Numbered from the stretch's first letter, positions 1 to 64,000 are shown. The stretch: DNA of 64,000 nucleotides from Candidatus Hydrogenedentota bacterium (GCA_963668025.2 CAXXTH010000017.1:160001-224000), one strand, 5' to 3'. Numbers and translations are program-made. The notes: a model not told the origin generated them from the letters alone.

Positions 1-540
1 CGTTTTTAACAAGGTTTTCGCCGCATGCCCCCCGAGGGCGCAAATCACTTTCGGATTCACGAGTTCGATCTGGCGGATTAAGAAATGTTCGCATTCCGCC
101 TTCTCATCCGCACGCGGATCCCGGTTTCCAGGCGGCCGGCATTTCAATGTGTTGCAGATATACACCTCGCGGCGCTTGAGGCCCATGGCTTTTTCGATGA
201 TGCGCGTGAGAAGCTGCCCCGCTGCTCCAACAAATGGCACGCCTTGCTGGTCTTCATCGGCCCCCGGCGCTTCCCCCACGAATACCACGCGCGCATGCGG
301 ATCGCCATCGGAGAAAACCGCTTGTTTGCGCGTCTGGCTCAAGGAACACCGGGTGCAATTGCGGGCTTCTTCCGCCAGCACGGCCAGCTCCGACGCCACT
401 GCGTCTTGCAAGCTGAGATTCTCCAACAATGCAACGACTTCCGGCGACAAGGATAGCGTTTGGCGGCGCGGATGGGCCGCTTGGCGCAACAACGCCTTGG
501 TGTCTTCAATGATCTCGCGCATCAACTGGTCCCGGTCCAT
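1..540 (-). CDS. uracil-DNA glycosylase family 4 (3' end beyond window edge)
   Basis: Manual translation from ATG 540 (GGAGG upstream): MDRDQLMREII...CTRCSLSQTRKQAVFSDGDPHARVVFVGEAPGADEDQQGVPFVGAAGQLL...YICNTLKCRPPGNRDP. Shows the GEAPG motif and Fe-S cysteines. Absent from the ORF track because it has no stop in the window. Confidence 0.93.
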   Translation of the reverse strand, partial: MDRDQLMREIIEDTKALLRQAAHPRRQTLSLSPEVVALLENLSLQDAVASELAVLAEEARNCTRCSLSQTRKQAVFSDGDPHARVVFVGEAPGADEDQQGVPFVGAAGQLLTRIIEKAMGLKRREVYICNTLKCRPPGNRDPRADEKAECEHFLIRQIELVNPKVICALGGHAAKTLLKT

Positions 541-736
541 GTAATGGCCTCCGTAAATAGGCATAGGATACCATAAATCGATGCAAAATGGTTCTGCATG
601 CAAACGGTCAAACAGTCCAGGCAACAGCAGGGAACAGGCCATCCGCACTTCACCGTTCCAGAACTACACCACGATATGCTAAAATAAAAGCTAATAAAGG
701 AGTAAACGCCGGGACAATGAGCAATGAGGTGTTGGC

Positions 737-3736
737 GTGCCTGATGACCAATTGATAGAGAAGCAGGAATATGAAGGCACCCCGCCAGGCCATGCCGCCC
801 TCCCATTCAATATGGATGCCGTGGAAAAGCAGGCAGCCCCGCCCGCACCTGATCGAGAAAATGGGATCGAGCCTTTCGCGATCGTGGGCATGGGCGCTTC
901 GGCGGGCGGATTAGAAGCACTTATACAGTTTTTCCATCATGCGCCCATGGACGGCGGCCTCGCCTTTGTCGTGATTCAGCATCTATCGCCAAACCTGAAA
1001 ACGCTCATGCCTGAGCTGCTTGCCCGGCATGCTGGCATGCCGGTGCAAACGGCCCAGAACAGCCAAGAAGTGCGGCCCGGCCATATCTATCTCATTCCGC
1101 CTGGGAAAAATATGACTATCCAGCAAGGACGCCTGATGCTGGCCACGCAGATTCGCACGCGGAAACCCAATTTTCCCATTGATGTTTTTCTGCATTCCTT
1201 GGCGGAAGATCAAGCCCATCGGGCCGTGGCCATCATCCTCTCGGGCACGGGCAGCGATGGGGTGCGGGGCATTCGCGCGATCAAGGAAGCGGGCGGCATG
1301 GTCATGGTGCAAGACGAAGAGACCGCCAAATTCGATGGCATGCCGCACAGCGCCATTTTGACGGGAATGGCCGATTATGTCTTGGCGCCTCGGAACATGC
1401 CGGCGCAGCTCATGAGCTACGCGAAAACTCCCCGTATCGAGACGCCGCGCATGGAACTCCAGATCCAACTGGATAAGGAGTATTTCATGAAAATTGTCGG
1501 TTTGCTCACCGCTCAAGGAAATACCGACTATTCCCAATATAAGCACACCACGATTTTGCGGCGTATCCAGCGTCGCATGAGCCTTAATCAAATCGATAGC
1601 ATGAGCAAATATTTTGCTTTTTTAAAACAGTCTCCACGCGAAACATCCGCCTTAGACCAGGAGATCCTCATCGGCGTCACGCGATTTTTCCGTGATCCCG
1701 AGGCGATGGCTTTTTTAGAGCAGAAAGTGGTCCACGAGTTATGTCGGCGGACGGAGCCGGGTGGCGCTATTCGGATTTGGACTCCAGGATGTTCGACCGG
1801 CGAGGAGGCTTACTCTCTTGCGATACTTTTTCTTGAACAAGCCAGCGTGTCCGAAAAACCCATCCATGTGAAGATATTCGCGACCGACATTGATCGCAAA
1901 GCGATTGAATTCGGCAGTGTAGGCGCATATCCCGAAAGCATAGAAACGGACCTCACCAGGGAAAGGCTGGAACGTTTCTTCATCAAGCGTGGCGGAACGT
2001 ACCAGGTGGGCCATCGCTTGCGGGAAACGGTCATTTTTACCCGGCACGATCTGTTGCGGCATCCGCCATTTTCGAAAATCAGCCTCATTTCCTGCCGGAA
2101 TCTTCTCATCTATTTCAAGCATGATACCCAGCAGCATGTGTTGTCGTCATTTCATTACGCACTCGAACCGGCCGACTATTTGTTTCTAGGGATGAGCGAA
2201 ACGATTGGCGGCCATGCGGCGGAATTCGAAGCCATTCACACCAAATACAGCATCTACCAGCGACGTGCGGCATCCATGGAGCATCCTGCGCGCAATCTGT
2301 TGCCCGCGGCTCCCCCTTCCGAAAAGCTGGATGCGGAATGGCTGCCCTGCATGAGCCATCTGGAGTGCAGTGCTTTCGATAGAAATACGCGCAATCCACA
2401 GCCCGCCGATGGCGTGCAAGGGAGCGTCTCGGAGGAGGCTGCCCGCCAGCGCATCGAGAAACTCGAAATAGAACTGAAATGCGTAAAAGCCCATTTGCAT
2501 GCAAGCATCAAGGAACTCGAAACCTCAAACGAAGAGCTTCAGGCCGTCCGGGAAGAACTCCAGGGCACAAATGAAGAATTGCAGTCCTTGAATGAAGAGC
2601 TGCACACGATCAATGCGGAGTATTTGGCTAGAAGCCATGAACTTGCCCTCCTGAATGATGATATAGAAAACTTGCTGCGCAGCATGAATGCGGCTTCCCT
2701 TTTCATCGACCAGGAGCTTCGAATCCGAAAATATTCGCCTGCCGCCAGCATGCTGTTCCACTTGATCCCCCAAGATATCGGCCGCACGCTCACCCATCTC
2801 TCTTTGACTTTTGGCGAATGCCGCTTGCTCGAGGAGGTGCATAAGGTGATGCAAACGCTGTCGCCCGTCGAAAGAGAGATTCGCACGGCGGCGGGCCGCT
2901 GGCTGCGCATGCGCATACTCCCCTATCGTACGGACATGGACCGCACCAATGGCGTAGTAGTTACCTTGGTTCCAATGGATGAACTCAGAAAAGCGCAAGA
3001 AACGCTGCAGCGGGAACGCGATGCCACGGCCCGGCAAATGGATGCAATCCCTCTGGGCATTGTGATGACGAATGTCCAGGGCGTAATCACTTTCATCAAT
3101 ACGGAAGCGGAAAAGATACTGGGCGTGCGTAAGGAATCCGTGCTGAAACGCCCGTGCCATGACGCAGGATGGAGATGGCGCCTGCCCGGCGGGCAGCGCA
3201 TGCCCGATGAAGAATCCGTGTTCCGCCGTGTGATGCATACGGGCAAGCCCGTGCAAAATGCGCGTTGTTTCATCGAAAGGCCCGATGGAATCCATATGAT
3301 GCTTTTAATGAATGCCGCGCCCATTTTGAATGGGCTTCAATATATAACTGGCGCTATAGCCACTATCCAAAACGAGGCCGCTTTATCTGAATCGATTGGC
3401 AACGGACAGGTTTCATCCCTAACCCACAGATTCGTTATAGCAGTCAATCGGGATTTCCAGGTACAATATTGGAGCCAAAACGCGGAGAACCTATTCGGAC
3501 ATATGAACAAAGACGCCCTCGGATTGCCTCTTAAGAAAGCATTGGGTGGCGGGAACGAGGAGTTCTGCTGGGATGCCGTTCGCAACGCGCTCAAAGCCGA
3601 ATCCAGTTGGGAGTCCGTGATAATGCTGCACACGGTGAGCAGCGCGCCCATTCAAATGTCCGTGCAAGCCGAACGAGTGGATATGCCGGGTTCCGGGATA
3701 GCCTATTTGTTTAGTTTTATACCAATTTCCAATTAG
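737..3736 (+). CDS. CheB methylesterase-CheR methyltransferase fusion with coiled coil and C-terminal PAS domains
   Basis: CheB motifs GASAGG, VIQH and SGTGSDG; CheR motifs GVTRFFRD, GCSTGEEAYS and SCRNLLIYF; SNEELQ coiled coil; PAS-like C-terminus; no kinase domain. Confidence 0.93.
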   Translation: MPDDQLIEKQEYEGTPPGHAALPFNMDAVEKQAAPPAPDRENGIEPFAIVGMGASAGGLEALIQFFHHAPMDGGLAFVVIQHLSPNLKTLMPELLARHAGMPVQTAQNSQEVRPGHIYLIPPGKNMTIQQGRLMLATQIRTRKPNFPIDVFLHSLAEDQAHRAVAIILSGTGSDGVRGIRAIKEAGGMVMVQDEETAKFDGMPHSAILTGMADYVLAPRNMPAQLMSYAKTPRIETPRMELQIQLDKEYFMKIVGLLTAQGNTDYSQYKHTTILRRIQRRMSLNQIDSMSKYFAFLKQSPRETSALDQEILIGVTRFFRDPEAMAFLEQKVVHELCRRTEPGGAIRIWTPGCSTGEEAYSLAILFLEQASVSEKPIHVKIFATDIDRKAIEFGSVGAYPESIETDLTRERLERFFIKRGGTYQVGHRLRETVIFTRHDLLRHPPFSKISLISCRNLLIYFKHDTQQHVLSSFHYALEPADYLFLGMSETIGGHAAEFEAIHTKYSIYQRRAASMEHPARNLLPAAPPSEKLDAEWLPCMSHLECSAFDRNTRNPQPADGVQGSVSEEAARQRIEKLEIELKCVKAHLHASIKELETSNEELQAVREELQGTNEELQSLNEELHTINAEYLARSHELALLNDDIENLLRSMNAASLFIDQELRIRKYSPAASMLFHLIPQDIGRTLTHLSLTFGECRLLEEVHKVMQTLSPVEREIRTAAGRWLRMRILPYRTDMDRTNGVVVTLVPMDELRKAQETLQRERDATARQMDAIPLGIVMTNVQGVITFINTEAEKILGVRKESVLKRPCHDAGWRWRLPGGQRMPDEESVFRRVMHTGKPVQNARCFIERPDGIHMMLLMNAAPILNGLQYITGAIATIQNEAALSESIGNGQVSSLTHRFVIAVNRDFQVQYWSQNAENLFGHMNKDALGLPLKKALGGGNEEFCWDAVRNALKAESSWESVIMLHTVSSAPIQMSVQAERVDMPGSGIAYLFSFIPISN

Positions 3737-3824
3737 GGAGTATCGGCAAACGTGAGTGCCTTGAACGAGAAATGAACCTGCAACGCATATAGCAGCATAG
3801 TGCGGGGCGAGATCGAGGGGCGTT

Positions 3825-5024
3825 ATGACTAAAATCCTCGTGGCCGACGATGATCCGGTGGCGCGGTATGTCTTGGAGGACACCTTATCGGAATGGGGCT
3901 ACGATGTAGTGCTTGCCGATAATGGGCCTGATGCGCTTCAGGTGCTTCTTGGGCCTGCTCCTCCGCAGATCGCCACGCTGGACTGGGTCATGCCGGGAAT
4001 GGAAGGCCCAGAAATCTGCAAAGCCATCCGGCGGCAGCCGCACATTCCCTTCATATACGCCATCGTGCTGACCATAAAAAACAATAAGGAAGAAATTGCC
4101 GCCGCGCTGGACGCTGGTGCGAATGATTTTTTATCCAAGCCCGTAGACATCGCCGAACTTCGCAGCCGGCTCGCGGTGGGCGTACGCACCATCGCATATG
4201 AAAAAACCTTGCTCGAGAAAAACGCGCAGCTCGACCAGTATGCGCGCGAAATGGAGTCGCTCGCCGAAGCGCGGGCCAAACAATTGCTCCATGCGGAACG
4301 TCTGGCGACGCTTGGCACGCTTTCCGCTGGCGTCGCCCACGAGATCGCCAATCCCGTTTCCTTTATTTCGGGCAACCTCAACACATTCGAGACCATCTGG
4401 GATTCCATCGAGCCTCTATTGCGGGAATGCCGGGAAAAAGGCATAGGCGACGCCAAGAAGCTCGATAACATCCTTACGGAAGCGCCTAATATTGTCCGCG
4501 GCATCGGCCAGGGCGTACAGCGCACCTTGCGCTTGGTGCGTTCGCTCAAAAACTATGCCCGCCGGGGAGGCGAAGAGCCTGGGCCATGCAATGTAAATGA
4601 TTGTATCGAGAATGCTTTCTGTTTGTGCCATAATCGCCTTAAGTATAATATCGAAGTGCATAAGAACCTAGACGCGGAGCTGCCTCTTGTACAAGGTGTT
4701 CCGCAACAGCTCGAACAAGTGCTGGTGAATATCATTATGAACGCCGCTGACGCCATGGAAGCCACCAGCAAGGCCATGCTGGATATCACAACGCGCCGGG
4801 AAGGCGGCTATGTGGTGATTGGCGTGGACGACTCGGGCCCGGGGATCCCGCCAGATAAAATGGGAGCCATATGGGAGCCTTTCTACACCAGCAAAGGAAC
4901 CGATCGGGGGACAGGCCTGGGCTTGTCCATTGTGCTCGGAATTATCGAGGAGCATCGCGGCAAGATCACGGCGACGAACCGCCCGGAAGGCGGGGCGCGG
5001 TTTATAATTGAATTGCCTATTTAG
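3825..5024 (+). CDS. hybrid response regulator / histidine kinase (REC-HisKA-HATPase)
   Basis: N-terminal receiver (VADDD, LDWVMPG, KP); H-box AHEIANP; N, G1 and G2 boxes (NAADA, DSGPGI, GTGLGL). Confidence 0.93.
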   Translation: MTKILVADDDPVARYVLEDTLSEWGYDVVLADNGPDALQVLLGPAPPQIATLDWVMPGMEGPEICKAIRRQPHIPFIYAIVLTIKNNKEEIAAALDAGANDFLSKPVDIAELRSRLAVGVRTIAYEKTLLEKNAQLDQYAREMESLAEARAKQLLHAERLATLGTLSAGVAHEIANPVSFISGNLNTFETIWDSIEPLLRECREKGIGDAKKLDNILTEAPNIVRGIGQGVQRTLRLVRSLKNYARRGGEEPGPCNVNDCIENAFCLCHNRLKYNIEVHKNLDAELPLVQGVPQQLEQVLVNIIMNAADAMEATSKAMLDITTRREGGYVVIGVDDSGPGIPPDKMGAIWEPFYTSKGTDRGTGLGLSIVLGIIEEHRGKITATNRPEGGARFIIELPI

Positions 5025-5085
5025 GAAAATATCTCTTGCGCGTAGCGCGCCAAGTGTATAGCATGCAGCCAAAGGAGACTCTGTA

Positions 5086-5484
5086 ATGCGAATACTAATC
5101 GTGGAAGACGACGTGGCCAGCCGTTTTCTGATATCTGAATTGCTTTCTCCTTACGGTCTCTGCCATGTGGCCGTGGATGGGGAAGAAGCAGTGGCGGCCG
5201 CCGCTAAGTCTATCGAAGACGGCTTGCCTTATGACCTTATTTGCCTGGACATTATGATGCCGCGCAAAGATGGCAAAGAGGCGCTTATCGAAATACGCGA
5301 TATCGAAGCCCGCCATGGAATCCGGCCTGGCGACGGCGCGAAGATCATCATGACCACGACTGTTTCGGATTCGCGCACCATTATCGAGTCCTTCAACGAG
5401 CAGTGTGAAGCCTATCTTATCAAGCCGATTACAAAAGAGAAGCTCATCGAGCAACTCCGCGCCCTAGGCCTTGTGGAGCATTGA
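5086..5484 (+). CDS. single-domain CheY-like response regulator
   Basis: ILIVEDD, LDIMMP and YLIKP motifs; GGAG RBS. Confidence 0.92.
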   Translation: MRILIVEDDVASRFLISELLSPYGLCHVAVDGEEAVAAAAKSIEDGLPYDLICLDIMMPRKDGKEALIEIRDIEARHGIRPGDGAKIIMTTTVSDSRTIIESFNEQCEAYLIKPITKEKLIEQLRALGLVEH

Positions 5485-5490
5485 GGCGGC

Positions 5491-6138
5491 CTAGTCCGCC
5501 TCCGTGTCAGAGGGCGGGAGCGCTGTCTCGACACGCGGCTCGACATCCATCAGGGGAGGCTCCGTGGGGAAGGCAAATTCGAGTTGTTGATCGCGCACAA
5601 GCTTATAACGTTTGAGCAGCCGCAGCATTTGCAGGGCCGGAGAACCTGGATAACTGGCGTTGATGCTCACCCGGGAAAGCAGATCCTGTAGGATTTGAGC
5701 AAACTCGAGGACATAGTCAATCCCCGCATCTTTGAGCAGCGCCAGCGAGCGCTCGCGCAATTCCGGGGCTACCGGAAGCTCTGAAATCACAAGTATCTTC
5801 ACGTATGGCCGCTCGCTAAAAATCAATCCCGCAATTCCCTTCGACTCCGCCGCGTCAAACTGGGAGAACACGGGGCTCGTCTCGATCATGGAGGGGTAAA
5901 AGCGGTCGGCATGCCATGCCCGCACATGCACAATAGCGCGCTCGATAGCACATACTTGTGCGGAGCGCAATACGAATGGCATATTTCCCAAGGTGCGCGG
6001 CTGCACATTTTCCACAAATAGCTGGGGGCCGCATTCGCTGGCGCGCTGTTTCCAAGATTCCTGCTGCCAGTTGGTGAGCACACGAAACACATTGAGTTCA
6101 AAAAACTCACGTACAATCTGGAGATCGACATCGGCCAC
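5491..6138 (-). CDS. conserved hypothetical protein
   Basis: Part of ORF 5491..6255. Likely start is GTG 6138 (MADVDLQIVREFFELN), just after the stop of the TPR gene, consistent with an operon. Confidence 0.7.
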   Translation of the reverse strand: MADVDLQIVREFFELNVFRVLTNWQQESWKQRASECGPQLFVENVQPRTLGNMPFVLRSAQVCAIERAIVHVRAWHADRFYPSMIETSPVFSQFDAAESKGIAGLIFSERPYVKILVISELPVAPELRERSLALLKDAGIDYVLEFAQILQDLLSRVSINASYPGSPALQMLRLLKRYKLVRDQQLEFAFPTEPPLMDVEPRVETALPPSDTEAD

Positions 6139-6146
6139 GGCAGCGC

Positions 6147-6971
6147 TTACTCCGGCCTGGCGAGCGATTGGGCCAGCCGGTGTTCCGGATTGGCCTGTAG
6201 AATGCGCTCGCCCATCTCTCTTGCACGCGCCGTTTCGCCAAGCCGCTGATAACATATCCCCTGCTTGGCCAGCATATCGAGCCGGGTAAAGTTCTCGCCA
6301 TACGCGGAATAGATGCGGCCATCCTCCGCCCGGTCCGCGGCGTCACGGAAGCAATCCAGCGCCTGGGAGTATTTATCCCGCGCCAAGTTCAATTCACCCC
6401 TCAAATAGTAACTTTCCGGCTGATTCTCAGCGAGTTCCTGCGATTGACCGGCAAGTTCATCGGCTTGTTCGATGGACTTTTCCGCCAGCACCGTGTCGCC
6501 CGCCAATTTCGCGGCCCTTCCCAACAGGTACAGGGCGGGGAAATACGGCCCGCTAAACGCCAAGGAGCGCTTCGCCCATTCCACGGCGCTTGCCCAATCA
6601 CCTTCATTGAACGCCACATCTGCAATGCCAAACAACCCGCGGCTGTTCTGGGGCTCGGCCGCGATGACCTCTTCGAATTGGCGGCGCGCTTCCGCCGTAC
6701 GGCCTGCCGCGACCAAGGCATGGCCCATATCAATGCGCGCGGCGATGTGTCCCGGCTTTTCCGCCAGCACTTGGGAAAAGCGTTCCAAGGCGCGGCTTGT
6801 TTGGCCCATCCGCATATCGCACCGGCCCAATTGATACCGTGCGCCTAGATAGGACGGGTCCAGTTGCAGCGCTTTCTCGAAGTAGCGGACCGCTTCATCG
6901 AGCTGCCCGCGCATGCTGGCCGTCAATCCGTCATCGTAATAGCTTTCCGCGTTTTCACCGCCGAATGGCAT
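6147..6971 (-). CDS. tetratricopeptide repeat protein
   Basis: Repeated TPR-like helices (EAVRYFEKALQLDP, EARRQFEEVIAAEP). Confidence 0.88.
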   Translation of the reverse strand: MPFGGENAESYYDDGLTASMRGQLDEAVRYFEKALQLDPSYLGARYQLGRCDMRMGQTSRALERFSQVLAEKPGHIAARIDMGHALVAAGRTAEARRQFEEVIAAEPQNSRGLFGIADVAFNEGDWASAVEWAKRSLAFSGPYFPALYLLGRAAKLAGDTVLAEKSIEQADELAGQSQELAENQPESYYLRGELNLARDKYSQALDCFRDAADRAEDGRIYSAYGENFTRLDMLAKQGICYQRLGETARAREMGERILQANPEHRLAQSLARPE

Positions 6972-6983
6972 ACGCTTGCTCCT

Positions 6984-8072
6984 CTATGCGCCGCGCAATG
7001 CTTCCAGAGCCCTGCGGGCTTGCTCCTCCGTGATATCGGTCCGGTGCGCCACATGGCCAAGATTATCGGGCACGATGAACTTCATTGCGCCCGCACATGC
7101 TTTTTTATCATGTTTCATGGCCGCAAGCACAGCGTCAACGGGCGCTTCCGGCCAGGACACCGGCAGGCCATATGTGGCGATGCATGCGCGCTGGCGCGCG
7201 GCAAAGGCCTCGTCCACCAGGCCTAACTCGCACGCCAAGGACGCGGCGCAGACCATGCCCAGCGCGACCGCCTCGCCATGAAGAAAACGCCGGTATTCGG
7301 TGGCGGCTTCAATGCCGTGGCCAAATGTATGGCCATAATTCAAATTGGCGCGCACGCCGTTTTCCCGCTCATCCTGGGCGACAATGGCGGATTTGATGCG
7401 GCACGATTCCACAATCGGCACTTCAAGCGCATCAAGCTCTTTCGCGAGAACCGCTTCGGCATGTTCTTCCATATATTCAAATAGCGCGGGATCCGCAATC
7501 ACGCCATGCTTGATCACCTCAGCCAGGCCCGCGCGCAATTCACGGCCAGGCAAGGAGCGCAGCAAAGGCATTTCGATGAGCACCGCCGAAGGCTGGTGAA
7601 AAACGCCTATCGTGTTTTTTCCCAGCGGGTGGTTCACGCCGGTCTTGCCGCCGACACTGGAATCCACTTGCGCCACAATGGTCGTCGGGATTTGGATGAA
7701 GCGAACGCCGCGCATGAAGCACGCCGCAGCGAATCCCGCTACATCGCCCACCACGCCGCCGCCCAGGGCAATCACGATGCTCGAACGGTCCAGCCCGGCC
7801 TCCAAGAAGCGGCCGCAGAACTCCTCGATGCGGTCCAGGCGTTTATATTCTTCCCCGGCGGCCATGACACATAAAACAGGCTCCGCGCCCGCCGCGCGCA
7901 CAAGGCCCGCGATGCGCCCGCCATATAACGGCGCTACATTGCTGTCCGTGCAGACCGCAACAGGCCCCTTCGCATTCAAATCCGCCAGCAATGCTGGCAA
8001 GCTTTCGAGGACTCCTACCCCAATGCGTATAGGATAGGAACGCGCTCCTAAGGCTACGGCCAGTTCGGTCAT
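6984..8072 (-). CDS. aroB: 3-dehydroquinate synthase
   Basis: ALGGGVVGD, PTTIVAQVDSSVGGKTGVN and LNYGHTFGH motifs. Confidence 0.97.
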   Translation of the reverse strand: MTELAVALGARSYPIRIGVGVLESLPALLADLNAKGPVAVCTDSNVAPLYGGRIAGLVRAAGAEPVLCVMAAGEEYKRLDRIEEFCGRFLEAGLDRSSIVIALGGGVVGDVAGFAAACFMRGVRFIQIPTTIVAQVDSSVGGKTGVNHPLGKNTIGVFHQPSAVLIEMPLLRSLPGRELRAGLAEVIKHGVIADPALFEYMEEHAEAVLAKELDALEVPIVESCRIKSAIVAQDERENGVRANLNYGHTFGHGIEAATEYRRFLHGEAVALGMVCAASLACELGLVDEAFAARQRACIATYGLPVSWPEAPVDAVLAAMKHDKKACAGAMKFIVPDNLGHVAHRTDITEEQARRALEALRGA

Positions 8073-8390
8073 CGAAAAAATCCCTATGGGTTGAGGAGAG
8101 GTTTTTCATGTAAATGGTACCTTCCCCGATGCAGCCTGCGGGCCTATTCTACTGTTCATGCCACGCACGCCGCAAGCAGGCGAATAAACGGGGGCGTTTC
8201 CCATGTTCATTTGAAAAGCGCCAGGCGAAAAATGATGGAAACCGCTCTTCTACAGGTTCGACAGCGGCCTGGGCGCTTGTGTATTCTACTGGGAATGGGG
8301 GCGGTAGTTCGAATGAAAATGGAACGTCCATAAACAGGCAGCCGCCTTGTTTTTTGTAGAATCACTGGCAACGAAGAAGGATATAATTTC

Positions 8391-8945
8391 ATGAAAAGTT
8401 TTCACGCGATTTCCATGCTGCTTGTTTTAGCGTGCTGTGCAGGGTGCCCCCAAACGCCTCCCGATCCGAGGCCCGAGGGCGCTGTAGCGCCGTTTGACGC
8501 CCGGGGAACGTATCAAGGAACGTGGAGCGCCAATGGCGATCAGAACCAGGCGGATATAACGAATTGCACCATCACGATTACGATCACGTCCCATGCGATG
8601 AATCCAAGCCAGCCAGAGGGAGAAGAAGCCCGTGACCTTATTTCGGGCACCGTGGCCATTGACGGCGCTTGTCTTACGCTTTCCCAAAGCGCCGTACTAT
8701 CGACAAGCACCATGAATGTGGCGGGCTGGGTGACGCAGTCGGGGCAAATCCAGGTCCAATCCACGGGAACCTCCACGGGCGTGGCCCCCACTTCCATCTT
8801 GTTAGGGCCAGGCGCGGATACGACAAGCGATAAGCGCTTGGACAGCTTCACGGGAAATATTGGGCTGAATGTGGCGAATTACAGCACACAGCCGCCCACG
8901 TTCATCAACTCTTGGAGCGGCTCCTTCTCGACCGCACGGCAATAA
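8391..8945 (+). CDS. hypothetical lipoprotein
   Basis: Signal peptide ending LACCAGCP; Ser/Thr-rich beta-type mature part; AAGGA RBS. Confidence 0.75.
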   Translation: MKSFHAISMLLVLACCAGCPQTPPDPRPEGAVAPFDARGTYQGTWSANGDQNQADITNCTITITITSHAMNPSQPEGEEARDLISGTVAIDGACLTLSQSAVLSTSTMNVAGWVTQSGQIQVQSTGTSTGVAPTSILLGPGADTTSDKRLDSFTGNIGLNVANYSTQPPTFINSWSGSFSTARQ

Positions 8946-8959
8946 TTACGCGTCGAAGC

Positions 8960-10024
8960 TTACAAGCTTGGCGCAAGGGGAAACGTAATACGGCGGCCCT
9001 CGTGCGCGGATTGATAGGCCCCGAGCACCATTTCAAGCGCCACGCGCCCATCTCGCCCCGTGGCCGGTAGAGGCGTGCCATTGAGCAGGCTATCCACCCA
9101 GGGCCGGGGCACGGCGCAAATGCGTTCGCCATGGCTGGCCGGGCGCGGCACGTCTAAAGGCTCCCAGCAGGTATTGCCATACCGGAAAATTTTCAACGCG
9201 GGGCCTTCTGGGCAAGGAGCGACGTTACAAGAAGGCGCATCCCCGTAATTCTGAATCAACACGCCCTTCTCGCCATAGATTTCCGTGGTGTTCTCCCCCA
9301 CGGACACGACGGAGCTGTTGAATATCGTCCCCATGGAGCCGTCTTCAAAACGGTAAATGGCGATGCCGGTGTCATCTGGCGCGGCATTCGACAAGACTCG
9401 GCCGATCTCCGCCATTACGCTCACCGGCTTGCCAAAAGTCCAATGCATCCAATCCGCGGGATGGGCGGCGTCATCGGCGAACATGCCCAGGTTTTTATCC
9501 GCTTCAAGATGCCAATGGGAAGGGCCGTTGACGAAATTCGGATCGAGCAGCACGCCGATGCAATGGCGGCGGCGGACGGCGATGATCCGGCCAAGCTCGC
9601 CTGATTGGACCAGCTCACGCATACGGATATTGGCAGGGTCATGGCGCATCTGAAACCCGAGGGCAAGGCGCACGCCCGCGTGCTCCGCCGCCTTGATCAT
9701 GCGGTTGCAATCCGCTAGATTCAGCGCCATGGGCTTCTGGCATAGAATGTCTTTACCGGCTTCAGCAGCAGCGATGCACCATTCCGCATGGCGGGACGTT
9801 TCCGAGCCAATAATCACGGCCTGGACGCCAGGATCTCCGAGGATGTCTTCGGCATGGGGCGTATACCGCATGCCGGTTTCCTCGCAGATGGGTTGGCCCC
9901 GTTCCGGTTTATCGTCGTATCCGGCAACGAGCCGCACATCCTCGAATCCGCGCATCACCCTTGCATAAGCCGCTACATGGCCGTGGGCAAAACTCAAAAA
10001 TCCGATGCCGATAGGCGCGTTCAT
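8960..10024 (-). CDS. Gfo/Idh/MocA family oxidoreductase
   Basis: AGKDILCQKPMAL and GFQMRH motifs; start set at MNAPIGIG after GGGAGG. Confidence 0.9.
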   Translation of the reverse strand: MNAPIGIGFLSFAHGHVAAYARVMRGFEDVRLVAGYDDKPERGQPICEETGMRYTPHAEDILGDPGVQAVIIGSETSRHAEWCIAAAEAGKDILCQKPMALNLADCNRMIKAAEHAGVRLALGFQMRHDPANIRMRELVQSGELGRIIAVRRRHCIGVLLDPNFVNGPSHWHLEADKNLGMFADDAAHPADWMHWTFGKPVSVMAEIGRVLSNAAPDDTGIAIYRFEDGSMGTIFNSSVVSVGENTTEIYGEKGVLIQNYGDAPSCNVAPCPEGPALKIFRYGNTCWEPLDVPRPASHGERICAVPRPWVDSLLNGTPLPATGRDGRVALEMVLGAYQSAHEGRRITFPLAPSL

Positions 10025-10115
10025 GGCTGCCTCCCTGTTTCGTTTCCCATTTTGTGAAGCGACATTGTACCATGAGGCGTCTATCCGCGAGGCAAGTTTT
10101 GAAAGGAGCCTATGC

Positions 10116-10577
10116 ATGGCCGAAAAAGGGCACTATACCTACGATTATCCACGGCCCATGGTTACAGTGGACGCCATCATCTTCTCGGAGCAAAACGGCG
10201 AATGGCATGTCCTGTTGATCCAACGCAGGTATGATCCGTATGCGGGATGCTGGGCGTTGCCAGGCGGCTTCGTCGAAATGGACGAGCCCCTCGAAGCCGC
10301 CGCCGCACGTGAGTTATTCGAAGAAGCAGGCGTTTCTGGGATTGCGCTCGAACAAGTGGGGGCGTTTGGCGCACCTGGGCGGGATCCGCGCGGACGCAGC
10401 ATTGGCGTGGCGTTCTGGGGAGTGGCGGTCCAGGAGCAGCATGCGCCCCGGGCGGATGATGACGCGCAAGATGTGGCCTGGTTTCCAGTGGATGCGCTGC
10501 CGCCGCTCGCGTTTGATCATGGAGACATGGTGGCGTGCGCCTTGGCTAAGATGGCGTTGTCTCGAAAAGGAAAGTAA
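10116..10577 (+). CDS. NUDIX hydrolase (NrtR-like Nudix domain)
   Basis: Nudix box GGFVEMDEPLEAAAARELFEEAG; RDPRGR and LAFDH motifs; AAAGGAG RBS. Confidence 0.92.
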   Translation: MAEKGHYTYDYPRPMVTVDAIIFSEQNGEWHVLLIQRRYDPYAGCWALPGGFVEMDEPLEAAAARELFEEAGVSGIALEQVGAFGAPGRDPRGRSIGVAFWGVAVQEQHAPRADDDAQDVAWFPVDALPPLAFDHGDMVACALAKMALSRKGK

Positions 10578-10607
10578 CCTCCAAATCGCGTTACATGCGC
10601 CGTGCGG

Positions 10608-11105
10608 TTATTTTAACTTCTCCGGCGGAAGTTCACGGAACGGGATGCGCCACATAACCAGCAGATCGCCCGTGTCCGTATCCAGCACTTCGTGGCGTTC
10701 GATAATGGCCCCCGGAATGGGGGCGTATTGCACGCCAGAGCCTGGCAACTGAATCGGCTTGGCCAAATGGGCGGGGTCCACCTCCCATTTCCGCTGGGCA
10801 TACCCATCACCGGCGTCACGCTTCGGGATCCGGTATGTTTTACCAAAATACACCACATTCGGAGGCCCGTCTGGATTGGCCTGGCCCCGGCTCGTAGACT
10901 GGTAATAGACGGCGGACTCCGACGAGGCGTCCGCTTCATGCTCGCGCCGCTTCACCTGGACCGCTTCGACATCTTTGCGATAAAAACGCCGCTCATGGCC
11001 AATCGCATAGGCGCGAATAAGGCCATGGTCGGCCATGGCCGCCGCTTCTTCCTCGCTCACACCCAATGCGGCGGCAAGCTCTTTTTCCGTTAAGAAATCA
11101 CTCAT
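10608..11105 (-). CDS. excisionase/HTH_17-like DNA-binding domain protein with unknown C-terminal domain
   Basis: FLTEKELAAALGVSEEE...GLIRAY..GHERRFYRKDV pattern; start uncertain (11105 or 11123). Confidence 0.7.
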   Translation of the reverse strand: MSDFLTEKELAAALGVSEEEAAAMADHGLIRAYAIGHERRFYRKDVEAVQVKRREHEADASSESAVYYQSTSRGQANPDGPPNVVYFGKTYRIPKRDAGDGYAQRKWEVDPAHLAKPIQLPGSGVQYAPIPGAIIERHEVLDTDTGDLLVMWRIPFRELPPEKLK

Positions 11106-11460
11106 GACCAGAGAGCCTTCCATGCAACTAATGCAGTGATGGCAAACGCATACTTCAGCACGCGGAAGTATATCAAGAAAACCATAGGATGAAAAATGGG
11201 CAGTAGTTTGACCAATCGGCGGCAAATGACCTGCGCGGGGCCGGTTCCGCAAGCCGTTTTTTGAAAGAAATGAAGGCCCGCCGCACTCAAAGCGATAGTC
11301 ATAACATGCGAAAATCCATCTTGCATTCAAGGCAAAAAACAAAATGGCATTCTACGTGATGGTTGCCGGATCTTTGATCTTTGAACAACCTTTCGCAAGC
11401 ATGTAGAATAGCCGCACAGGTGCGCATGGCGCATCGAGGATGGAATGACAGAGGCGCGCG

Positions 11461-12816
11461 ATGGAATCCTTCGCAACAAAACAGGTATCAGGCTGGGGGC
11501 GCTACCCATGGAAGACGTGCCATGTCTACCGCCCGGAGAAGCGCCGGAGCGTGCCGGAGATCCTCGGTTCGCACCGCCAGCCCCATTTTATCGCCCGTGG
11601 CCTCGGGCGCAGCTATGGCGATACGGCGGTTAATGAGGACAGCGGCGTCATTGATATGACCCGCCTCAACCGCATGCTGGCATTCGACCCCGCAACAGGG
11701 CTCCTCGAATGCGAGGCGGGCGTGTCGCTCGCGGAAATCCTTGAGGCCTTCGTGCCCCGGGGCTTTTTCTTGCCGGTCACGCCAGGCACCAAGTTCGTGA
11801 CCGTCGGCGGGGCTATCGCCAATGACGTTCATGGCAAGAACCACCACGTGGATGGCACGTTCGGCCAATTCGTCCGGTCATTCACGTTGTTGACGCCCGA
11901 AGGCAGCCCGTTCACTTGTTCGCCGGACGAGCACGCCGACGTGTTCTGGGCGACCATCGGCGGCATCGGGCTCACGGGCGTGATTCTGACCGCAAAAATT
12001 CTATTGCGCCGCATCGAGACGGCCTATTTCTTCGTGGACTACACCCAGTCGCGGCATATTCATGAAACGCTCGAACGTTTCGCTGAAACAGACCAGCGCT
12101 ACCAGTATTCCGTGGCATGGGTGGATTGCCTGGCCAAAGGCGAATCGCTGGGGCGTTCGGTGCTCATGCAAGGCAACCATGCGCCCGGCAACGAACTGCC
12201 CATTAGTATCCGCGAACCATTAAAAATATCCCGGAAGATGGACAAGAACGTCCCCTTCGATCTGCCCGCTTTCGCGTTGAATCCCTGGAGCATCAAGGCG
12301 TTCAACGCCATGTTCTACAATCGCCACCGGACCGTCGAGGGCAAGCTGGTGGATTACGATACCTATTTCTACCCGCTGGACTTTGTCCACAATTGGAACC
12401 GGCTATATGGCCGCCCTGGATTCATTCAATACCAGGCCACGCTCCCGAAAGATAAATCCGCCGGGCTGGTCGAACTGCTCGAACGCCTAAGCGCGTCGAA
12501 CCGGGCGTCGTTTCTGGCGGTGCTCAAAAGCATGGGGCCCGCCAATCCGGGGCTGCTCTCGCACCCCATGGAAGGCTACACGCTTACATTGGACATCCCC
12601 GTCCGCCATGGGTTGGCCGCGTTCATCCAGGAGCTGGATGATCTCGTGCTGTGCAATGAAGGGCGGCTCTATTTGGCCAAGGACGCCATGGCGTCGCCGG
12701 GTGCGATTGCGGCCATGTATCCGCGGCTTGGCGAATTTAAAACGATTCAGCATCGGCTCGATCCCCACGGCGCGCTCTCGTCCAGCATGGCGCGCCGCCT
12801 CGGAATCGTGGATTAG
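11461..12816 (+). CDS. FAD-binding oxidoreductase, DprE1-like
   Basis: ARGLGRSYGD, PVTPGTKFVTVGGAIANDVHGKNHH, WNRLYG and GRLYLAKD motifs. Confidence 0.92.
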   Translation: MESFATKQVSGWGRYPWKTCHVYRPEKRRSVPEILGSHRQPHFIARGLGRSYGDTAVNEDSGVIDMTRLNRMLAFDPATGLLECEAGVSLAEILEAFVPRGFFLPVTPGTKFVTVGGAIANDVHGKNHHVDGTFGQFVRSFTLLTPEGSPFTCSPDEHADVFWATIGGIGLTGVILTAKILLRRIETAYFFVDYTQSRHIHETLERFAETDQRYQYSVAWVDCLAKGESLGRSVLMQGNHAPGNELPISIREPLKISRKMDKNVPFDLPAFALNPWSIKAFNAMFYNRHRTVEGKLVDYDTYFYPLDFVHNWNRLYGRPGFIQYQATLPKDKSAGLVELLERLSASNRASFLAVLKSMGPANPGLLSHPMEGYTLTLDIPVRHGLAAFIQELDDLVLCNEGRLYLAKDAMASPGAIAAMYPRLGEFKTIQHRLDPHGALSSSMARRLGIVD

Positions 12817-12828
12817 GCAGGGCATAGC

Positions 12829-13587
12829 ATGGGAACCGGAACGGAGCAACTCGGCGTGGTTATCCTGGGCGCGACTTCCGCTATCGCGCGCGCCATCGCA
12901 CGGCGTTTCGCCGTGGAAGGCTATCCCATCGTACTGGCGGCGCGGGATGTGGAGGAAGCGGAGTTGATCGCCGCTGACTTGCGCGTGCGCCATGAGGCCA
13001 AGGCCTCCGTACTGCCCTTCGACGCCTTTGATACGGCGTCTCATGTGGGATTCGTGGACCTGTGCCGCCAGCGTTTGAGCGGCGAACTTGGCGGTGTTGT
13101 CCTTTGCTTCGGCCATATGGAAGACCAGCAGGCCGCCCAGCGGGATTCCGCCGCAGCCCGGCGCATACTGGACGGAAACTTTTTAGGCGCGGTTTCCATT
13201 CTCGATCACTTCGCCAATTATTTTGAGGCGCGCGGCCGGGGATTCATCGCCGCCCTCTCCTCGGTCGCGGGAGACCGGGGCCGGGCCAGCAATTATTACT
13301 ACGGCGCGGCCAAGGCGGGGCTTTCCACGTACTTACAGGGCTTGCGCAACCGCCTCTACCGTTCGGGCGTGTCCGTGACCACTATCAAGCCCGGCTTTAT
13401 CGACACCAAAATGACTTATGGGCTGGAAGGCTTGTTCCTGGTGGACTCTCCTGAACATGCCGGGGCAGCTATGGCCCGCGCCATCCTTTGCCGGCGCAAC
13501 ATCTCTTATGTGCCCTGGTTTTGGCGCTTCATCATGCTCGCCATCCGGCTTATCCCTGAATGGCATTTTAAGCGCATGCGGCTCTAG
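12829..13587 (+). CDS. SDR oxidoreductase, DprE2-like
   Basis: GATSAIA, SSVAGDRGRASNYYYGAAK (YxxxK); follows the DprE1-like gene. Confidence 0.9.
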   Translation: MGTGTEQLGVVILGATSAIARAIARRFAVEGYPIVLAARDVEEAELIAADLRVRHEAKASVLPFDAFDTASHVGFVDLCRQRLSGELGGVVLCFGHMEDQQAAQRDSAAARRILDGNFLGAVSILDHFANYFEARGRGFIAALSSVAGDRGRASNYYYGAAKAGLSTYLQGLRNRLYRSGVSVTTIKPGFIDTKMTYGLEGLFLVDSPEHAGAAMARAILCRRNISYVPWFWRFIMLAIRLIPEWHFKRMRL

Positions 13588-13599
13588 CGCACGGCGGGT

Positions 13600-14268
13600 T
13601 TGATGGCGAAACGCGCTTCTTCGATCAATAAATTGCTCACCGGCCTTTCCGGGCCGCTGGGGGGCGCATTTATTTATCTCCTCGGGCGGACGCTCCGGCT
13701 CATCTGGGTGAATGAACACCACCGCACCGCCATCGACGGCCCGGTCCTATACGCCTTCTGGCATGCGCGCATGGTCACCCTCGCCTTCTCCCACCGCTTT
13801 CGCGGCATCTTAATCATGATCAGTGAGAGCCAGGACGGGGAATTCATCGCACGCCCCATCAAGCAATTGGGTTTCCAGCCAGTGCGGGGCTCGACGACCC
13901 GTAGCGGCATCCGCGCGCTATTCGACATGGTGCGCAGCATCAAGGCTGGCAGAGATGGAGCCATCACGCCCGACGGCCCGAAAGGCCCGCGCCATGTGGC
14001 TCAGATAGGAACAGTCCTTATCGCCCAGCGGGCGGGTGTTCCGGTCATCCCCATCATACCTGCCGTTGAACGCTGCTGGCAGTTGCACAGTTGGGACCGG
14101 TTCATCATTCCGAAGCCGTTCTCTCGAGCCGCCATTCTGCACGGCGCGCCCATCCATGTGCCGAGGAATTGCACGCCCGAGGAACTCGAGGCCAAGCGTA
14201 AAGAGGTGGAAGACGCCATGAACGCCTTAGTGGAAGAGGCGGATAACTTTTTTACCCCACCAGCATGA
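13600..14268 (+). CDS. lysophospholipid acyltransferase family protein (DUF374)
   Basis: AFWH, SQDGE, VRGST, ITPDGPKGP and SWDRFIIPKPFS motifs. Confidence 0.9.
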   Translation: MMAKRASSINKLLTGLSGPLGGAFIYLLGRTLRLIWVNEHHRTAIDGPVLYAFWHARMVTLAFSHRFRGILIMISESQDGEFIARPIKQLGFQPVRGSTTRSGIRALFDMVRSIKAGRDGAITPDGPKGPRHVAQIGTVLIAQRAGVPVIPIIPAVERCWQLHSWDRFIIPKPFSRAAILHGAPIHVPRNCTPEELEAKRKEVEDAMNALVEEADNFFTPPA

Positions 14269-14280
14269 CAGTGTCGCTTA

Positions 14281-14402
14281 GGAGTCGCGTCAAAATAACT
14301 TACCGATTTTCTCCCACCACTCGGAAAGGAAGCGGTAATTCCTATCGCCATGAAAATTGCGTTGAATGCGAAAAAATAGTCAAGTTATTTTGACGCGCCT
14401 CC
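14281..14402. mobile_element. 122-bp MITE, copy 1
   Basis: 21-bp TIR GGAGTCGCGTCAAAATAACTT / AAGTTATTTTGACGCGCCTCC (1 mismatch), flanked by TTA on both sides; inverted near-identical copy at 38708-38829. Confidence 0.9.
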
Positions 14403-14867
14403 TTAGCCTTCCACCGGCATCTCCGAGGTGCAATTCGGGCAGCGCACCGCCTTAATCGGAATCGTGGAACAACAGAAGGGGCAGTCTTTCGTCGTTGGCT
14501 CCGATGATTCCGCTGGGGCCTTGAATGGCTTCTCGAGCTGGTTTATCCCTTTGATCAGCATGAACACCGCGAATGCGACAATCAAAAAACTGATGATCGC
14601 ATTTATGAATAGCCCATAATTGATGGCCACCGCGCCCGCCGCCTGGGCAGCCGCGAGGGATGCATACGGCCCTGGCGTCGCACCTTGCTTCATCACAAGG
14701 AAAAAATTCGAGAAGTCCACGCCCCCGAGCAGCAGCCCAATAGGCGGCATAATCACATCCGCGACCAGGCTGTTCACGATCTTCCCGAATGCGCCCCCGA
14801 TGATGATCCCGATGGCCATGTCCATCACATTGCCCCGCATGGCGAATTGTTTGAATTCCTTCAGCAT
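14403..14867 (-). CDS. mscL: large-conductance mechanosensitive channel with C-terminal CxxC...CxxC tail
   Basis: [48 protein letters not shown]. Confidence 0.96.
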
Positions 14868-14970
14868 GGCGTGCTCCTTTCGGGATTTCTCACTGTTAAT
14901 ATCTGTATAGTATTGATTTGGATGAAGATGAGATCCTATGTTACTTTTCCGATGAAAATCACGGCCTTGA

Positions 14971-15915
14971 ATGATTATAGATCATTCTGCTATCAATTAC
15001 GCTGAAAAAACTGTTACGGTTTGGAGATTCATTTTGGATTTTGTGGTTAAAAATCTTCGGTTAGCTGAACTCATCACGGTTGTCAATGCGAATCGAGAGT
15101 ATTTTAACGAATTTGTGGTTTTTTTACAAAATCATGGGTATGCTACTATTCGCGAATTTATTGCTGAGACTTCTGATGAGAAAGCGGTGGCTGTAATTAA
15201 ATCCTATCTGACATTGCATTCTGAAACACAGTTTTTCGACGGTATTTTTCGACCGTTTCCAGAGGCTAAAGCCCGATGGTATTTCCTGGCATGGATCTTT
15301 CGAGATGCTCCAGCTCAACGGCTTAATCCTCTTATTCTTCATATGCCTGGTGCTTCAAAGCTAGAAAAGCAGACTCACATTCTGAATGAAATAAGAAAAT
15401 TCGTTAATCCTTTGTTTCCAAATGAAAAACAATGGGATTGGTATACACTTGCTGAGATTTTCCTTAACCGACTAGAGGGCAGTAGGCGTTCACTTAAAGG
15501 CAATCTGTTTGAAGGCATCATTCGCAAGATTCTGACCGAGCTTTTTGCAGAGCATAACCTTCACTTACATATTAGCCAAGGTCAGCGTAAGCTAAATGAT
15601 GAAACATATGATATAGAAATTATTGGTGTAAAGGGATCCATTCTAATTCCAGTAAAGACTCGTGAAACAATGGGCGGAGGGCATGCCATGCTCTTCACTC
15701 GAGATATTCACAAATCAATATCTGTTGCTGTTAGCGAAGGGTTCACATGCATTCCTATTATTATAGCAGAATCATGGGGTGGCGATTTATCTGGTCTTGC
15801 GTGCAACAGCTTTATTCATATTCGAGCCAACCCGAATCAAATACATGAAATTGCTCCCTTGCTTATCATGGAATTGGAAAAAAACATCAAACTCTTTGAA
15901 AACATCAATTCTTAA
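14971..15915 (+). CDS. type II restriction endonuclease, NheI-like
   Basis: Low GC; convergent with a DNA MTase; segments [25 protein letters not shown] and [20 protein letters not shown] resemble R.NheI as I recall it (not aligned). Confidence 0.75.
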
Positions 15916-16841
15916 CCAAAAGGTAAAGATATTTGGCACTGGCGTACTCGTTCATTGGCCATAACACAATATTCATTTGAACAGTCTACCCCAACATAGT
16001 TTCGGCCAAGTTTTGTCGCAACTAACGCTGTAGTGCCACTCCCCATAAAAGGATCAAGAACTAAGGCTCCTTCTTCGCAGCTAGCCAAAATGCAATTCTC
16101 TACTAATTTTTCAGGAAACACCGCGAAATGGGCTTCTGGAAACTTTGAAAGTGGTATTTCCCAAACAGTCCGTTTGTTACGCCCCTTCGGATGAAATGCT
16201 TGATCCCACCGTGCAGTATGAAGATTTGGATTGCCTGCATTCTTTCCACTTTCTGGTGTCCCATTTCTCTTTCCAAAATGATTACGTCCACCACGCATCT
16301 TCGAATTTTCAGTGAAGGTCACATGTGGTTCCCGAATAGCATCTGCATTAAAGTAATAATCTTTACTCTTCGAAAGCATAAAAACATACTCGTGATCTTG
16401 TGTTGGGCGCGTTTTGACAGATGATGGCATCGCGTTTGTCTTATGCCATATTACATCTGATCGAAGCAACCACCCCTGCTCATCCTGAAGTGCAAGAGCA
16501 ACACGCCAGGGCATTCCCATTAATCGTCCATCGATGTACTTATCCCCCAGATTCAGCCAAAATAAGCCTTGTGGTTTCAAAATCCTTTTACACTCAGAAA
16601 ACACGATCAAGAGGTTTTCCAAATATTCCTTAGGATCGCTCTCTCGACCAATTTGTAAATCTGTCGAATAATCCCTTTGGCTGAAGTAAGGAGGGCTTGT
16701 GACCACCACGTCTACACATTCAGCAGGAAATTTCCTCAATTCAAATCTTGAATCTCCGCAGAAGATTTTCCCGCAAAGCTCTTTCTGTTCGAAGTGATTC
16801 TCCCTATTTATTTCATGTACCCGATTATGCATTGCATCCAT
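15912..16841 (-). CDS. beta-class amino (probably N4-cytosine) DNA methyltransferase
   Basis: TSPPY (motif IV) before DPFMGSGTT (motif I); HFAVFP; resembles the M.Cfr9I/M.SmaI-type m4C MTases. Confidence 0.92.
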   Translation of the reverse strand: MDAMHNRVHEINRENHFEQKELCGKIFCGDSRFELRKFPAECVDVVVTSPPYFSQRDYSTDLQIGRESDPKEYLENLLIVFSECKRILKPQGLFWLNLGDKYIDGRLMGMPWRVALALQDEQGWLLRSDVIWHKTNAMPSSVKTRPTQDHEYVFMLSKSKDYYFNADAIREPHVTFTENSKMRGGRNHFGKRNGTPESGKNAGNPNLHTARWDQAFHPKGRNKRTVWEIPLSKFPEAHFAVFPEKLVENCILASCEEGALVLDPFMGSGTTALVATKLGRNYVGVDCSNEYCVMANERVRQCQISLPFG

Positions 16842-16848
16842 AATTCAT

Positions 16849-17067
16849 CTACCTCTTCTTCTCAAGAGCAAAGAGAATATGGTCTAAGCTCTGCTTTGCA
16901 TACAATCGATATCCGTTTATTGGATGTCGCTGTGGAACCAATTTTCCACTTCTATCCCAATTCCGAAGTGTAGATGTCGAGACTTTTAAATATTCTGCTG
17001 CTTCACTCACAGTAAAATAATCCGCGAATGTTCTTACATTTGGTTTAGATACCGTTTTTTTTCGCAT
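16849..17067 (-). CDS. MerR/excisionase-type HTH protein, candidate R-M controller
   Basis: TVSEAAEYLKVSTSTLRNWDRSGKL..RHPINGYRLY; lies 7 bp upstream of the MTase gene. Confidence 0.82.
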   Translation of the reverse strand: MRKKTVSKPNVRTFADYFTVSEAAEYLKVSTSTLRNWDRSGKLVPQRHPINGYRLYAKQSLDHILFALEKKR

Positions 17068-17186
17068 TAAGCATACCTAACCTTATCAAACATTGTCAAG
17101 TCTCATATGGTTCAATTATTCATTAATACTTATCAAACCTTAAAAAGACGGCGACTCAATACCTATGAAATAGAATCAACAGATGG

Positions 17187-18233
17187 TTATGTCTCCCGGA
17201 TCACCAGTTCCGGCTGCACCACATACTGAATTATATTGCTGTCTGCGTCGCCATCATTTTCCGGATGTATCAATTGCGTCAAAATGCGCGCCATTTCAGC
17301 GTTGTGGGGATCGACTGTGGTGATGGGCGGTGTGAAATACCGGCTTAGGTCCGTGTTGCCATAACTCACCACGTTGAATTCGCCCGGCACGGACGCCCCT
17401 TGTTCGTGGAGGCGTCCAATGACCTGGATGGCGCTCACGTCGTCGCAACAGAGGACGCCCGTGATGCCGTCATGGCGCAGGGCGCAGGCTTCGATGGCAT
17501 TGGCTCGGGGTAGCGCCATTGCCGGGTGATGGGGCCGCCGGCGTCGCATGATGTCGAGATAGGTCTCGCGCATGAGTTCGAGGACCATATTGCGGCCCGC
17601 CCACACTTCATTTTCGACGAAGGCGACGCCGCCGTTTTTCTGTTCGAGCAGATAACTCATCGCGCGTGCGACGCCCAAGTCGTAGCTCTGCACCACGAAT
17701 CGGAAGTCATTACTCGTCATCGTATGATCGAGCAGCACCACGGGCGAATCCTGTGGCGACAGGCGCGAATAAAACTCCCCTGTCCGCGATTCATCGAACG
17801 TCGGAATGACCACCACCGCCTCGAACCGCTCTTTCAGCATAAAACCCACCAGGCGGATTTCCTCTTGGTAGTCGTTGTAATCGCAATAATGGCGCAATTC
17901 ACGCCCGAGAGCCGCTGCGTGGCGGGACACATGAAAGATAAGGTCTTCGTATTGGATGTTGTAGAAAGGAAATACAAGGCCCCAGATATGCTGCACGGGC
18001 CGCCGATCCGACACAAACGAGCCTTTGCCCGCCTGCTGGACGATATACCCTTCCTCAGCCAGCGTGTGGAGCACCCGCTTAGCCGTCTCACGGGCAACGC
18101 CGAATTTTGCTTGAATCTCGGCGATGGAATTGATGCGCTGCCCCGGCATCAAGCGCAAATGGAGAATATCATCTCGATACCGCTCAAAAAGCTGGCGGTA
18201 CAAAGGAACAGAGGTCACGGTATCATTTTGCAT
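17187..18233 (-). CDS. GntR-family regulator with LacI-type periplasmic-binding-like effector domain (AraR-like architecture)
   Basis: PLYRQL...LMPGQRI...FGVARETAKRVL..LAEEGYI...GKGSFV; C-terminal PPITTV. Confidence 0.9.
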   Translation of the reverse strand: MQNDTVTSVPLYRQLFERYRDDILHLRLMPGQRINSIAEIQAKFGVARETAKRVLHTLAEEGYIVQQAGKGSFVSDRRPVQHIWGLVFPFYNIQYEDLIFHVSRHAAALGRELRHYCDYNDYQEEIRLVGFMLKERFEAVVVIPTFDESRTGEFYSRLSPQDSPVVLLDHTMTSNDFRFVVQSYDLGVARAMSYLLEQKNGGVAFVENEVWAGRNMVLELMRETYLDIMRRRRPHHPAMALPRANAIEACALRHDGITGVLCCDDVSAIQVIGRLHEQGASVPGEFNVVSYGNTDLSRYFTPPITTVDPHNAEMARILTQLIHPENDGDADSNIIQYVVQPELVIRET

Positions 18234-18421
18234 AAGAATCCATCACAATTCTGACGTATCACATCACATCACAGTGCGTATTGTATATTTATAAGCAGAG
18301 ATTGTCAATGGGCGGAAGTCCTCCCATGACCAATACGAGTAAGATCCTTTTTCTAAAAAAGAAGAAGACGTATAATTGTTCCTAAGATAAATGTGTATAG
18401 CCAATGGGGGAATTTGCCGGA

Positions 18422-21400
18422 ATGCCTGTTTTATCCTGGAATGAAATCCGCATGCGCGCCGTCGACTTTTCCCGCGAATGGGCGGGCGCACGGGAGGAAC
18501 GAGCCGAGGCGCAGACGTTCTGGAACGAGTTCTTCCATGTCTTCGGCATCCGCCGCCGCACGGTTGCGACCTTCGAAGAGCCTGTTAAAAGCCTGAAAAA
18601 CACCTATCACCGCATCGACCTATTCTGGAAAGGACGGCTTCTCGCCGAGCATAAAAGCGCGGGGGAGGATCTGGACAAGGCCAAATCGCAGGCTTTCCAG
18701 TATATACAAGAGCTTGTCGCTTCCGGCCGACAGGACGAAGTTCCCCGATACATACTGCTGAGCGATTTTAACCGCATGGTGCTTTATGACCTTGAACCGG
18801 AAGAAGGCGATCCGGAGCATGTCTCGTTTAATTTGATTGATCTGCATGCCCATCTTGGGCATTTCGCGTTCTTCATCGGGCAGAAGGTGCATCGGTTTGG
18901 CGAAGAAGACGAGGCCAACCTTAAAGCTGCGGCGATCATGGCCGATCTGCATGATGCTGTCTCCGAAGGGCATTACGACGCGAAATCCCTCGAACGCCTG
19001 CTGGTTCGCCTGCTGTTTTGCCTTTTCGCTGATGACACGGGCATCTTTGAATCCGCCCAGTTTGAATGCTTTATCCTGAACTGCACGCGCGAAAACGGCT
19101 CCGACTTAGGCGCACAACTTAACGCCCTTTTCGATGTGCTCAATACGCCTAGGGAGAAGCGGCCCAGTTATCTCGATGATGATCTGTCCGTGTTTCCATA
19201 TGTGAATGGCGAGCTGTTCAAGGAATCGCTGCCAGTCGCTGGATTCAGCGCCACCATGCGCAATGCTATCATCACCGCCTGCCGTTTCGACTGGTCGCGC
19301 ATTTCGCCCGCCATATTCGGCTCCCTGTTCCAGGGCATCATGGACGCCAAGGAACGCCGCCAGATTGGTGCGCATTACACTTCCGAACGCGATATCATGA
19401 AAGTGATCCGCCCCCTATTCCTCGATGCATTGCGGGAGGAATTCGAGCAAATTCAAAAAGATAGCAGGAAAAGCCATCGACAAAACCGCCTGATGGCATT
19501 GCGGCAAAAGCTCACCACCCTGCGTTTCCTGGATCCGGCCTGCGGTTGCGGCAACTTCCTCGTCATCGCCTACCGGGAACTACGCCGCTTGGAGCACGAT
19601 ATTCTGCATGAGCTGTATCTATTTAGTTTACATGGCGAGGAGCTTGATCTCGGTGAAGAAGGCCGGGTGTCCCGCGTCGATGTGGACCAGTTCTTCGGCA
19701 TCGAGATGGGCGAATGGCCTGCCCGCATCGCCGAGACCGCCCTCTGGCTCACGGACCACCAAATGAATCTTGAACTGTCCAAAGCCTCGGGCCATCTCTT
19801 CCAGCGCATACCCTTGCGGGCCGCGCCTCATATCCGATGCGCCAACGCCTTGCGTTTCGATTGGAATGACCTTCTTCCCTCCAAGGAATGCAGTTATGTG
19901 TTGGGCAATCCGCCTTTCGTGGGGGCAAAATTCCAGACCGCCAGCCAGAAAGTCGATGTGAAGCTGGTGGTGGGCGATGAGGACCACGCCGGATTGCTGG
20001 ATTACGTCGCTATGTGGTATTTCCTCGCCGCGCGATACATCAGGGGAACCCGCGTCCGCTGCGCCTTCGTGTCCACAAACTCCATCTCGCAAGGCGAACA
20101 GGTGGGCGTGTTGTGGTCGAAATTATACAGCCAGGGCGTCAAGATTCATTTCGCCCACCGCACGTTCGCATGGCAAAGCGAAGCGAAAGGCAAAGCCCAT
20201 GTCCATGTAATCATCATCGGATTCGGACTAGGAAATGTGGAAAAGAAACTGATCTATGAATATGAGGACATCAAAGGCGAGCCTAAAGCCATCGAAGTCT
20301 TTAATATCGCGCCCTATCTCGTCGAAGGAGGCGATATCACCATCCGCAACCGCATGAAACCGTTATGCGATGTGCCGGAGATTGGCATTGGCAATAAGCC
20401 GATTGATGGCGGAAATTATCTATTTGACGAAGAGGAAAAGGCGGCGTTCCTTGAACGCGAACCCAATGCGGAGAAGTACTTCCGCCCCTGGATAGGCTCG
20501 GTCGAGTTTCTTCATGGTTACCATCGCTGGTGTTTGTGGCTCGGTGACGCGTCTCCGAAGGAGTTGCGCGAGATGCCCGAGTGCCGGAAACGCATACAAG
20601 CAGTCAAACGATACCGTATGATGAGTAAAAGCTATCCCACAAGAAGATTAGCTGAAACACCGGAACGCTTCCATGTGGAGAATTTCCCTGAGAGCAGTTT
20701 TCTAGTACTTCCCGAAGTGAGTTCGGAAAAACGCAAGTATATTCCGATTGGTTATTTATCCCCTCCAGTGATTTGCAGTAATCTTGTTAAGATCATGCAT
20801 GATGCCACTCTCTACCACTTCGGCACCCTAACGAGCGCCATGCATATGGCCTGGGTGCGGCAGGTTTGCGGGCGGTTAAAATCGGATTTTCGTTATTCCG
20901 CCAAGCTCGTGTACAATAATTACCCTTGGCCGCTGGAGGCCACGGAAGCCAAGCGCGCGCGAGTCGAAGCATGCGCCCAGAAGGTGCTCGACGTGCGCCA
21001 GCGGTATCTGGATACAGGCAATACGCTGGCGGATCTATATGACGCGGTTTGCATGCCCGCCGTGCTGGTGAAAGCCCATATCGCCCTCGACCGCGCCGTG
21101 GACCGCTGCTACCGGCGCGAACCGTTTCCATCCGACCGCGAACGGGTCGAGTATTTGTTCGGCCTTTATGAATCCCTCACCGCGCCACTGGCGCCATCCG
21201 CGCCTGCTAAAAAATCGCGGCGGAAAAAACAGGTAATCGCATTCATTTTTTCTTCACCCGCTCCGCGACCAAGCAGGCCGCGCCGAGGGCTACGGCGTCA
21301 TCACCCAGGCGGGCGGCCACAAGGCGCACGCCTTGGCGCAGGAAAGGCATGGCGTGGTCCTCGATGCCGCGTGCGGCTTCATCGAGATAGAGCGCGGGCA

Positions 21401-21445
21401 TGGCCTCGACCAGCCCGCCGCCCAGCACCACCGCTTCCGGGCTGA
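18422..21445 (+). CDS. MmeI-like type IIL restriction-modification enzyme (true stop probably ~21236)
   Basis: LSWNEIR, EAQTFWNEFF, IDLFWKG.LLAEHKS (PD-ExK), GAHYTS, DPACGCGNFL, GNPPF and GRLKSDFRYS motifs. The last ~70 codons run into the antisense ROK gene. Confidence 0.92.
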   Translation: MPVLSWNEIRMRAVDFSREWAGAREERAEAQTFWNEFFHVFGIRRRTVATFEEPVKSLKNTYHRIDLFWKGRLLAEHKSAGEDLDKAKSQAFQYIQELVASGRQDEVPRYILLSDFNRMVLYDLEPEEGDPEHVSFNLIDLHAHLGHFAFFIGQKVHRFGEEDEANLKAAAIMADLHDAVSEGHYDAKSLERLLVRLLFCLFADDTGIFESAQFECFILNCTRENGSDLGAQLNALFDVLNTPREKRPSYLDDDLSVFPYVNGELFKESLPVAGFSATMRNAIITACRFDWSRISPAIFGSLFQGIMDAKERRQIGAHYTSERDIMKVIRPLFLDALREEFEQIQKDSRKSHRQNRLMALRQKLTTLRFLDPACGCGNFLVIAYRELRRLEHDILHELYLFSLHGEELDLGEEGRVSRVDVDQFFGIEMGEWPARIAETALWLTDHQMNLELSKASGHLFQRIPLRAAPHIRCANALRFDWNDLLPSKECSYVLGNPPFVGAKFQTASQKVDVKLVVGDEDHAGLLDYVAMWYFLAARYIRGTRVRCAFVSTNSISQGEQVGVLWSKLYSQGVKIHFAHRTFAWQSEAKGKAHVHVIIIGFGLGNVEKKLIYEYEDIKGEPKAIEVFNIAPYLVEGGDITIRNRMKPLCDVPEIGIGNKPIDGGNYLFDEEEKAAFLEREPNAEKYFRPWIGSVEFLHGYHRWCLWLGDASPKELREMPECRKRIQAVKRYRMMSKSYPTRRLAETPERFHVENFPESSFLVLPEVSSEKRKYIPIGYLSPPVICSNLVKIMHDATLYHFGTLTSAMHMAWVRQVCGRLKSDFRYSAKLVYNNYPWPLEATEAKRARVEACAQKVLDVRQRYLDTGNTLADLYDAVCMPAVLVKAHIALDRAVDRCYRREPFPSDRERVEYLFGLYESLTAPLAPSAPAKKSRRKKQVIAFIFSSPAPRPSRPRRGLRRHHPGGRPQGARLGAGKAWRGPRCRVRLHRDRARAWPRPARRPAPPLPG

Positions 21446-22229
21446 GAATGTTGATTAGGTTGCCTGCTGCGATGCCGATGTAATACGCCGCCTTGCGCAC
21501 CACGCCTTCAACCAATGCGTCGCCCGCCTCGATGGCCTTGGCGATGGCGCTGCTGCGGATGTTGGCGAGGTCCGTGCCGCAGTTTTCGAGAATGTAGGGT
21601 GCGTCCTCGCGGGCGGCGAGGGCGGCGATCTCGGCGGCGATGGCGATGCGAGACGCCACGGCTTCGAGGCAGCCCCGTTTGCCACAGCCGCAGTAGGGGC
21701 CGTTCACATCAATGGTCATATGGCCAATTTCGCCCGCCGCACCGGAGAAGCCGTGGAGCAGCTTGCCGTTGATGATGATGCCGCCGCCTATGCCCGTGCC
21801 GGGGAAAATGCCCACGGCATCCTCGCAAGCACTGATCTCTTCGTTGAAACGCCATTCACCATACGTGCCCATATTGACATCATTGTCCACGGCGGCTGGC
21901 GTATTGAAATGCTTTGACAGCACATCGGCCAAGGGAAAGTTTTTCCATCCCAGATTGGGTGTGTCGATGATCGTGCCCGTTTTGGGATCAAGCGGCCCCG
22001 GCGAACCCACTCCGATGCCTTTAAGCTTAGGCTTGCCCGCATCTTCAATGGCTTCTTCGATCACCCGGATGATGCGCGTCTCGACAGGTTCATCGCCTTT
22101 CCGGGTCTTGCTTTTTTTACGGCAACGGCCCACGGCCTCGAACTTATGGTTGTACACCACGGCCATCATTTTCGTACCGCCGATATCGAGGCCTATGACA
22201 TGTTCTCCTGGACGCAGCAGCTTCTCCAT
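21243..22229 (-). CDS. ROK family sugar kinase
   Basis: GLDIGGT, DNDVN, GTGIGGG and GEIGH..CGCGKRGCLE motifs. Confidence 0.94.
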   Translation of the reverse strand: MEKLLRPGEHVIGLDIGGTKMMAVVYNHKFEAVGRCRKKSKTRKGDEPVETRIIRVIEEAIEDAGKPKLKGIGVGSPGPLDPKTGTIIDTPNLGWKNFPLADVLSKHFNTPAAVDNDVNMGTYGEWRFNEEISACEDAVGIFPGTGIGGGIIINGKLLHGFSGAAGEIGHMTIDVNGPYCGCGKRGCLEAVASRIAIAAEIAALAAREDAPYILENCGTDLANIRSSAIAKAIEAGDALVEGVVRKAAYYIGIAAGNLINILSPEAVVLGGGLVEAMPALYLDEAARGIEDHAMPFLRQGVRLVAARLGDDAVALGAACLVAERVKKK

Positions 22230-22349
22230 GGCATTCCTCCCGTGATTTCCAAAGGCAGCATAACATCCTGGAGACAGTGGTTCTAGGTGGTTAAAAAATT
22301 CGGTTTTCCTCACTACCCAGAATTCAGACTATCAGCGCCATGCCCGTCT

Positions 22350-23522
22350 TTACGCGAGCGCCAGGAGCCCCGCGCCGTCGGCGGGAGTCGAGACGAAGGC
22401 GCGGCCATTAAGGCCGGTGTGCGCGTGGTAGCCTGCGAGAAGTTGTTCCGTGAAGGTAGCGATGCGGCCTTTGGCCACGAGGCTGACGGTGCAGCCGCCG
22501 AATCCCGCACCGGTCATGCGTGACCCATAGCAGCCTTCGATGGACTGCGCCACGGCGGCCATGGCGTCAAGTTCGGGGCAAGTCACTTCGTAATCATCGC
22601 GCAGGCTGGCGTCCGATGCGTTCATAAGCGTACCCAAGGCCGCCGCATCGCCCGCGCGCAAGGCGTCGCAGGCTTGCTGGGTCCGGGCGTTTTCCGTGAT
22701 GATGTGGCGTGCGCGGCGGTAGATCACATCGGCCATTTCGCTGCGCGAAGCTTCTAGGTCTTCGAGTGTGAAATCGCGCAGGTGCGTGCCTGTATGCCCG
22801 AGGCGCTTGACCATGGCGGCCACGGCTTCGCGGCATTCGGCCACGCGTTCGTTGTATTTCGAGCCGGTGAGGCCGCGTGACACGGCGGTATCGGCGATCA
22901 CGAAAGCGGCATTGGGAAGCGCGGCAGGCACGAGCTCGTATGCATGGCTGCGGCAATCGAGAAAGAGCACGTGGTTTTTACGGCCCATGCGCACAATAAA
23001 CTGGTCCATGATGCCGGAGTTGAGGCCGAGGAATTGGTTCTCGACGCGCTGGCCGAGCTGGGGCCCGGCAGGGCCTTCGATGTGGAAACCGCCCAATTTC
23101 TCGAAAAGAACCAGTGCGGCCATTTCGAGGCTCGCGGAACTGCTCAGTCCCGCGCCGATGGGCACATCGCCCAAGATAAGCACATCCGCGCCGTGAAGCG
23201 GCTTGCCCAGCTTGGCCAGCTCATCCGCCACGCCCACGATGTAGTCAATCCACGGCTCTTCCGCATTACGCGCACGCTGGGTGAGGTCCGTTTGCACTTC
23301 CCGGTCAAAGTTGCCCGCATACGCATGGAACACCTGGTCCGCGCGCGGATTCGCCAGCAGCAGCGTTTCCTGCTCGATGGCCATGGGCAGCACGAATCCG
23401 TGGTTATAGTCCGTGTGTTCGCCAATGACATTCACCCGCCCCGGCGCGCGCGCGATAATGGCCGGCTCCTTGCCGAACCGGGAAACGAACTGTCCCACTG
23501 CTTGATGCACATCGATACTCAC
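22350..23522 (-). CDS. galK: galactokinase
   Basis: APGRVNVIGEHTDYN, GAGLSSSAS and SRMTGAGFGGC motifs. Confidence 0.96.
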   Translation of the reverse strand: MSIDVHQAVGQFVSRFGKEPAIIARAPGRVNVIGEHTDYNHGFVLPMAIEQETLLLANPRADQVFHAYAGNFDREVQTDLTQRARNAEEPWIDYIVGVADELAKLGKPLHGADVLILGDVPIGAGLSSSASLEMAALVLFEKLGGFHIEGPAGPQLGQRVENQFLGLNSGIMDQFIVRMGRKNHVLFLDCRSHAYELVPAALPNAAFVIADTAVSRGLTGSKYNERVAECREAVAAMVKRLGHTGTHLRDFTLEDLEASRSEMADVIYRRARHIITENARTQQACDALRAGDAAALGTLMNASDASLRDDYEVTCPELDAMAAVAQSIEGCYGSRMTGAGFGGCTVSLVAKGRIATFTEQLLAGYHAHTGLNGRAFVSTPADGAGLLALA

Positions 23523-23565
23523 GGTAGCCTCTCCTTATATAGGGCAAACACGACACAGATTTTTT

Positions 23566-24132
23566 ACCACGAAATACATGGCGCAGCTTGGCCGCAACCA
23601 AAGATTCGGATTTTGAGACCACGAAATACACGAAACACACTAAAATTTGTAGGGTGGGGCTTGCCCCACCGCTCAAAGGATGCATCTGCCATAATACTAT
23701 ATAAAATCGTAAGTTCTAACCAGTTAATACATATTGATTTCCCAAGAGAATCTTCTCAAGAAAACAATGTTTTGCCAAATATTAGTACGAAATACACTAA
23801 GATCGGCCAGCAAACATATTGTTTAGAGTCTTCCTTTGCTTTTTACACACTCATCAAATCTGTGTCATCAGCGTCATCTGTGGATCCAAAATTTTGAAAT
23901 CCACAGATGACGTTGATGACACAGATTCAACACCACACGGGCAACATGACCCTTATCAATTCTGGTGTCGTTCGTACTACTATTTGGCAAAACGTCGTTT
24001 TCTTACGAAAACCTTCCTGAGAAACCATTGCATATCAAATAATTATGTCGAGGACTATATAGGCGTATTCTTTGAGCGGTGGGGCAAGCCCCACCCTACA
24101 AATTTTAGTGTAGCTAGTGTATTTCGTGGTCT
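23566..24132. repeat. concentric triple inverted repeat between galE and galK
   Basis: Arm pairs 23616-23678/24070-24132 (includes a GTAG-type REP hairpin), 23758-23791/23971-24004 and 23857-23885/23899-23927. Confidence 0.88.
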
Positions 24133-24139
24133 TAATCCG

Positions 24140-25126
<987 letters not shown>

Positions 25127-25172
25127 AAGTAGATATTAAACTCCTTTAGTAAAAATACTTTTTTCTTTTTTA

Positions 25173-25250
25173 CACAAAGACTCGAAGACACAAAGAGGCT
25201 ATAACCATTGGAATGTATCTTCAGTTTCCTTGTGTCTTCGAGTCTTTGTG
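25173..25250. repeat. 8-nt-periodic CAC-type inverted repeat
   Basis: CACAAAGACTCGAAGACACAA (25173-25193) and its perfect reverse complement (25230-25250). Confidence 0.85.
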
Positions 25251-25363
25251 GTGAACAAAAAAACGCTATTGCTGAATACACCTTGTTTGAAGCATATAAA
25301 ATGAAGGCAGGTTTGCTCAAATATGCATACCTGCCTTCTTTAAAACTACATCTTGCTTCGTAT

Positions 25364-26475
25364 CTACCGCAATATGGCCGCCTCGGTGTCCGCGTCGAAA
25401 TAGTGGCCTTGGCCATGTCCACATCCAGGACACGAGCCTTGTTGACGGGCGGTTCGGAGGTGGTGTCGATACGGGCGGTGACGGTGTGGCCAGCCACATC
25501 CAGGTAGAGGTAGATCTCGGAGCCCATGGGCTCGACAACCTCGACCACGGCGGTGATGCTCCGGCCTGGCGCGGCTTGCTGGGTGGGATTATCGATAAAG
25601 CTCTCCGGGCGGATGCCCAAGTAGACTTTCTTGCCCGTATATTTTTCGAGGGCGGCGCGGTGCGGCTGGGCCACTTCGAGTGACACTTGGCCGTTGCCGT
25701 CCGTGAAGTACATGGACCGCTTCTCCGCTTTAATCAGCCCCGTGACGAAGTTCATGGGCGGGCTGCCGATGAATCCCGCGACGAATTTGTTGACGGGCTT
25801 GTTGTAGAGTTCGAGGGTGTGAAGCGATCTGCTGGATGAATCCATCAAGCATCACCACGATGCGGTCGCCCATGGTCATGGCCTCGACTTGGTCGTGGGG
25901 TCACGTAAATCATGGTCGATTGCAGGCGCGTATGGAGCTTGCTGATCTCGGCGCGCATTTGAACGCGCAGTTTGGCGTCGAGGTTCGACAACGGCTCGTC
26001 GAAGAGGAATACCTTGGGCTGGCGCACGATGGCGCGGCCTACGGCGACACGCTGGCGCTGGCCGCCCGACAGGGCTTTCGGCTTGCGGTCGAGCAATTCC
26101 GTGATTTTGAGGATTTCGGTCGGCCTCGCGCACGCGGCGGTCGATCTCGTTTTTCGGATATTTGCGGAGCATGAGGCCGAAGGCCATGTTTTTGTAAACG
26201 GTCATATGCGGATACAGCGCGTAATTCTGGAATACCATGGCGATGTCGCGGTTCTTCGGCGGCACATCATTGACGAGCGTATCTCCAATATAAATCTCGC
26301 CTTCCGAGATCTCCTCGAGCCCCGCTATCATGCGGAGCGTCGTGGACTTGCCGCATCCCGAGGGGCCCACGAGGACGACGAATTCCTTGTCGTCGATGAC
26401 GAGATTAGCGTCATGCACGGCAACGACGTTGCCTGGATAGATCTTCTTGACATTTTTCAATTCGACACGCGCCAT
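25364..26475 (-). pseudogene. MalK/UgpC-type sugar ABC ATPase with several frameshifts
   Basis: [39 protein letters not shown] and the TOBE tail are split across frames; TAG at 25364-25366. Confidence 0.88.
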
Positions 26476-26727
26476 GATGTGAGGGCCTCCTACTCGGCAA
26501 AACCAAAATGATGACCGGAAAACCAACAGCCGCAAAACGAGAATAAGGATACTCGTTTGCATACTACTTGATGGAATTTTCCCAGTCAAGTTGGCCGGAG
26601 CGGCAAATTGGGCCCGAATTCACCTCTGGTTTTCGCCAGTTTCACAAAATCCAATGATTGTACGTATCGCAGATGGGGCTTTGTTGTTACTTTTTTAACA
26701 TGAAAGCTACCCCAATCCACCATGGCG

Positions 26728-27585
26728 TCAAAGCCCAAGAAGGCGTTTGCACACATCGGGCCGGTTAGTAATGAGGGCATCAACGCCCCAATCCGCCAGC
26801 CGGCTCATGTCATCCTCAAGGTCAACGGTCCAAGCGGCGACCGATTTGCCATGCTCATGTATCCATGCAATGCGTTCTGGCGTGAGTGAGCCATGATGGC
26901 AGTTGAAGCCTGCTACGCCAAGGGATTCGCCTGCTTGCATAAAATCCGCCCACTCCTGTGGGTGTTCTCCAACGCCGAGAAGCTCGATGCGCCATTCCGG
27001 GACTAGGCGGAGGGCCGTGGCGCATGCCGCCAGTGAAAAGGATTGCAGCACCACATCCTGGCCCATGCCCCGGGCGCGCACTTCTTCGATAATCCGGCTC
27101 GTAAACTCGGCGTTGGCGCTTGTGCTTGAAGCAAGGATTTGCCGGATGCGCGCGCGGGCTTCCCGAGGCGTAATGGCCTCGCGCGCATACTGGCTGATGC
27201 GCTCGACAAGCATCTCGTCGCCGCCTTGATCTTTAATTTCGATATAGACGCCTATTCGGCCTTTTGCGACAGCAAGTGTTTCCGCGAGCGTAGGTATCGC
27301 CTCGTTTGTAAATGCGGCGTCTTTCCAGGAACCAGCATCTAGCGCTTTGAGCTGTGTGCAGGTATGAGCGTTCACCGCGCCCTTGCCATTGGTGGTGCGT
27401 TCGAGGGCGCTGTCGTGGATCACCATGGCTTCACCATGAAGCGCAGGCTGGCAATCGCACTCGAACCAATCCGCGCCCATGCCAATGGCCAAACGAAATG
27501 CGGCTAATGTGTTTTCCGGCGCATAGGCGCTTGCGCCTCGGTGGGCAATTACGGCGGGCTTCCGGGAATGGGCGTTAAATTGCAT
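26728..27585 (-). CDS. glycerophosphodiester phosphodiesterase
   Basis: IAHRGAS..PENTLAAF, IHD, IEIK, WTVD and LITNRP motifs. Confidence 0.93.
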   Translation of the reverse strand: MQFNAHSRKPAVIAHRGASAYAPENTLAAFRLAIGMGADWFECDCQPALHGEAMVIHDSALERTTNGKGAVNAHTCTQLKALDAGSWKDAAFTNEAIPTLAETLAVAKGRIGVYIEIKDQGGDEMLVERISQYAREAITPREARARIRQILASSTSANAEFTSRIIEEVRARGMGQDVVLQSFSLAACATALRLVPEWRIELLGVGEHPQEWADFMQAGESLGVAGFNCHHGSLTPERIAWIHEHGKSVAAWTVDLEDDMSRLADWGVDALITNRPDVCKRLLGL

Positions 27586-27762
27586 GTGTATCCTTCCTTG
27601 GATGGCGGCAAAACGCCCGATAAGGCGGCTGCCTGGGCTTGTTCGTATGCTTAGTTTACTCGGGAGGCATTCATGCCGCAAGGATGCATTCCTGCCCGAT
27701 TCCATGCTAGACTCCGCCACGGTTGCCCGCCAAGGGATTTTGTGAAGGAGCAAACCGGAGCC

Positions 27763-28599
27763 ATGCGTCCCACGCTATTCCATGTATTCGGAACCAGCAT
27801 CCATGCCTACCCGGCCATGCTGGCCCTCGCGTTTATCGCGGGCACGTTGCTGGCGGTGCGTGATGCGGAGCGCCAGCAACTATGGCTTCCCCCCGAGATA
27901 GGATTATGGGCCTTTTTTGGCGCACTCATAGGAGCCAAGGCCTTTCATATTATTCAATATGATACGCCGTGGCATGTTTGGAAGGCGCTGTTGATCTGGC
28001 AGGGCGGGCTGGTGTTTTATGGCGGGCTTCTAGGCGGCATGCTGGCGGCGCTGTTGTTCACGCTTTCGCACAAGACGCCCCCCATTCTAACGGCGGATGT
28101 GATCGCGCCTTATCTGGCCTTGGGAGAAGCCATCACCCGGATCGGCTGTTTTTTGAATGGGTGCTGCTATGGCGCGCCAGCGCATGCGCCTTGGGCGGTC
28201 CAATTTCCCACCAACAGCCCCGCGCATCTTCGGCAGCGATTCGAGGGGCTCATTGGCCCTGATGCGCCTCTGCCGCTTCCGGTCCATCCAACCCAGTTGT
28301 ACATGATCGCGGGGCTGGCAGCCGCTTTTATCATCTTAAAACTCGTGCGGCGCCGGCAACGTTTTCATGGGCAGGTGGCCTTATTATATGCCGTTTTATA
28401 TGGGTTGATCCGTTTCACCGTCGAGATATTTCGCGGCGACAGCGCCCGTTCGGTAGCGGATATGACGGTTTCGCAGTCCATCAGCCTTGCGCTGATACTG
28501 ATTGGCGTGGCGATATATGGCGCCGCCATATGGCGGGGCTGGGGCGCAATCCCTTGTGAGGCGGGATGCGTTACGAAAGAAGCCGATGGGCATAGCTGA
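27763..28599 (+). CDS. lgt: prolipoprotein diacylglyceryl transferase
   Basis: GGLVFYGG, RIGCFLNGCCYG, HPTQLY and RFTVEIFR motifs. Confidence 0.92.
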   Translation: MRPTLFHVFGTSIHAYPAMLALAFIAGTLLAVRDAERQQLWLPPEIGLWAFFGALIGAKAFHIIQYDTPWHVWKALLIWQGGLVFYGGLLGGMLAALLFTLSHKTPPILTADVIAPYLALGEAITRIGCFLNGCCYGAPAHAPWAVQFPTNSPAHLRQRFEGLIGPDAPLPLPVHPTQLYMIAGLAAAFIILKLVRRRQRFHGQVALLYAVLYGLIRFTVEIFRGDSARSVADMTVSQSISLALILIGVAIYGAAIWRGWGAIPCEAGCVTKEADGHS

Positions 28600-28613
28600 T
28601 GCGTTTTTAGTTC

Positions 28614-29831
28614 ATGGCGCATAAGACAACACGGGATATGAGAAAAACGATGCGCGGACAGGTGATGCTACAAGGAGCAATGGCGGTATTGGCGCTAGGA
28701 TTCTGCGGCTGCTGGATGCTACCGGCCAAATTGAACGCGCCATTACAGCCAGGCCAAGCGCGGGCCATGCATGTCACGGAAAATTTTACCGCGAATACTG
28801 AAGGGGCCGCGAAAGGCGCAATCTTTAGCCAGAACGTAGACATGGTGATGCGCCTCCAGGCGGAAGCAAGTGGAAATGGCGGCCAATCACGTATCTCGGC
28901 GGCATTCGATTCATTCAATTTGACGCAAGCAGGCACGGCGGGGCCCTTAGTATTCGCCCATCCGCCCATCCCGGTTATTGCGCGGTTCATTGCACCGGAT
29001 CTGTCTGGGGTAATAGGGAAATCGATTTCGTTCGCCAGGACGCCTGATGGCCGGATATCTGAATTGGAAGGACACGACGCCCTGCTGGCCGCCATGCATG
29101 TTCCAAGCGACTTGTCGCCCATCATGTCCGCTTTGAAATACCCCAGGTTATCCAAAGCACACGCCGAGGAAATCAGCAAAAAGCGTATGGCTCAGCTCGA
29201 ACGACGGTTTAACGCTGAAGGCGAAACGGCATTTTTCCAAAATCTATTGGTGATGCGGCCGGATAAATCCATGCGGCCAGGGGAATCCTGGAGTGAAACT
29301 GGGCTCTATGTGGGAGAACTGCCCGTGCCCGCCACCTTTACGTACACCATTCGCTCGAAAAACGCCATGCGTGTGATCGCGGATGTATCTATCACCATAC
29401 CCGAACAGGAAACCGCCGAACCGTTCTGCTTGACCTTCGGCGAAATGACGCTCCGGTTCAAAGAAGGCAAAGGCGAAGGCGAGGTTTGGCTGGATCCAAA
29501 AACAGGCTGGCTCCTGCGAAGCCATTTCGCCATTGATGCATCGGGGGAAATCACCCCCAGCCGGACATTTGACAAGAAAGCGCTTCCGTTCACCATGCGT
29601 TTGACCAAGAACGTTACCGTATCGATTGCTGATGGCACACCTGTTCCTACACCTGAATCCGTTCCTACACCTGAATCCGTTCCAGCACCTGAAACTGTTC
29701 CAGCACCTGAAACTGTTCCAGCACCTGAAACTGTTCCAGCACCAGAAGCTGCTCCAGCACCAGAGGCTGTTCCTGCGCCAGAAACCGTTCCTGCATCGGA
29801 ACCGCCCTCTACACCTGCGCAAGCACAATAG
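28614..29831 (+). CDS. putative lipoprotein (DUF6263-like) with Pro-rich repeat tail
   Basis: Lipobox-like FCGC; paralogous to the next gene (IGKSxxF, W.E/D, D..TGW); start uncertain. Confidence 0.75.
   Translation: MAHKTTRDMRKTMRGQVMLQGAMAVLALGFCGCWMLPAKLNAPLQPGQARAMHVTENFTANTEGAAKGAIFSQNVDMVMRLQAEASGNGGQSRISAAFDSFNLTQAGTAGPLVFAHPPIPVIARFIAPDLSGVIGKSISFARTPDGRISELEGHDALLAAMHVPSDLSPIMSALKYPRLSKAHAEEISKKRMAQLERRFNAEGETAFFQNLLVMRPDKSMRPGESWSETGLYVGELPVPATFTYTIRSKNAMRVIADVSITIPEQETAEPFCLTFGEMTLRFKEGKGEGEVWLDPKTGWLLRSHFAIDASGEITPSRTFDKKALPFTMRLTKNVTVSIADGTPVPTPESVPTPESVPAPETVPAPETVPAPETVPAPEAAPAPEAVPAPETVPASEPPSTPAQAQ
29643..29804 (+). repeat. 18-bp coding tandem repeat, 9 units of (VPAPET)-type
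   Basis: GTTCCAGCACCTGAAACT-type units within the lipoprotein 3' end. Confidence 0.9.
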
Positions 29832-29925
29832 TTGCGGCGGCCCTATTGAACCAATGGCTTCATTATGCTATTACATCGGTATCGGGGCATGGTTCTCAAC
29901 CGCACACGAAAGAGGGGTTCATGAT

Positions 29926-30822
29926 ATGAGGACGCATCGCATTGCATTTTCCATGGCTGCTGGATTGTTTGTATTCGTTTTCTTGGCGGGGTGCTCGAGC
30001 AAACCCAATTTTGACTTGCGCCTGAAAGCGGGCGATGTGCGCCAAGTAGAAAGCATCTCCACATCGGCGACCAGCATGCAGGTCATGGGCCAGAGCATGA
30101 AAATAAAAACCAGCGCGGAATATGCGATGGAGTTGAAAGTCGATGGAATCGGGGCGGATTCCGCCGCCAAAATCACCGCCACCTATACCAAATACAACAT
30201 CGATTTAAACATGGATGGAGCCAAGATCGGCAACCTGGATCTAGGCGAAAAAATGAAATCGCTGCTGCCCGACTTTAGTTCTCTCATAGGAAAATCCTTC
30301 ACGTTTGAAATCCTGCCCAACGGCTCGATCCGCAATATGATCGGCCACGACGAAATCATGAAGGTTGTCTTGGACAAAATGGCTCTGTTGACTCCGGATA
30401 GCATGGCCGCCCAACTAAGCAATGAACAAATGTCCAAAATCCTAGAAGCGCAATTATCCGTGCATCCAGGCCAGCAAGTACGCGTGAAAGATACCTGGAC
30501 GGATACCGTTAAAGATCCGGGATTGAAGATGGCGGTGCAGCGCACCTTCACGTTGAAAGAACGCTCGAAGGGCATGCTGCTGCTGGATGTGCAATTGAAA
30601 ATCGATAACGCGGCCATCGAAGGAGCAGGCGGCGGGCCCATGGGTGAAATGAAAGTATCAGGCCAAGGTTCGGGCACAATGCAGGTGGACGAGAACACCG
30701 GCTGGGTCGCCAGCAGTGATATCACCATCCAAGCCAGCGGCCAAGCGGGTGCGGGCGTGATGCAAATCCCCGTGAGCGTCGAAGCGGCATCTAAGTTCAC
30801 CTCCACGCCCGCTGTGAAATAA
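29926..30822 (+). CDS. lipoprotein (DUF6263-like)
   Basis: MRTHR...FLAGC lipobox; IGKSFTF, DTW and DENTGW motifs. Confidence 0.8.
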   Translation: MRTHRIAFSMAAGLFVFVFLAGCSSKPNFDLRLKAGDVRQVESISTSATSMQVMGQSMKIKTSAEYAMELKVDGIGADSAAKITATYTKYNIDLNMDGAKIGNLDLGEKMKSLLPDFSSLIGKSFTFEILPNGSIRNMIGHDEIMKVVLDKMALLTPDSMAAQLSNEQMSKILEAQLSVHPGQQVRVKDTWTDTVKDPGLKMAVQRTFTLKERSKGMLLLDVQLKIDNAAIEGAGGGPMGEMKVSGQGSGTMQVDENTGWVASSDITIQASGQAGAGVMQIPVSVEAASKFTSTPAVK

Positions 30823-30975
30823 GGCGGATGGGGTGGAAAAATAGCCCAAAGAGATTCACCACCAAGAGGCATATCATCCAAAAGGAAATACATGGCCAAA
30901 TGGTTTATTACATATAATGAACGATAACGTTTTTGTGCCTTGGCGTCTTTGTGGTTAATAAAAACGGTTCAAAAT

Positions 30976-31065
30976 ATGACTGAAACCCATACGCCTGAAT
31001 TCACCTTGCTGATGCCGTGCCTCGACGAGGCGGAAACCCTCGCCGCGTGCATCCGCGCGGCGCAA
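30976..31065 (+). pseudogene. duplicated 5' fragment of the downstream glycosyltransferase gene
   Basis: 30981-31056 matches 34272-34347 at 73/76 bp; encodes MTETHTPEFTLLMPCLDEAETLAACIR. Confidence 0.92.
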
Positions 31066-31222
31066 TTTAAAGTGATAGGACGTATTAGCGGGCTTGTCAT
31101 CGCAGTTGTTCTATAATCTGCGTTCATTTTGTTCCAAAATCATCGCACATTTTACGGAGGTTAATATATAGTAGTACAAGAGATTGTATATACACTTTCG
31201 CAAGTTTGTGAGGATATCTGCT

Positions 31223-31813
31223 ATGCCGAAAAACGCAATACACCTGAAAATTTTCCTAATGGTGATTCTGTTTGGACTTCCTGTGGTTGCACAAAGCGAA
31301 GAAGGCAAGAGTGCATCCGAACAAAAAGACACCGAACTCATTACCGGAGTGACTCTAGACAGTCCCGACAAGACACATTCTCTATCGGTAAAGAAAGACG
31401 AAGCCGCTGGAGGGGAAATCATACTGAAAGATTTTCGTTCTGGTGAAGAGCGGGAAGTTTATGAATATCCCCGAAGCATCTCCGCCATCTGGTCGCCTAA
31501 TAGCGCGTTGTTCCTACTCAACGATGCGGGAGGAAGTGATTATTCTGACTGCTTGGTTTACATCTTGAATGACAAGACACTCATCGATCTTCAAGATATC
31601 CTGAAAGCAAATAAATCATTGAAAGGGTTCTCCGATGATATACCCGGCAAATCCTATCTAGAGGCCAAGAGATGGATCTCAAATAAACGAATAGAACTCA
31701 CTTTGGATGGTTGGATAGATACGGACATAGACGGATCGGGATTGTATGATTTTAATTTGAAACTTATATTCGATCTAGACAAAAAGTCATTTGAAGTGAT
31801 ATCAAAAAAATGA
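31223..31813 (+). CDS. low-GC secreted hypothetical protein (beta-rich)
   Basis: Signal peptide (IFLMVILFGLPVVAQS); SPD/WSPNS propeller-blade-like motifs. Confidence 0.7.
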   Translation: MPKNAIHLKIFLMVILFGLPVVAQSEEGKSASEQKDTELITGVTLDSPDKTHSLSVKKDEAAGGEIILKDFRSGEEREVYEYPRSISAIWSPNSALFLLNDAGGSDYSDCLVYILNDKTLIDLQDILKANKSLKGFSDDIPGKSYLEAKRWISNKRIELTLDGWIDTDIDGSGLYDFNLKLIFDLDKKSFEVISKK

Positions 31814-32638
31814 AGCGCTTCAAAGTCGGCGCAGACATGCCGAATAGCCATAAAAAATAAAAATAACATTACATCCACTTGTAAAAGAATGATATGTAAT
31901 GCCAAATTGCCATAAGAAGCAATTTGGCACATAAACCAGTGAATATATGAGTATGGAAAAATGGCGAACACGGGCTTTGATAAATTCGAGTCTTCTGTCT
32001 CATCGTTACATGCGATATTTCTGCTAGTGTGGCAAGATAACCTTAAATATCTCGATAATGAGCAACCTCAATGCTTATGCAAGTGGGAAGACAGAGGAAA
32101 TGAAAGTGATTTGTCGACGCCCCCATTCTGGAGTGAGGAATTCTATCGAAATGTGATTTGGTTAGCAGATAGTTATTCATACTTGAAGATGTTCTATGAA
32201 AATGGAAGACATGATCTGCTTTCGGATAGCAACATACGAGGGAGCGGATTATATTCAAAGGTGAGTTTAAGCTGGTTTACATTCAAGGCAGCGCTGGGCT
32301 CAATCAGCAATACTACTCACGAAACATCAGAAGTATTTTATAGGATTCAACAGGACTTTGAAGATGGCGTATTCCTGGTACTGCGAAAAATACAAAAGAA
32401 GAAACCATATAAACCGTTCAAGTGGCGTGAACTTATTCAAAGCGAAACGCCAAAAAGCTTGATTGATCTTGATGAACTACCTGATATCAAACGTTTTTTG
32501 CATCCTTTTGCATTGGCTGAAAAAGTTATCTATTCAAACAGAAGGCTATTTGTTTCTCAATCATGTAGAGTAATGAAACAATTACAAGAACTATCATTTG
32601 CAGTCTCCTTCATTCTAAATGAAAGCAAAGTAGGAAAA

Positions 32639-34008
32639 GGGTGCTCCCTCAATATGATAACCTCAATTGACCCCGTGGCGGGCCACGTGTTGCCAGAACT
32701 GGTCCCAACGGCCCTCGGTCATCTCCAGCGACCTGAGCGCGATCACCGCGCTCGCGCCCGCTTCCTTCCACCGCATCCCGGAGCATGCCAGGCGTTGCTT
32801 GATCAGCGTCTTGCACGCCGCCTCCGTCACTCCGCTGCCGATGGGAAGGCGCTCCGCCGTGTGCCGCCAGTATTGCATCTTCGAGCGGTGATTGCCGAAG
32901 TAGGTGATCGCCTTGCCGAGTTCCTCGCGGCAAGCCTGGGCGCGCACGCTTGGCAAGCTCGCCTTCATCTCCTCCAGCAAGCGTCCGGCTGCGCCCCTCG
33001 TGTGCTTCAGCCGGTGACTCCAGTCCGCCTCCCACTCCCGGCGGCGCGCGCCATGACCGTGAATCGCCTCCGCCGCCTTCCCCACGTATTCCCGCGCGTG
33101 ATAGAAATCCAGCATCTGCCGGTCCGTGCGCGGCGTCAAAAACTTCCAGTTGTCCGGCGCGCCGTCGGCCAGGCCGATATACAGCGCCGCCGGGTGCCTC
33201 GCCCTCACGCGCTCCACCTCGCGGCCGAAGCGCTCGAGGAAAGTCTGCTTGCCGTACTCGGGCGATGCGCCCGCGTAGATCGTGTGCAGCCGCTCCCCGT
33301 CCTTGTCGTACAGGCTGATGGACCCGCACATCGCCTGACGCCAGCCGTCCTCCCTGAGCAGCATGCAGGTGCCGTCCAGGCCCACGGCCACCGACGCGAC
33401 CGGCCTGTCCAATTCCGGCAGCTCGTACTCCCACGTCTCCTCCCTGGCCTGCGCCAGGGCGCCCACAAAATCGCCGATCTTCTTCACATAGTCGCGCGAG
33501 ATTGCGCGGCCTGTCGACTCGAGCAGGTCGCGGCGCATGACATCGGCGCCCATGCGGGAGTATTTGCCGCTGACGATCCGGGCGTAGCGCGGCGTGGCGT
33601 TCATGACCATTCGCGCGTCCCGCTCCAGCGGGCAGAAGGTGCGCCCGCCCGTGGCGGTGTTCTGGTAGACGTGCCGCTCGACGCGGACCGGGCCGTGGGG
33701 CGTCTCGTAGGTCTGGCCGAAGCGCCCCTTGGTTTTGAAGGTGGTGGCGCCGACGCGGATGGGCGAGCCGTCTGTGTCGAAACGGGCCAGGGCCTCGGCC
33801 ATGACTGCGCGCCCCACCCCGTTCAGGGCCTCCTGGACCGCCTCCTCCATATCGAGCATCGAACCACGCAGCCTCAGCGAGAAACTCACCTCGAACGTGT
33901 CGCCGTCGCGCCTTGTCACCATCGCTGCCATCGGTCTTCCTCCGTTAAGGGTCCGGCATACTTATCGACCCGACACGAGGATTTCTTTAGCATTCTGCGG
34001 GAACACCC
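32639..34008 (-). mobile_element. ISKra4-type insertion sequence (1370 bp)
   Basis: Imperfect TIRs GGGTGCTCCCTCAATATG / GGGTGTTCCCGCAGAATG; 8-bp TSD TAGGAAAA at 32631-32638 and 34009-34016; high-GC body inside low-GC flanks. Confidence 0.93.
32663..33931 (-). CDS. ISKra4-family DDE transposase
   Basis: GLDG, ADGA, LDFYHA and PIGSGVTEAACKTLIKQRL..SGMRW motifs. Confidence 0.92.
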   Translation of the reverse strand: MAAMVTRRDGDTFEVSFSLRLRGSMLDMEEAVQEALNGVGRAVMAEALARFDTDGSPIRVGATTFKTKGRFGQTYETPHGPVRVERHVYQNTATGGRTFCPLERDARMVMNATPRYARIVSGKYSRMGADVMRRDLLESTGRAISRDYVKKIGDFVGALAQAREETWEYELPELDRPVASVAVGLDGTCMLLREDGWRQAMCGSISLYDKDGERLHTIYAGASPEYGKQTFLERFGREVERVRARHPAALYIGLADGAPDNWKFLTPRTDRQMLDFYHAREYVGKAAEAIHGHGARRREWEADWSHRLKHTRGAAGRLLEEMKASLPSVRAQACREELGKAITYFGNHRSKMQYWRHTAERLPIGSGVTEAACKTLIKQRLACSGMRWKEAGASAVIALRSLEMTEGRWDQFWQHVARHGVN

Positions 34009-34266
34009 TAGGAAAATACGATTTACCCACATTCTATTCATTGATTGCATATCTGCATGGAATTGTAATAACACTTGAAAAAGAGTCAAATCTATTGCGG
34101 TATATTGTTGTTGGGATTTTCAATCTCTAGATATTCAGTAAAAACGATACGCGTATTCTCCCTGATGCGCGAAATTATTGCGCAACACCAGCGATAAGCT
34201 ATAGTGTCCTTGTGTCTTAGTGCCTTTGTGATGAAAAAACATACAGTATGTATTAGAGTGCATTGG

Positions 34267-35436
34267 ATGGTTGAAACCCATACGCCTGAATTTACCTTGC
34301 TGATGCCGTGTCTTGACGAGGCGGAAACCCTCGCCGCGTGCATCCGCAAAGCACAGTCGTGCGCGGAACGGCTCGGTCTCGACGCCGAGGTGCTGGTATC
34401 GGATAACGGCAGCGCCGACGGCTCGCCCGAGATCGCCCGGCAATGCGGCGCGCGGGTGGTGCGTGCCGAAGAACGGGGCTACGGGGCCGCGCTGATGGCG
34501 GGCATCGAGGCGGCGCGGGGACGCTATATCATCATGGCCGACGCGGACGAAAGCTACGATTGGTCGGCCCTTGATGGTTTCGTCGAGCAGCTCCGGGCGG
34601 GAGGCCAATTGGTCATGGGCTGCCGGTTTCCCCAAGGCGGCGGCGTGATCGAGCCGGGCGCCATGCCGAAATTACACCGCTTTCTCGGCACACCGCTCTT
34701 GAGCGGCATGGCGCGGCTGTTCTTCGGCTGCCCTGTGACGGACATCAACTGCGGCATGCGGGGTTTCGCGCGCGAGGCTATCCTTGGCCTCGAACTGCGC
34801 GCCACGGGCATGGAGTTCGCCTCGGAGATGATCGTCAAGGCGTCCCTCGCGGGCCTGCGCATCCGCGAGACGCCCATCACGCTTCACCCAGACCGCCGGA
34901 CGCGCCCGCCCCATTTGCGCACATTCCATGATGGCTGGCGGCACCTGCGATTCATGCTGTTATATAGTCCGCGTTGGCTGTTTCTCGTGCCGGGGCTGCT
35001 GCTCCTCGCTTTTGGCGTCCTTGGTTTCGCGCTGATACTGCCGGGCCGGCTGCGCATCGGGGGGATCGAGTTTGATGTAAACACCCTGCTCGTGTGCGCC
35101 CTCTCGATCCTTCTGGGTGCGCAATGCATCGCCTTCGGCATTTTTGCGAAGGTTTTCGCCATCTCCGAGCGCCTGCTGCCGGATGATCCCTTGCTGCGGC
35201 GCTTGTTCACGCGGATTAAGCTAGAAGCAGGCCTGCTGTTGGGTGCGGGTATCGGATGCCTTGGCTTTTTGCTATTGCTGGGAGGCGTGGGGTATTGGGC
35301 CTGGCACGATTTTGGCAAGATTCCGTATCCCGTGGGCTTGCGCATCGTGATCCCGGCCGTCACCTGCATCACGCTGGGCGCGCAGGTGGTGCTTTCGAGC
35401 CTGTTCCTCAGCATTCTAGGCATGAAACGGAAGTAG
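34267..35436 (+). CDS. GT2 polyprenol-phosphate glycosyltransferase-like protein with C-terminal TM helices
   Basis: MPCLDEA, DNGSADGS, RGYG, MADAD and GMEFASEM motifs. Confidence 0.93.
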   Translation: MVETHTPEFTLLMPCLDEAETLAACIRKAQSCAERLGLDAEVLVSDNGSADGSPEIARQCGARVVRAEERGYGAALMAGIEAARGRYIIMADADESYDWSALDGFVEQLRAGGQLVMGCRFPQGGGVIEPGAMPKLHRFLGTPLLSGMARLFFGCPVTDINCGMRGFAREAILGLELRATGMEFASEMIVKASLAGLRIRETPITLHPDRRTRPPHLRTFHDGWRHLRFMLLYSPRWLFLVPGLLLLAFGVLGFALILPGRLRIGGIEFDVNTLLVCALSILLGAQCIAFGIFAKVFAISERLLPDDPLLRRLFTRIKLEAGLLLGAGIGCLGFLLLLGGVGYWAWHDFGKIPYPVGLRIVIPAVTCITLGAQVVLSSLFLSILGMKRK

Positions 35437-35460
35437 ACCACCGCCGGAACGGCTGGAGTA

Positions 35461-35609
35461 CAGGGTAATCGCATTAAAAACAGCCCAGATTTAGCCACAA
35501 AAGGCACAAGGGGCACAAGGAAGAATTATTTTTGTGTTTTGTGAGCCTCTTGCGGCTCATTTTCCGGCGATAGAGAAAAGAAATAAGACTTTTTGATGCG
35601 ATTGTCGTG
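35461..35609. mobile_element. MITE-like element enclosing a 9-nt-periodic CAC hairpin
   Basis: Imperfect 20-bp IR CAGGGTAATCGCATTAAAAA / TTTTTGATGCGATTGTCGTG (16/20) around CACAAAAGG-CACAAGGGG-CACAAGG. Confidence 0.55.
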
Positions 35610-35703
35610 GGTCCCTAAACCTCAGAAAGCATAAAAAAGTTTCGCACTTTCCATGCGTCTTTACATTGAGAGAGGTAAAGCAAGCCAAATGTACTAGCAC
35701 ATT

Positions 35704-35766
35704 GTCATTCCCGCGAAAGCAGGAATCCACAGAAACGCCCCGGATCCCCGCCTTCGCGAGGATGAC
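35704..35766. repeat. REP doublet (GTCATTCCCGCGAAAGC.GGAATCC type)
   Basis: Two inverted imperfect palindromes at 35704-35728 and 35742-35766. Confidence 0.8.
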
Positions 35767-35836
35767 GTTGTTAGGTATATCTAGCCTTTACCGTGTTTTT
35801 TTGGTTGAGGCTGGGCCGCGATGAACTGGAGTATAC

Positions 35837-37534
35837 ATGAACATCCTTGGCGTTAACGCCTTCAACCATGAACCCAGCGCATGTCTTATTTCAGATGGCC
35901 GCGTCGCCGCCGCCATCGAGGAAGAAAAGGCGGTGCATCGCAAGTACGTCGTAGGTTTTCCCGAACGCGCTATCCGGGAATGCCTCGCACTTGCAGGCGT
36001 GAAGCCTTCACAAGTGAATGTGGTGGCTTTGCCCCGGCGGCACGGCTTCGAGCTTCGCGCGCATGCGATGCATATGCTCCGGAATTTCCCCCGCAGCCTA
36101 AATCTGTTGCGTTCCGGCAGCGCCGCCATCGGCGGCGATATCAAGCGGGAGCGCTACCTGCATCTGCGGGGGATGCTCCGCCATGTGCTGCATCCCGGCG
36201 TTAAGATCGTCGAAGTGGGCCACCACGAGGCCCATGCGGCGTCGGTCTGTTTTCAAAGCGAATGGGATGATCTCGCCATCGCCGTGGCCGATGGCATCGC
36301 GGAGTTTGACACTACATGGCTTGGCGCGGCGGAGGGCGGACAGCTCCGCTCCCGCGCCACGACGCCTTTTCCCCATTCCTTGGGCATGGCCTATGCCGCC
36401 GTGACACAGTTTCTCGGATTCGAACCTTTCAACGACGAATGGAAAGTCATGGGCATGGCCGCCTACGGCGCGCCGCGTTATTATGAGGAATTGCGTCCCT
36501 TGCTGGCCGCCACGCCGGATGGACACGTGCGCATTGACTGCAAGGCCTTCGACTTCCCGTGCTATGGCCGCAAACGCTGGTTTAGCGATGCCTTCCGCCT
36601 ACGCGGACTCGAGCGCGCGCCGGATGCGCCCATCTTGCAGGAGCATTACGATTTCGCCCGGTCGTTCCAGTCGGTTATCGAGGACACCCTGCTCGAACTG
36701 CTCCGCTATGTGCGGGAGGCCTATCCCGAAAAACGGCGGCTGGGCCTCAGTGGCGGCGTGTTTCTCAATTGCCTGTTCAATGGCCGCCTGGCGGAACAGG
36801 GGCTTTTCGATGAAATCTATGTAGACTGCAATCCCGGCGACGCAGGCACGGCCTTGGGCGCGGCCTGCCATGCCTGGCGGGCAAGCATGAGCCGCATGCC
36901 CAAGCCCATGGCCCACGACAACCGCCTGGGCCGGGCCTTCGGACCCGATGCCATACGTGAGGCCATCGAGCGCGCGGGGCTGTCCTGTACGGAATTGCAG
37001 AACCCGGCGGATGTAGCGCGCCTTATCGACGGCGAGCGCATCATCGGGCTCTTCGAGGGGCGCAACGAGTTCGGCCCCCGCGCATTGGGCGCGCGCAGCA
37101 TTCTGGCGGACCCGCGCCTGCCCCAGATCAAAGACATCATCAATAGCCGCGTAAAATACCGCGAACACTTCCGGCCTTTTGCGCCGTCCATCCTCGAAGC
37201 GCACCAAGAGGATTGTTTTGCGGCGAAGATGTTCTCGCCGTATATGTCCTTTGCACTTCGTGTAAAGAACGGCGTGGCCGCACGCATGCCCGCCGTCATC
37301 CACGCCGATGGCACGGCCCGCATCCAGACGGTGAGGCCCGGAAACAACCCCTTCTACCATGCCGTGATCGAGGCGTTTTACCAGCGCACCGGCGTCCCGG
37401 CGGTCCTCAACACCTCGTTCAACATTCGCGGCGAACCCATCGCCTACACGCCCCAGGACGCCATCGAGACATTCAAACGCGCCAATCTCTCCGCGCTGGT
37501 GCTATGGCCGTATGTGATCGAAGCGGCGAAGTGA
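35837..37534 (+). CDS. carbamoyltransferase (NodU/CmcH family)
   Basis: HHEAHAAS, KVMGMAAYG, GDAG, EFGPRALGARSIL, KYREHFRPFAP and LNTSFN motifs. Confidence 0.94.
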   Translation: MNILGVNAFNHEPSACLISDGRVAAAIEEEKAVHRKYVVGFPERAIRECLALAGVKPSQVNVVALPRRHGFELRAHAMHMLRNFPRSLNLLRSGSAAIGGDIKRERYLHLRGMLRHVLHPGVKIVEVGHHEAHAASVCFQSEWDDLAIAVADGIAEFDTTWLGAAEGGQLRSRATTPFPHSLGMAYAAVTQFLGFEPFNDEWKVMGMAAYGAPRYYEELRPLLAATPDGHVRIDCKAFDFPCYGRKRWFSDAFRLRGLERAPDAPILQEHYDFARSFQSVIEDTLLELLRYVREAYPEKRRLGLSGGVFLNCLFNGRLAEQGLFDEIYVDCNPGDAGTALGAACHAWRASMSRMPKPMAHDNRLGRAFGPDAIREAIERAGLSCTELQNPADVARLIDGERIIGLFEGRNEFGPRALGARSILADPRLPQIKDIINSRVKYREHFRPFAPSILEAHQEDCFAAKMFSPYMSFALRVKNGVAARMPAVIHADGTARIQTVRPGNNPFYHAVIEAFYQRTGVPAVLNTSFNIRGEPIAYTPQDAIETFKRANLSALVLWPYVIEAAK

Positions 37535-37574
37535 GCCACGGAAGGGTGCAAATATAGTTCATTCAGATAATTTA

Positions 37575-37720
37575 CCACCAAGGCACAAAGACACAAGGAG
37601 GCTCATAGGAATTTTATTGTATTTATATATATGATATATTTGATTTCAGCACCCTTAAGAAATAAACAGGGCAGACTAACAAGCGTTTATAACTCCTTGT
37701 GTCTTCGTGTCTTTGTGTTG
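37575..37720. repeat. 8-nt-periodic CAC-type inverted repeat around an AT-rich spacer
   Basis: CCACCAAGGCACAAAGACACAAGGAG ... CTCCTTGTGTCTTCGTGTCTTTGTGTTG. Confidence 0.8.
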
Positions 37721-37769
37721 AAAAGATCCGGCGTCACTGCCCCGGCGTTGCGCCATGTATTCCTTCGAC

Positions 37770-38480
37770 CTAAGATTCCCGCATCCGCCGGGTGTATTCC
37801 GTCCATTCCGTCTGGGCGTTGCGTTCCCGGATGCGGTCCGCGATGCCCGGTTCCGCCAGGGCGATGGCTTCAAACACCTTGTTCGCGATGAGCATGTTGC
37901 CAAGTTTGTTCGGATGCACCGTATCCTGATGCACCAAGTGGTCTTTGCATCCTTCGGCGCTCCAGACGTCGGCATAGATGCAATCCGTCGACTCCGCCAA
38001 ACGGCGCAGCATGGCATTGTATTGCTGGGTGGCCTCGACGCTGCCCCGGTCGAAAGGCGGATAGTACCGAAATGACGCGATGTGGTAGACGTTGACGATG
38101 ACGATCGCCGCGTCCAGGGCGTCACGCAACCGGGTGAGGATGGCTTTGATTTCCACTTCAAACGCTTCGGGGGCCATGCCCGCCCGCATATCGTTGAGTC
38201 CGTATGCGATGACCACCAAGTCCGGCCGATGGGCGATGACCTCGCTATCGAGCCGTTCCGACGCGCTCGGTTTGGTGGATTCGGCGTACCCAGGGCTTTG
38301 CGGTGATATCACGCTGGCGCCGACGCCGGCATTGTGATACATGATCGAGCTTTCTTGGGCCGTCTCGAGCAAATGCCACAATAAGTCGGCCCATCGTTCG
38401 CTGGCCTGCGCCAGCCATCCGCCCCCCTCGACCACGCTGTCTCCCAACACCACCAGCGATTTGAACGGACCTTTTGCCAT
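37770..38480 (-). CDS. SGNH/GDSL hydrolase
   Basis: LGDS, NAGVG, GLND and DTVHPN blocks. Confidence 0.92.
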   Translation of the reverse strand: MAKGPFKSLVVLGDSVVEGGGWLAQASERWADLLWHLLETAQESSIMYHNAGVGASVISPQSPGYAESTKPSASERLDSEVIAHRPDLVVIAYGLNDMRAGMAPEAFEVEIKAILTRLRDALDAAIVIVNVYHIASFRYYPPFDRGSVEATQQYNAMLRRLAESTDCIYADVWSAEGCKDHLVHQDTVHPNKLGNMLIANKVFEAIALAEPGIADRIRERNAQTEWTEYTRRMRES

Positions 38481-38707
38481 GTCCCGCCTCTTTCTTCTGG
38501 GTCTTTCCAAGATTTCAATATTTCCGGCATTTCAGTTCTAAACAGTAGAGCCCGATGATAATCATTATCTTCAATGCTGGGCAATGTTGATGCCCGCTAC
38601 ACATTCAGTGCATAAACCGGCGCTTAAAAGTATGCCATTTACACCGTATGGTTAATCGAGGAATTTTTCGGACAATATCGCTCCACAGATGAACGCGGAT
38701 GGACTTA

Positions 38708-38829
38708 AGAGGCGCGTCAAAATAACTTGACTATTTTTTCGCATTCAACGCAATTTTCATGGCGATAGGAATTACCGCTTCCTTTCCGAGTGGTGGGAGA
38801 AAATCGGTAAGTTATTTTGACGCGACTCC
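38708..38829. mobile_element. 122-bp MITE, copy 2 (inverted relative to copy 1)
   Basis: Reverse complement of 14281-14402 except the terminal base; flanked by TTA/TTA. Confidence 0.9.
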
Positions 38830-39078
38830 TTAGCGCAGCGTAGACGCGGCCAGATATCCTTTACCTCACCATGAATGAACGCCAATGAATCATTAGGAAG
38901 CGCTTTAGCCCCCCTCGCATGTATGCATACTATATGTAGTCATTAAAATATATTTCAGCATGATTATATCCATTATATGTATCAATCAAACCAAGTATTG
39001 CTCACTTCATGCAACAAAAAGGCCGTATGGCATGAAATCCATACGGCTTTTCTGCGCAGTATCCATTTTGTGCTGGCG

Positions 39079-39918
39079 CTATATCTTCCACTGGCCGGTG
39101 TAGACTTCCGTGGCGGGGCCTTCCTGGTAGACATAGCCGTCTTCGGCCCATTCGATGGCCAGGACGCCATAGACAAGATGCACCGACACGCGCCGTTCGA
39201 CGCGGTGGGTGAGCATGGAGGCAAGAGCCGAACCGCAGGAACCGCTGCCGCTGGCCATGGTGATGCCGCTGCCCCGCTCCCATATGCGCATGACGATGTT
39301 CTGGCGGTCGATGACCTGTACGAATTCGACGTTCGTACGTTTAGGGAACGCTGGATGGTGCTCGATCTTCGGCCCGATTTCCGCCAGGGGCGCCGCCGTG
39401 GCGTCGGGCACGAAGATGACCGCGTGGGGATTCCCCACGTTCACGCAGGTGACGCGGAACGATTCGCCGCCGGGAATCTGGAGTTCCTCTTCGATGACCT
39501 GTCCCGGTGCGCCAAGCATGGGGATCTCGGAACGCTCGAAGCGGGGTTTGCCCATGTTCGAGCGGACGGTTGCGACCTTGCCCGCCTGCACATCGAGCCG
39601 CACGCGGTTGGGGCCGCCGCCGGTCTGGATGGTGAATTCGGTTTTATCGGTCATGCCCCGTTCGTAGACATACTTGGCGAAACACCGAATGCCATTGCCG
39701 CAGGTCTCCGCTTCGCTGCCGTCGGCATTGAAGATGCGCATGGTGAAATCCGCACCCTCCACGCCGGGCTGGATCAGAATAATGCCGTCGGAACCCGCTC
39801 CAAGATGGCGGTGGCTCATCTGGCGCGAAAGCTCGGCGGGATCCTCAATCGGAAACCGTGAGCAGTCAATGAAAAAATAGTCATTCCCGAGCCCGTGCAT
39901 TTTCGTGAATTCGATCAT
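39079..39918 (-). CDS. dapF: diaminopimelate epimerase
   Basis: FTKMHGLGND, NADGSEAETCGNGIRC, GNPH and WERGSG motifs; second catalytic site reads ASGSG. Confidence 0.95.
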   Translation of the reverse strand: MIEFTKMHGLGNDYFFIDCSRFPIEDPAELSRQMSHRHLGAGSDGIILIQPGVEGADFTMRIFNADGSEAETCGNGIRCFAKYVYERGMTDKTEFTIQTGGGPNRVRLDVQAGKVATVRSNMGKPRFERSEIPMLGAPGQVIEEELQIPGGESFRVTCVNVGNPHAVIFVPDATAAPLAEIGPKIEHHPAFPKRTNVEFVQVIDRQNIVMRIWERGSGITMASGSGSCGSALASMLTHRVERRVSVHLVYGVLAIEWAEDGYVYQEGPATEVYTGQWKI

Positions 39919-40000
39919 ATCGGCTGGCCTTTCCCTGTCGTTCCTATTTCATCAAGTAAATAGTTATTGGGCCACAAGAGGCTCAAGAAACGCAAGATAG

Positions 40001-40999
40001 TTATTTGCGCGGCCGTATGACGGCGCCAATGAGCATGCCCACCAGTTGTTTGTACGATATCCCGGCGGATGCGGCGGCCTGGGGCAACAAGGAAGTCTCC
40101 GTCATGCCGGGAATAGTGTTTGCTTCCAGCCAAACCGGTTCGCCTTCGACGATGATCATATCGCTCCGGCTCATGCCTTCACAGCCAATGGCGCGATGCG
40201 CCGCCACGGCCATCTCCTGCACGATACGGGTTTCTTCGGGGGTAATGCGCGCCGGGGTGATCTCGCGGCATGCGCCCGGGGTGTATTTGGCGTAGTAGTC
40301 GAAAAATTCGGATGTGACCGGGACAATCTCGGTGACTGGCAGCGCGCGGGGCGGCTGGCCCGGTTCGATATCGAGCACGCTGCACGTCACTTCCACGCCT
40401 TTGAGGTATTCCTCCGCCATTACGACATGGTCCAGCTCGAACAATTCCGGCAGCACGGCTTCCAATGCGGCGCGGTCTTTGGGGATGGCCATGCCCAGGC
40501 TCGAACCTTGGCAGGGGCTCTTCACCACGCAGGGATATCCGAGCGCTTGTTCGATGCGGGCCACGGCGGACAGCGGTTCGCGCAGCCATTCGTCTTTCCC
40601 GACGACCAAATCCCGGGCGACCCGAATACCGGCCTGGGCGAGGATGCGTTTGCTGCGGACTTTATCCATGGCCAGCCCGCTGGCCATGCATCCCGAGCCC
40701 ACATAGGGAACGCCCAGCAGGTCGAGCATGCCCTGCACGCGCCCGTCTTCGCCAAAAGAGCCATGCAACGCCAGAAATGCGCAATCGAGATGCAATCCAT
40801 GCAGCAGCGGGATCGCTTCGTGCAGCGGAAGCGGGCCGCCTTCGGGGAATTTCCAAGCGCCATCCAGGCCGATGGTGATTGGGAACACCTCGAAAGCTTC
40901 CGCGTCGATTTGCTCTAGGATTTTGCCGCCGCTTTTAAGGGAAATCTCATGTTCAGAACTTATGCCGCCCATAATGACAGCCACCCGGGACTTGCTCAT
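40001..40999 (-). CDS. ddl: D-alanine--D-alanine ligase
   Basis: GGISSEHEISL, LHGSFGEDG, GSSLG, DYYAKY and EANTIPGMT motifs. Confidence 0.95.
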   Translation of the reverse strand: MSKSRVAVIMGGISSEHEISLKSGGKILEQIDAEAFEVFPITIGLDGAWKFPEGGPLPLHEAIPLLHGLHLDCAFLALHGSFGEDGRVQGMLDLLGVPYVGSGCMASGLAMDKVRSKRILAQAGIRVARDLVVGKDEWLREPLSAVARIEQALGYPCVVKSPCQGSSLGMAIPKDRAALEAVLPELFELDHVVMAEEYLKGVEVTCSVLDIEPGQPPRALPVTEIVPVTSEFFDYYAKYTPGACREITPARITPEETRIVQEMAVAAHRAIGCEGMSRSDMIIVEGEPVWLEANTIPGMTETSLLPQAAASAGISYKQLVGMLIGAVIRPRK

Positions 41000-41228
41000 C
41001 TCCATCTCCTGACCGATGTGTTCCACGACGGCTTTCATAGCCGCCCTGGTGTAAAATACCTTTGCCTATTGCATAGTTCCGCCGCCGAAACGCCAGCGAA
41101 AACGGAGAAGAATCATAGCACGGCGCGCCTATAAGATGGGAATTGATTGAAAAGGTGCGGGCAAAATGGCGGCGCTTTTGCTATGCTGTGCGGAAATGGG
41201 CCGGGGGATAATCCAAGGAAACCGTTTC

Positions 41229-41957
41229 ATGATGGAATTGCTAACGATAGACAGCCTGACGGCGTTGCTGACGTTGACGGCGCTCGAATTGGTGCTCGGC
41301 ATTGATAACATAGTCGTACTTGCGATCATCACCGGCCGGCTTGAAGCCCGCGTGCAGCGCAAGGCGCAGCGGATTGGGCTTTTCCTGGCCATGGGCGCGC
41401 GCATCGCCTTGTTATGCACGATCAGTTGGATTGCCTCAATGACCGCGCCACTTATGCATGTAGTCGGGCATGGCGTATCCGGGCGCGATTTGGTGCTACT
41501 CGGCGGCGGGCTCTTTCTGATTTGGAAAGCCGTACGCGAGATACACGAGAAGACCGAGGGGGCCATCGAATCCGCCATTCATCCGCACAGCGCCCCATCC
41601 ATGGGAAGCGCGCTGGTGCAGATCGTGCTGCTCGATATCGTTTTTTCGCTCGATAGCGTGATCACGGCCATTGGCCTGGCGCAGCAATTGCCGATCATGA
41701 TCGCGGCCATCGTGCTGGCCGTGCTGGGCATGATGGTGTTCGCCGGGCCGGTCAGCGGATTCATCCACCGCCACCCGTCGGTCAAGGTCCTGGCTTTGGC
41801 TTTTCTGCTGCTGATCGGCGTCATGCTCGTGGCGGAGGCTTGCGGGAAGCACATCGAGCGCGGGTATATATATTTCGCCATGTGCTTCTCCCTTGCCGTC
41901 GAGATGCTCAACATCCGCATGCGGAAAGCAGAGGAGCGCCGGGCCAAAGCCAGGTGA
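41229..41957 (+). CDS. TerC family membrane protein
   Basis: LELVLGIDN and DIVFSLDSVITA motifs. Confidence 0.93.
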   Translation: MMELLTIDSLTALLTLTALELVLGIDNIVVLAIITGRLEARVQRKAQRIGLFLAMGARIALLCTISWIASMTAPLMHVVGHGVSGRDLVLLGGGLFLIWKAVREIHEKTEGAIESAIHPHSAPSMGSALVQIVLLDIVFSLDSVITAIGLAQQLPIMIAAIVLAVLGMMVFAGPVSGFIHRHPSVKVLALAFLLLIGVMLVAEACGKHIERGYIYFAMCFSLAVEMLNIRMRKAEERRAKAR

Positions 41958-41964
41958 TGAAACC

Positions 41965-43305
41965 ATGGAAAGCGGGCATAGTAGCCGCAACCAGCAAGTG
42001 CTGCTCGACATCATTTCCGACGGCCTGTTCACCGTCGATGCGCAGTGCCGCATCACTGCGTTTAACCAGGCGGCCGAGCGAATAACCGGCGTCGCCCGTG
42101 AAGACGCCATAGGCCGTTTATGCCAAGAGGTGTTCCGTTCGGAATACTGCGGCGAAGAATGCATCCTGCGAAGCCGTTTTGAAGCAGGCGACACGGAGCC
42201 TGCGCATATACGGCTCCATGCCGTTTTCCGGGATGGCCGCCATGCGCAGCTCGATGTCTGTGCGGCGGCTTTTTCCGATGAAAATGGCGCGTTCGCGGGA
42301 GGCGTCATCGCCTTTCACGAATATATGGCGCATGCGCCGGGGCGGCGGAGGGTGCGCCGTGAAGCCGCGGCTGTCCATGGAATCATCAGTAAAAATACGG
42401 AAATGCTGCGCCTGCTGGCGTTGCTGCCCGATTTGGCCCGCTGCGGCAGCACGGTGGTTATTGAAGGCCCCAGCGGTTCAGGCAAGGAGCTTTTCGCGCG
42501 CGCTATTCATAATTTAAGCCCCCGCCAGAGCGGGCGGTACGTCGCCGTGAATTGCGGAGCGCTGCCCGATGCGCTTTTGGAATCGGAACTATTCGGATAT
42601 AAGCGAGGCGCATTCACCGATGCGCGCCAAGACAAGCTGGGCCGGTTCGCCCTGGCGGAAGGCGGCACGCTGTTTCTCGATGAAGTGGGCGAGCTGCCCC
42701 GGACGCTCCAAGTGAAACTGCTCCGCGTATTGCAGGAAAAAGAATACGAACCGGTCGGCGGCGTGGAAACCCTGCGCACGGACGTGCGCGTGATCGCCGC
42801 CACAAACCGGCCGTTGCTCGAACTGGTCGAGCAGGGCCGGTTTCGGTCGGATCTCTTCTACCGGCTCAATGTAGTGCGGCTGGCGCTGCCTCCGCTGTCC
42901 CAGCGGCGCGAAGATATCCCGCTGCTGGTGGAGCATTTCATCGAACACTTCTGCAAGGAAAAGGGGAAAAACATCGTAGGCGTTAACCGGGAAGCGCTCG
43001 GCCTGCTCGTTCATCACGCCTTTCCGGGAAATGTGCGGGAACTCGAAAATGCCATCGAACACGCCTTCGTGCTCTGCCATGGAGCGGAGATCCTGCCGGA
43101 GCATCTTCCTGTTGAATTGCGGGGTAAGATTACAGCACCAAGTGCGGACGCCCCGTCGAGCGGCCGCCCGCTCGAACGCTCGGAAGCGGCGGCTATCGAA
43201 GAGGCCTTGCGGCGTCATGAAGGCAATCGCGCGCAAACCGCCCGCGCCTTGCATATTCACAACACCACGCTGTGGCGCAAAATGCGGAAATACGGCATAC
43301 AGTAG
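41965..43305 (+). CDS. PAS-domain sigma54-dependent (NtrC-type) activator
   Basis: PAS N-terminus; GPSGSGKE, ESELFGY..GAFTDA, FLDEVG and FPGNVREL motifs; Fis-type HTH. Confidence 0.94.
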   Translation: MESGHSSRNQQVLLDIISDGLFTVDAQCRITAFNQAAERITGVAREDAIGRLCQEVFRSEYCGEECILRSRFEAGDTEPAHIRLHAVFRDGRHAQLDVCAAAFSDENGAFAGGVIAFHEYMAHAPGRRRVRREAAAVHGIISKNTEMLRLLALLPDLARCGSTVVIEGPSGSGKELFARAIHNLSPRQSGRYVAVNCGALPDALLESELFGYKRGAFTDARQDKLGRFALAEGGTLFLDEVGELPRTLQVKLLRVLQEKEYEPVGGVETLRTDVRVIAATNRPLLELVEQGRFRSDLFYRLNVVRLALPPLSQRREDIPLLVEHFIEHFCKEKGKNIVGVNREALGLLVHHAFPGNVRELENAIEHAFVLCHGAEILPEHLPVELRGKITAPSADAPSSGRPLERSEAAAIEEALRRHEGNRAQTARALHIHNTTLWRKMRKYGIQ

Positions 43306-43335
43306 CTGCCGGGGCGGGAAGCTAAACTCAGGAGA

Positions 43336-44382
43336 TTACCGTATAATTGGGTTGGTGGAATCACGGATGATCAAGCGCGGCTCCACCAATTCCTGGATGA
43401 TGAATCCGTCGTTTTTCTTTGAACTCAACCGGTCCAAAAGCGCCTTGGTGGCCATCGCGGCGATTTCCTGGTCCGGATGGCGGAAAGTCGTCAATAAAGG
43501 TGTTACCGCTGACGCAAAGGGAAAGTCATCATACCCCATAATACTGATATCGGCAGGCACTTCATATCCAAGTTCACGCGCGGCTTGCAGCGCGCCCACC
43601 GCCAGAAAGTCCGTAAACGCAAAGATGCTATCTGGACGATCCTTCAAGGCGAACATGGCCAGCGCCGCATCGCGCCCGCCTTCGATTTTCATGGGAACGC
43701 TGCTGATCCATCTGGGATTCAACGGCAAATGCTGGCGTTTAAGCTCATCTTGAAAACCACGCAGCATGACCAGCGAATCCAGCCGGGGAGTATTGTTTTC
43801 CGAACCGCCGATAAAGGCGATTTTTTTGCGCCCGATTTGTGCGAGATGCTGCACGGCGAGGCGTCCCGCTATATCGTTATCGGCATCGACATAATTACAA
43901 TCCGAGTACACGGACGAACCGATCAGAACGAAAGGGACAGAGCCTTGGCGCAAGATTTCCACAATCCGGTCGTTCTCACGAGGCGCAATATGGAGCACGC
44001 CGGCGAGAGGTATGCCCGCGAAAACATGCAAGCCCGGATCTTCGGACGCATCATCGATCTCGAGTATCACATGGTATCCGCGGCTGCGCGTCACCGATTT
44101 GATGCCATCGAAAATGCGGGCGATATTATGCGCCGCGCCGGGGTCCATGCTCAGCGGAACACTCGTCGAGACGCCAATGATATTGGTTTGCCCGGCAAGG
44201 CCCTTTCCAAACACATTCGAGGTATAGTTTTTCCTTTTGATGACCTCTTCAACGCGTTTGCGGGTATCGGGATCAATAGGGTGGTCCACCTTGTTGACGA
44301 CACGCGAAACCGTCGCCACGGAGACGCCGGCCTCTTGAGCGATTTCCGCGATAGTCACCCGTTTTCCTGGTTTTGAAAACAT
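43336..44382 (-). CDS. LacI family transcriptional regulator
   Basis: TIAEIAQEAGVSVATVSRVVN; GYDD and PLLTT motifs. Confidence 0.95.
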   Translation of the reverse strand: MFSKPGKRVTIAEIAQEAGVSVATVSRVVNKVDHPIDPDTRKRVEEVIKRKNYTSNVFGKGLAGQTNIIGVSTSVPLSMDPGAAHNIARIFDGIKSVTRSRGYHVILEIDDASEDPGLHVFAGIPLAGVLHIAPRENDRIVEILRQGSVPFVLIGSSVYSDCNYVDADNDIAGRLAVQHLAQIGRKKIAFIGGSENNTPRLDSLVMLRGFQDELKRQHLPLNPRWISSVPMKIEGGRDAALAMFALKDRPDSIFAFTDFLAVGALQAARELGYEVPADISIMGYDDFPFASAVTPLLTTFRHPDQEIAAMATKALLDRLSSKKNDGFIIQELVEPRLIIRDSTNPIIR

Positions 44383-45087
44383 TATGCGCCTGCTTTCATA
44401 AAGAGATGATGCATGGGATTCGTCTGGCGTTCTTCATGCGCCAAGCATGCTCCGCAGGTGGAACCTATTGCGGTGCAACGCCGTATGCACACAGCCAATC
44501 CCCCATTACCTTCCATAGCATAATAACGCTTAGCCTGCCTGAATGCAATGAATACCGCCGACATGTTGCCATCGGAATGTGCCATTCTCATCCACTTCTT
44601 GCCGCATAATGCGTTATGAACCGCCATTGCCCAGCCCAGCACCCTGCATCCATTTTCTGGCGCTTGATGCTGGGATACATGTGCATTTCACCTTTCGCGC
44701 AGCCCATGCCGCCGGGAAGCGCTTTCTTATAGTATAGCATCTTTAGCTCTAGGCGAATCAAGAAATGTGCTCCCTGTTTATTCTAATCCATTCTAAGCCA
44801 GCATGTTGAACAGTACAAAGCGCATGGCCCCATTCACGCAACGGAATAGCTTGCCTATCCAGAAATGTATACGTTTACTATCTGGCGGGCGGATTCCTGC
44901 TTTGTAACGCGGAGCCATGCGGCATGCGTCGCCATCTTGGGCTTCTTGTGCGGTAACGAGGGGCATTCTGGCTGGAAGCCCGTTCCTGCGTGTACAATAC
45001 CCCTATCGTGTTTCGCGGGATAGTCATTGCGAAGCGCGGGGCATGTTTGCGCGGGTGCCGTAAGTTGCCGGGCAAGGAGGAATGCGC

Positions 45088-47571
45088 ATGGCGGCGGATG
45101 AGGCAAGGACACTGCGAATTTATTGCATCTGCGGCCAGAAGATGAAAGTGACGTCCGCCATGTCCGGGCGTCCTGGCAAATGCATTGCATGCCGCCAGAA
45201 ACTGCGCATTCCTGAGTTTGACACCCTGCCAGAAGAGATCCAGTCGATCTCGCTCCATGATCACCCGGAATACTTGCGGGCGACCGTCGCGCTCCGTGCG
45301 CGGCAATCCCGTAAAATCACGGGCAAGCCTGCCGCACACCCGGCGGTGGAGCAAGTGGAGTATGAGCCCATTGAAATGGAGCTTCCGCAGGGGCGCGAGC
45401 AGGAACGCCGCATACCGCTGGATGTGCTCGAGCCGCTCCGGCTGCTGGTGAGCCTTGAACACCGCCTCAAGCATAAACTCAGCCTGGCGGCGGAAACCGA
45501 GGAAGGCCGGGCGAACGGGTTTTCCAGGAACGAACTCGAAGAGCGGTTTAGCGCGGTGCGAGACGCCCGGGAGGCGTTTGATGAATCCTTGCGCCAGCGC
45601 TTGACGGAGACCGTGCTTGAACTGGAATCCATATCGGCGCGTGTTAAAAAAATGCGGCAGTCCGCCTCAAAAAGCGAGGTGGGCTTTTCGGAGTACTTGG
45701 GACACATGGCCCGGCTGCGGTGCCGCCGCGACACCCTTGAACGCCGTAAAGCCAATCTGCGGGGATGGCTGGCCGTGGAAACTCCATACGAAGCGGGCGG
45801 CTATATCCGGCTGGCGCTGGATCGCCTTCCTGAAGAGGGGAGCATCGAATTCCATCATGAGCCCAATGGCGATATTCCGGCTGTTGCTTGGTGGATGCAG
45901 GCGTTGCGGGCCGCACTCGAGTCGCATGGGGATGCGGACGACTCCGGCGGCAACGGTTCCGAAGACCAGCATGAACGGGCCGCCCAGCGCTGCGCTTTTG
46001 AGCGGAAAGAAGCGGAGATTGCATTTTGCCGGGGGCGGATTGGACGCTGCGCCGTGGATTGCGGCGAAGACCTCGATGTGCTCGAACGGCAATTGGGCGC
46101 GTTGCGGGCGCAGGTAAGCAAGGGCCGGATAGGCGTCAAAGCATATGATGTCCGGGAGAAGCAGTATCGAAAACACCATGACGCACTCGAACAAATCCGG
46201 GAAACGGCTGAACAGGCGCTTGCCGCTAATACGCCCAATAGCCTGCCGCCCGCGCTCCACGCGGAAGCCATCGAAGCGCCGGATAGTGCGCCTCAGATGC
46301 CGCCTCGCGCCAACACCCACTTGATGCGGCTAGGCAGCTTGCTGCTTTTTCTCAGCTTATATACGCCGTTGTTTGGCGCTCCGATGCTGGCGCCCATATG
46401 GATGTCACCTGGCCCAGCCCAGAATACTGGCCTGATTATGTTGGTGGCTGGAATCGCCATGCTGCCCATGTTGGGAAGCTTTATCTTGGCGGGCAAGCCT
46501 GCGGTTCGGGGAATGCTTGCGCTGGGATGTGCGGCCACATTGGCGGCCGGGGCGGGCGTGTACGCCCTATGGCTAGGCGTGCGCCAGGAATCACCGCAGG
46601 CGGCCCAAGCCGCCTCGGATGTGCTCGCCGCATGGCCTGGCCTGGCGGCATACGGCTTGGCGGTGTTAGTTTTGCTGGGCAGCGGGGCCGCCACGGTGCT
46701 GGGTAGGCATGTGCGGCGGCTCTCGATAGCCGCAACGGTGGCGCTTGCGCTGACGGGAATGGGCCTTGCAGCCGCTGGAAAAATAGATGCCCATTTCGGG
46801 CCAGCAATGGAAGTCCATATCGAAACTCCTGATAACAGCGGAGCCTATCCGGTGCAGCTCGATATGCTGCCCCGGGGATTTGGCATTCCTTCGCTTGGCC
46901 AGGATGGCTCCACCGCCCATTTCATGCTCGAACGGGCGGAAGCGGCGGGTGAATGGTCTTTCGCGGGGCCGCCCCTTTCCATTATACGGCTCGACTCCAA
47001 AGATTCACGGCCGGATGAAACGGATAGCTTGATACAACCTGGTTTTTCCCAGCCTGCTAGATTCAGCTACCGGTTGCCGGCGGGTTCATACCGCGCGGCA
47101 TTAGCCGGTAACGTTTTAGCGTCGTTCGAACTGGAAGCCATTGCCGCGCCATCCCCGCCGCCTCCCGTGCAGGCGGCGCTTCCGAACGAACCTGCCCCGG
47201 CCAGCGAACAGGGCCTTATTCCTGCGCTTGAAGAAGCCCAAATCCCAAGCGAACCAGGAGGGGAGCCCGCTGACGGTTCTGCCCCTTCTGCCCCGGCGGT
47301 TTCCGCGAATGGCATTGAAGTGGAGCTGCGGGGAGTCATGGCGGCGCAGGGCCGCGAACCGCAATTCACCTTGGACATCTACTATCCCGATGGGCGAGTG
47401 CAAGATCGGATCGTTTCACTTGGGGATACCATCGACGAGCCATGGTTTGTAGCCGAATACAATCCATCCTTGCAGACCTTAACCTTATCAAATGAAGAGC
47501 GCTTTTTGATCTTGAGGAATGGCCAAAGAGTATCACTTGAGGAGATCCCGGAAGGATATGATTCTCCTTAA
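45088..47571 (+). CDS. large membrane protein: N-terminal zinc ribbon, coiled coils, ~5 TM helices, Pro-rich linker
   Basis: CICG...CIAC; AAGGAGG upstream; hydrophobic stretch at ~aa 415-565. Confidence 0.75.
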   Translation: MAADEARTLRIYCICGQKMKVTSAMSGRPGKCIACRQKLRIPEFDTLPEEIQSISLHDHPEYLRATVALRARQSRKITGKPAAHPAVEQVEYEPIEMELPQGREQERRIPLDVLEPLRLLVSLEHRLKHKLSLAAETEEGRANGFSRNELEERFSAVRDAREAFDESLRQRLTETVLELESISARVKKMRQSASKSEVGFSEYLGHMARLRCRRDTLERRKANLRGWLAVETPYEAGGYIRLALDRLPEEGSIEFHHEPNGDIPAVAWWMQALRAALESHGDADDSGGNGSEDQHERAAQRCAFERKEAEIAFCRGRIGRCAVDCGEDLDVLERQLGALRAQVSKGRIGVKAYDVREKQYRKHHDALEQIRETAEQALAANTPNSLPPALHAEAIEAPDSAPQMPPRANTHLMRLGSLLLFLSLYTPLFGAPMLAPIWMSPGPAQNTGLIMLVAGIAMLPMLGSFILAGKPAVRGMLALGCAATLAAGAGVYALWLGVRQESPQAAQAASDVLAAWPGLAAYGLAVLVLLGSGAATVLGRHVRRLSIAATVALALTGMGLAAAGKIDAHFGPAMEVHIETPDNSGAYPVQLDMLPRGFGIPSLGQDGSTAHFMLERAEAAGEWSFAGPPLSIIRLDSKDSRPDETDSLIQPGFSQPARFSYRLPAGSYRAALAGNVLASFELEAIAAPSPPPPVQAALPNEPAPASEQGLIPALEEAQIPSEPGGEPADGSAPSAPAVSANGIEVELRGVMAAQGREPQFTLDIYYPDGRVQDRIVSLGDTIDEPWFVAEYNPSLQTLTLSNEERFLILRNGQRVSLEEIPEGYDSP

Positions 47572-47721
47572 GAAGGTGGGTGAGGCGCGGCGGAGCGTTC
47601 CATAATGAACCACTTGAAAAACATCGAAAACTAGATTGTTGACAATCCTGCACCTAACTGTGAGGGGTGCAATCAAAAAGACGCGAAACCAGGCGGAAGC
47701 AAAAATTCATGAACGAAAGGG

Positions 47722-47750
47722 TTGCGTTCTACGCGAGAGCGTGTTAAACT
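47722..47750 (+). promoter_or_regulatory. sigma70-type promoter with extended -10
   Basis: TTGCGT-17 bp-TAAACT, preceded by TG. Confidence 0.55.
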
Positions 47751-47756
47751 CTAATT

Positions 47757-47903
47757 GGTCAGCGCCACATGTGGCGTTTCTCCTTCCGCGGAGGCCCTGG
47801 CGATTACGTCCTGGGCCTCTAAAATAACTCGCGGTCGGAACAGCGTTCCTGGATTGCGAGAGAGTATATGGACCGCGAGTGTAACGCTCGCGGTTCTCTT
47901 TTT
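47757..47903 (+). ncRNA. candidate structured leader or sRNA with terminator/antiterminator
   Basis: Hairpins CGCCACATGTGGCG and GAGGCCC..GGGCCTC; terminator 47871-47903 whose 5' arm is also exactly complementary to 47827-47836. Confidence 0.5.
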
Positions 47904-48104
47904 CTGGCAAGCATTGCGACGGCCTCCGTTGCTCTTCCCCTCCTCCAAAAAAATCAGGCCTGCCTGGAGCTTGTTACGTGTTGCCGGTGTAATAGAAATC
48001 CCCGCAATTTTGACATTGAAGGGGATCTCGACTAGAATTAGCCGCTCAGGCATATCTTCCTAAAATCAGGCGCGTTGCGGCAGCAGGGACGCTGGGGACG
48101 GCGA

Positions 48105-50084
48105 ATGAGAGTCACGCAAAATCAGGAAAAACTCCTTTCCAACAACCTTGCCGAAGAGGCGCAAGAACGCGGAGAAAACACTCCGAGTTTTGTTGCGGCC
48201 CTGTTCAATGGTGAGCTGCGTTGGGACTTGATTCATCCCTTTCCCGAGCAGGATGCCGCGGAAAAGAAAATTGGTGATGAATTCATCGATAAGATCCACG
48301 CGGTGTTGGAAGAGTACATCGATCCGAATGAAGTGGATCGCCTCGGTGAAATCCCGGAAGAAGCGCTGCTCACCTTATCGGAATTAGGCTGCTTCGGCAT
48401 GCGCATTCCGAAAGAATATGGGGGCTTGGGATTCTCAGAAACGAATTACCACCGGGTCATCGGATTTGTGTCCAGCTATTGCAGTTCCACGGCGGTATGG
48501 CTCGCCGCGCACCAAAGCGCGGGGGCGGTTGAACCGCTATTGCTGTTCGGCACGGAAACCCAAAAACGCACCTATCTGCCCCGTTTGGCGCGCGGAGCCT
48601 TGTCCGCTTTCGCTTTGACTGAACCTAGCGTCGGCAGTGACCCCGCCATGATGAAGACGTTGGCTACTCCCAGCGCGGACGGCGCTTCATACCGCTTGAA
48701 TGGGGAAAAACTGTGGTGTACGAATGGCCCCAGCGCGGAGCTTATGCTCGTGGTGGCGCTTGCGCCGCCGAGAAAAGGTTCTGGACAAGATAAGCCCCAG
48801 CCCACGGCATTCCTCGTGGAAACCAGCCAGCCCGGCTTCGAAGTGCGGCATATATCTTCGCTCATGGGCATTCGCGGCGTTTCGACCGGCCTTTTGCGTT
48901 TCAGGAATTTTGAAGTTCCCGCATCGAATATGGTGGGCGAATTGGGCCAAGGCCTCAAAATCGCCATGACCACGCTCAACACGGCCCGCCTCACCTTGCC
49001 TGCGGCGTTAGGCGCGCTCGGGAAACTCAGCGTTCATTACGCGCGCGATTGGTGCCGCAAGCGCGTGCAATGGGGCGTCCCTATCGGCCGGCATCAAGCG
49101 GTGGCGGTGCGGACGGCCCATATGGCGGCTTGCGCGTTCGCCATGGACAGCATCAGCACGCAGGTGAACGCCATGGTGGACAAGGGCGGAGCTGATTTCC
49201 GCGTGGAATCCGCTATGGCAAAATACTACTGCTGTGAAAATGCGTGGCGGATTTGTGATGGCTTGGTGCAAGTGCGCGGGGGCCGCGGCGTCGAGACCGC
49301 CGAATCACTGGCCAGCCTCGGAGAAGATCCCGTACCCGCCGAACGCATGCTGCGCGACGCCTTGGTGGCCCGGCTGCTTGGCGGCACCAGCGATATTATG
49401 CGCCTCTTTATCGCCCGCGAAGTGATGGACATCCATGTAAAACGCTTCGCCCCCATTGTCGAGGCGGGGAAAAACCACGGGCCGCTGTTTTGGGAGGCCG
49501 CCCGGTATTACGCCAAGTGGTATGCGAAACAATGGATTCCAGCCTTCGCACCGGGCGGCGCGCGCCATTTATCCCGGCGGAATCGCGCCCATCTGCGCTT
49601 CATCGCCCACACCAGCAGGCGCCTTTCCCGCGCCCTTTTCCATACGATGCTCCGGTATCGCCAGCGTTTGGAACATGAGCAAGTCGCGATTCGCGCACTT
49701 GTGGATATAGGCGCACAGCTTTTCGCCATGTCCTCCGTGCTTTCCCGGACAGAACACCTTGCGGCAAAAGGAGCGGTGGATGTGCGGGCGCTTCAGGAAC
49801 TGGCCGATTTATTCTGCACGGAAGCGCGCACCCAGGTGGCGCAAAGCTTCTCTTTGTTGCACCACCGTAAAACGGAACTCGCGCATGCCGTGGCGGAATC
49901 GTTTCTATCGGGAAGCTATGCCTGGCTGTCCAGTGATATCCATGAAGAATTCCCGCCCCAATTTCAATCCAAGGCAGGCGGACGCCTGGAACTGTATTGT
50001 GAAGAGGAAGGCGAATTGTCTTCGCCGGAACCCGCAATCGAATCCCGTTCGCCTCGCGCCAAGAGCAGATTCCGTCGCTCCTAG
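48105..50084 (+). CDS. acyl-CoA dehydrogenase (VLCAD/ACAD9-like long form)
   Basis: AFALTEPSVGSD, LNGEKLWCTNG, RVQWG.PIG and QVRGGRG motifs. Confidence 0.92.
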   Translation: MRVTQNQEKLLSNNLAEEAQERGENTPSFVAALFNGELRWDLIHPFPEQDAAEKKIGDEFIDKIHAVLEEYIDPNEVDRLGEIPEEALLTLSELGCFGMRIPKEYGGLGFSETNYHRVIGFVSSYCSSTAVWLAAHQSAGAVEPLLLFGTETQKRTYLPRLARGALSAFALTEPSVGSDPAMMKTLATPSADGASYRLNGEKLWCTNGPSAELMLVVALAPPRKGSGQDKPQPTAFLVETSQPGFEVRHISSLMGIRGVSTGLLRFRNFEVPASNMVGELGQGLKIAMTTLNTARLTLPAALGALGKLSVHYARDWCRKRVQWGVPIGRHQAVAVRTAHMAACAFAMDSISTQVNAMVDKGGADFRVESAMAKYYCCENAWRICDGLVQVRGGRGVETAESLASLGEDPVPAERMLRDALVARLLGGTSDIMRLFIAREVMDIHVKRFAPIVEAGKNHGPLFWEAARYYAKWYAKQWIPAFAPGGARHLSRRNRAHLRFIAHTSRRLSRALFHTMLRYRQRLEHEQVAIRALVDIGAQLFAMSSVLSRTEHLAAKGAVDVRALQELADLFCTEARTQVAQSFSLLHHRKTELAHAVAESFLSGSYAWLSSDIHEEFPPQFQSKAGGRLELYCEEEGELSSPEPAIESRSPRAKSRFRRS

Positions 50085-50589
50085 CGCATTGCGGCATGGA
50101 AATCCCGTGACACTTTGGCCGACTGAAGCAGCCTCTTATATTTGGCAGCCTTGTTTATTCTCTTTCGACGGTATTGATACCTCATTTTGCATCTGACGAC
50201 CGGCGAGGGCGTCGGTCCCACACATTGCTTTCTAGAAAAAAGTGGGAGGCCGAAGGGGCATCCCAAGAGTCATTCTTTTCACACCGTCAATGTGTTGTAG
50301 ATTATCGCGCTGAGGACGCGGAGTCTCGCGGAGGAGATGTCTGCTCCGCGAAACTCCGCGCCCTTGGCGTTCTCTGCGTTAAAGCTTATTCCCATGGACG
50401 CCCTTGCCCTTCGGGCGTCGGTTTTCTGTTGCCAGCGGCTCGGCCTATGTAGGGCATGCGGCCTAGTGTATCGATACGGACAGGGATATGCGGGATATGC
50501 GCTTTTTAAGTGAAAATCCGGCTAATTCGGAATGAATGGGAAGCCATCGCTCTAAAACCTTTAATGGCAAAGGCATGTGTGCGCTTCGC

Positions 50590-50618
50590 TTGACATAAAT
50601 GGGGGGCGGCGCTAGTAT
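50590..50618 (+). promoter_or_regulatory. sigma70-type promoter
   Basis: TTGACA-17 bp-TAGTAT, upstream of the gene at 50682. Confidence 0.6.
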
Positions 50619-50681
50619 ATCTAAATTGAGCAGTGCGCAGTTTGCGGCGCATAAGCCGCGGAATTATAGAAAGGCGCCGGA

Positions 50682-51287
50682 ATGGGCGGTGTAAAAGATC
50701 AAGTCTTTACGAGTGGTGAAGTCGCACGCATATGTGGAGTTTCGCCCGACACGGTTTCCCGATGGTTTGACTTAGGCCAATTATCCGGTTATCGCTTAGG
50801 CCCTGGCGGCGACCGCCGCATCCCGTACGATAATTTGCGCCAATTTATGTTGAATCATGGCATCCCGTTGGATCGGCTCGAAGAAGATGAACGCCGTATC
50901 CTGGTAGTGGATGATGATCCGTATTATCTGGATACGATTCCAACCGCGTTGTCTCGAGTGGGGGATTATACGGTCTTTACGGCCTCCACTGGCTTTGACG
51001 CAGGGGCCATGGTCGCTGAACACAATCCCCAGCTCATCATACTCGATATTCATTTGTCGGATATGGACGGCCGCATGGTGTCCGAGCGCGTACGCACGCG
51101 GCCCGACACGAAAAATACCCGCATTTTAGCCATTTCGGGCTATATCGATGATGCGGAAGCCCAAGGCCTATCCCAATTCGGCTTCGATGATTTCCTCAAG
51201 AAACCGTTCAGTTTGGCGGAATTGACGGAGAAAGTCCAACTCCTGCTCGGGCAAGGCCCCACCAAACGGCGCTCGAAACGCGCCTGA
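50682..51287 (+). CDS. excisionase-type HTH plus receiver domain response regulator
   Basis: FTSGEVARICGVSPDTVSRW..GDRRIP, followed by ILVVDDD, ILDI and KKPF. Confidence 0.9.
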   Translation: MGGVKDQVFTSGEVARICGVSPDTVSRWFDLGQLSGYRLGPGGDRRIPYDNLRQFMLNHGIPLDRLEEDERRILVVDDDPYYLDTIPTALSRVGDYTVFTASTGFDAGAMVAEHNPQLIILDIHLSDMDGRMVSERVRTRPDTKNTRILAISGYIDDAEAQGLSQFGFDDFLKKPFSLAELTEKVQLLLGQGPTKRRSKRA

Positions 51288-51511
51288 TCCCTTCTGTGGT
51301 TTGCCTGCGGAACAGCCGTGTGGCGAGCTGTGCGCACACCCCATCCGGAACAATATCTTGTGTCTACGAAAAGACTTGCATAGATATTGCGCTTGTGTTA
51401 TCCTCCCTTTCAAGATATAGCGTTGCAGTCTGGACACCTGCTGATGTTATACCACCCGTTGGGGTATATGGGGTGCTAAGCCGGGAGTAAATGGCCCGGT
51501 AGGGAGCAGCC

Positions 51512-53194
51512 GTGAACACGCGCAGTGTGCTTGTCCGGATTCCAGGATATCCATTCCATCCGGCCGCGCTTCAGCCAGATCGCCGTCTTGCTGAGGCCGC
51601 CGCATCCCTGTTCAGCGCTGGCCACGACACCCAAATCCGGGATTTCGGCACGGTAGGCTTAGTGGCGTGCATGTTTCCCGATGAATGGCGCGAGCAAGCC
51701 CGGCAACTGGTGAGCCGTTTTCTACACGAGCGCAGCCAAAATCCCCTGGTGACGTTGCACACCTTGTGGCGGGTCCGTTCACTCGATAAAGTGTTTTGTA
51801 CGCGCCGGATTCAAGTGGCCGTACGCCTGGCGGACGAATTAGCTCTAGAAGGCTCGCCGGATTTTATTTGCTTGTCACTATCGACGCCAGATGATATGGA
51901 GAGCGCGGAGCCCTTTATGAGGCGGTACCGCCAGATTCGCCCTCGAGTGCGCTCCGCGGCGCTTGGCGCTTTGGTGGATACGCACGGCGAGTTGCTGGCG
52001 CGCATGCCGGGGCTATTTGATTGCCTTTTTACGGCGGGCGGCGAATCAAGCCTCCCGGGCTGGGCCGCGCATCTGGATGAACCCGCCATATGGGCAGGCC
52101 TGCCTAATCTCATTTATAACGACAATGGGGCCATCCGCCGCACGCGACACCAAGCGCCAGACTCATCTGGGCCTTTTCCGGCGTATGGCGAGGCGATCTA
52201 TCCGTCATTACATGGCGGCGGGGAGATGAACGCGCTCAAGCTCCGGCTGTTCGAGCTTGAGGAGAGCCGGGGATGCCCGAGGCGCTGTTACGCGTGCCTG
52301 CACGACGCCAGCGAAGATGGGCTGCACGCCAAATCGGCGGCGCGGATCTCGGCGGAAATTCGCACACTTGCCGCGCTGTACGGTGCGCGGGCGTTTCATA
52401 TGCTTCCTTCTCCGCTTGGAGCCGCGCAGGCGGGCGATACCGCTGCGGCCATGCTGCGCCAAGGCCTTGATGCGTCTTATAGCCGGTCTGATCATTTGTG
52501 TTATGCATCCCCGGGGGCGCTTCCCCTGGTTCGCGCCTCGGGCTGCGCCGTAGCCTCCTTTCTCGTGGACACGGGCAGCCAGCGGCTTCAAGAGGATTTA
52601 TATGGGCGTTCGATCACGGTGACGCGCATCGAGGAGCTTCTCAGCCGTTCCGTCGCGGAAGGGCTCTATACCATCGCCCACCTCACGTTTCCCAGTCCGG
52701 CGGATGACGAGCATACCCGCGAGGAGACCTTGCGCCTCCTTGCGCGGACGCGCCCGCATGCCGCAACGGTCGCGCTGCCCCAGTTGTCCCCCCATTCGAC
52801 TTGGCGCAAACAAGCGGTTTCATTTGGTTTTGGTGTGCTCAAGGCCGCGGGCGGCTCCGAATGGGATGGGATGCGCACCCGGTTCCCCTTGCCCCAGGAT
52901 CGCTGGAATCAAACCGCATACCGTATTGGCGGGCTATCCGCAGGGCAGGCGCTGAAGGCCCAGGAAGACATGCTGGAGAGCATTGAAAAGCTGGGCATCC
53001 AAACCACGGTCACGGAACATACCGCGCTCATGGCTTTCATGCTGGGCCATGAAGAAGAAACCGGCTCATTCGCCCAGCATGTCATGCGCGCCTTCTTTAC
53101 GGGAGAAATTGACACCTTGGCCAGTTTGATTCAGGATTTCAATACTGCCGCCACTCATGCCGCATCGGCGTCTGACCCCAAAACCGCCGCGTAA
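51512..53194 (+). CDS. radical SAM protein with B12-binding-like N-terminus (divergent)
   Basis: SRGCPRRCYAC (CxxxCxxC); PNLIY; DTGSQRL. Confidence 0.75.
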   Translation: MNTRSVLVRIPGYPFHPAALQPDRRLAEAAASLFSAGHDTQIRDFGTVGLVACMFPDEWREQARQLVSRFLHERSQNPLVTLHTLWRVRSLDKVFCTRRIQVAVRLADELALEGSPDFICLSLSTPDDMESAEPFMRRYRQIRPRVRSAALGALVDTHGELLARMPGLFDCLFTAGGESSLPGWAAHLDEPAIWAGLPNLIYNDNGAIRRTRHQAPDSSGPFPAYGEAIYPSLHGGGEMNALKLRLFELEESRGCPRRCYACLHDASEDGLHAKSAARISAEIRTLAALYGARAFHMLPSPLGAAQAGDTAAAMLRQGLDASYSRSDHLCYASPGALPLVRASGCAVASFLVDTGSQRLQEDLYGRSITVTRIEELLSRSVAEGLYTIAHLTFPSPADDEHTREETLRLLARTRPHAATVALPQLSPHSTWRKQAVSFGFGVLKAAGGSEWDGMRTRFPLPQDRWNQTAYRIGGLSAGQALKAQEDMLESIEKLGIQTTVTEHTALMAFMLGHEEETGSFAQHVMRAFFTGEIDTLASLIQDFNTAATHAASASDPKTAA

Positions 53195-53477
53195 CCGCTA
53201 TTATGCCGCCCGCTTTACGGTTCCTCCACGGCGGGCATGCCCAGACAGCGATTCCGCAAGGTGGGGCCACGGACCGCATTTTGCTGGGGCAAAGGGCGTT
53301 TTTGAGTACGGAGCAGTTTCGGAAAGACGCCAAGGGCGTTTTTGCCAGGCAGTGGGGCCGCGCCAGAGGGGTCGTATCAGGGGCGGGGGAGTGAAAAGTG
53401 GGCGTAGGAGCAATAGTAGGGCGGTCCGGGTGTTGGCCGGTCGGCTGGGAACGGAGCGGTTGTGGGCTGAGAAGCCG

Positions 53478-54725
53478 CTATGTGGGCGGGCGCAACTGGC
53501 TGTAGAACTCAGCGGCGATGAGTCTAGCGAAGTATAGAGCCGTATGTCCCTGACGAAGTTCGGGTTTGATGTCACGAGTGAGCCAGGCATGGAACAGATT
53601 GTAGGCCAGCATGAGTAGGAGGAGTATCGCCACGATGGCGTTTGGGTCGTGGTGGTAGACGTGGTCGGCGTGCCAAAGTCCGGCCAGTTCGTTGAAGGCG
53701 TGATTTTCGATGTCCCATCGGCCGTGGCCGATAAGCACAATCGCAGTGGTAGTGGCCTTTTGAGCACTCAAACTGGCGGCCCAAAGCCATTCACTGGTGA
53801 GGGTTTGATCTCGCTCTTCCTTTTTGCCTCGTTGACGGCGCACGGTCCATGTCTCGAAGGAGCGCACGACCCGTACCTTGCGTCCGAGCTGGGTCCAGGA
53901 GTCAAAACCCTTTATGTCGTGGCATACGCACTGTCTTTTGCCATAGCTGAAGGGTACAGGATCCGTCTTTCCGGCTTCGAGTAGGGCTCGGAAGTCTTGA
54001 ATCAGGCCGCGGTTCTCATTCTTCAGGACGGCGATGAAATCCTTTTTGTGGTTCAGAATGAGCGTGCATAGGTGGGGATCGAGATACAGCGCGTCGCCCG
54101 CAACCACGTTGAACGCGCGCGGACAAACCTGCAACAGCCGTTTGAGCAGTCGCATGGCGGCGGCGATTTCGCCTTCTCCTTTCTGCTGTAGTTCCAAGTC
54201 CAGCAGCATGCGCCCGCCGTCGCACAAAAGATAGGCCATGACATAGCGGTGGTAGTATTGAGTCCGTTTTTCCCTGCCCTTGCCATAGGTTACTTCGCGT
54301 TCCGAACATTCAGGGCAAGAGCGCAGATAACTGGCGCACATCTCGTGGCCGTCCAAGATGAGCACCTGCAGGTTGCCGGGTAAAGGGCGCAACGTCTTTT
54401 TCCGCTTGCGCTGACGGTAGTGTTCGTATAGCAGCCCGCGCACGGTGTCCAAATCCATCAGGGCCGACACCTCACCCAGACGATCGGCGCTGGGCAGGTT
54501 TCCGTCCATCCAGCCATGCCACCGGCTGCGTTTGGATTCTATGTTCCCAAACGCCTCCTCGACGCCGTTGAAGCTGCCCAGGCGCACGCACAACGTGAAA
54601 AACACCTCCATGACTACCCGCATCGTAGGGATTTCCGGGGCCTTACGCCGGTCCGTAATCCGCCTGAGTTGATTGCGCAGATCGTAGACCTTTTCCCCAT
54701 ATTTAAGAAGGCGACTAAGAATCAG
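53478..54725 (-). CDS. DDE transposase, probable non-AUG (CTG) start
   Basis: ILDGHE, GEGEIAAA, AGDALY and RWDIENHAFNEL motifs. The frame is open 34 codons upstream of ATG 54623 to CTG 54725, which follows AAGGA. Confidence 0.85.
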   Translation of the reverse strand: MILSRLLKYGEKVYDLRNQLRRITDRRKAPEIPTMRVVMEVFFTLCVRLGSFNGVEEAFGNIESKRSRWHGWMDGNLPSADRLGEVSALMDLDTVRGLLYEHYRQRKRKKTLRPLPGNLQVLILDGHEMCASYLRSCPECSEREVTYGKGREKRTQYYHRYVMAYLLCDGGRMLLDLELQQKGEGEIAAAMRLLKRLLQVCPRAFNVVAGDALYLDPHLCTLILNHKKDFIAVLKNENRGLIQDFRALLEAGKTDPVPFSYGKRQCVCHDIKGFDSWTQLGRKVRVVRSFETWTVRRQRGKKEERDQTLTSEWLWAASLSAQKATTTAIVLIGHGRWDIENHAFNELAGLWHADHVYHHDPNAIVAILLLLMLAYNLFHAWLTRDIKPELRQGHTALYFARLIAAEFYSQLRPPT

Positions 54726-55050
54726 GCTGTTCCTTAAGCTCCTTGAGCTTCTGCCACGCGTCCTCCGACAGCTTCTCCAGCAATTCCTGCACGGCCTGGT
54801 AGTTCTTCACCCACGCGCGGACCTCTTCCTCCAACGACGGGGGTACAAACATCTGCCGCCGTTTCCCCTTCACCGTACACACCAGATACAGGGCCTGATG
54901 TCTTTCCCCTTTGGCGCAGCGGCACCCTGCTTTACCGCAGGTGACCGAGCGCGGATTGAGCGTGGCTCGAATCAGGGGGCGTTCGTGAACCAACTGCGCC
55001 AAACGGGACTGAAATTGGCGCTCTTGGGTGGACATTTGTATACGCGACAT
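54715..55050 (-). CDS. DUF6788-like small IS accessory protein
   Basis: TCGKAGCRC..GERH zinc-type motif; GGAGG RBS; lies inside the IS and overlaps the transposase start. Confidence 0.82.
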   Translation of the reverse strand: MSRIQMSTQERQFQSRLAQLVHERPLIRATLNPRSVTCGKAGCRCAKGERHQALYLVCTVKGKRRQMFVPPSLEEEVRAWVKNYQAVQELLEKLSEDAWQKLKELKEQPDS

Positions 55051-55161
55051 GCGACCTCCATCTTGTACCCTTATAATATACAAGACATAAGCCAAAAGTC
55101 AAGGTCAAAGATGAATGCGAATCTGATCGGGAAAAGGTGAGCCCGCCTAAGCCCGCCGCTC

Positions 55162-56604
55162 CTAAGAACTTACCCCCTCACACAAACCCTCGCTTGCGGA
55201 ATCGCTGATGCCCAGGCGGCAAACGGCCTCGGGCGTGATGAGGGCGTCAAAGGCGTCTTCAGCAAGGATTCCCTCTTCCAATACCAGTTGCCGGATGCTT
55301 CGATTTGAAGCCGCGGCGCGTTCAGCGATACTGCCTGCGGCGGCGTAGCCCAGGACGGGCACGAGGGCCGTGGCGGTAGCGGTCGAGGCCTCGACATGGG
55401 CGCGGCATCGGGTTTCATTGGCTTCCATGCCTTCGATGCAATACCGGCGCAAGATATTGCACGCTCCCGCGAGTAGCTGGCAACTATCGAGCAGGCACAT
55501 GGCCACCAGCGGCAGAAATGCGTTCAATTCGAGATTGCCCTGAGAACAGGCGAAGGCGATGGTTTGGTTATGGCCCATGACGAGCATGGCGGCTTGGCTG
55601 GCCGCCTCGGGTATGACGGGGTTCACCTTGCCCGGCATGATCGAGGAGCCCGCCTGGCGCGCGGGCAGCCGCAGCTCGCCAAAACCCGCTTCCGGCCCCG
55701 AGGAAAGCAGGCGCAGGTCCGTACAGACTTTTAGGAGTGTGGCGGCGCACGCGTTGAGAATGCCCGAAACCTCGACGAACACATCCGCATTCTGCGTCGC
55801 TTCGACAAGGTTCTCCGCGCGGGCGAAACCAATGCCCGTGCAATCGCGCAAAGCGTCCACGACCCGGAAAATATACTGCCGGGGCGCGGCGAGGCCCGTC
55901 CCGATAGCCGTGCCGCCCAGGTTGACGACGCGCAGGCGTTCTTCGCACTTATAAATGCGCCACCGGTCGCGGCTGAAGGCTTCGGCATAAGCGCCCATCT
56001 CGCGCCCGAGCGTGGTCAGCACCGCATCTTGCAGTTGCGTGCGGCCTACTTTGACAATATGGGCGAATGCCTTTTCCTTGGTTTGGAATGCTTCCTGCAA
56101 GGCCACAACACGCTCTTCGAGGATATACAGGAGCCGGATCGCCGCGAGTTTGAGGGCGGTGGGATAGGTATCGTTGGTGGATTGATGGCGGTTCACATCG
56201 CCAATAGGGGAAACGCAGCCATACGCTCCATGCGGTTCGCCCAGCATTTCCAGCGCACGATTGGCGATGACTTCGTTCACGTTCATATTGAGGCTAGTGC
56301 CCGCGCCGCCTTGGAGGGGATCCACGGCAATGTCCTCATCGAGCAAACCATCGGCCATTTCCTGGCAAGCCCGCAGCAGGGCATCCGCTTTGGCCGTATC
56401 CTCACGCCATACGCCGAGTCCATGGTTAGTTCGGGCGCACGCCAGTTTTACGAACCCATACGCCCGAATGAGTTCGGGATGTACGCGGCGGCCCGTGAGC
56501 GGGAAATTATCGAGCGCCCGCGCGGTATGCACCCCATATCGTTTCGCCTTCGGCACGCTCACTTCGCCCAAGGCGTCTCGTTCGACTCGGAATCCACCTA
56601 TCAT
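55162..56604 (-). CDS. aspA: aspartate ammonia-lyase-like protein (fumarase/aspartase family), IS-modified C-terminus
   Basis: GGAGTSLNMN, QSTND, GRTQLQDA and GSSIMPGKVNP motifs. Confidence 0.88.
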   Translation of the reverse strand: MIGGFRVERDALGEVSVPKAKRYGVHTARALDNFPLTGRRVHPELIRAYGFVKLACARTNHGLGVWREDTAKADALLRACQEMADGLLDEDIAVDPLQGGAGTSLNMNVNEVIANRALEMLGEPHGAYGCVSPIGDVNRHQSTNDTYPTALKLAAIRLLYILEERVVALQEAFQTKEKAFAHIVKVGRTQLQDAVLTTLGREMGAYAEAFSRDRWRIYKCEERLRVVNLGGTAIGTGLAAPRQYIFRVVDALRDCTGIGFARAENLVEATQNADVFVEVSGILNACAATLLKVCTDLRLLSSGPEAGFGELRLPARQAGSSIMPGKVNPVIPEAASQAAMLVMGHNQTIAFACSQGNLELNAFLPLVAMCLLDSCQLLAGACNILRRYCIEGMEANETRCRAHVEASTATATALVPVLGYAAAGSIAERAAASNRSIRQLVLEEGILAEDAFDALITPEAVCRLGISDSASEGLCEGVSS

Positions 56605-56844
56605 AGCTGCTCCCATTGGCGCACTCCGTGCGCATGGGCTTGATTATGGCACAGAGGCATGCCTGTTTTCGCACCGCATGCTCGGCATATGGCCGCCACA
56701 TGACCGAATACAATAAGAAACCTTGTATATGCGGCCAATGTCAAGGGAACAATCCAGGAAACCGGGACAACTCAGGGACGCACGCCAATGCCGGCCCGAA
56801 ATGCTCCGCACAGAGTGCCAGCGGCTTCCCCACATAGCATAAAG

Positions 56845-56884
56845 AAAAAGCCCCAAGGACCGTATTTTATAAGTCCTTGGGGCT
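56845..56884 (-). terminator. original tRNA terminator, displaced by integration
   Basis: AGCCCCAAGGAC/GTCCTTGGGGCT stem with U-tract on the minus strand; near-duplicate at 62821-62860. Confidence 0.75.
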
Positions 56885-56896
56885 ATTGACATTATA

Positions 56897-56945
56897 TGGT
56901 GCCGGTGCACGGATTCGAACCGCGGACACGTGGATTATGATTCCA
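56897..56945 (-). repeat. att site: 49-bp duplicate of the tRNA-Met 3' portion
   Basis: Identical to 62872-62920. Confidence 0.95.
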
Positions 56946-57109
56946 TATTTGCCGGTAATTTCGAGAAACATTAGGCTATATTAATACATGCGGTAAGCGC
57001 TAATATTATTGGTGTTTTTGCGTTTTTTACATTCCTTGTTGACTCTATGAATTTCCCGTGATATATTTCCGTTGGATCCCCGGTGGATCCCCAGAAAGGA
57101 AGGCATGTC

Positions 57110-58399
57110 ATGGCGCGCGTAAAATTGACGGCAAAGGTAGTCGATGCCACCAAGCCTAAAAGCAGGGAATACAGCATACCGGATACAGAACAAAAAGGGC
57201 TTGTGCTTCGTGTTCGGCCATCCGGGGAGAAAACCTATTGCTTGCTCTATCGAAATGGGCAAGGACAGCGAAAGCGCTACACTATCGGCAATGTGGACAA
57301 ATACACTTTGACTCAGGCCCGCGCCGCCGCCACCCAGCAACTAGGCAAGATTGCATTAGGTACGGATGTACAGGAAGAACGAAAAGAAGCCCGCCAAGAG
57401 CGCCACACGCTAGAAAGCTTCATCACCCAAGTATACGCCCCATGGGCAAGCGCGAACCGGAAAGCAGGTGCGCACACCGCCCGCCGTGTGCTTCGAGCGT
57501 TCAAGTCCTTGCTTGATCTCGAACTGGCAACGATCACCCCGTGGCATATCGAGAAATGGCGGAGCGCCCGGACCCAGGACAGTGGCCGCCGTTCGCATGG
57601 CAACCGGGATATTGCCTGTCTGAAATCTGTTTTCAGCAAGGCCAAAGAATGGGGCTGTATCAGCGAGAGCCCGATCCGGGATGTGCGCCTTGCCCGGCAA
57701 GATAAGAGCATAGCCGTCAAGATCCGCATTCTTAGCCCAGAGGAAGAGGCCCGCCTTTGGGATGTCCTATTCGAGCGGGAAAAGCAGATACGCCACCACC
57801 GCGCCTCACATAACTTGTGGCTCCGTTCCCGAAAACTTGAAGAGCGCCAAGACCTAGATAAGTGCATGTTCGCGGACTGGCTCCGCCCTATGCTGACGAT
57901 CATGCTTCATTGCGGATTGCGCCGAAGCGAAGCCTTTCTCATTCAATGGGGCGATGTGGATTTTCAGACAGGTATGCTAATCATCCGGGGCGAGATCGCC
58001 AAGAGTGGACAGACCCGCGTGATTCCATTGAATGCCGCCGCCTTAGAATGTTTCAAGGCATGGCGTGCCCAGAGTCCCGGAGCGGATGGCTCCGTTGTGT
58101 TCCCAAACCCAGAAACGAGGCTTCCCTTCACCACGATCACCAAGACGTGGCATGAAGTACGCAAGGCCGCCGGACTGCCCGCCCTACGGCTTCATGATTT
58201 GCGGCATACGTTTTGTAGCCGCCTCTTGGCCGCCGGTGCGGACTTGCAGACCGTTCGAGAGCTTGCAGGACACACAAGCATATCCACGACGGCAATATAT
58301 TTGCACAGCACCCAGGACAGGAAGCGCGCCGCCGTGGAACTGCTAGGCCGCCCCTCGAACGTGATATCCCTCGATACCCACCGGGAAGGCTGTGCATGA
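57110..58399 (+). CDS. tyrosine integrase with N-terminal arm-binding domain
   Basis: GLVLRVRPSG.KT arm domain; GLRRSE, AKSG, HDLRH, AGH and TAIY catalytic residues. Confidence 0.96.
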   Translation: MARVKLTAKVVDATKPKSREYSIPDTEQKGLVLRVRPSGEKTYCLLYRNGQGQRKRYTIGNVDKYTLTQARAAATQQLGKIALGTDVQEERKEARQERHTLESFITQVYAPWASANRKAGAHTARRVLRAFKSLLDLELATITPWHIEKWRSARTQDSGRRSHGNRDIACLKSVFSKAKEWGCISESPIRDVRLARQDKSIAVKIRILSPEEEARLWDVLFEREKQIRHHRASHNLWLRSRKLEERQDLDKCMFADWLRPMLTIMLHCGLRRSEAFLIQWGDVDFQTGMLIIRGEIAKSGQTRVIPLNAAALECFKAWRAQSPGADGSVVFPNPETRLPFTTITKTWHEVRKAAGLPALRLHDLRHTFCSRLLAAGADLQTVRELAGHTSISTTAIYLHSTQDRKRAAVELLGRPSNVISLDTHREGCA

Positions 58400-58658
58400 G
58401 CGCCAACACCCCGCATGAGGCCGCGCTAAGCGCCGCGAACGCCCCGCAAGCCGATAATCATACACGAAACGCCCTTGCTTCGATTGCGGGGCATCCTAGG
58501 CCGCCTCTTGGCCATCTTGACACGTGAGTAACAATAGGATATTATTAGTATGACTTTAGGGTAGCCGAAGCCGATTGCAACGGCCCGGCGCACGTGGGAG
58601 CTTTCGTGGTTCTGTCCTTCTGCGAGGCTTCTCACGGCCCTAAAAAAAGGACACAATC

Positions 58659-59339
58659 ATGAAGCAATGGGTTCAGTTCTTCCCTGACGGTAAGTTTATT
58701 GGTCTGCGCGTTGACGGCGATGAGCGGACCGTCACTATACAGCGGGATTTAGAGAGGAAACTTCGTGCTGCGTTTGATTCGTTGGATTACTCAATAATTC
58801 TCAGTCTAGCCCAGAAAGAATACCCCATTTTCGGCATCGGCGATTTACCAGATCCTACACCAATCGATCACGCAATTGCCTGGCTATCTCTTTTTGCACC
58901 CCCAGATCAACGCGCCGCATCTATTCCTGTACTTTGCAATGCGTTTAAAGATGCGGTTTTTGATTTTCGAATCACTCTTTTGCCCAAAGAAGACAAGTTT
59001 TTCGTCCGACTTGCTCTTTTACGTGATGCAAAAGATATGCTTATCGCAAGACTAAAAGAGGAAAGCATCCAAGCCCTTGCCCCGGCGCGCCCGTGGAAAC
59101 CTGGCGATGAATATACACCGGATGGCCGCCTTCTGAATGATCGGGAGCTTGCAGTCATGAAGATTATTGCAAGACATAAAGGTATCAAAATGGATTCCTT
59201 GCTTGAGGAACTGAGCGAGCTTATCGATTGGCAACCGGACGCCAGCACGGTTAAGGCTGCAATCAAGCGCCTTCGAGCGGACGGGATCCCGATTCGCAAT
59301 GATGGCGGAAAGCATTCGGCAGGTTACTACCTAAGCTGA
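58659..59339 (+). CDS. hypothetical protein with C-terminal winged HTH
   Basis: ASTVKAAIKRLRADGIPI......GYYL (HTH_11-like); AAAGGA RBS. Confidence 0.7.
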   Translation: MKQWVQFFPDGKFIGLRVDGDERTVTIQRDLERKLRAAFDSLDYSIILSLAQKEYPIFGIGDLPDPTPIDHAIAWLSLFAPPDQRAASIPVLCNAFKDAVFDFRITLLPKEDKFFVRLALLRDAKDMLIARLKEESIQALAPARPWKPGDEYTPDGRLLNDRELAVMKIIARHKGIKMDSLLEELSELIDWQPDASTVKAAIKRLRADGIPIRNDGGKHSAGYYLS

Positions 59340-59446
59340 CTTTTACACTACTTTTAACATGCCTGATAAAGCAGTAATGGCGTGTAAGCTATCTCTATAG
59401 TCAATCCGCGATGGTGCGGAACAAACGAATGGAGATAGCCAAAAAA

Positions 59447-59653
59447 ATGGACAACAACACCCCCCGCCTAGTAAACGAACAAGACGCCGCCCAGATCCTT
59501 GGACTCAGCCCCCGAACGCTCCGCAAGGCCCGGTGTACCGGAGCACTTCCGAACGGAATCCCGGAACTGCCGTTCTACAAAATCGGGAAGGCCATCCGCT
59601 ACGATGTGAACGAGCTTGCCGCCATCGTGGCCGCGTGCCGGGTGTGTCGATAG
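59447..59653 (+). CDS. AlpA/excisionase-like HTH protein
   Basis: LVNEQDAAQILGLSPRTLRKAR...PFYKIGKAIRY. Confidence 0.85.
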   Translation: MDNNTPRLVNEQDAAQILGLSPRTLRKARCTGALPNGIPELPFYKIGKAIRYDVNELAAIVAACRVCR

Positions 59654-60154
59654 ATGCGCGCCCGAAACCTCAAGCCAGCACTATTTGTGAATGAGGATCT
59701 AGTGCAATGCTCGATACCCGCTAGATACCTTTTCACTGGTTTGTGGTGTATGGCGGACAATCGCGGATACCTCGAAGATAGACCGCTTAGAATTGCAGCC
59801 ACGATATATCCCTATGACCGCGATGTAAACGTTGATCAGCTATTGACGGAATTAGCGGATCATGGCTTCGTGGAACGGTTTGAATTCGACGGAATTAAGA
59901 TAATTTGGATTCCCAAATTCCACAAGCATCAGCGACCGCATGCGAATGAAAAAAGCTACGGCCTTGCGCTCAGTCCAAACGATTCGGAAAAAAGTCCGAA
60001 CCACTCGGGAAAAAGTCCGGACCATTCGGATATGTATGATGAAAGATTAGATCATGTCCCATGTCCCCCCCTTTCTGGATCTGGAAGGCAAGGGGAGCCT
60101 ATGCCGCGCCTCTTGAAGAAACCGCTGGACTTGGGAGCATTCGCGGATGAATAG
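59654..60154 (+). CDS. phage replication initiator N-terminal-like protein
   Basis: RARNLKPALF..EDL......RYLFTGLWCMADNRG.LEDRP..I...F.KHQRPH..EK.S, typical of phage replisome organisers; internal 21-bp repeats. Confidence 0.8.
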   Translation: MRARNLKPALFVNEDLVQCSIPARYLFTGLWCMADNRGYLEDRPLRIAATIYPYDRDVNVDQLLTELADHGFVERFEFDGIKIIWIPKFHKHQRPHANEKSYGLALSPNDSEKSPNHSGKSPDHSDMYDERLDHVPCPPLSGSGRQGEPMPRLLKKPLDLGAFADE

Positions 60155-60641
60155 CACAGCCCCCATAGGCCAAAGCTTTCAGCGAGCACTTGATCGCCTC
60201 GAAGCCGCTATGCAGGCCCGAAGCAGCGAAGAGCGAACCCAGGCCGAAGAATCATATCGTCAATGGGAAGCGGAGCACGAAGCCAGCCTGAAGCATTTTG
60301 AGCAATGGTATGCAAGCCGCACGCCCGAAGATACCGCCGAAACCAAACCCAAACACGCCCCACGCAAGGAGCCCGAACATATCAGCGAATTCCGCGCCGA
60401 AGTGAAAGCCGCTGGCGTTTCTGAGCAAGCGCTTGTAACGGCCATTGTGAAAGCCGTACGAAGCTATTACATGCTCCCAAACGGCGATTACCATACAAAG
60501 AAGGTCGAACGATGTGTACAGAGGCAAGGTATAGAAGAAACACTCGAAGCCACATTGAGCCTCTTGAGAATTCAGGATATCAATAGCGTTCATGACGTTT
60601 GGAGCCTACTTGAATTCAAGGCTAAAGCATTAAGTGACTAG
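60147..60641 (+). CDS. hypothetical protein
   Basis: 164-aa ORF overlapping both neighbours by 8 bp. Confidence 0.65.
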   Translation: MNSTAPIGQSFQRALDRLEAAMQARSSEERTQAEESYRQWEAEHEASLKHFEQWYASRTPEDTAETKPKHAPRKEPEHISEFRAEVKAAGVSEQALVTAIVKAVRSYYMLPNGDYHTKKVERCVQRQGIEETLEATLSLLRIQDINSVHDVWSLLEFKAKALSD

Positions 60642-61254
60642 CACGCCGGTTATCGGAATTGATGCCGATTCATGCGCGCTCGCATGGAGCTTGTGGCGCA
60701 ACGGCAAGATTGAATCCGCCGGGACAATTCGACGCGCAGATGCAAAAGGTAAAATCTATCCCGCGTATGATTCAGCCCTTGCCACCTTCATGGAGCGCGC
60801 CCAGGCCATACGCGCCACCGTATACGCTGAAGGAATCTTTCTTGCCGAAACCAAAGGCCGCGCTACACCGCGAAATGTGCAAGCCTTCCTGAAACTGGCG
60901 CATGTCCAAGCGGAGCTATTGCAGGCCGCCCGCGTTCATAGGGTGCGTATCGAGTGTGTATCTCCCAACACATGGCATGCCGCCATACTGAGCTTCACTA
61001 CAGACAGGCCGCGCCTTAAAACAGCCGCCCGCGACTTGGCCGAAATGCACTTGCCTAATCGCGAGATAAGCCAGCATGAAGCTGATGCACTGTGCATCTG
61101 TCTTTACGGAGTTTCGCAACACACAAACCACTTTACACCCGGAGCAATCCGGATAGCACCCCCGTGTTCCGCGCCGCCCCCCCAAAACAAAAGGTACTGT
61201 ACTAGCGGGAAGATACCAGGCAGGTCAGGCATCGACCAAGAAGCTGCACATTGA
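60634..61254 (+). CDS. RuvC-like Holliday junction resolvase (phage type)
   Basis: VIGID, VYAEG, VSPNTW and HEADALCI give the RNase H-fold acidic residues. Confidence 0.78.
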   Translation: MTSTPVIGIDADSCALAWSLWRNGKIESAGTIRRADAKGKIYPAYDSALATFMERAQAIRATVYAEGIFLAETKGRATPRNVQAFLKLAHVQAELLQAARVHRVRIECVSPNTWHAAILSFTTDRPRLKTAARDLAEMHLPNREISQHEADALCICLYGVSQHTNHFTPGAIRIAPPCSAPPPQNKRYCTSGKIPGRSGIDQEAAH

Positions 61255-61550
61255 CACCCCATAAATCAGACCGGATTACTCAAGTATACCAAGCCTGCCA
61301 TCCAGGCCGCCGCCACCCAAGCCCGCCGCGCCGCGCCACAGATCGAAGCGCCCATGCAAATTGTTGAAACTGCCGCAATGATCGTGTGCTGTACCAAAGG
61401 CCCAGACCCTTTAGAATGAGTTTGCCAAGCCGTTGTCAATTATGGTCTTTTGTGCTACATTGATCGAAAGACTAAGAGAGTTTGCATAATAGGTATCAAG
61501 ACTTCTCGGGTCCATTTGGACAGATGAGCGGATTGTTCAAGGGGGGAAGT

Positions 61551-62441
61551 ATGAGAAAGCCTATCATCTTGGCAACAACACTGGGGATACTGTCGTTTAT
61601 ATTACTATCCTGTATAGATACAACAAATTACAATTCACTTGATGAAACCTTACTGGCAGCGCAAAGAGGTAATACAAAGGCCCAGTTTATCATTGCGATG
61701 TATTACTATGACAACAAAGACTATGCGGAAGCAATAAAATGGCATCTCAAAGTAGCTGAAAAGGGGTTTCCTCATTCGCAATGCATTGTTGGGCAAATGT
61801 ACGAAATGGGCTTGGGCGCATCACAAGACTACGCAGAAGCAATGAAATGGTATCTCAAGGCAGCTGAGCAGGAAATTCCTAGAGAAAATGCGGAGGAAAT
61901 GAATTGGTATCGCAAAGCCGCTGCATTCGGAGTTCACAAGAACAATGTGCACGAGATGAAATCGTATCTAGAAGGAGCTGAAGCGGGAGTCTATAATGCT
62001 CAGTGTTGTATCGGCAGTATGTATGAACAAGGCAAGGGCGTTCCCCAAGACTACGCAGAAGCAATGAAATGGTATCTCAAGGCAGCTCAGAATGGACTGA
62101 GTAGTGCACAGGACAGCATCGGAAGTATATATGAGCAAGGTATAGGCGTTAATCAAGACTACTTAAGGGCCGCACAGTGGTATTTCTTAGCAGCTGAACA
62201 GGGGGATACTGAAGCACAGGTAAAACTTGGCGTGATCTACGAAATGGGTAATGGTGTTCCTCAAGACTATGTCAGAGCCCACATGCTTTATAACCTTGCC
62301 AGTGCATCGGGTAATCAAGATGCTCCGATACATATGAGTATCGTTTCAAGTTTTATGACTCCGCAGCAAATAGCCGAAGCCCAAGCTTTGGCTACTAAAT
62401 GGACGGTTGAATTCAAGAAACGATCTGGGAAAACCGAATAG
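61551..62441 (+). CDS. Sel1-repeat lipoprotein
   Basis: Lipobox LLSC; repeated G.GV.QDY.EA.KWYLKAA units; near-exact DNA duplication at ~61824 and ~62046. Confidence 0.92.
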   Translation: MRKPIILATTLGILSFILLSCIDTTNYNSLDETLLAAQRGNTKAQFIIAMYYYDNKDYAEAIKWHLKVAEKGFPHSQCIVGQMYEMGLGASQDYAEAMKWYLKAAEQEIPRENAEEMNWYRKAAAFGVHKNNVHEMKSYLEGAEAGVYNAQCCIGSMYEQGKGVPQDYAEAMKWYLKAAQNGLSSAQDSIGSIYEQGIGVNQDYLRAAQWYFLAAEQGDTEAQVKLGVIYEMGNGVPQDYVRAHMLYNLASASGNQDAPIHMSIVSSFMTPQQIAEAQALATKWTVEFKKRSGKTE

Positions 62442-62871
62442 TGCTAAGAACGCCATTGTGATAAGCCGCCAGGTATGCCCCCTGGAAACGCTCGACAGGA
62501 AACCGAACCGGAACCGAGCTAGGTTCTCTCCAAAGCACCCGAAATGCCGCCCAGCGGGATACAGGCGGGATACAGAGCAAGCCAAAAGAAAACGCCCCAT
62601 AGGCCATAGCACCATAAAAGCCTATACAATAATGCCTTACAAAGAATTGCCAAGCTGGCTTGAACTAACAACCCTCTGCCTACTAGGCAGGTAAAAGCCC
62701 GAACCGCGCCATTTCGACCGCCCCCGGCATGCATCCTAGAGGCCGCCCCACGGGAACCGCTCAAAGCCTCCTTTTTTTGTCTGCCGGATCCCCGGTGGAT
62801 CCCCAGCCCAAACACAAGAGAAAAGCCCCGAGGACCGTCTTTTATAAGTCCTTGGGGCTTAATGCTTTATA

Positions 62872-62948
62872 TGGTGCCGGTGCACGGATTCGAACCGCGG
62901 ACACGTGGATTATGATTCCACTGCTCTAACCGACTGAGCTACACCGGC
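62872..62948 (-). tRNA. tRNA-Met (CAT), elongator-type
   Basis: GCCGGTGTAGCTCAGTCGGTTAGAGCAGTGGAATCATAATCCACGTGTCCGCGGTTCGAATCCGTGCACCGGCACCA; 77-nt cloverleaf with encoded CCA and paired 1-72. Confidence 0.95.
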
Positions 62949-63022
62949 GTTATGGCCTTTTAGAGGCCAGAATTTAGCATATACGCATCCGAAAATCCAG
63001 TTTTTTACGGCGCGCGTTTGAT

Positions 63023-64000
63023 TCAGTTTCTCAAGCTCTGGAGGGGCGCGGGAATGCGGCCTCCAAAGGAGATGAATTGGCTTGATGCGCAGCGGTTGCG
63101 CACGTCAATCACGTAGCCTTCTCCAAATAGGCCGCCAAAGACGGCCAAGTCGCCCACGCCTTTTCCTGGCGCGGGGATGAGGCGCGCGGCGGTGGTCTTT
63201 TGATTGACGACGCCTATGGCCATTTCGTCGGCGATGATCGCGGCAAGGGTGGTGGCGTCGGTGTCGCCGGGTACGACGACCATGTCCAAACCCACGCTGC
63301 ATACGCTGGTCATGGCTTCGAGTTTCTCGAGAGTAAGGGAGCCATTCCGGACTGCTTCCGAAAGGGCTTGGTCTTCCGACACGGGGATAAATGCCCCGGA
63401 GAGGCCGCCGACGCTGGAAGAGGCGAAGAGACCGCCTTTTTTGACGGCGTCGTTGAGCATGGCGATGGCGGCGGTGCTGCCGGGGGCGCCGATGGCGCTA
63501 ATGCCCATGGCTTGCAGGATCTCGCCGACGCTGTCGCCAACGTGTGGCGTAGGCGCTAGGGATAGGTCTACGACGCCGAAGACGACGCCGAGACGTTCGG
63601 CGACTTCACGGCCCATGAGTTCGCCCACGCGGGTGACGCGGAAGCTGGTGCGCTTGATCTCCTCGGCGATGCGGCCAAGGTCTACGTGTTCGGGGCCCGC
63701 GATGAGGCGCTCGAGGGCGCGCTTGATGACGCCCGGCCCGCTGACGCCGATGTTGACCACGGTTCCGGGTTCGCCGGGGCCTAAGAATGCGCCCGCCATG
63801 AAGGGATTGTCTTCGGGGATATTTGCAAATATGCAGAGTTTCGCGGCTCCGAAGCCGTCTTTATCGCGGGTGCGTTCAGCGGTGGCTTTGACCTGTTCGC
63901 CCATGAGCCGCACGGCGTCCATGTTAATGCCGGCCTTGGTGGTGGCGACGTTGACGGAGGCGCACACGCGGGTAGTGGAGGAGAGCACGTCGGGAATGGA
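63023..64000 (-). CDS. DUF711/UPF0210 (PFL-like) family protein, 5' end beyond window edge
   Basis: [24 protein letters not shown] and [15 protein letters not shown] motifs. Confidence 0.92.

Follow-up and report, generated by a model that had tools for sequence, protein, structure and literature searches.

We analysed a stretch of 64,000 nt from a Candidatus Hydrogenedentota bacterium (GCA_963668025.2 CAXXTH010000017.1:160001-224000), hereafter the window, in whose positions all coordinates are given, and searched the genome that contains it (6.15 Mb, 24 contigs). The locus holds a low-GC insert (the cargo) between two copies, A and B, of the start of a glycosyltransferase gene, together with arms of a GTG/CAC-rich repeat (the CAC repeat) and an insertion sequence (IS). 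The features are, in order:

29626-30822, + strand: upstream resident gene of the DUF6263 family (Pfam PF19777, E 6.7e-23; GC 0.53)
30854-30967, no strand: CAC hairpin element 5' of copy A, complete but degenerate (5' arm ~30854-30872; 3' arm 30932-30967)
30976-31056, + strand: repeat copy A, the glycosyltransferase ATG plus 26 codons (repeat search, BLAST, alignment)
31024-31056 (in the other copy 34315-34347), + strand: 33-nt stretch that is the same in both copies (alignment)
31057-32638, + strand: cargo, left part (GC 0.39; a single copy per genome by BLAST)
31223-31813, + strand: ORF1 (196 aa; N-terminus resembling a signal peptide; without Pfam/NCBIfam match)
31961-32638, + strand: N-terminal 226 codons of ORF2, interrupted by the IS (frame resumes at 34017-34130)
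32639-34008, - strand: ISKra4-like insertion sequence, 1370 bp (transposase 32663-33931; NCBIfam NF033572)
34017-34266, + strand: cargo, right part (GC 0.36; ORF2 tail to 34130, 136-nt spacer, solo CAC 3' arm)
34267-34347, + strand: repeat copy B, with which the intact gene begins (repeat search, BLAST)
34267-35436, + strand: intact family-2 glycosyltransferase, 389 aa (GC 0.63; Pfam PF00535)

The insert is bordered by a direct duplication of a shared segment that is sharp at both ends. The direct-repeat search recovered 30976-31056 and 34267-34347 (81 nt, 94% identical) and whole-genome BLAST 30981-31056 and 34272-34347 (76 nt, 96.05% identity, E 5.6e-28), with no third copy of the patch found by BLAST in any of the 24 contigs of the 6.15-Mb genome. 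A preceding sequence-only reading had reported 76-bp direct repeats of the first ~26 codons of the glycosyltransferase, each copy with its own ATG (30976 in A, 34267 in B); both points were confirmed, the repeat search extending the duplicated segment to 81 nt including the ATG. That its three mismatches (TTC/TTT, TGC/TGT, CTC/CTT) are all synonymous third positions holds for the 76-nt part, the translations of the two copies being identical over residues 3-27, and codon 2 differs as well (ACT in copy A vs GTT in copy B, T/V). Since the reading frame of copy A stops at 31116 after 46 codons, this copy is a stump. The final 33 nt are free of mismatches (31024-31056 = 34315-34347), for which simple arithmetic from three differences in 76 nt gives a chance of ~1 in 4. 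The likeness breaks off sharply past codon 27 and fades within a few bases 5' of the ATG; beyond 31056/34347 the copies share 5 of 9 bases (GCG GCG CAA vs AAA GCA CAG), with A-Q at codons 29-30 in both, which may be due to chance. Were there no constraint, all three differences in codons 3-27 would be synonymous with a probability of 0.013 (random substitutions) or 0.042 (random transitions), which argues that the two versions diverged while both were working gene starts and that neither is a decaying local duplicate. At each of the three sites copy A has C and copy B has T, and this T bias agrees with the low GC of the cargo attached to copy B.

A duplication of this kind might arise in the assembly itself, through wrongly phased copies, collapsed haplotypes or cargo that belongs elsewhere. 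Neither repeat copy is bridged by a contig of the four short-read runs, and the phasing of the copies depends solely on the assembly, which also counts against the single-crossover reading set out below. The contigs end inside the 33-nt core, however, as they must in a k = 31 graph (those of run X5 at 31053 and 34344), and on both left flanks the contigs of runs X5 and X6 match the window at 100% identity. A 3439-nt contig of run X6 joins 31352-32666 to DNA of contig C18 ending at 365369, but this is a blunt join within ORF1, away from the repeat, while ORF1 is intact in the window: an independent, 61%-identical homologue shares its signal peptide, and we therefore take the window's version to be the intact one. 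The fact that 21 near-identical 1.37-kb IS copies were resolved suggests, moreover, that long reads were used. We regard an assembly origin as the least probable of the explanations considered.

Without the IS the cargo measures ~1.9 kb and has a GC content of 0.36-0.39, compared with 0.63 for the glycosyltransferase gene and 0.53 for the upstream neighbour; by BLAST it is unique within this genome. Its two AT-rich ORFs gave no Pfam, NCBIfam or PADLOC match and no significant PHROG match, and the family searches thus uphold the earlier description of two AT-rich orphan genes with no integrase between the copies. ORF1 is predicted to be beta-rich, with a weak likeness to TolB/PD40 propeller blades (AF2 pLDDT 67; Foldseek TM about 0.4), and has two database relatives, one of them on a contig from the same or a near-identical strain. 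ORF2, once the IS is removed together with one copy of the target duplication, encodes 263 aa in a frame that runs through 34017-34130, and two very large protein searches returned 0 relatives for it. The IS (32639-34008) splits ORF2 between the two copies of an 8-bp target duplication (TAGGAAAA, at 32631-32638 and 34009-34016) and ends in terminal inverted repeats GGGTGyTCCC; 21 near-identical copies occur genome-wide, 17 of the 20 full ones with a perfect 8-bp duplication. Its transposase matches NCBIfam NF033572 below the cut-off (E 5.5e-57, 193.8 bits vs 205), and the element is best named ISKra4-like. The split ORF, the target duplication and the inverted repeats agree with the earlier view that the IS is younger than the cargo: it arrived later, by ordinary transposition.

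Att-like direct repeats derived from the target gene (81 nt, 94%) are present at both ends of the insert, and they could represent attL and attR of a remnant or non-autonomous element that replaces the 5' end of its target, in the manner of SXT at prfC, the integrase having been deleted or acting from elsewhere in the genome. The genome has 11 tyrosine-recombinase matches and contains six integrase islands (5.9-19 kb) bordered by 45-214-nt imperfect (87-100%) repeats of the tRNA target end, and the insert shares with these a short imperfect target-end duplication and an intact gene on one side. The perfect 33-nt stretch lies on the side of the expected strand exchange, and synonymous-only divergence would suit an element selected to restore its target. 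Yet all six islands target tRNA genes and none a protein gene, the att-like sequence has no further copy in the genome, the patch is missing from 2.9 million viral contigs and the cargo from 72,556 plasmids. An element-encoded tyrosine or serine recombinase was not found with Pfam and NCBIfam, neither as a gene or recognisable remnant in the 1.9-kb cargo nor within ~15 kb on either side, which speaks against the single-crossover reading as well; the nearest PF00589 match (57878-58315) lies 23 kb off, inside another island. Site-specific integration appears to us an improbable origin of the insert.

A profile of the CAC arm, made from 55 genomic copies (nhmmer), substantiated the earlier observation of a 3' arm upstream of each ATG: at 30932-30967 for copy A, a weak match (E 1.3e-3) that ends 8 nt before the ATG, and at 34207-34243 for copy B (E 4.8e-9), ending 23 nt before it. 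Cognate arms pair in the fold at copy A (-28.4 kcal/mol, z -2.68), whereas the arm at copy B is solo and has no pairing partner in the fold. Another CAC hairpin is located at 25165-25265 (fold z -7.75) and a further CAC-like hairpin at 35480-35570; no Rfam family matches in 28000-38000. Genome-wide the family numbers 76 arms in 51 elements, with 58 of the 76 arms intergenic and the elements dispersed across the genome (20 of the 31 clusters consist of single elements). Of the 41 genomes searched, only this one (28 occurrences) and one relative (a single occurrence) contain the strict pattern, which the remaining 39 relatives lack; the CAC family, made up of intergenic hairpins, is specific to the lineage.

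The sequence-only reading had suggested that these repeats guide the capture of cassettes at operon junctions along an undescribed, integrase-free route. Such a route might involve a nuclease or a hairpin-binding recombinase. The position of an arm 8-23 nt upstream of both ATGs would suit such a route, and for both short spacers to hold an arm the chance is only ~2 in 10,000 under independence (a simple calculation from the density of intergenic arms, 58 per ~0.68 Mb of non-coding sequence); however, the repeat is locally dense regardless (six arms in the 64-kb window vs about 0.8 expected from 76 arms in 6.15 Mb) and the arm at copy A is a weak match. CAC elements are also commoner at sharp composition shifts than other intergenic sites (GC difference >0.12 at 10 of 51 elements vs 5.4% of 2761 intergenic controls, Mann-Whitney P 6e-5), a statistic that is inflated because elements within clusters are not independent. 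The genome further holds 20 matches to Y1_Tnp (HUH), which may count in favour of such a route. Against it, the duplicated unit is the coding patch and not the repeat. When the proposed genome-wide association of duplicated gene starts with CAC repeats was checked, this locus was the only one among 49 local two-copy direct repeats that combined a truncated gene start with an adjacent CAC repeat, and a more sensitive scan round all 51 elements gave no second gene-start duplication. It remains a single case, and a new repeat-guided route of capture, the same anatomy being given by known mechanisms, was not borne out; we rate it as highly doubtful.

We tentatively favour, with somewhat less than half of our confidence, a one-off insertion of a small foreign DNA, most likely a circle, by a single crossover through the gene-start patch. 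The incoming piece would have been ~1.9 kb of foreign DNA, most likely circular, from a close relative with CAC repeats, and would have consisted of the two low-GC orphan genes, the spacer that holds the solo CAC arm, and a patch of 81 nt corresponding to the gene start. Most likely it brought along a diverged gene start of its own, as the sequence-only reading had said; this is the most economical account of the sharp ends and the synonymous-only C/T differences, with further support from the complete hairpin at copy A vs the solo arm at copy B. As the strict CAC pattern occurs almost only in this genome, the CAC arm at the end of the cargo suggests that the donor belonged to the same lineage. 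The six integrase islands of the genome, each bordered by an imperfect copy of its target end, obey a comparable principle, which also speaks for this reading. The crossover, which we would place within the patch and probably in its 33-nt identical 3' stretch, would insert the entire circle into the gene and thereby duplicate the patch: the left copy A would keep the resident promoter side and now read into the cargo as a 46-codon stump, and the right copy B would be the incoming patch joined to the resident gene body. With copy B fused in this way the enzyme would still be encoded whole, its transcription now starting within or passing through the cargo, and the gene would survive the insertion because the patch spans exactly its start. 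The ISKra4-like element transposed into ORF2 afterwards. The exchange may have been the work of host RecA or of a site-specific recombinase that acted in trans or has since been lost. With 81 nt, 33 of them in a perfect stretch, the patch is close to the lower limit for RecA-dependent recombination. The CAC hairpins would be ordinary intergenic repeats of the lineage and bystanders, at most local recombination-prone sites, and the single-crossover model explains the paired arms by donor relatedness and the dense local repeat alone. No empty site, donor or circular form was seen among assembled contigs, which break at the 33-nt core, and one case does not allow generalisation.

If recombination between the patches could also release the circle, the insert might be a recombinase-free, self-perpetuating cassette, with the CAC hairpins as break-prone or protein-bound start sites; the released circle could then insert itself again, at this gene start, into any related genome and leave the gene unharmed. 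To this extension of the single-crossover model we assign a very low, though not negligible, probability.

A single crossover leads to the same end product as homology-facilitated illegitimate recombination in which codon 27 is the illegitimate joint. In the latter case, a linear fragment would have come from a close relative whose own glycosyltransferase allele was naturally preceded by ORF1, ORF2 and the solo CAC arm. Homology would have anchored the fragment inside the gene, downstream of codon 27, and its other end would have been joined illegitimately at that codon of the resident gene, leaving the first 27 resident codons as the stump. A single event would suffice, no circle or recombinase being required, and the 5 of 9 shared bases beyond the boundary could be junction microhomology. 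The glycosyltransferase itself matches Pfam PF00535 Glycos_transf_2 (E 1.3e-20, 74.4 bits vs a gathering cut-off of 23.3) and reaches the cut-off of none of the NCBIfam equivalogs, the nearest named models being of the AglJ and dolichyl-phosphate-hexose-transferase types (all under cut-off). Its closest homologues (59% identity in metagenome contigs, 50% in relatives' genomes) lack synteny throughout, and 0 of 91 loci with a homologue hold a relative of any neighbouring gene; as the neighbours are not conserved, a donor with different upstream genes is plausible. The donor arrangement, on the other hand, was not found in sequence searches that included relatives, metagenome contigs and plasmids, and in spite of 96% identity in the coding part the likeness ends within a few bases 5' of the ATG, which fits a discrete patch better than alleles with their flanks. 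The process usually deletes or replaces recipient DNA and gives a duplication only if the illegitimate joint lands in the anchored gene. It is a documented process to which displaced gene remnants have been ascribed (PMC5361080, PMC3240628), but in the E. coli results given in PMC3240628 most events that looked like it were single crossovers with duplication. We consider this origin possible but rather unlikely.

Several known systems resemble the locus in part. The CAC element is similar to REP/BIME-like palindromic repeats in its many dispersed, mostly intergenic and hairpin-forming copies; it differs in the 9-10-nt period of its GTG/CAC triplets and in being nearly restricted to this genome among the 41 searched. 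An integron gene cassette, for which an adjacent IntI-type integrase with attI and cassettes ending in attC would be expected, does not fit, as the neighbourhood holds no recombinase and the CAC hairpins are dispersed genome-wide. The tRNA islands of the same genome target tRNA 3' ends and each carry their own tyrosine recombinase, unlike the cargo. SXT/R391 elements at prfC integrate, like the insert, into the 5' end of a gene, and SXT reportedly (Hochhut and Waldor in 1999) supplies prfC with a new gene start and promoter; SXT is, however, ~100 kb long and has its own tyrosine recombinase and excisionase, as opposed to 1.9 kb and no recombinase here. The minimal mobile elements of Neisseria, as outlined in PMC3787668, are integrase-free variable cargo between conserved flanks that is swapped by homologous recombination, but the flanks are two conserved genes and no duplication is left. 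Homology-facilitated illegitimate recombination, described for Acinetobacter, Streptococcus pneumoniae and Pseudomonas stutzeri and proposed to explain displaced remnants of T6SS effectors in Vibrio cholerae (PMC5361080), is alike in its integrase-free uptake, its one homologous anchor and the remnants of displaced resident genes; its usual result is deletion or replacement and not a clean duplication, and the T6SS remnants described in that paper's account are 3' parts with immunity genes rather than a 5' stump. In Campbell-type integration, finally, the homologous segment is directly duplicated at both borders of the insert, as it is here, and the copies can differ wherever donor and recipient alleles do. 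According to PMC3240628, when a circular molecule integrates by single crossover the homologous segment ends up on either side of the insert, and in E. coli 109-950-bp duplications were found beside it in 56 of 60 clones; our patch, at 81 nt with a perfect core of 33 nt, is shorter and its circle is conjectural. Circle integration by single crossover, site-specific integration at a 5' end and homology-facilitated illegitimate recombination would, by comparison with these systems, each give the same anatomy, and the arrangement is what established recombination routes ordinarily produce and not a new mechanism of capture.

The 5' end of the family-2 glycosyltransferase gene occurs twice in the window: a repeat search recovered a direct repeat of 81 nt (the patch; copy A at 30976-31056, copy B at 34267-34347, 94% identity), and whole-genome BLAST aligned 76 nt of it at 96% identity (E 5.6e-28) and retrieved no third copy from the genome (6.15 Mb, 24 contigs). 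Both copies open with an ATG. They differ in codon 2 (ACT in A vs GTT in B) and encode an identical peptide over codons 3-27, with three synonymous third-position differences (TTC/TTT, TGC/TGT and CTC/CTT) and none in the final 33 nt (31024-31056 / 34315-34347). The likeness fades a few bases 5' of the ATG and stops sharply past codon 27; copy A reaches a stop after 46 codons. Repeat search, BLAST and translation thus bore out the sequence-only reading, which had described a 76-nt direct repeat with three synonymous mismatches and an ATG for each copy. A scan with the sigma-70 consensus, from which host promoters may differ, yielded no plus-strand promoter-like site 5' of either ATG. The span between the copies (3,215 nt) and the gene that follows it contain:

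31223-31813: ORF1, 196 aa, with a signal-peptide-like N-terminus
31961-32638, resuming at 34017-34130 after removal of the insertion sequence: ORF2, 263 aa
32639-34008, minus strand: ISKra4-like insertion sequence (IS), 1,370 nt, with a transposase (NF033572, 193.8 bits, just below the cut-off of 205)
34267-35436, plus strand: family-2 glycosyltransferase headed by copy B, 389 aa (PF00535, 74.4 bits)

The IS ends in terminal inverted repeats (GGGTGyTCCC) and is flanked by a target duplication of 8 bp (TAGGAAAA); since it splits ORF2 it arrived later than the cargo (the low-GC DNA between the copies), as had been proposed from the sequence. The 21 copies in the genome are 99.8-100% identical, and a perfect 8-bp duplication is found at 17 of the 20 full ones. 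Two other copies (C17:516031-517400 and C17:965778-967147) carry swapped target duplications (CTCCCAAC/CTTCACAG vs CTTCACAG/CTCCCAAC), the mark of an inversion of ~450 kb via recombination between them.

Once the IS and one target copy are subtracted, the unit from start to start measures 1,913 nt and is unique in the genome (BLAST). Its GC content (0.39 in the left and 0.36 in the right part of the cargo) lies below that of the resident upstream DUF6263 gene (0.53) and of the glycosyltransferase (0.63). The cargo ORFs have no match in Pfam, NCBIfam or PADLOC and a single one in PHROGs (E 0.081), and no recombinase was found inside the insert or within ~15 kb on either side, so that the description of two AT-rich orphan genes lacking an integrase holds. 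For ORF1 two database relatives were recovered, one 61% identical with the same N-terminus and the other a 99% copy with a foreign N-terminus; its predicted model is beta-rich (pLDDT 67, moderate), with weak TolB/PD40-like matches (TM ~0.4). ORF2 had no relative in a word-indexed protein search or in an exhaustive HMMER search of 1.84 billion representatives. Atlas look-alikes, Tsi1-like for ORF1 (0.88) and penicillin-amidase-like for ORF2 (0.97, low recognition, 1832), serve as leads only. The viral contigs searched held neither the patch nor a relative of ORF1, the plasmids searched had no match to the cargo, and Rfam gave nothing credible over 28000-38000 (two matches at E 0.3-0.7, far under the gathering scores). 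The closest NCBIfam models for the glycosyltransferase, all under cut-off, are of the AglJ and dolichyl-phosphate-hexose types.

Both gene starts lie next to members of a family of intergenic GTG/CAC-periodic hairpin repeats (CAC elements), the arms of which have a consensus like TCCTTGTGTCTTnGTGyCTTTGTGGTGAAA. A profile made from 55 strict copies found 76 arms in the genome at E < 0.01, 58 of them outside crude gene calls that cover 89% of the genome; at E < 0.05 there were 81 arms, grouped into 51 elements (30 two-arm hairpins and 21 solo arms), and 20 of the 31 clusters hold one element. Good copies fold strongly (e.g. 25165-25265, z -7.75). This genome has 28 occurrences of the strict pattern, against a single one in one relative and none in the remaining 39 searched, and the family is nearly confined to the studied genome among the 41 searched, which makes it a lineage marker. 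The window contains:

25172-25198, 25226-25262, 30932-30967, 34207-34243, 37561-37601 and 37691-37730: six CAC arms (profile search)
35480-35570: further CAC-like hairpin (fold)

Together these leave hardly any intergenic spacer from 25 to 38 kb without a CAC copy. A GC shift of more than 0.12 was seen at 10 of the 51 elements vs 5.4% of 2,761 intergenic controls, an enrichment that is a lead and not a finding because clustered elements are not independent. The family is a separate object of modest interest, lineage-bound and commoner at composition boundaries. At C23:323124-328129 three tandem paralogous genes of 431 aa have a two-arm element between each (period ~1.63 kb), and here the repeat was duplicated along with its gene unit. 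The strong hairpin at 25172-25262 overlaps the 3' end of the MalK OB/TOBE frame (25111-25848) of a minus-strand MalK-type ABC ATPase (25111-26589), which is apparently in two frames (ABC_tran at 25876-26589); the split may be a frameshift or a miscall of crude ORF picking. A second dispersed palindromic family of ~50 nt, unrelated to CAC (e.g. C18:362987-363036), was matched dozens of times over several contigs, the same sites being hit in either orientation.

The CAC 3' arm that had been reported upstream of each ATG is indeed present at both, and the two sides are not alike: copy A is preceded by a complete, degenerate element (30854-30967) with pairing arms (z -2.68), copy B by a solo, near-consensus 3' arm. 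A local duplication followed by decay of copy A is unlikely, since divergence is far greater in the arm (about one third) and the spacer (unalignable) than in the coding patch (4%, synonymous only). All three differences in codons 3-27 would be synonymous by chance with a probability of 0.013 if substitutions were random and of 0.042 under random transitions, and every variable site has C in copy A and T in copy B, a direction that agrees with AT-rich DNA attached to B. The synonymous-only differences, the C/T bias and the whole hairpin at A vs the solo arm at B together argue that, before being brought together, each copy had served as a functional allele of its own. Most likely, the version in copy B came with the cargo, in line with the original proposal that the cargo carried its own diverged allele of the gene start and so restored the gene. 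The donor was probably a close relative, because the arm on the B side belongs to the lineage-specific CAC family.

We favour integration of a circle of ~1.9 kb via the 81-nt patch, because the hallmark of a single crossover of a circle with the chromosome is a discrete, sharp-ended patch present on either side of the insert; strand exchange would have taken place in the 33-nt identical stretch, carried out by RecA or by a site-specific recombinase. In E. coli, as described in a section of PMC3240628, 56 of 60 apparently illegitimate integrants were single crossovers with duplications of 109-950 bp. In the main rival, a linear fragment takes its anchor within the gene and is joined illegitimately at codon 27, which yields the same product; this rival is based on the homology-anchored illegitimate joining of linear DNA treated in part of PMC5361080.

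The sequence-only reading had gone further, to an undescribed capture route guided by the CAC repeats, which predicts that duplicated gene starts and CAC elements go together genome-wide. A self-comparison of the genome gave 221 local direct pairs, from which we kept the 49 two-copy pairs of 40-600 nt with at least 85% identity and at most 30 kb apart, and listed their open frames and nearby CAC matches. These sort into parts of paralogous genes, tandem units and the ends of six integrase islands, and in no pair but that of the studied locus does a truncated gene start adjoin a CAC repeat. All 51 elements were also scanned more sensitively for repeats of 28 nt or longer with a copy no more than 200 nt away from the element, and five elements were flagged: two belong to the studied locus, two lie on contig C13 and one is beside tandem paralogues. 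The C13 pair (45897/46272) was ruled out as a second example, being a tandemly duplicated non-coding promoter-like unit (C13:45766-46335, period ~380 nt, upstream of a low-GC gene cluster), in each copy of which a CAC hairpin precedes a 64-nt promoter-like block (TTGACT and TATTCT 17 nt apart; 94% identity across units). The pair C17:1497831/1499411 was likewise ruled out, lying inside tandem paralogues of ~405 aa. With one case in 49 pairs and 51 elements the association is absent and the proposed route is not supported. That the unit is a recombinase-free cassette alternating between a circular and an integrated state, the exchange being initiated at CAC hairpins, is very unlikely.

Parts of the window were found in six public sequencing runs, and the assembled contigs of four were compared; none of these bridges a copy of the repeat. 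The contigs of runs X5 and X6, which carry the label of one organism, match both left flanks of the window exactly. They end within the 33-nt core (at 30638-31053 and 34117-34344 in X5), as expected of a graph with k = 31; the X5/X6 contigs thus confirm both contexts and cannot phase them. We consider mis-assembly of the locus very unlikely in view of the exact match of both left flanks and of the 21 near-identical IS copies, the resolution of which suggests that long reads were used. Contigs of X1, a wastewater metagenome, cover the DUF6263 gene, the body of the glycosyltransferase and the spacer after it at 93-98% identity, leave 31136-32470 uncovered (itself not evidence), and include one that matches up to 30866 and continues unlike the window. 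This pattern would fit a relative without cargo; no contig joins 31056 to 34348. Two joints were reported near the locus, in X3 (from 30960 to 34210, across 34 other letters) and in X5 (from 31031 to 34807); their short sides span 21 and 23 letters, and both are probably artefacts of repeats or conserved motifs. One X6 contig (3,439 nt) matches the window at 31352-32666 only, and its remainder is encoded on C18, ending at 365369, as shown by protein P0002, which was called on a contig of equal length and is the ORF1 copy with a foreign N-terminus of 31 residues. The join at 31352 is blunt and free of microhomology, couples the antisense strand of a C18 gene to the middle of ORF1, and stems either from a rearranged sub-population or from a chimeric contig. 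The window version of ORF1 is the intact one, because an independent homologue has the same N-terminus.

The best match of the glycosyltransferase is 50% identical in the genomes of 40 relatives and 59% identical in metagenome contigs. The 91 homologue loci contain no relative of Lgt, either DUF6263 gene, ORF1 or ORF2, nor of the carbamoyltransferase, the GDSL lipase or the next ORF. GC content over 34267-37534 (glycosyltransferase 0.63; downstream carbamoyltransferase ~0.60-0.65 in the composition profile) is well above the 0.55 of the genome, and neither of these two genes has conserved neighbours in the 91 loci; the block may have been acquired earlier in its own right. Elsewhere in the window, 18404-21445 encodes a 1013-aa restriction-modification enzyme of the MmeI type (type IIL), which is complete and shows each of the five MmeI Pfam domains.

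The flanking duplication has its counterpart in six tRNA islands of this genome, where an imperfect copy (45-214 nt) of the 3' end of the targeted tRNA flanks each island. One is in the window:

56842-62920: tRNA-Met integrase island of 5.9 kb, between imperfect repeats of 104-106 nt with 93% identity (56842-56945 / 62816-62920)
57083-58399: tyrosine recombinase of this island, 438 aa
62872-62948, minus strand: intact tRNA-Met

The other five, elsewhere in the genome, are at tRNA-Val (two), tRNA-Asn, tRNA-Pro and tRNA-Lys. The studied insert shares their signature and is not a member of such integrase-bearing islands, as the defining recombinase is absent from it; nor is it an integron cassette. 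A literature search for the phrase 'cis mobilizable element' gave no match. Since the supporting genome-wide test failed, no new class of mobile element is opened. The locus is a clean natural case, from a poorly studied candidate phylum, of foreign genes placed inside the 5' end of a working gene that stays intact; a duplicated gene start with synonymous-only differences is the mark of patch-mediated insertion, and the locus can be used as a ready test site for excision and re-integration assays. Entry into the 5' end of a gene is a known strategy of SXT/R391 elements, as set out in a portion of PMC2791158, and the event is a patch-mediated insertion that restores its target gene, of a known kind: what is new is the cargo and the precise target, not the type of event.
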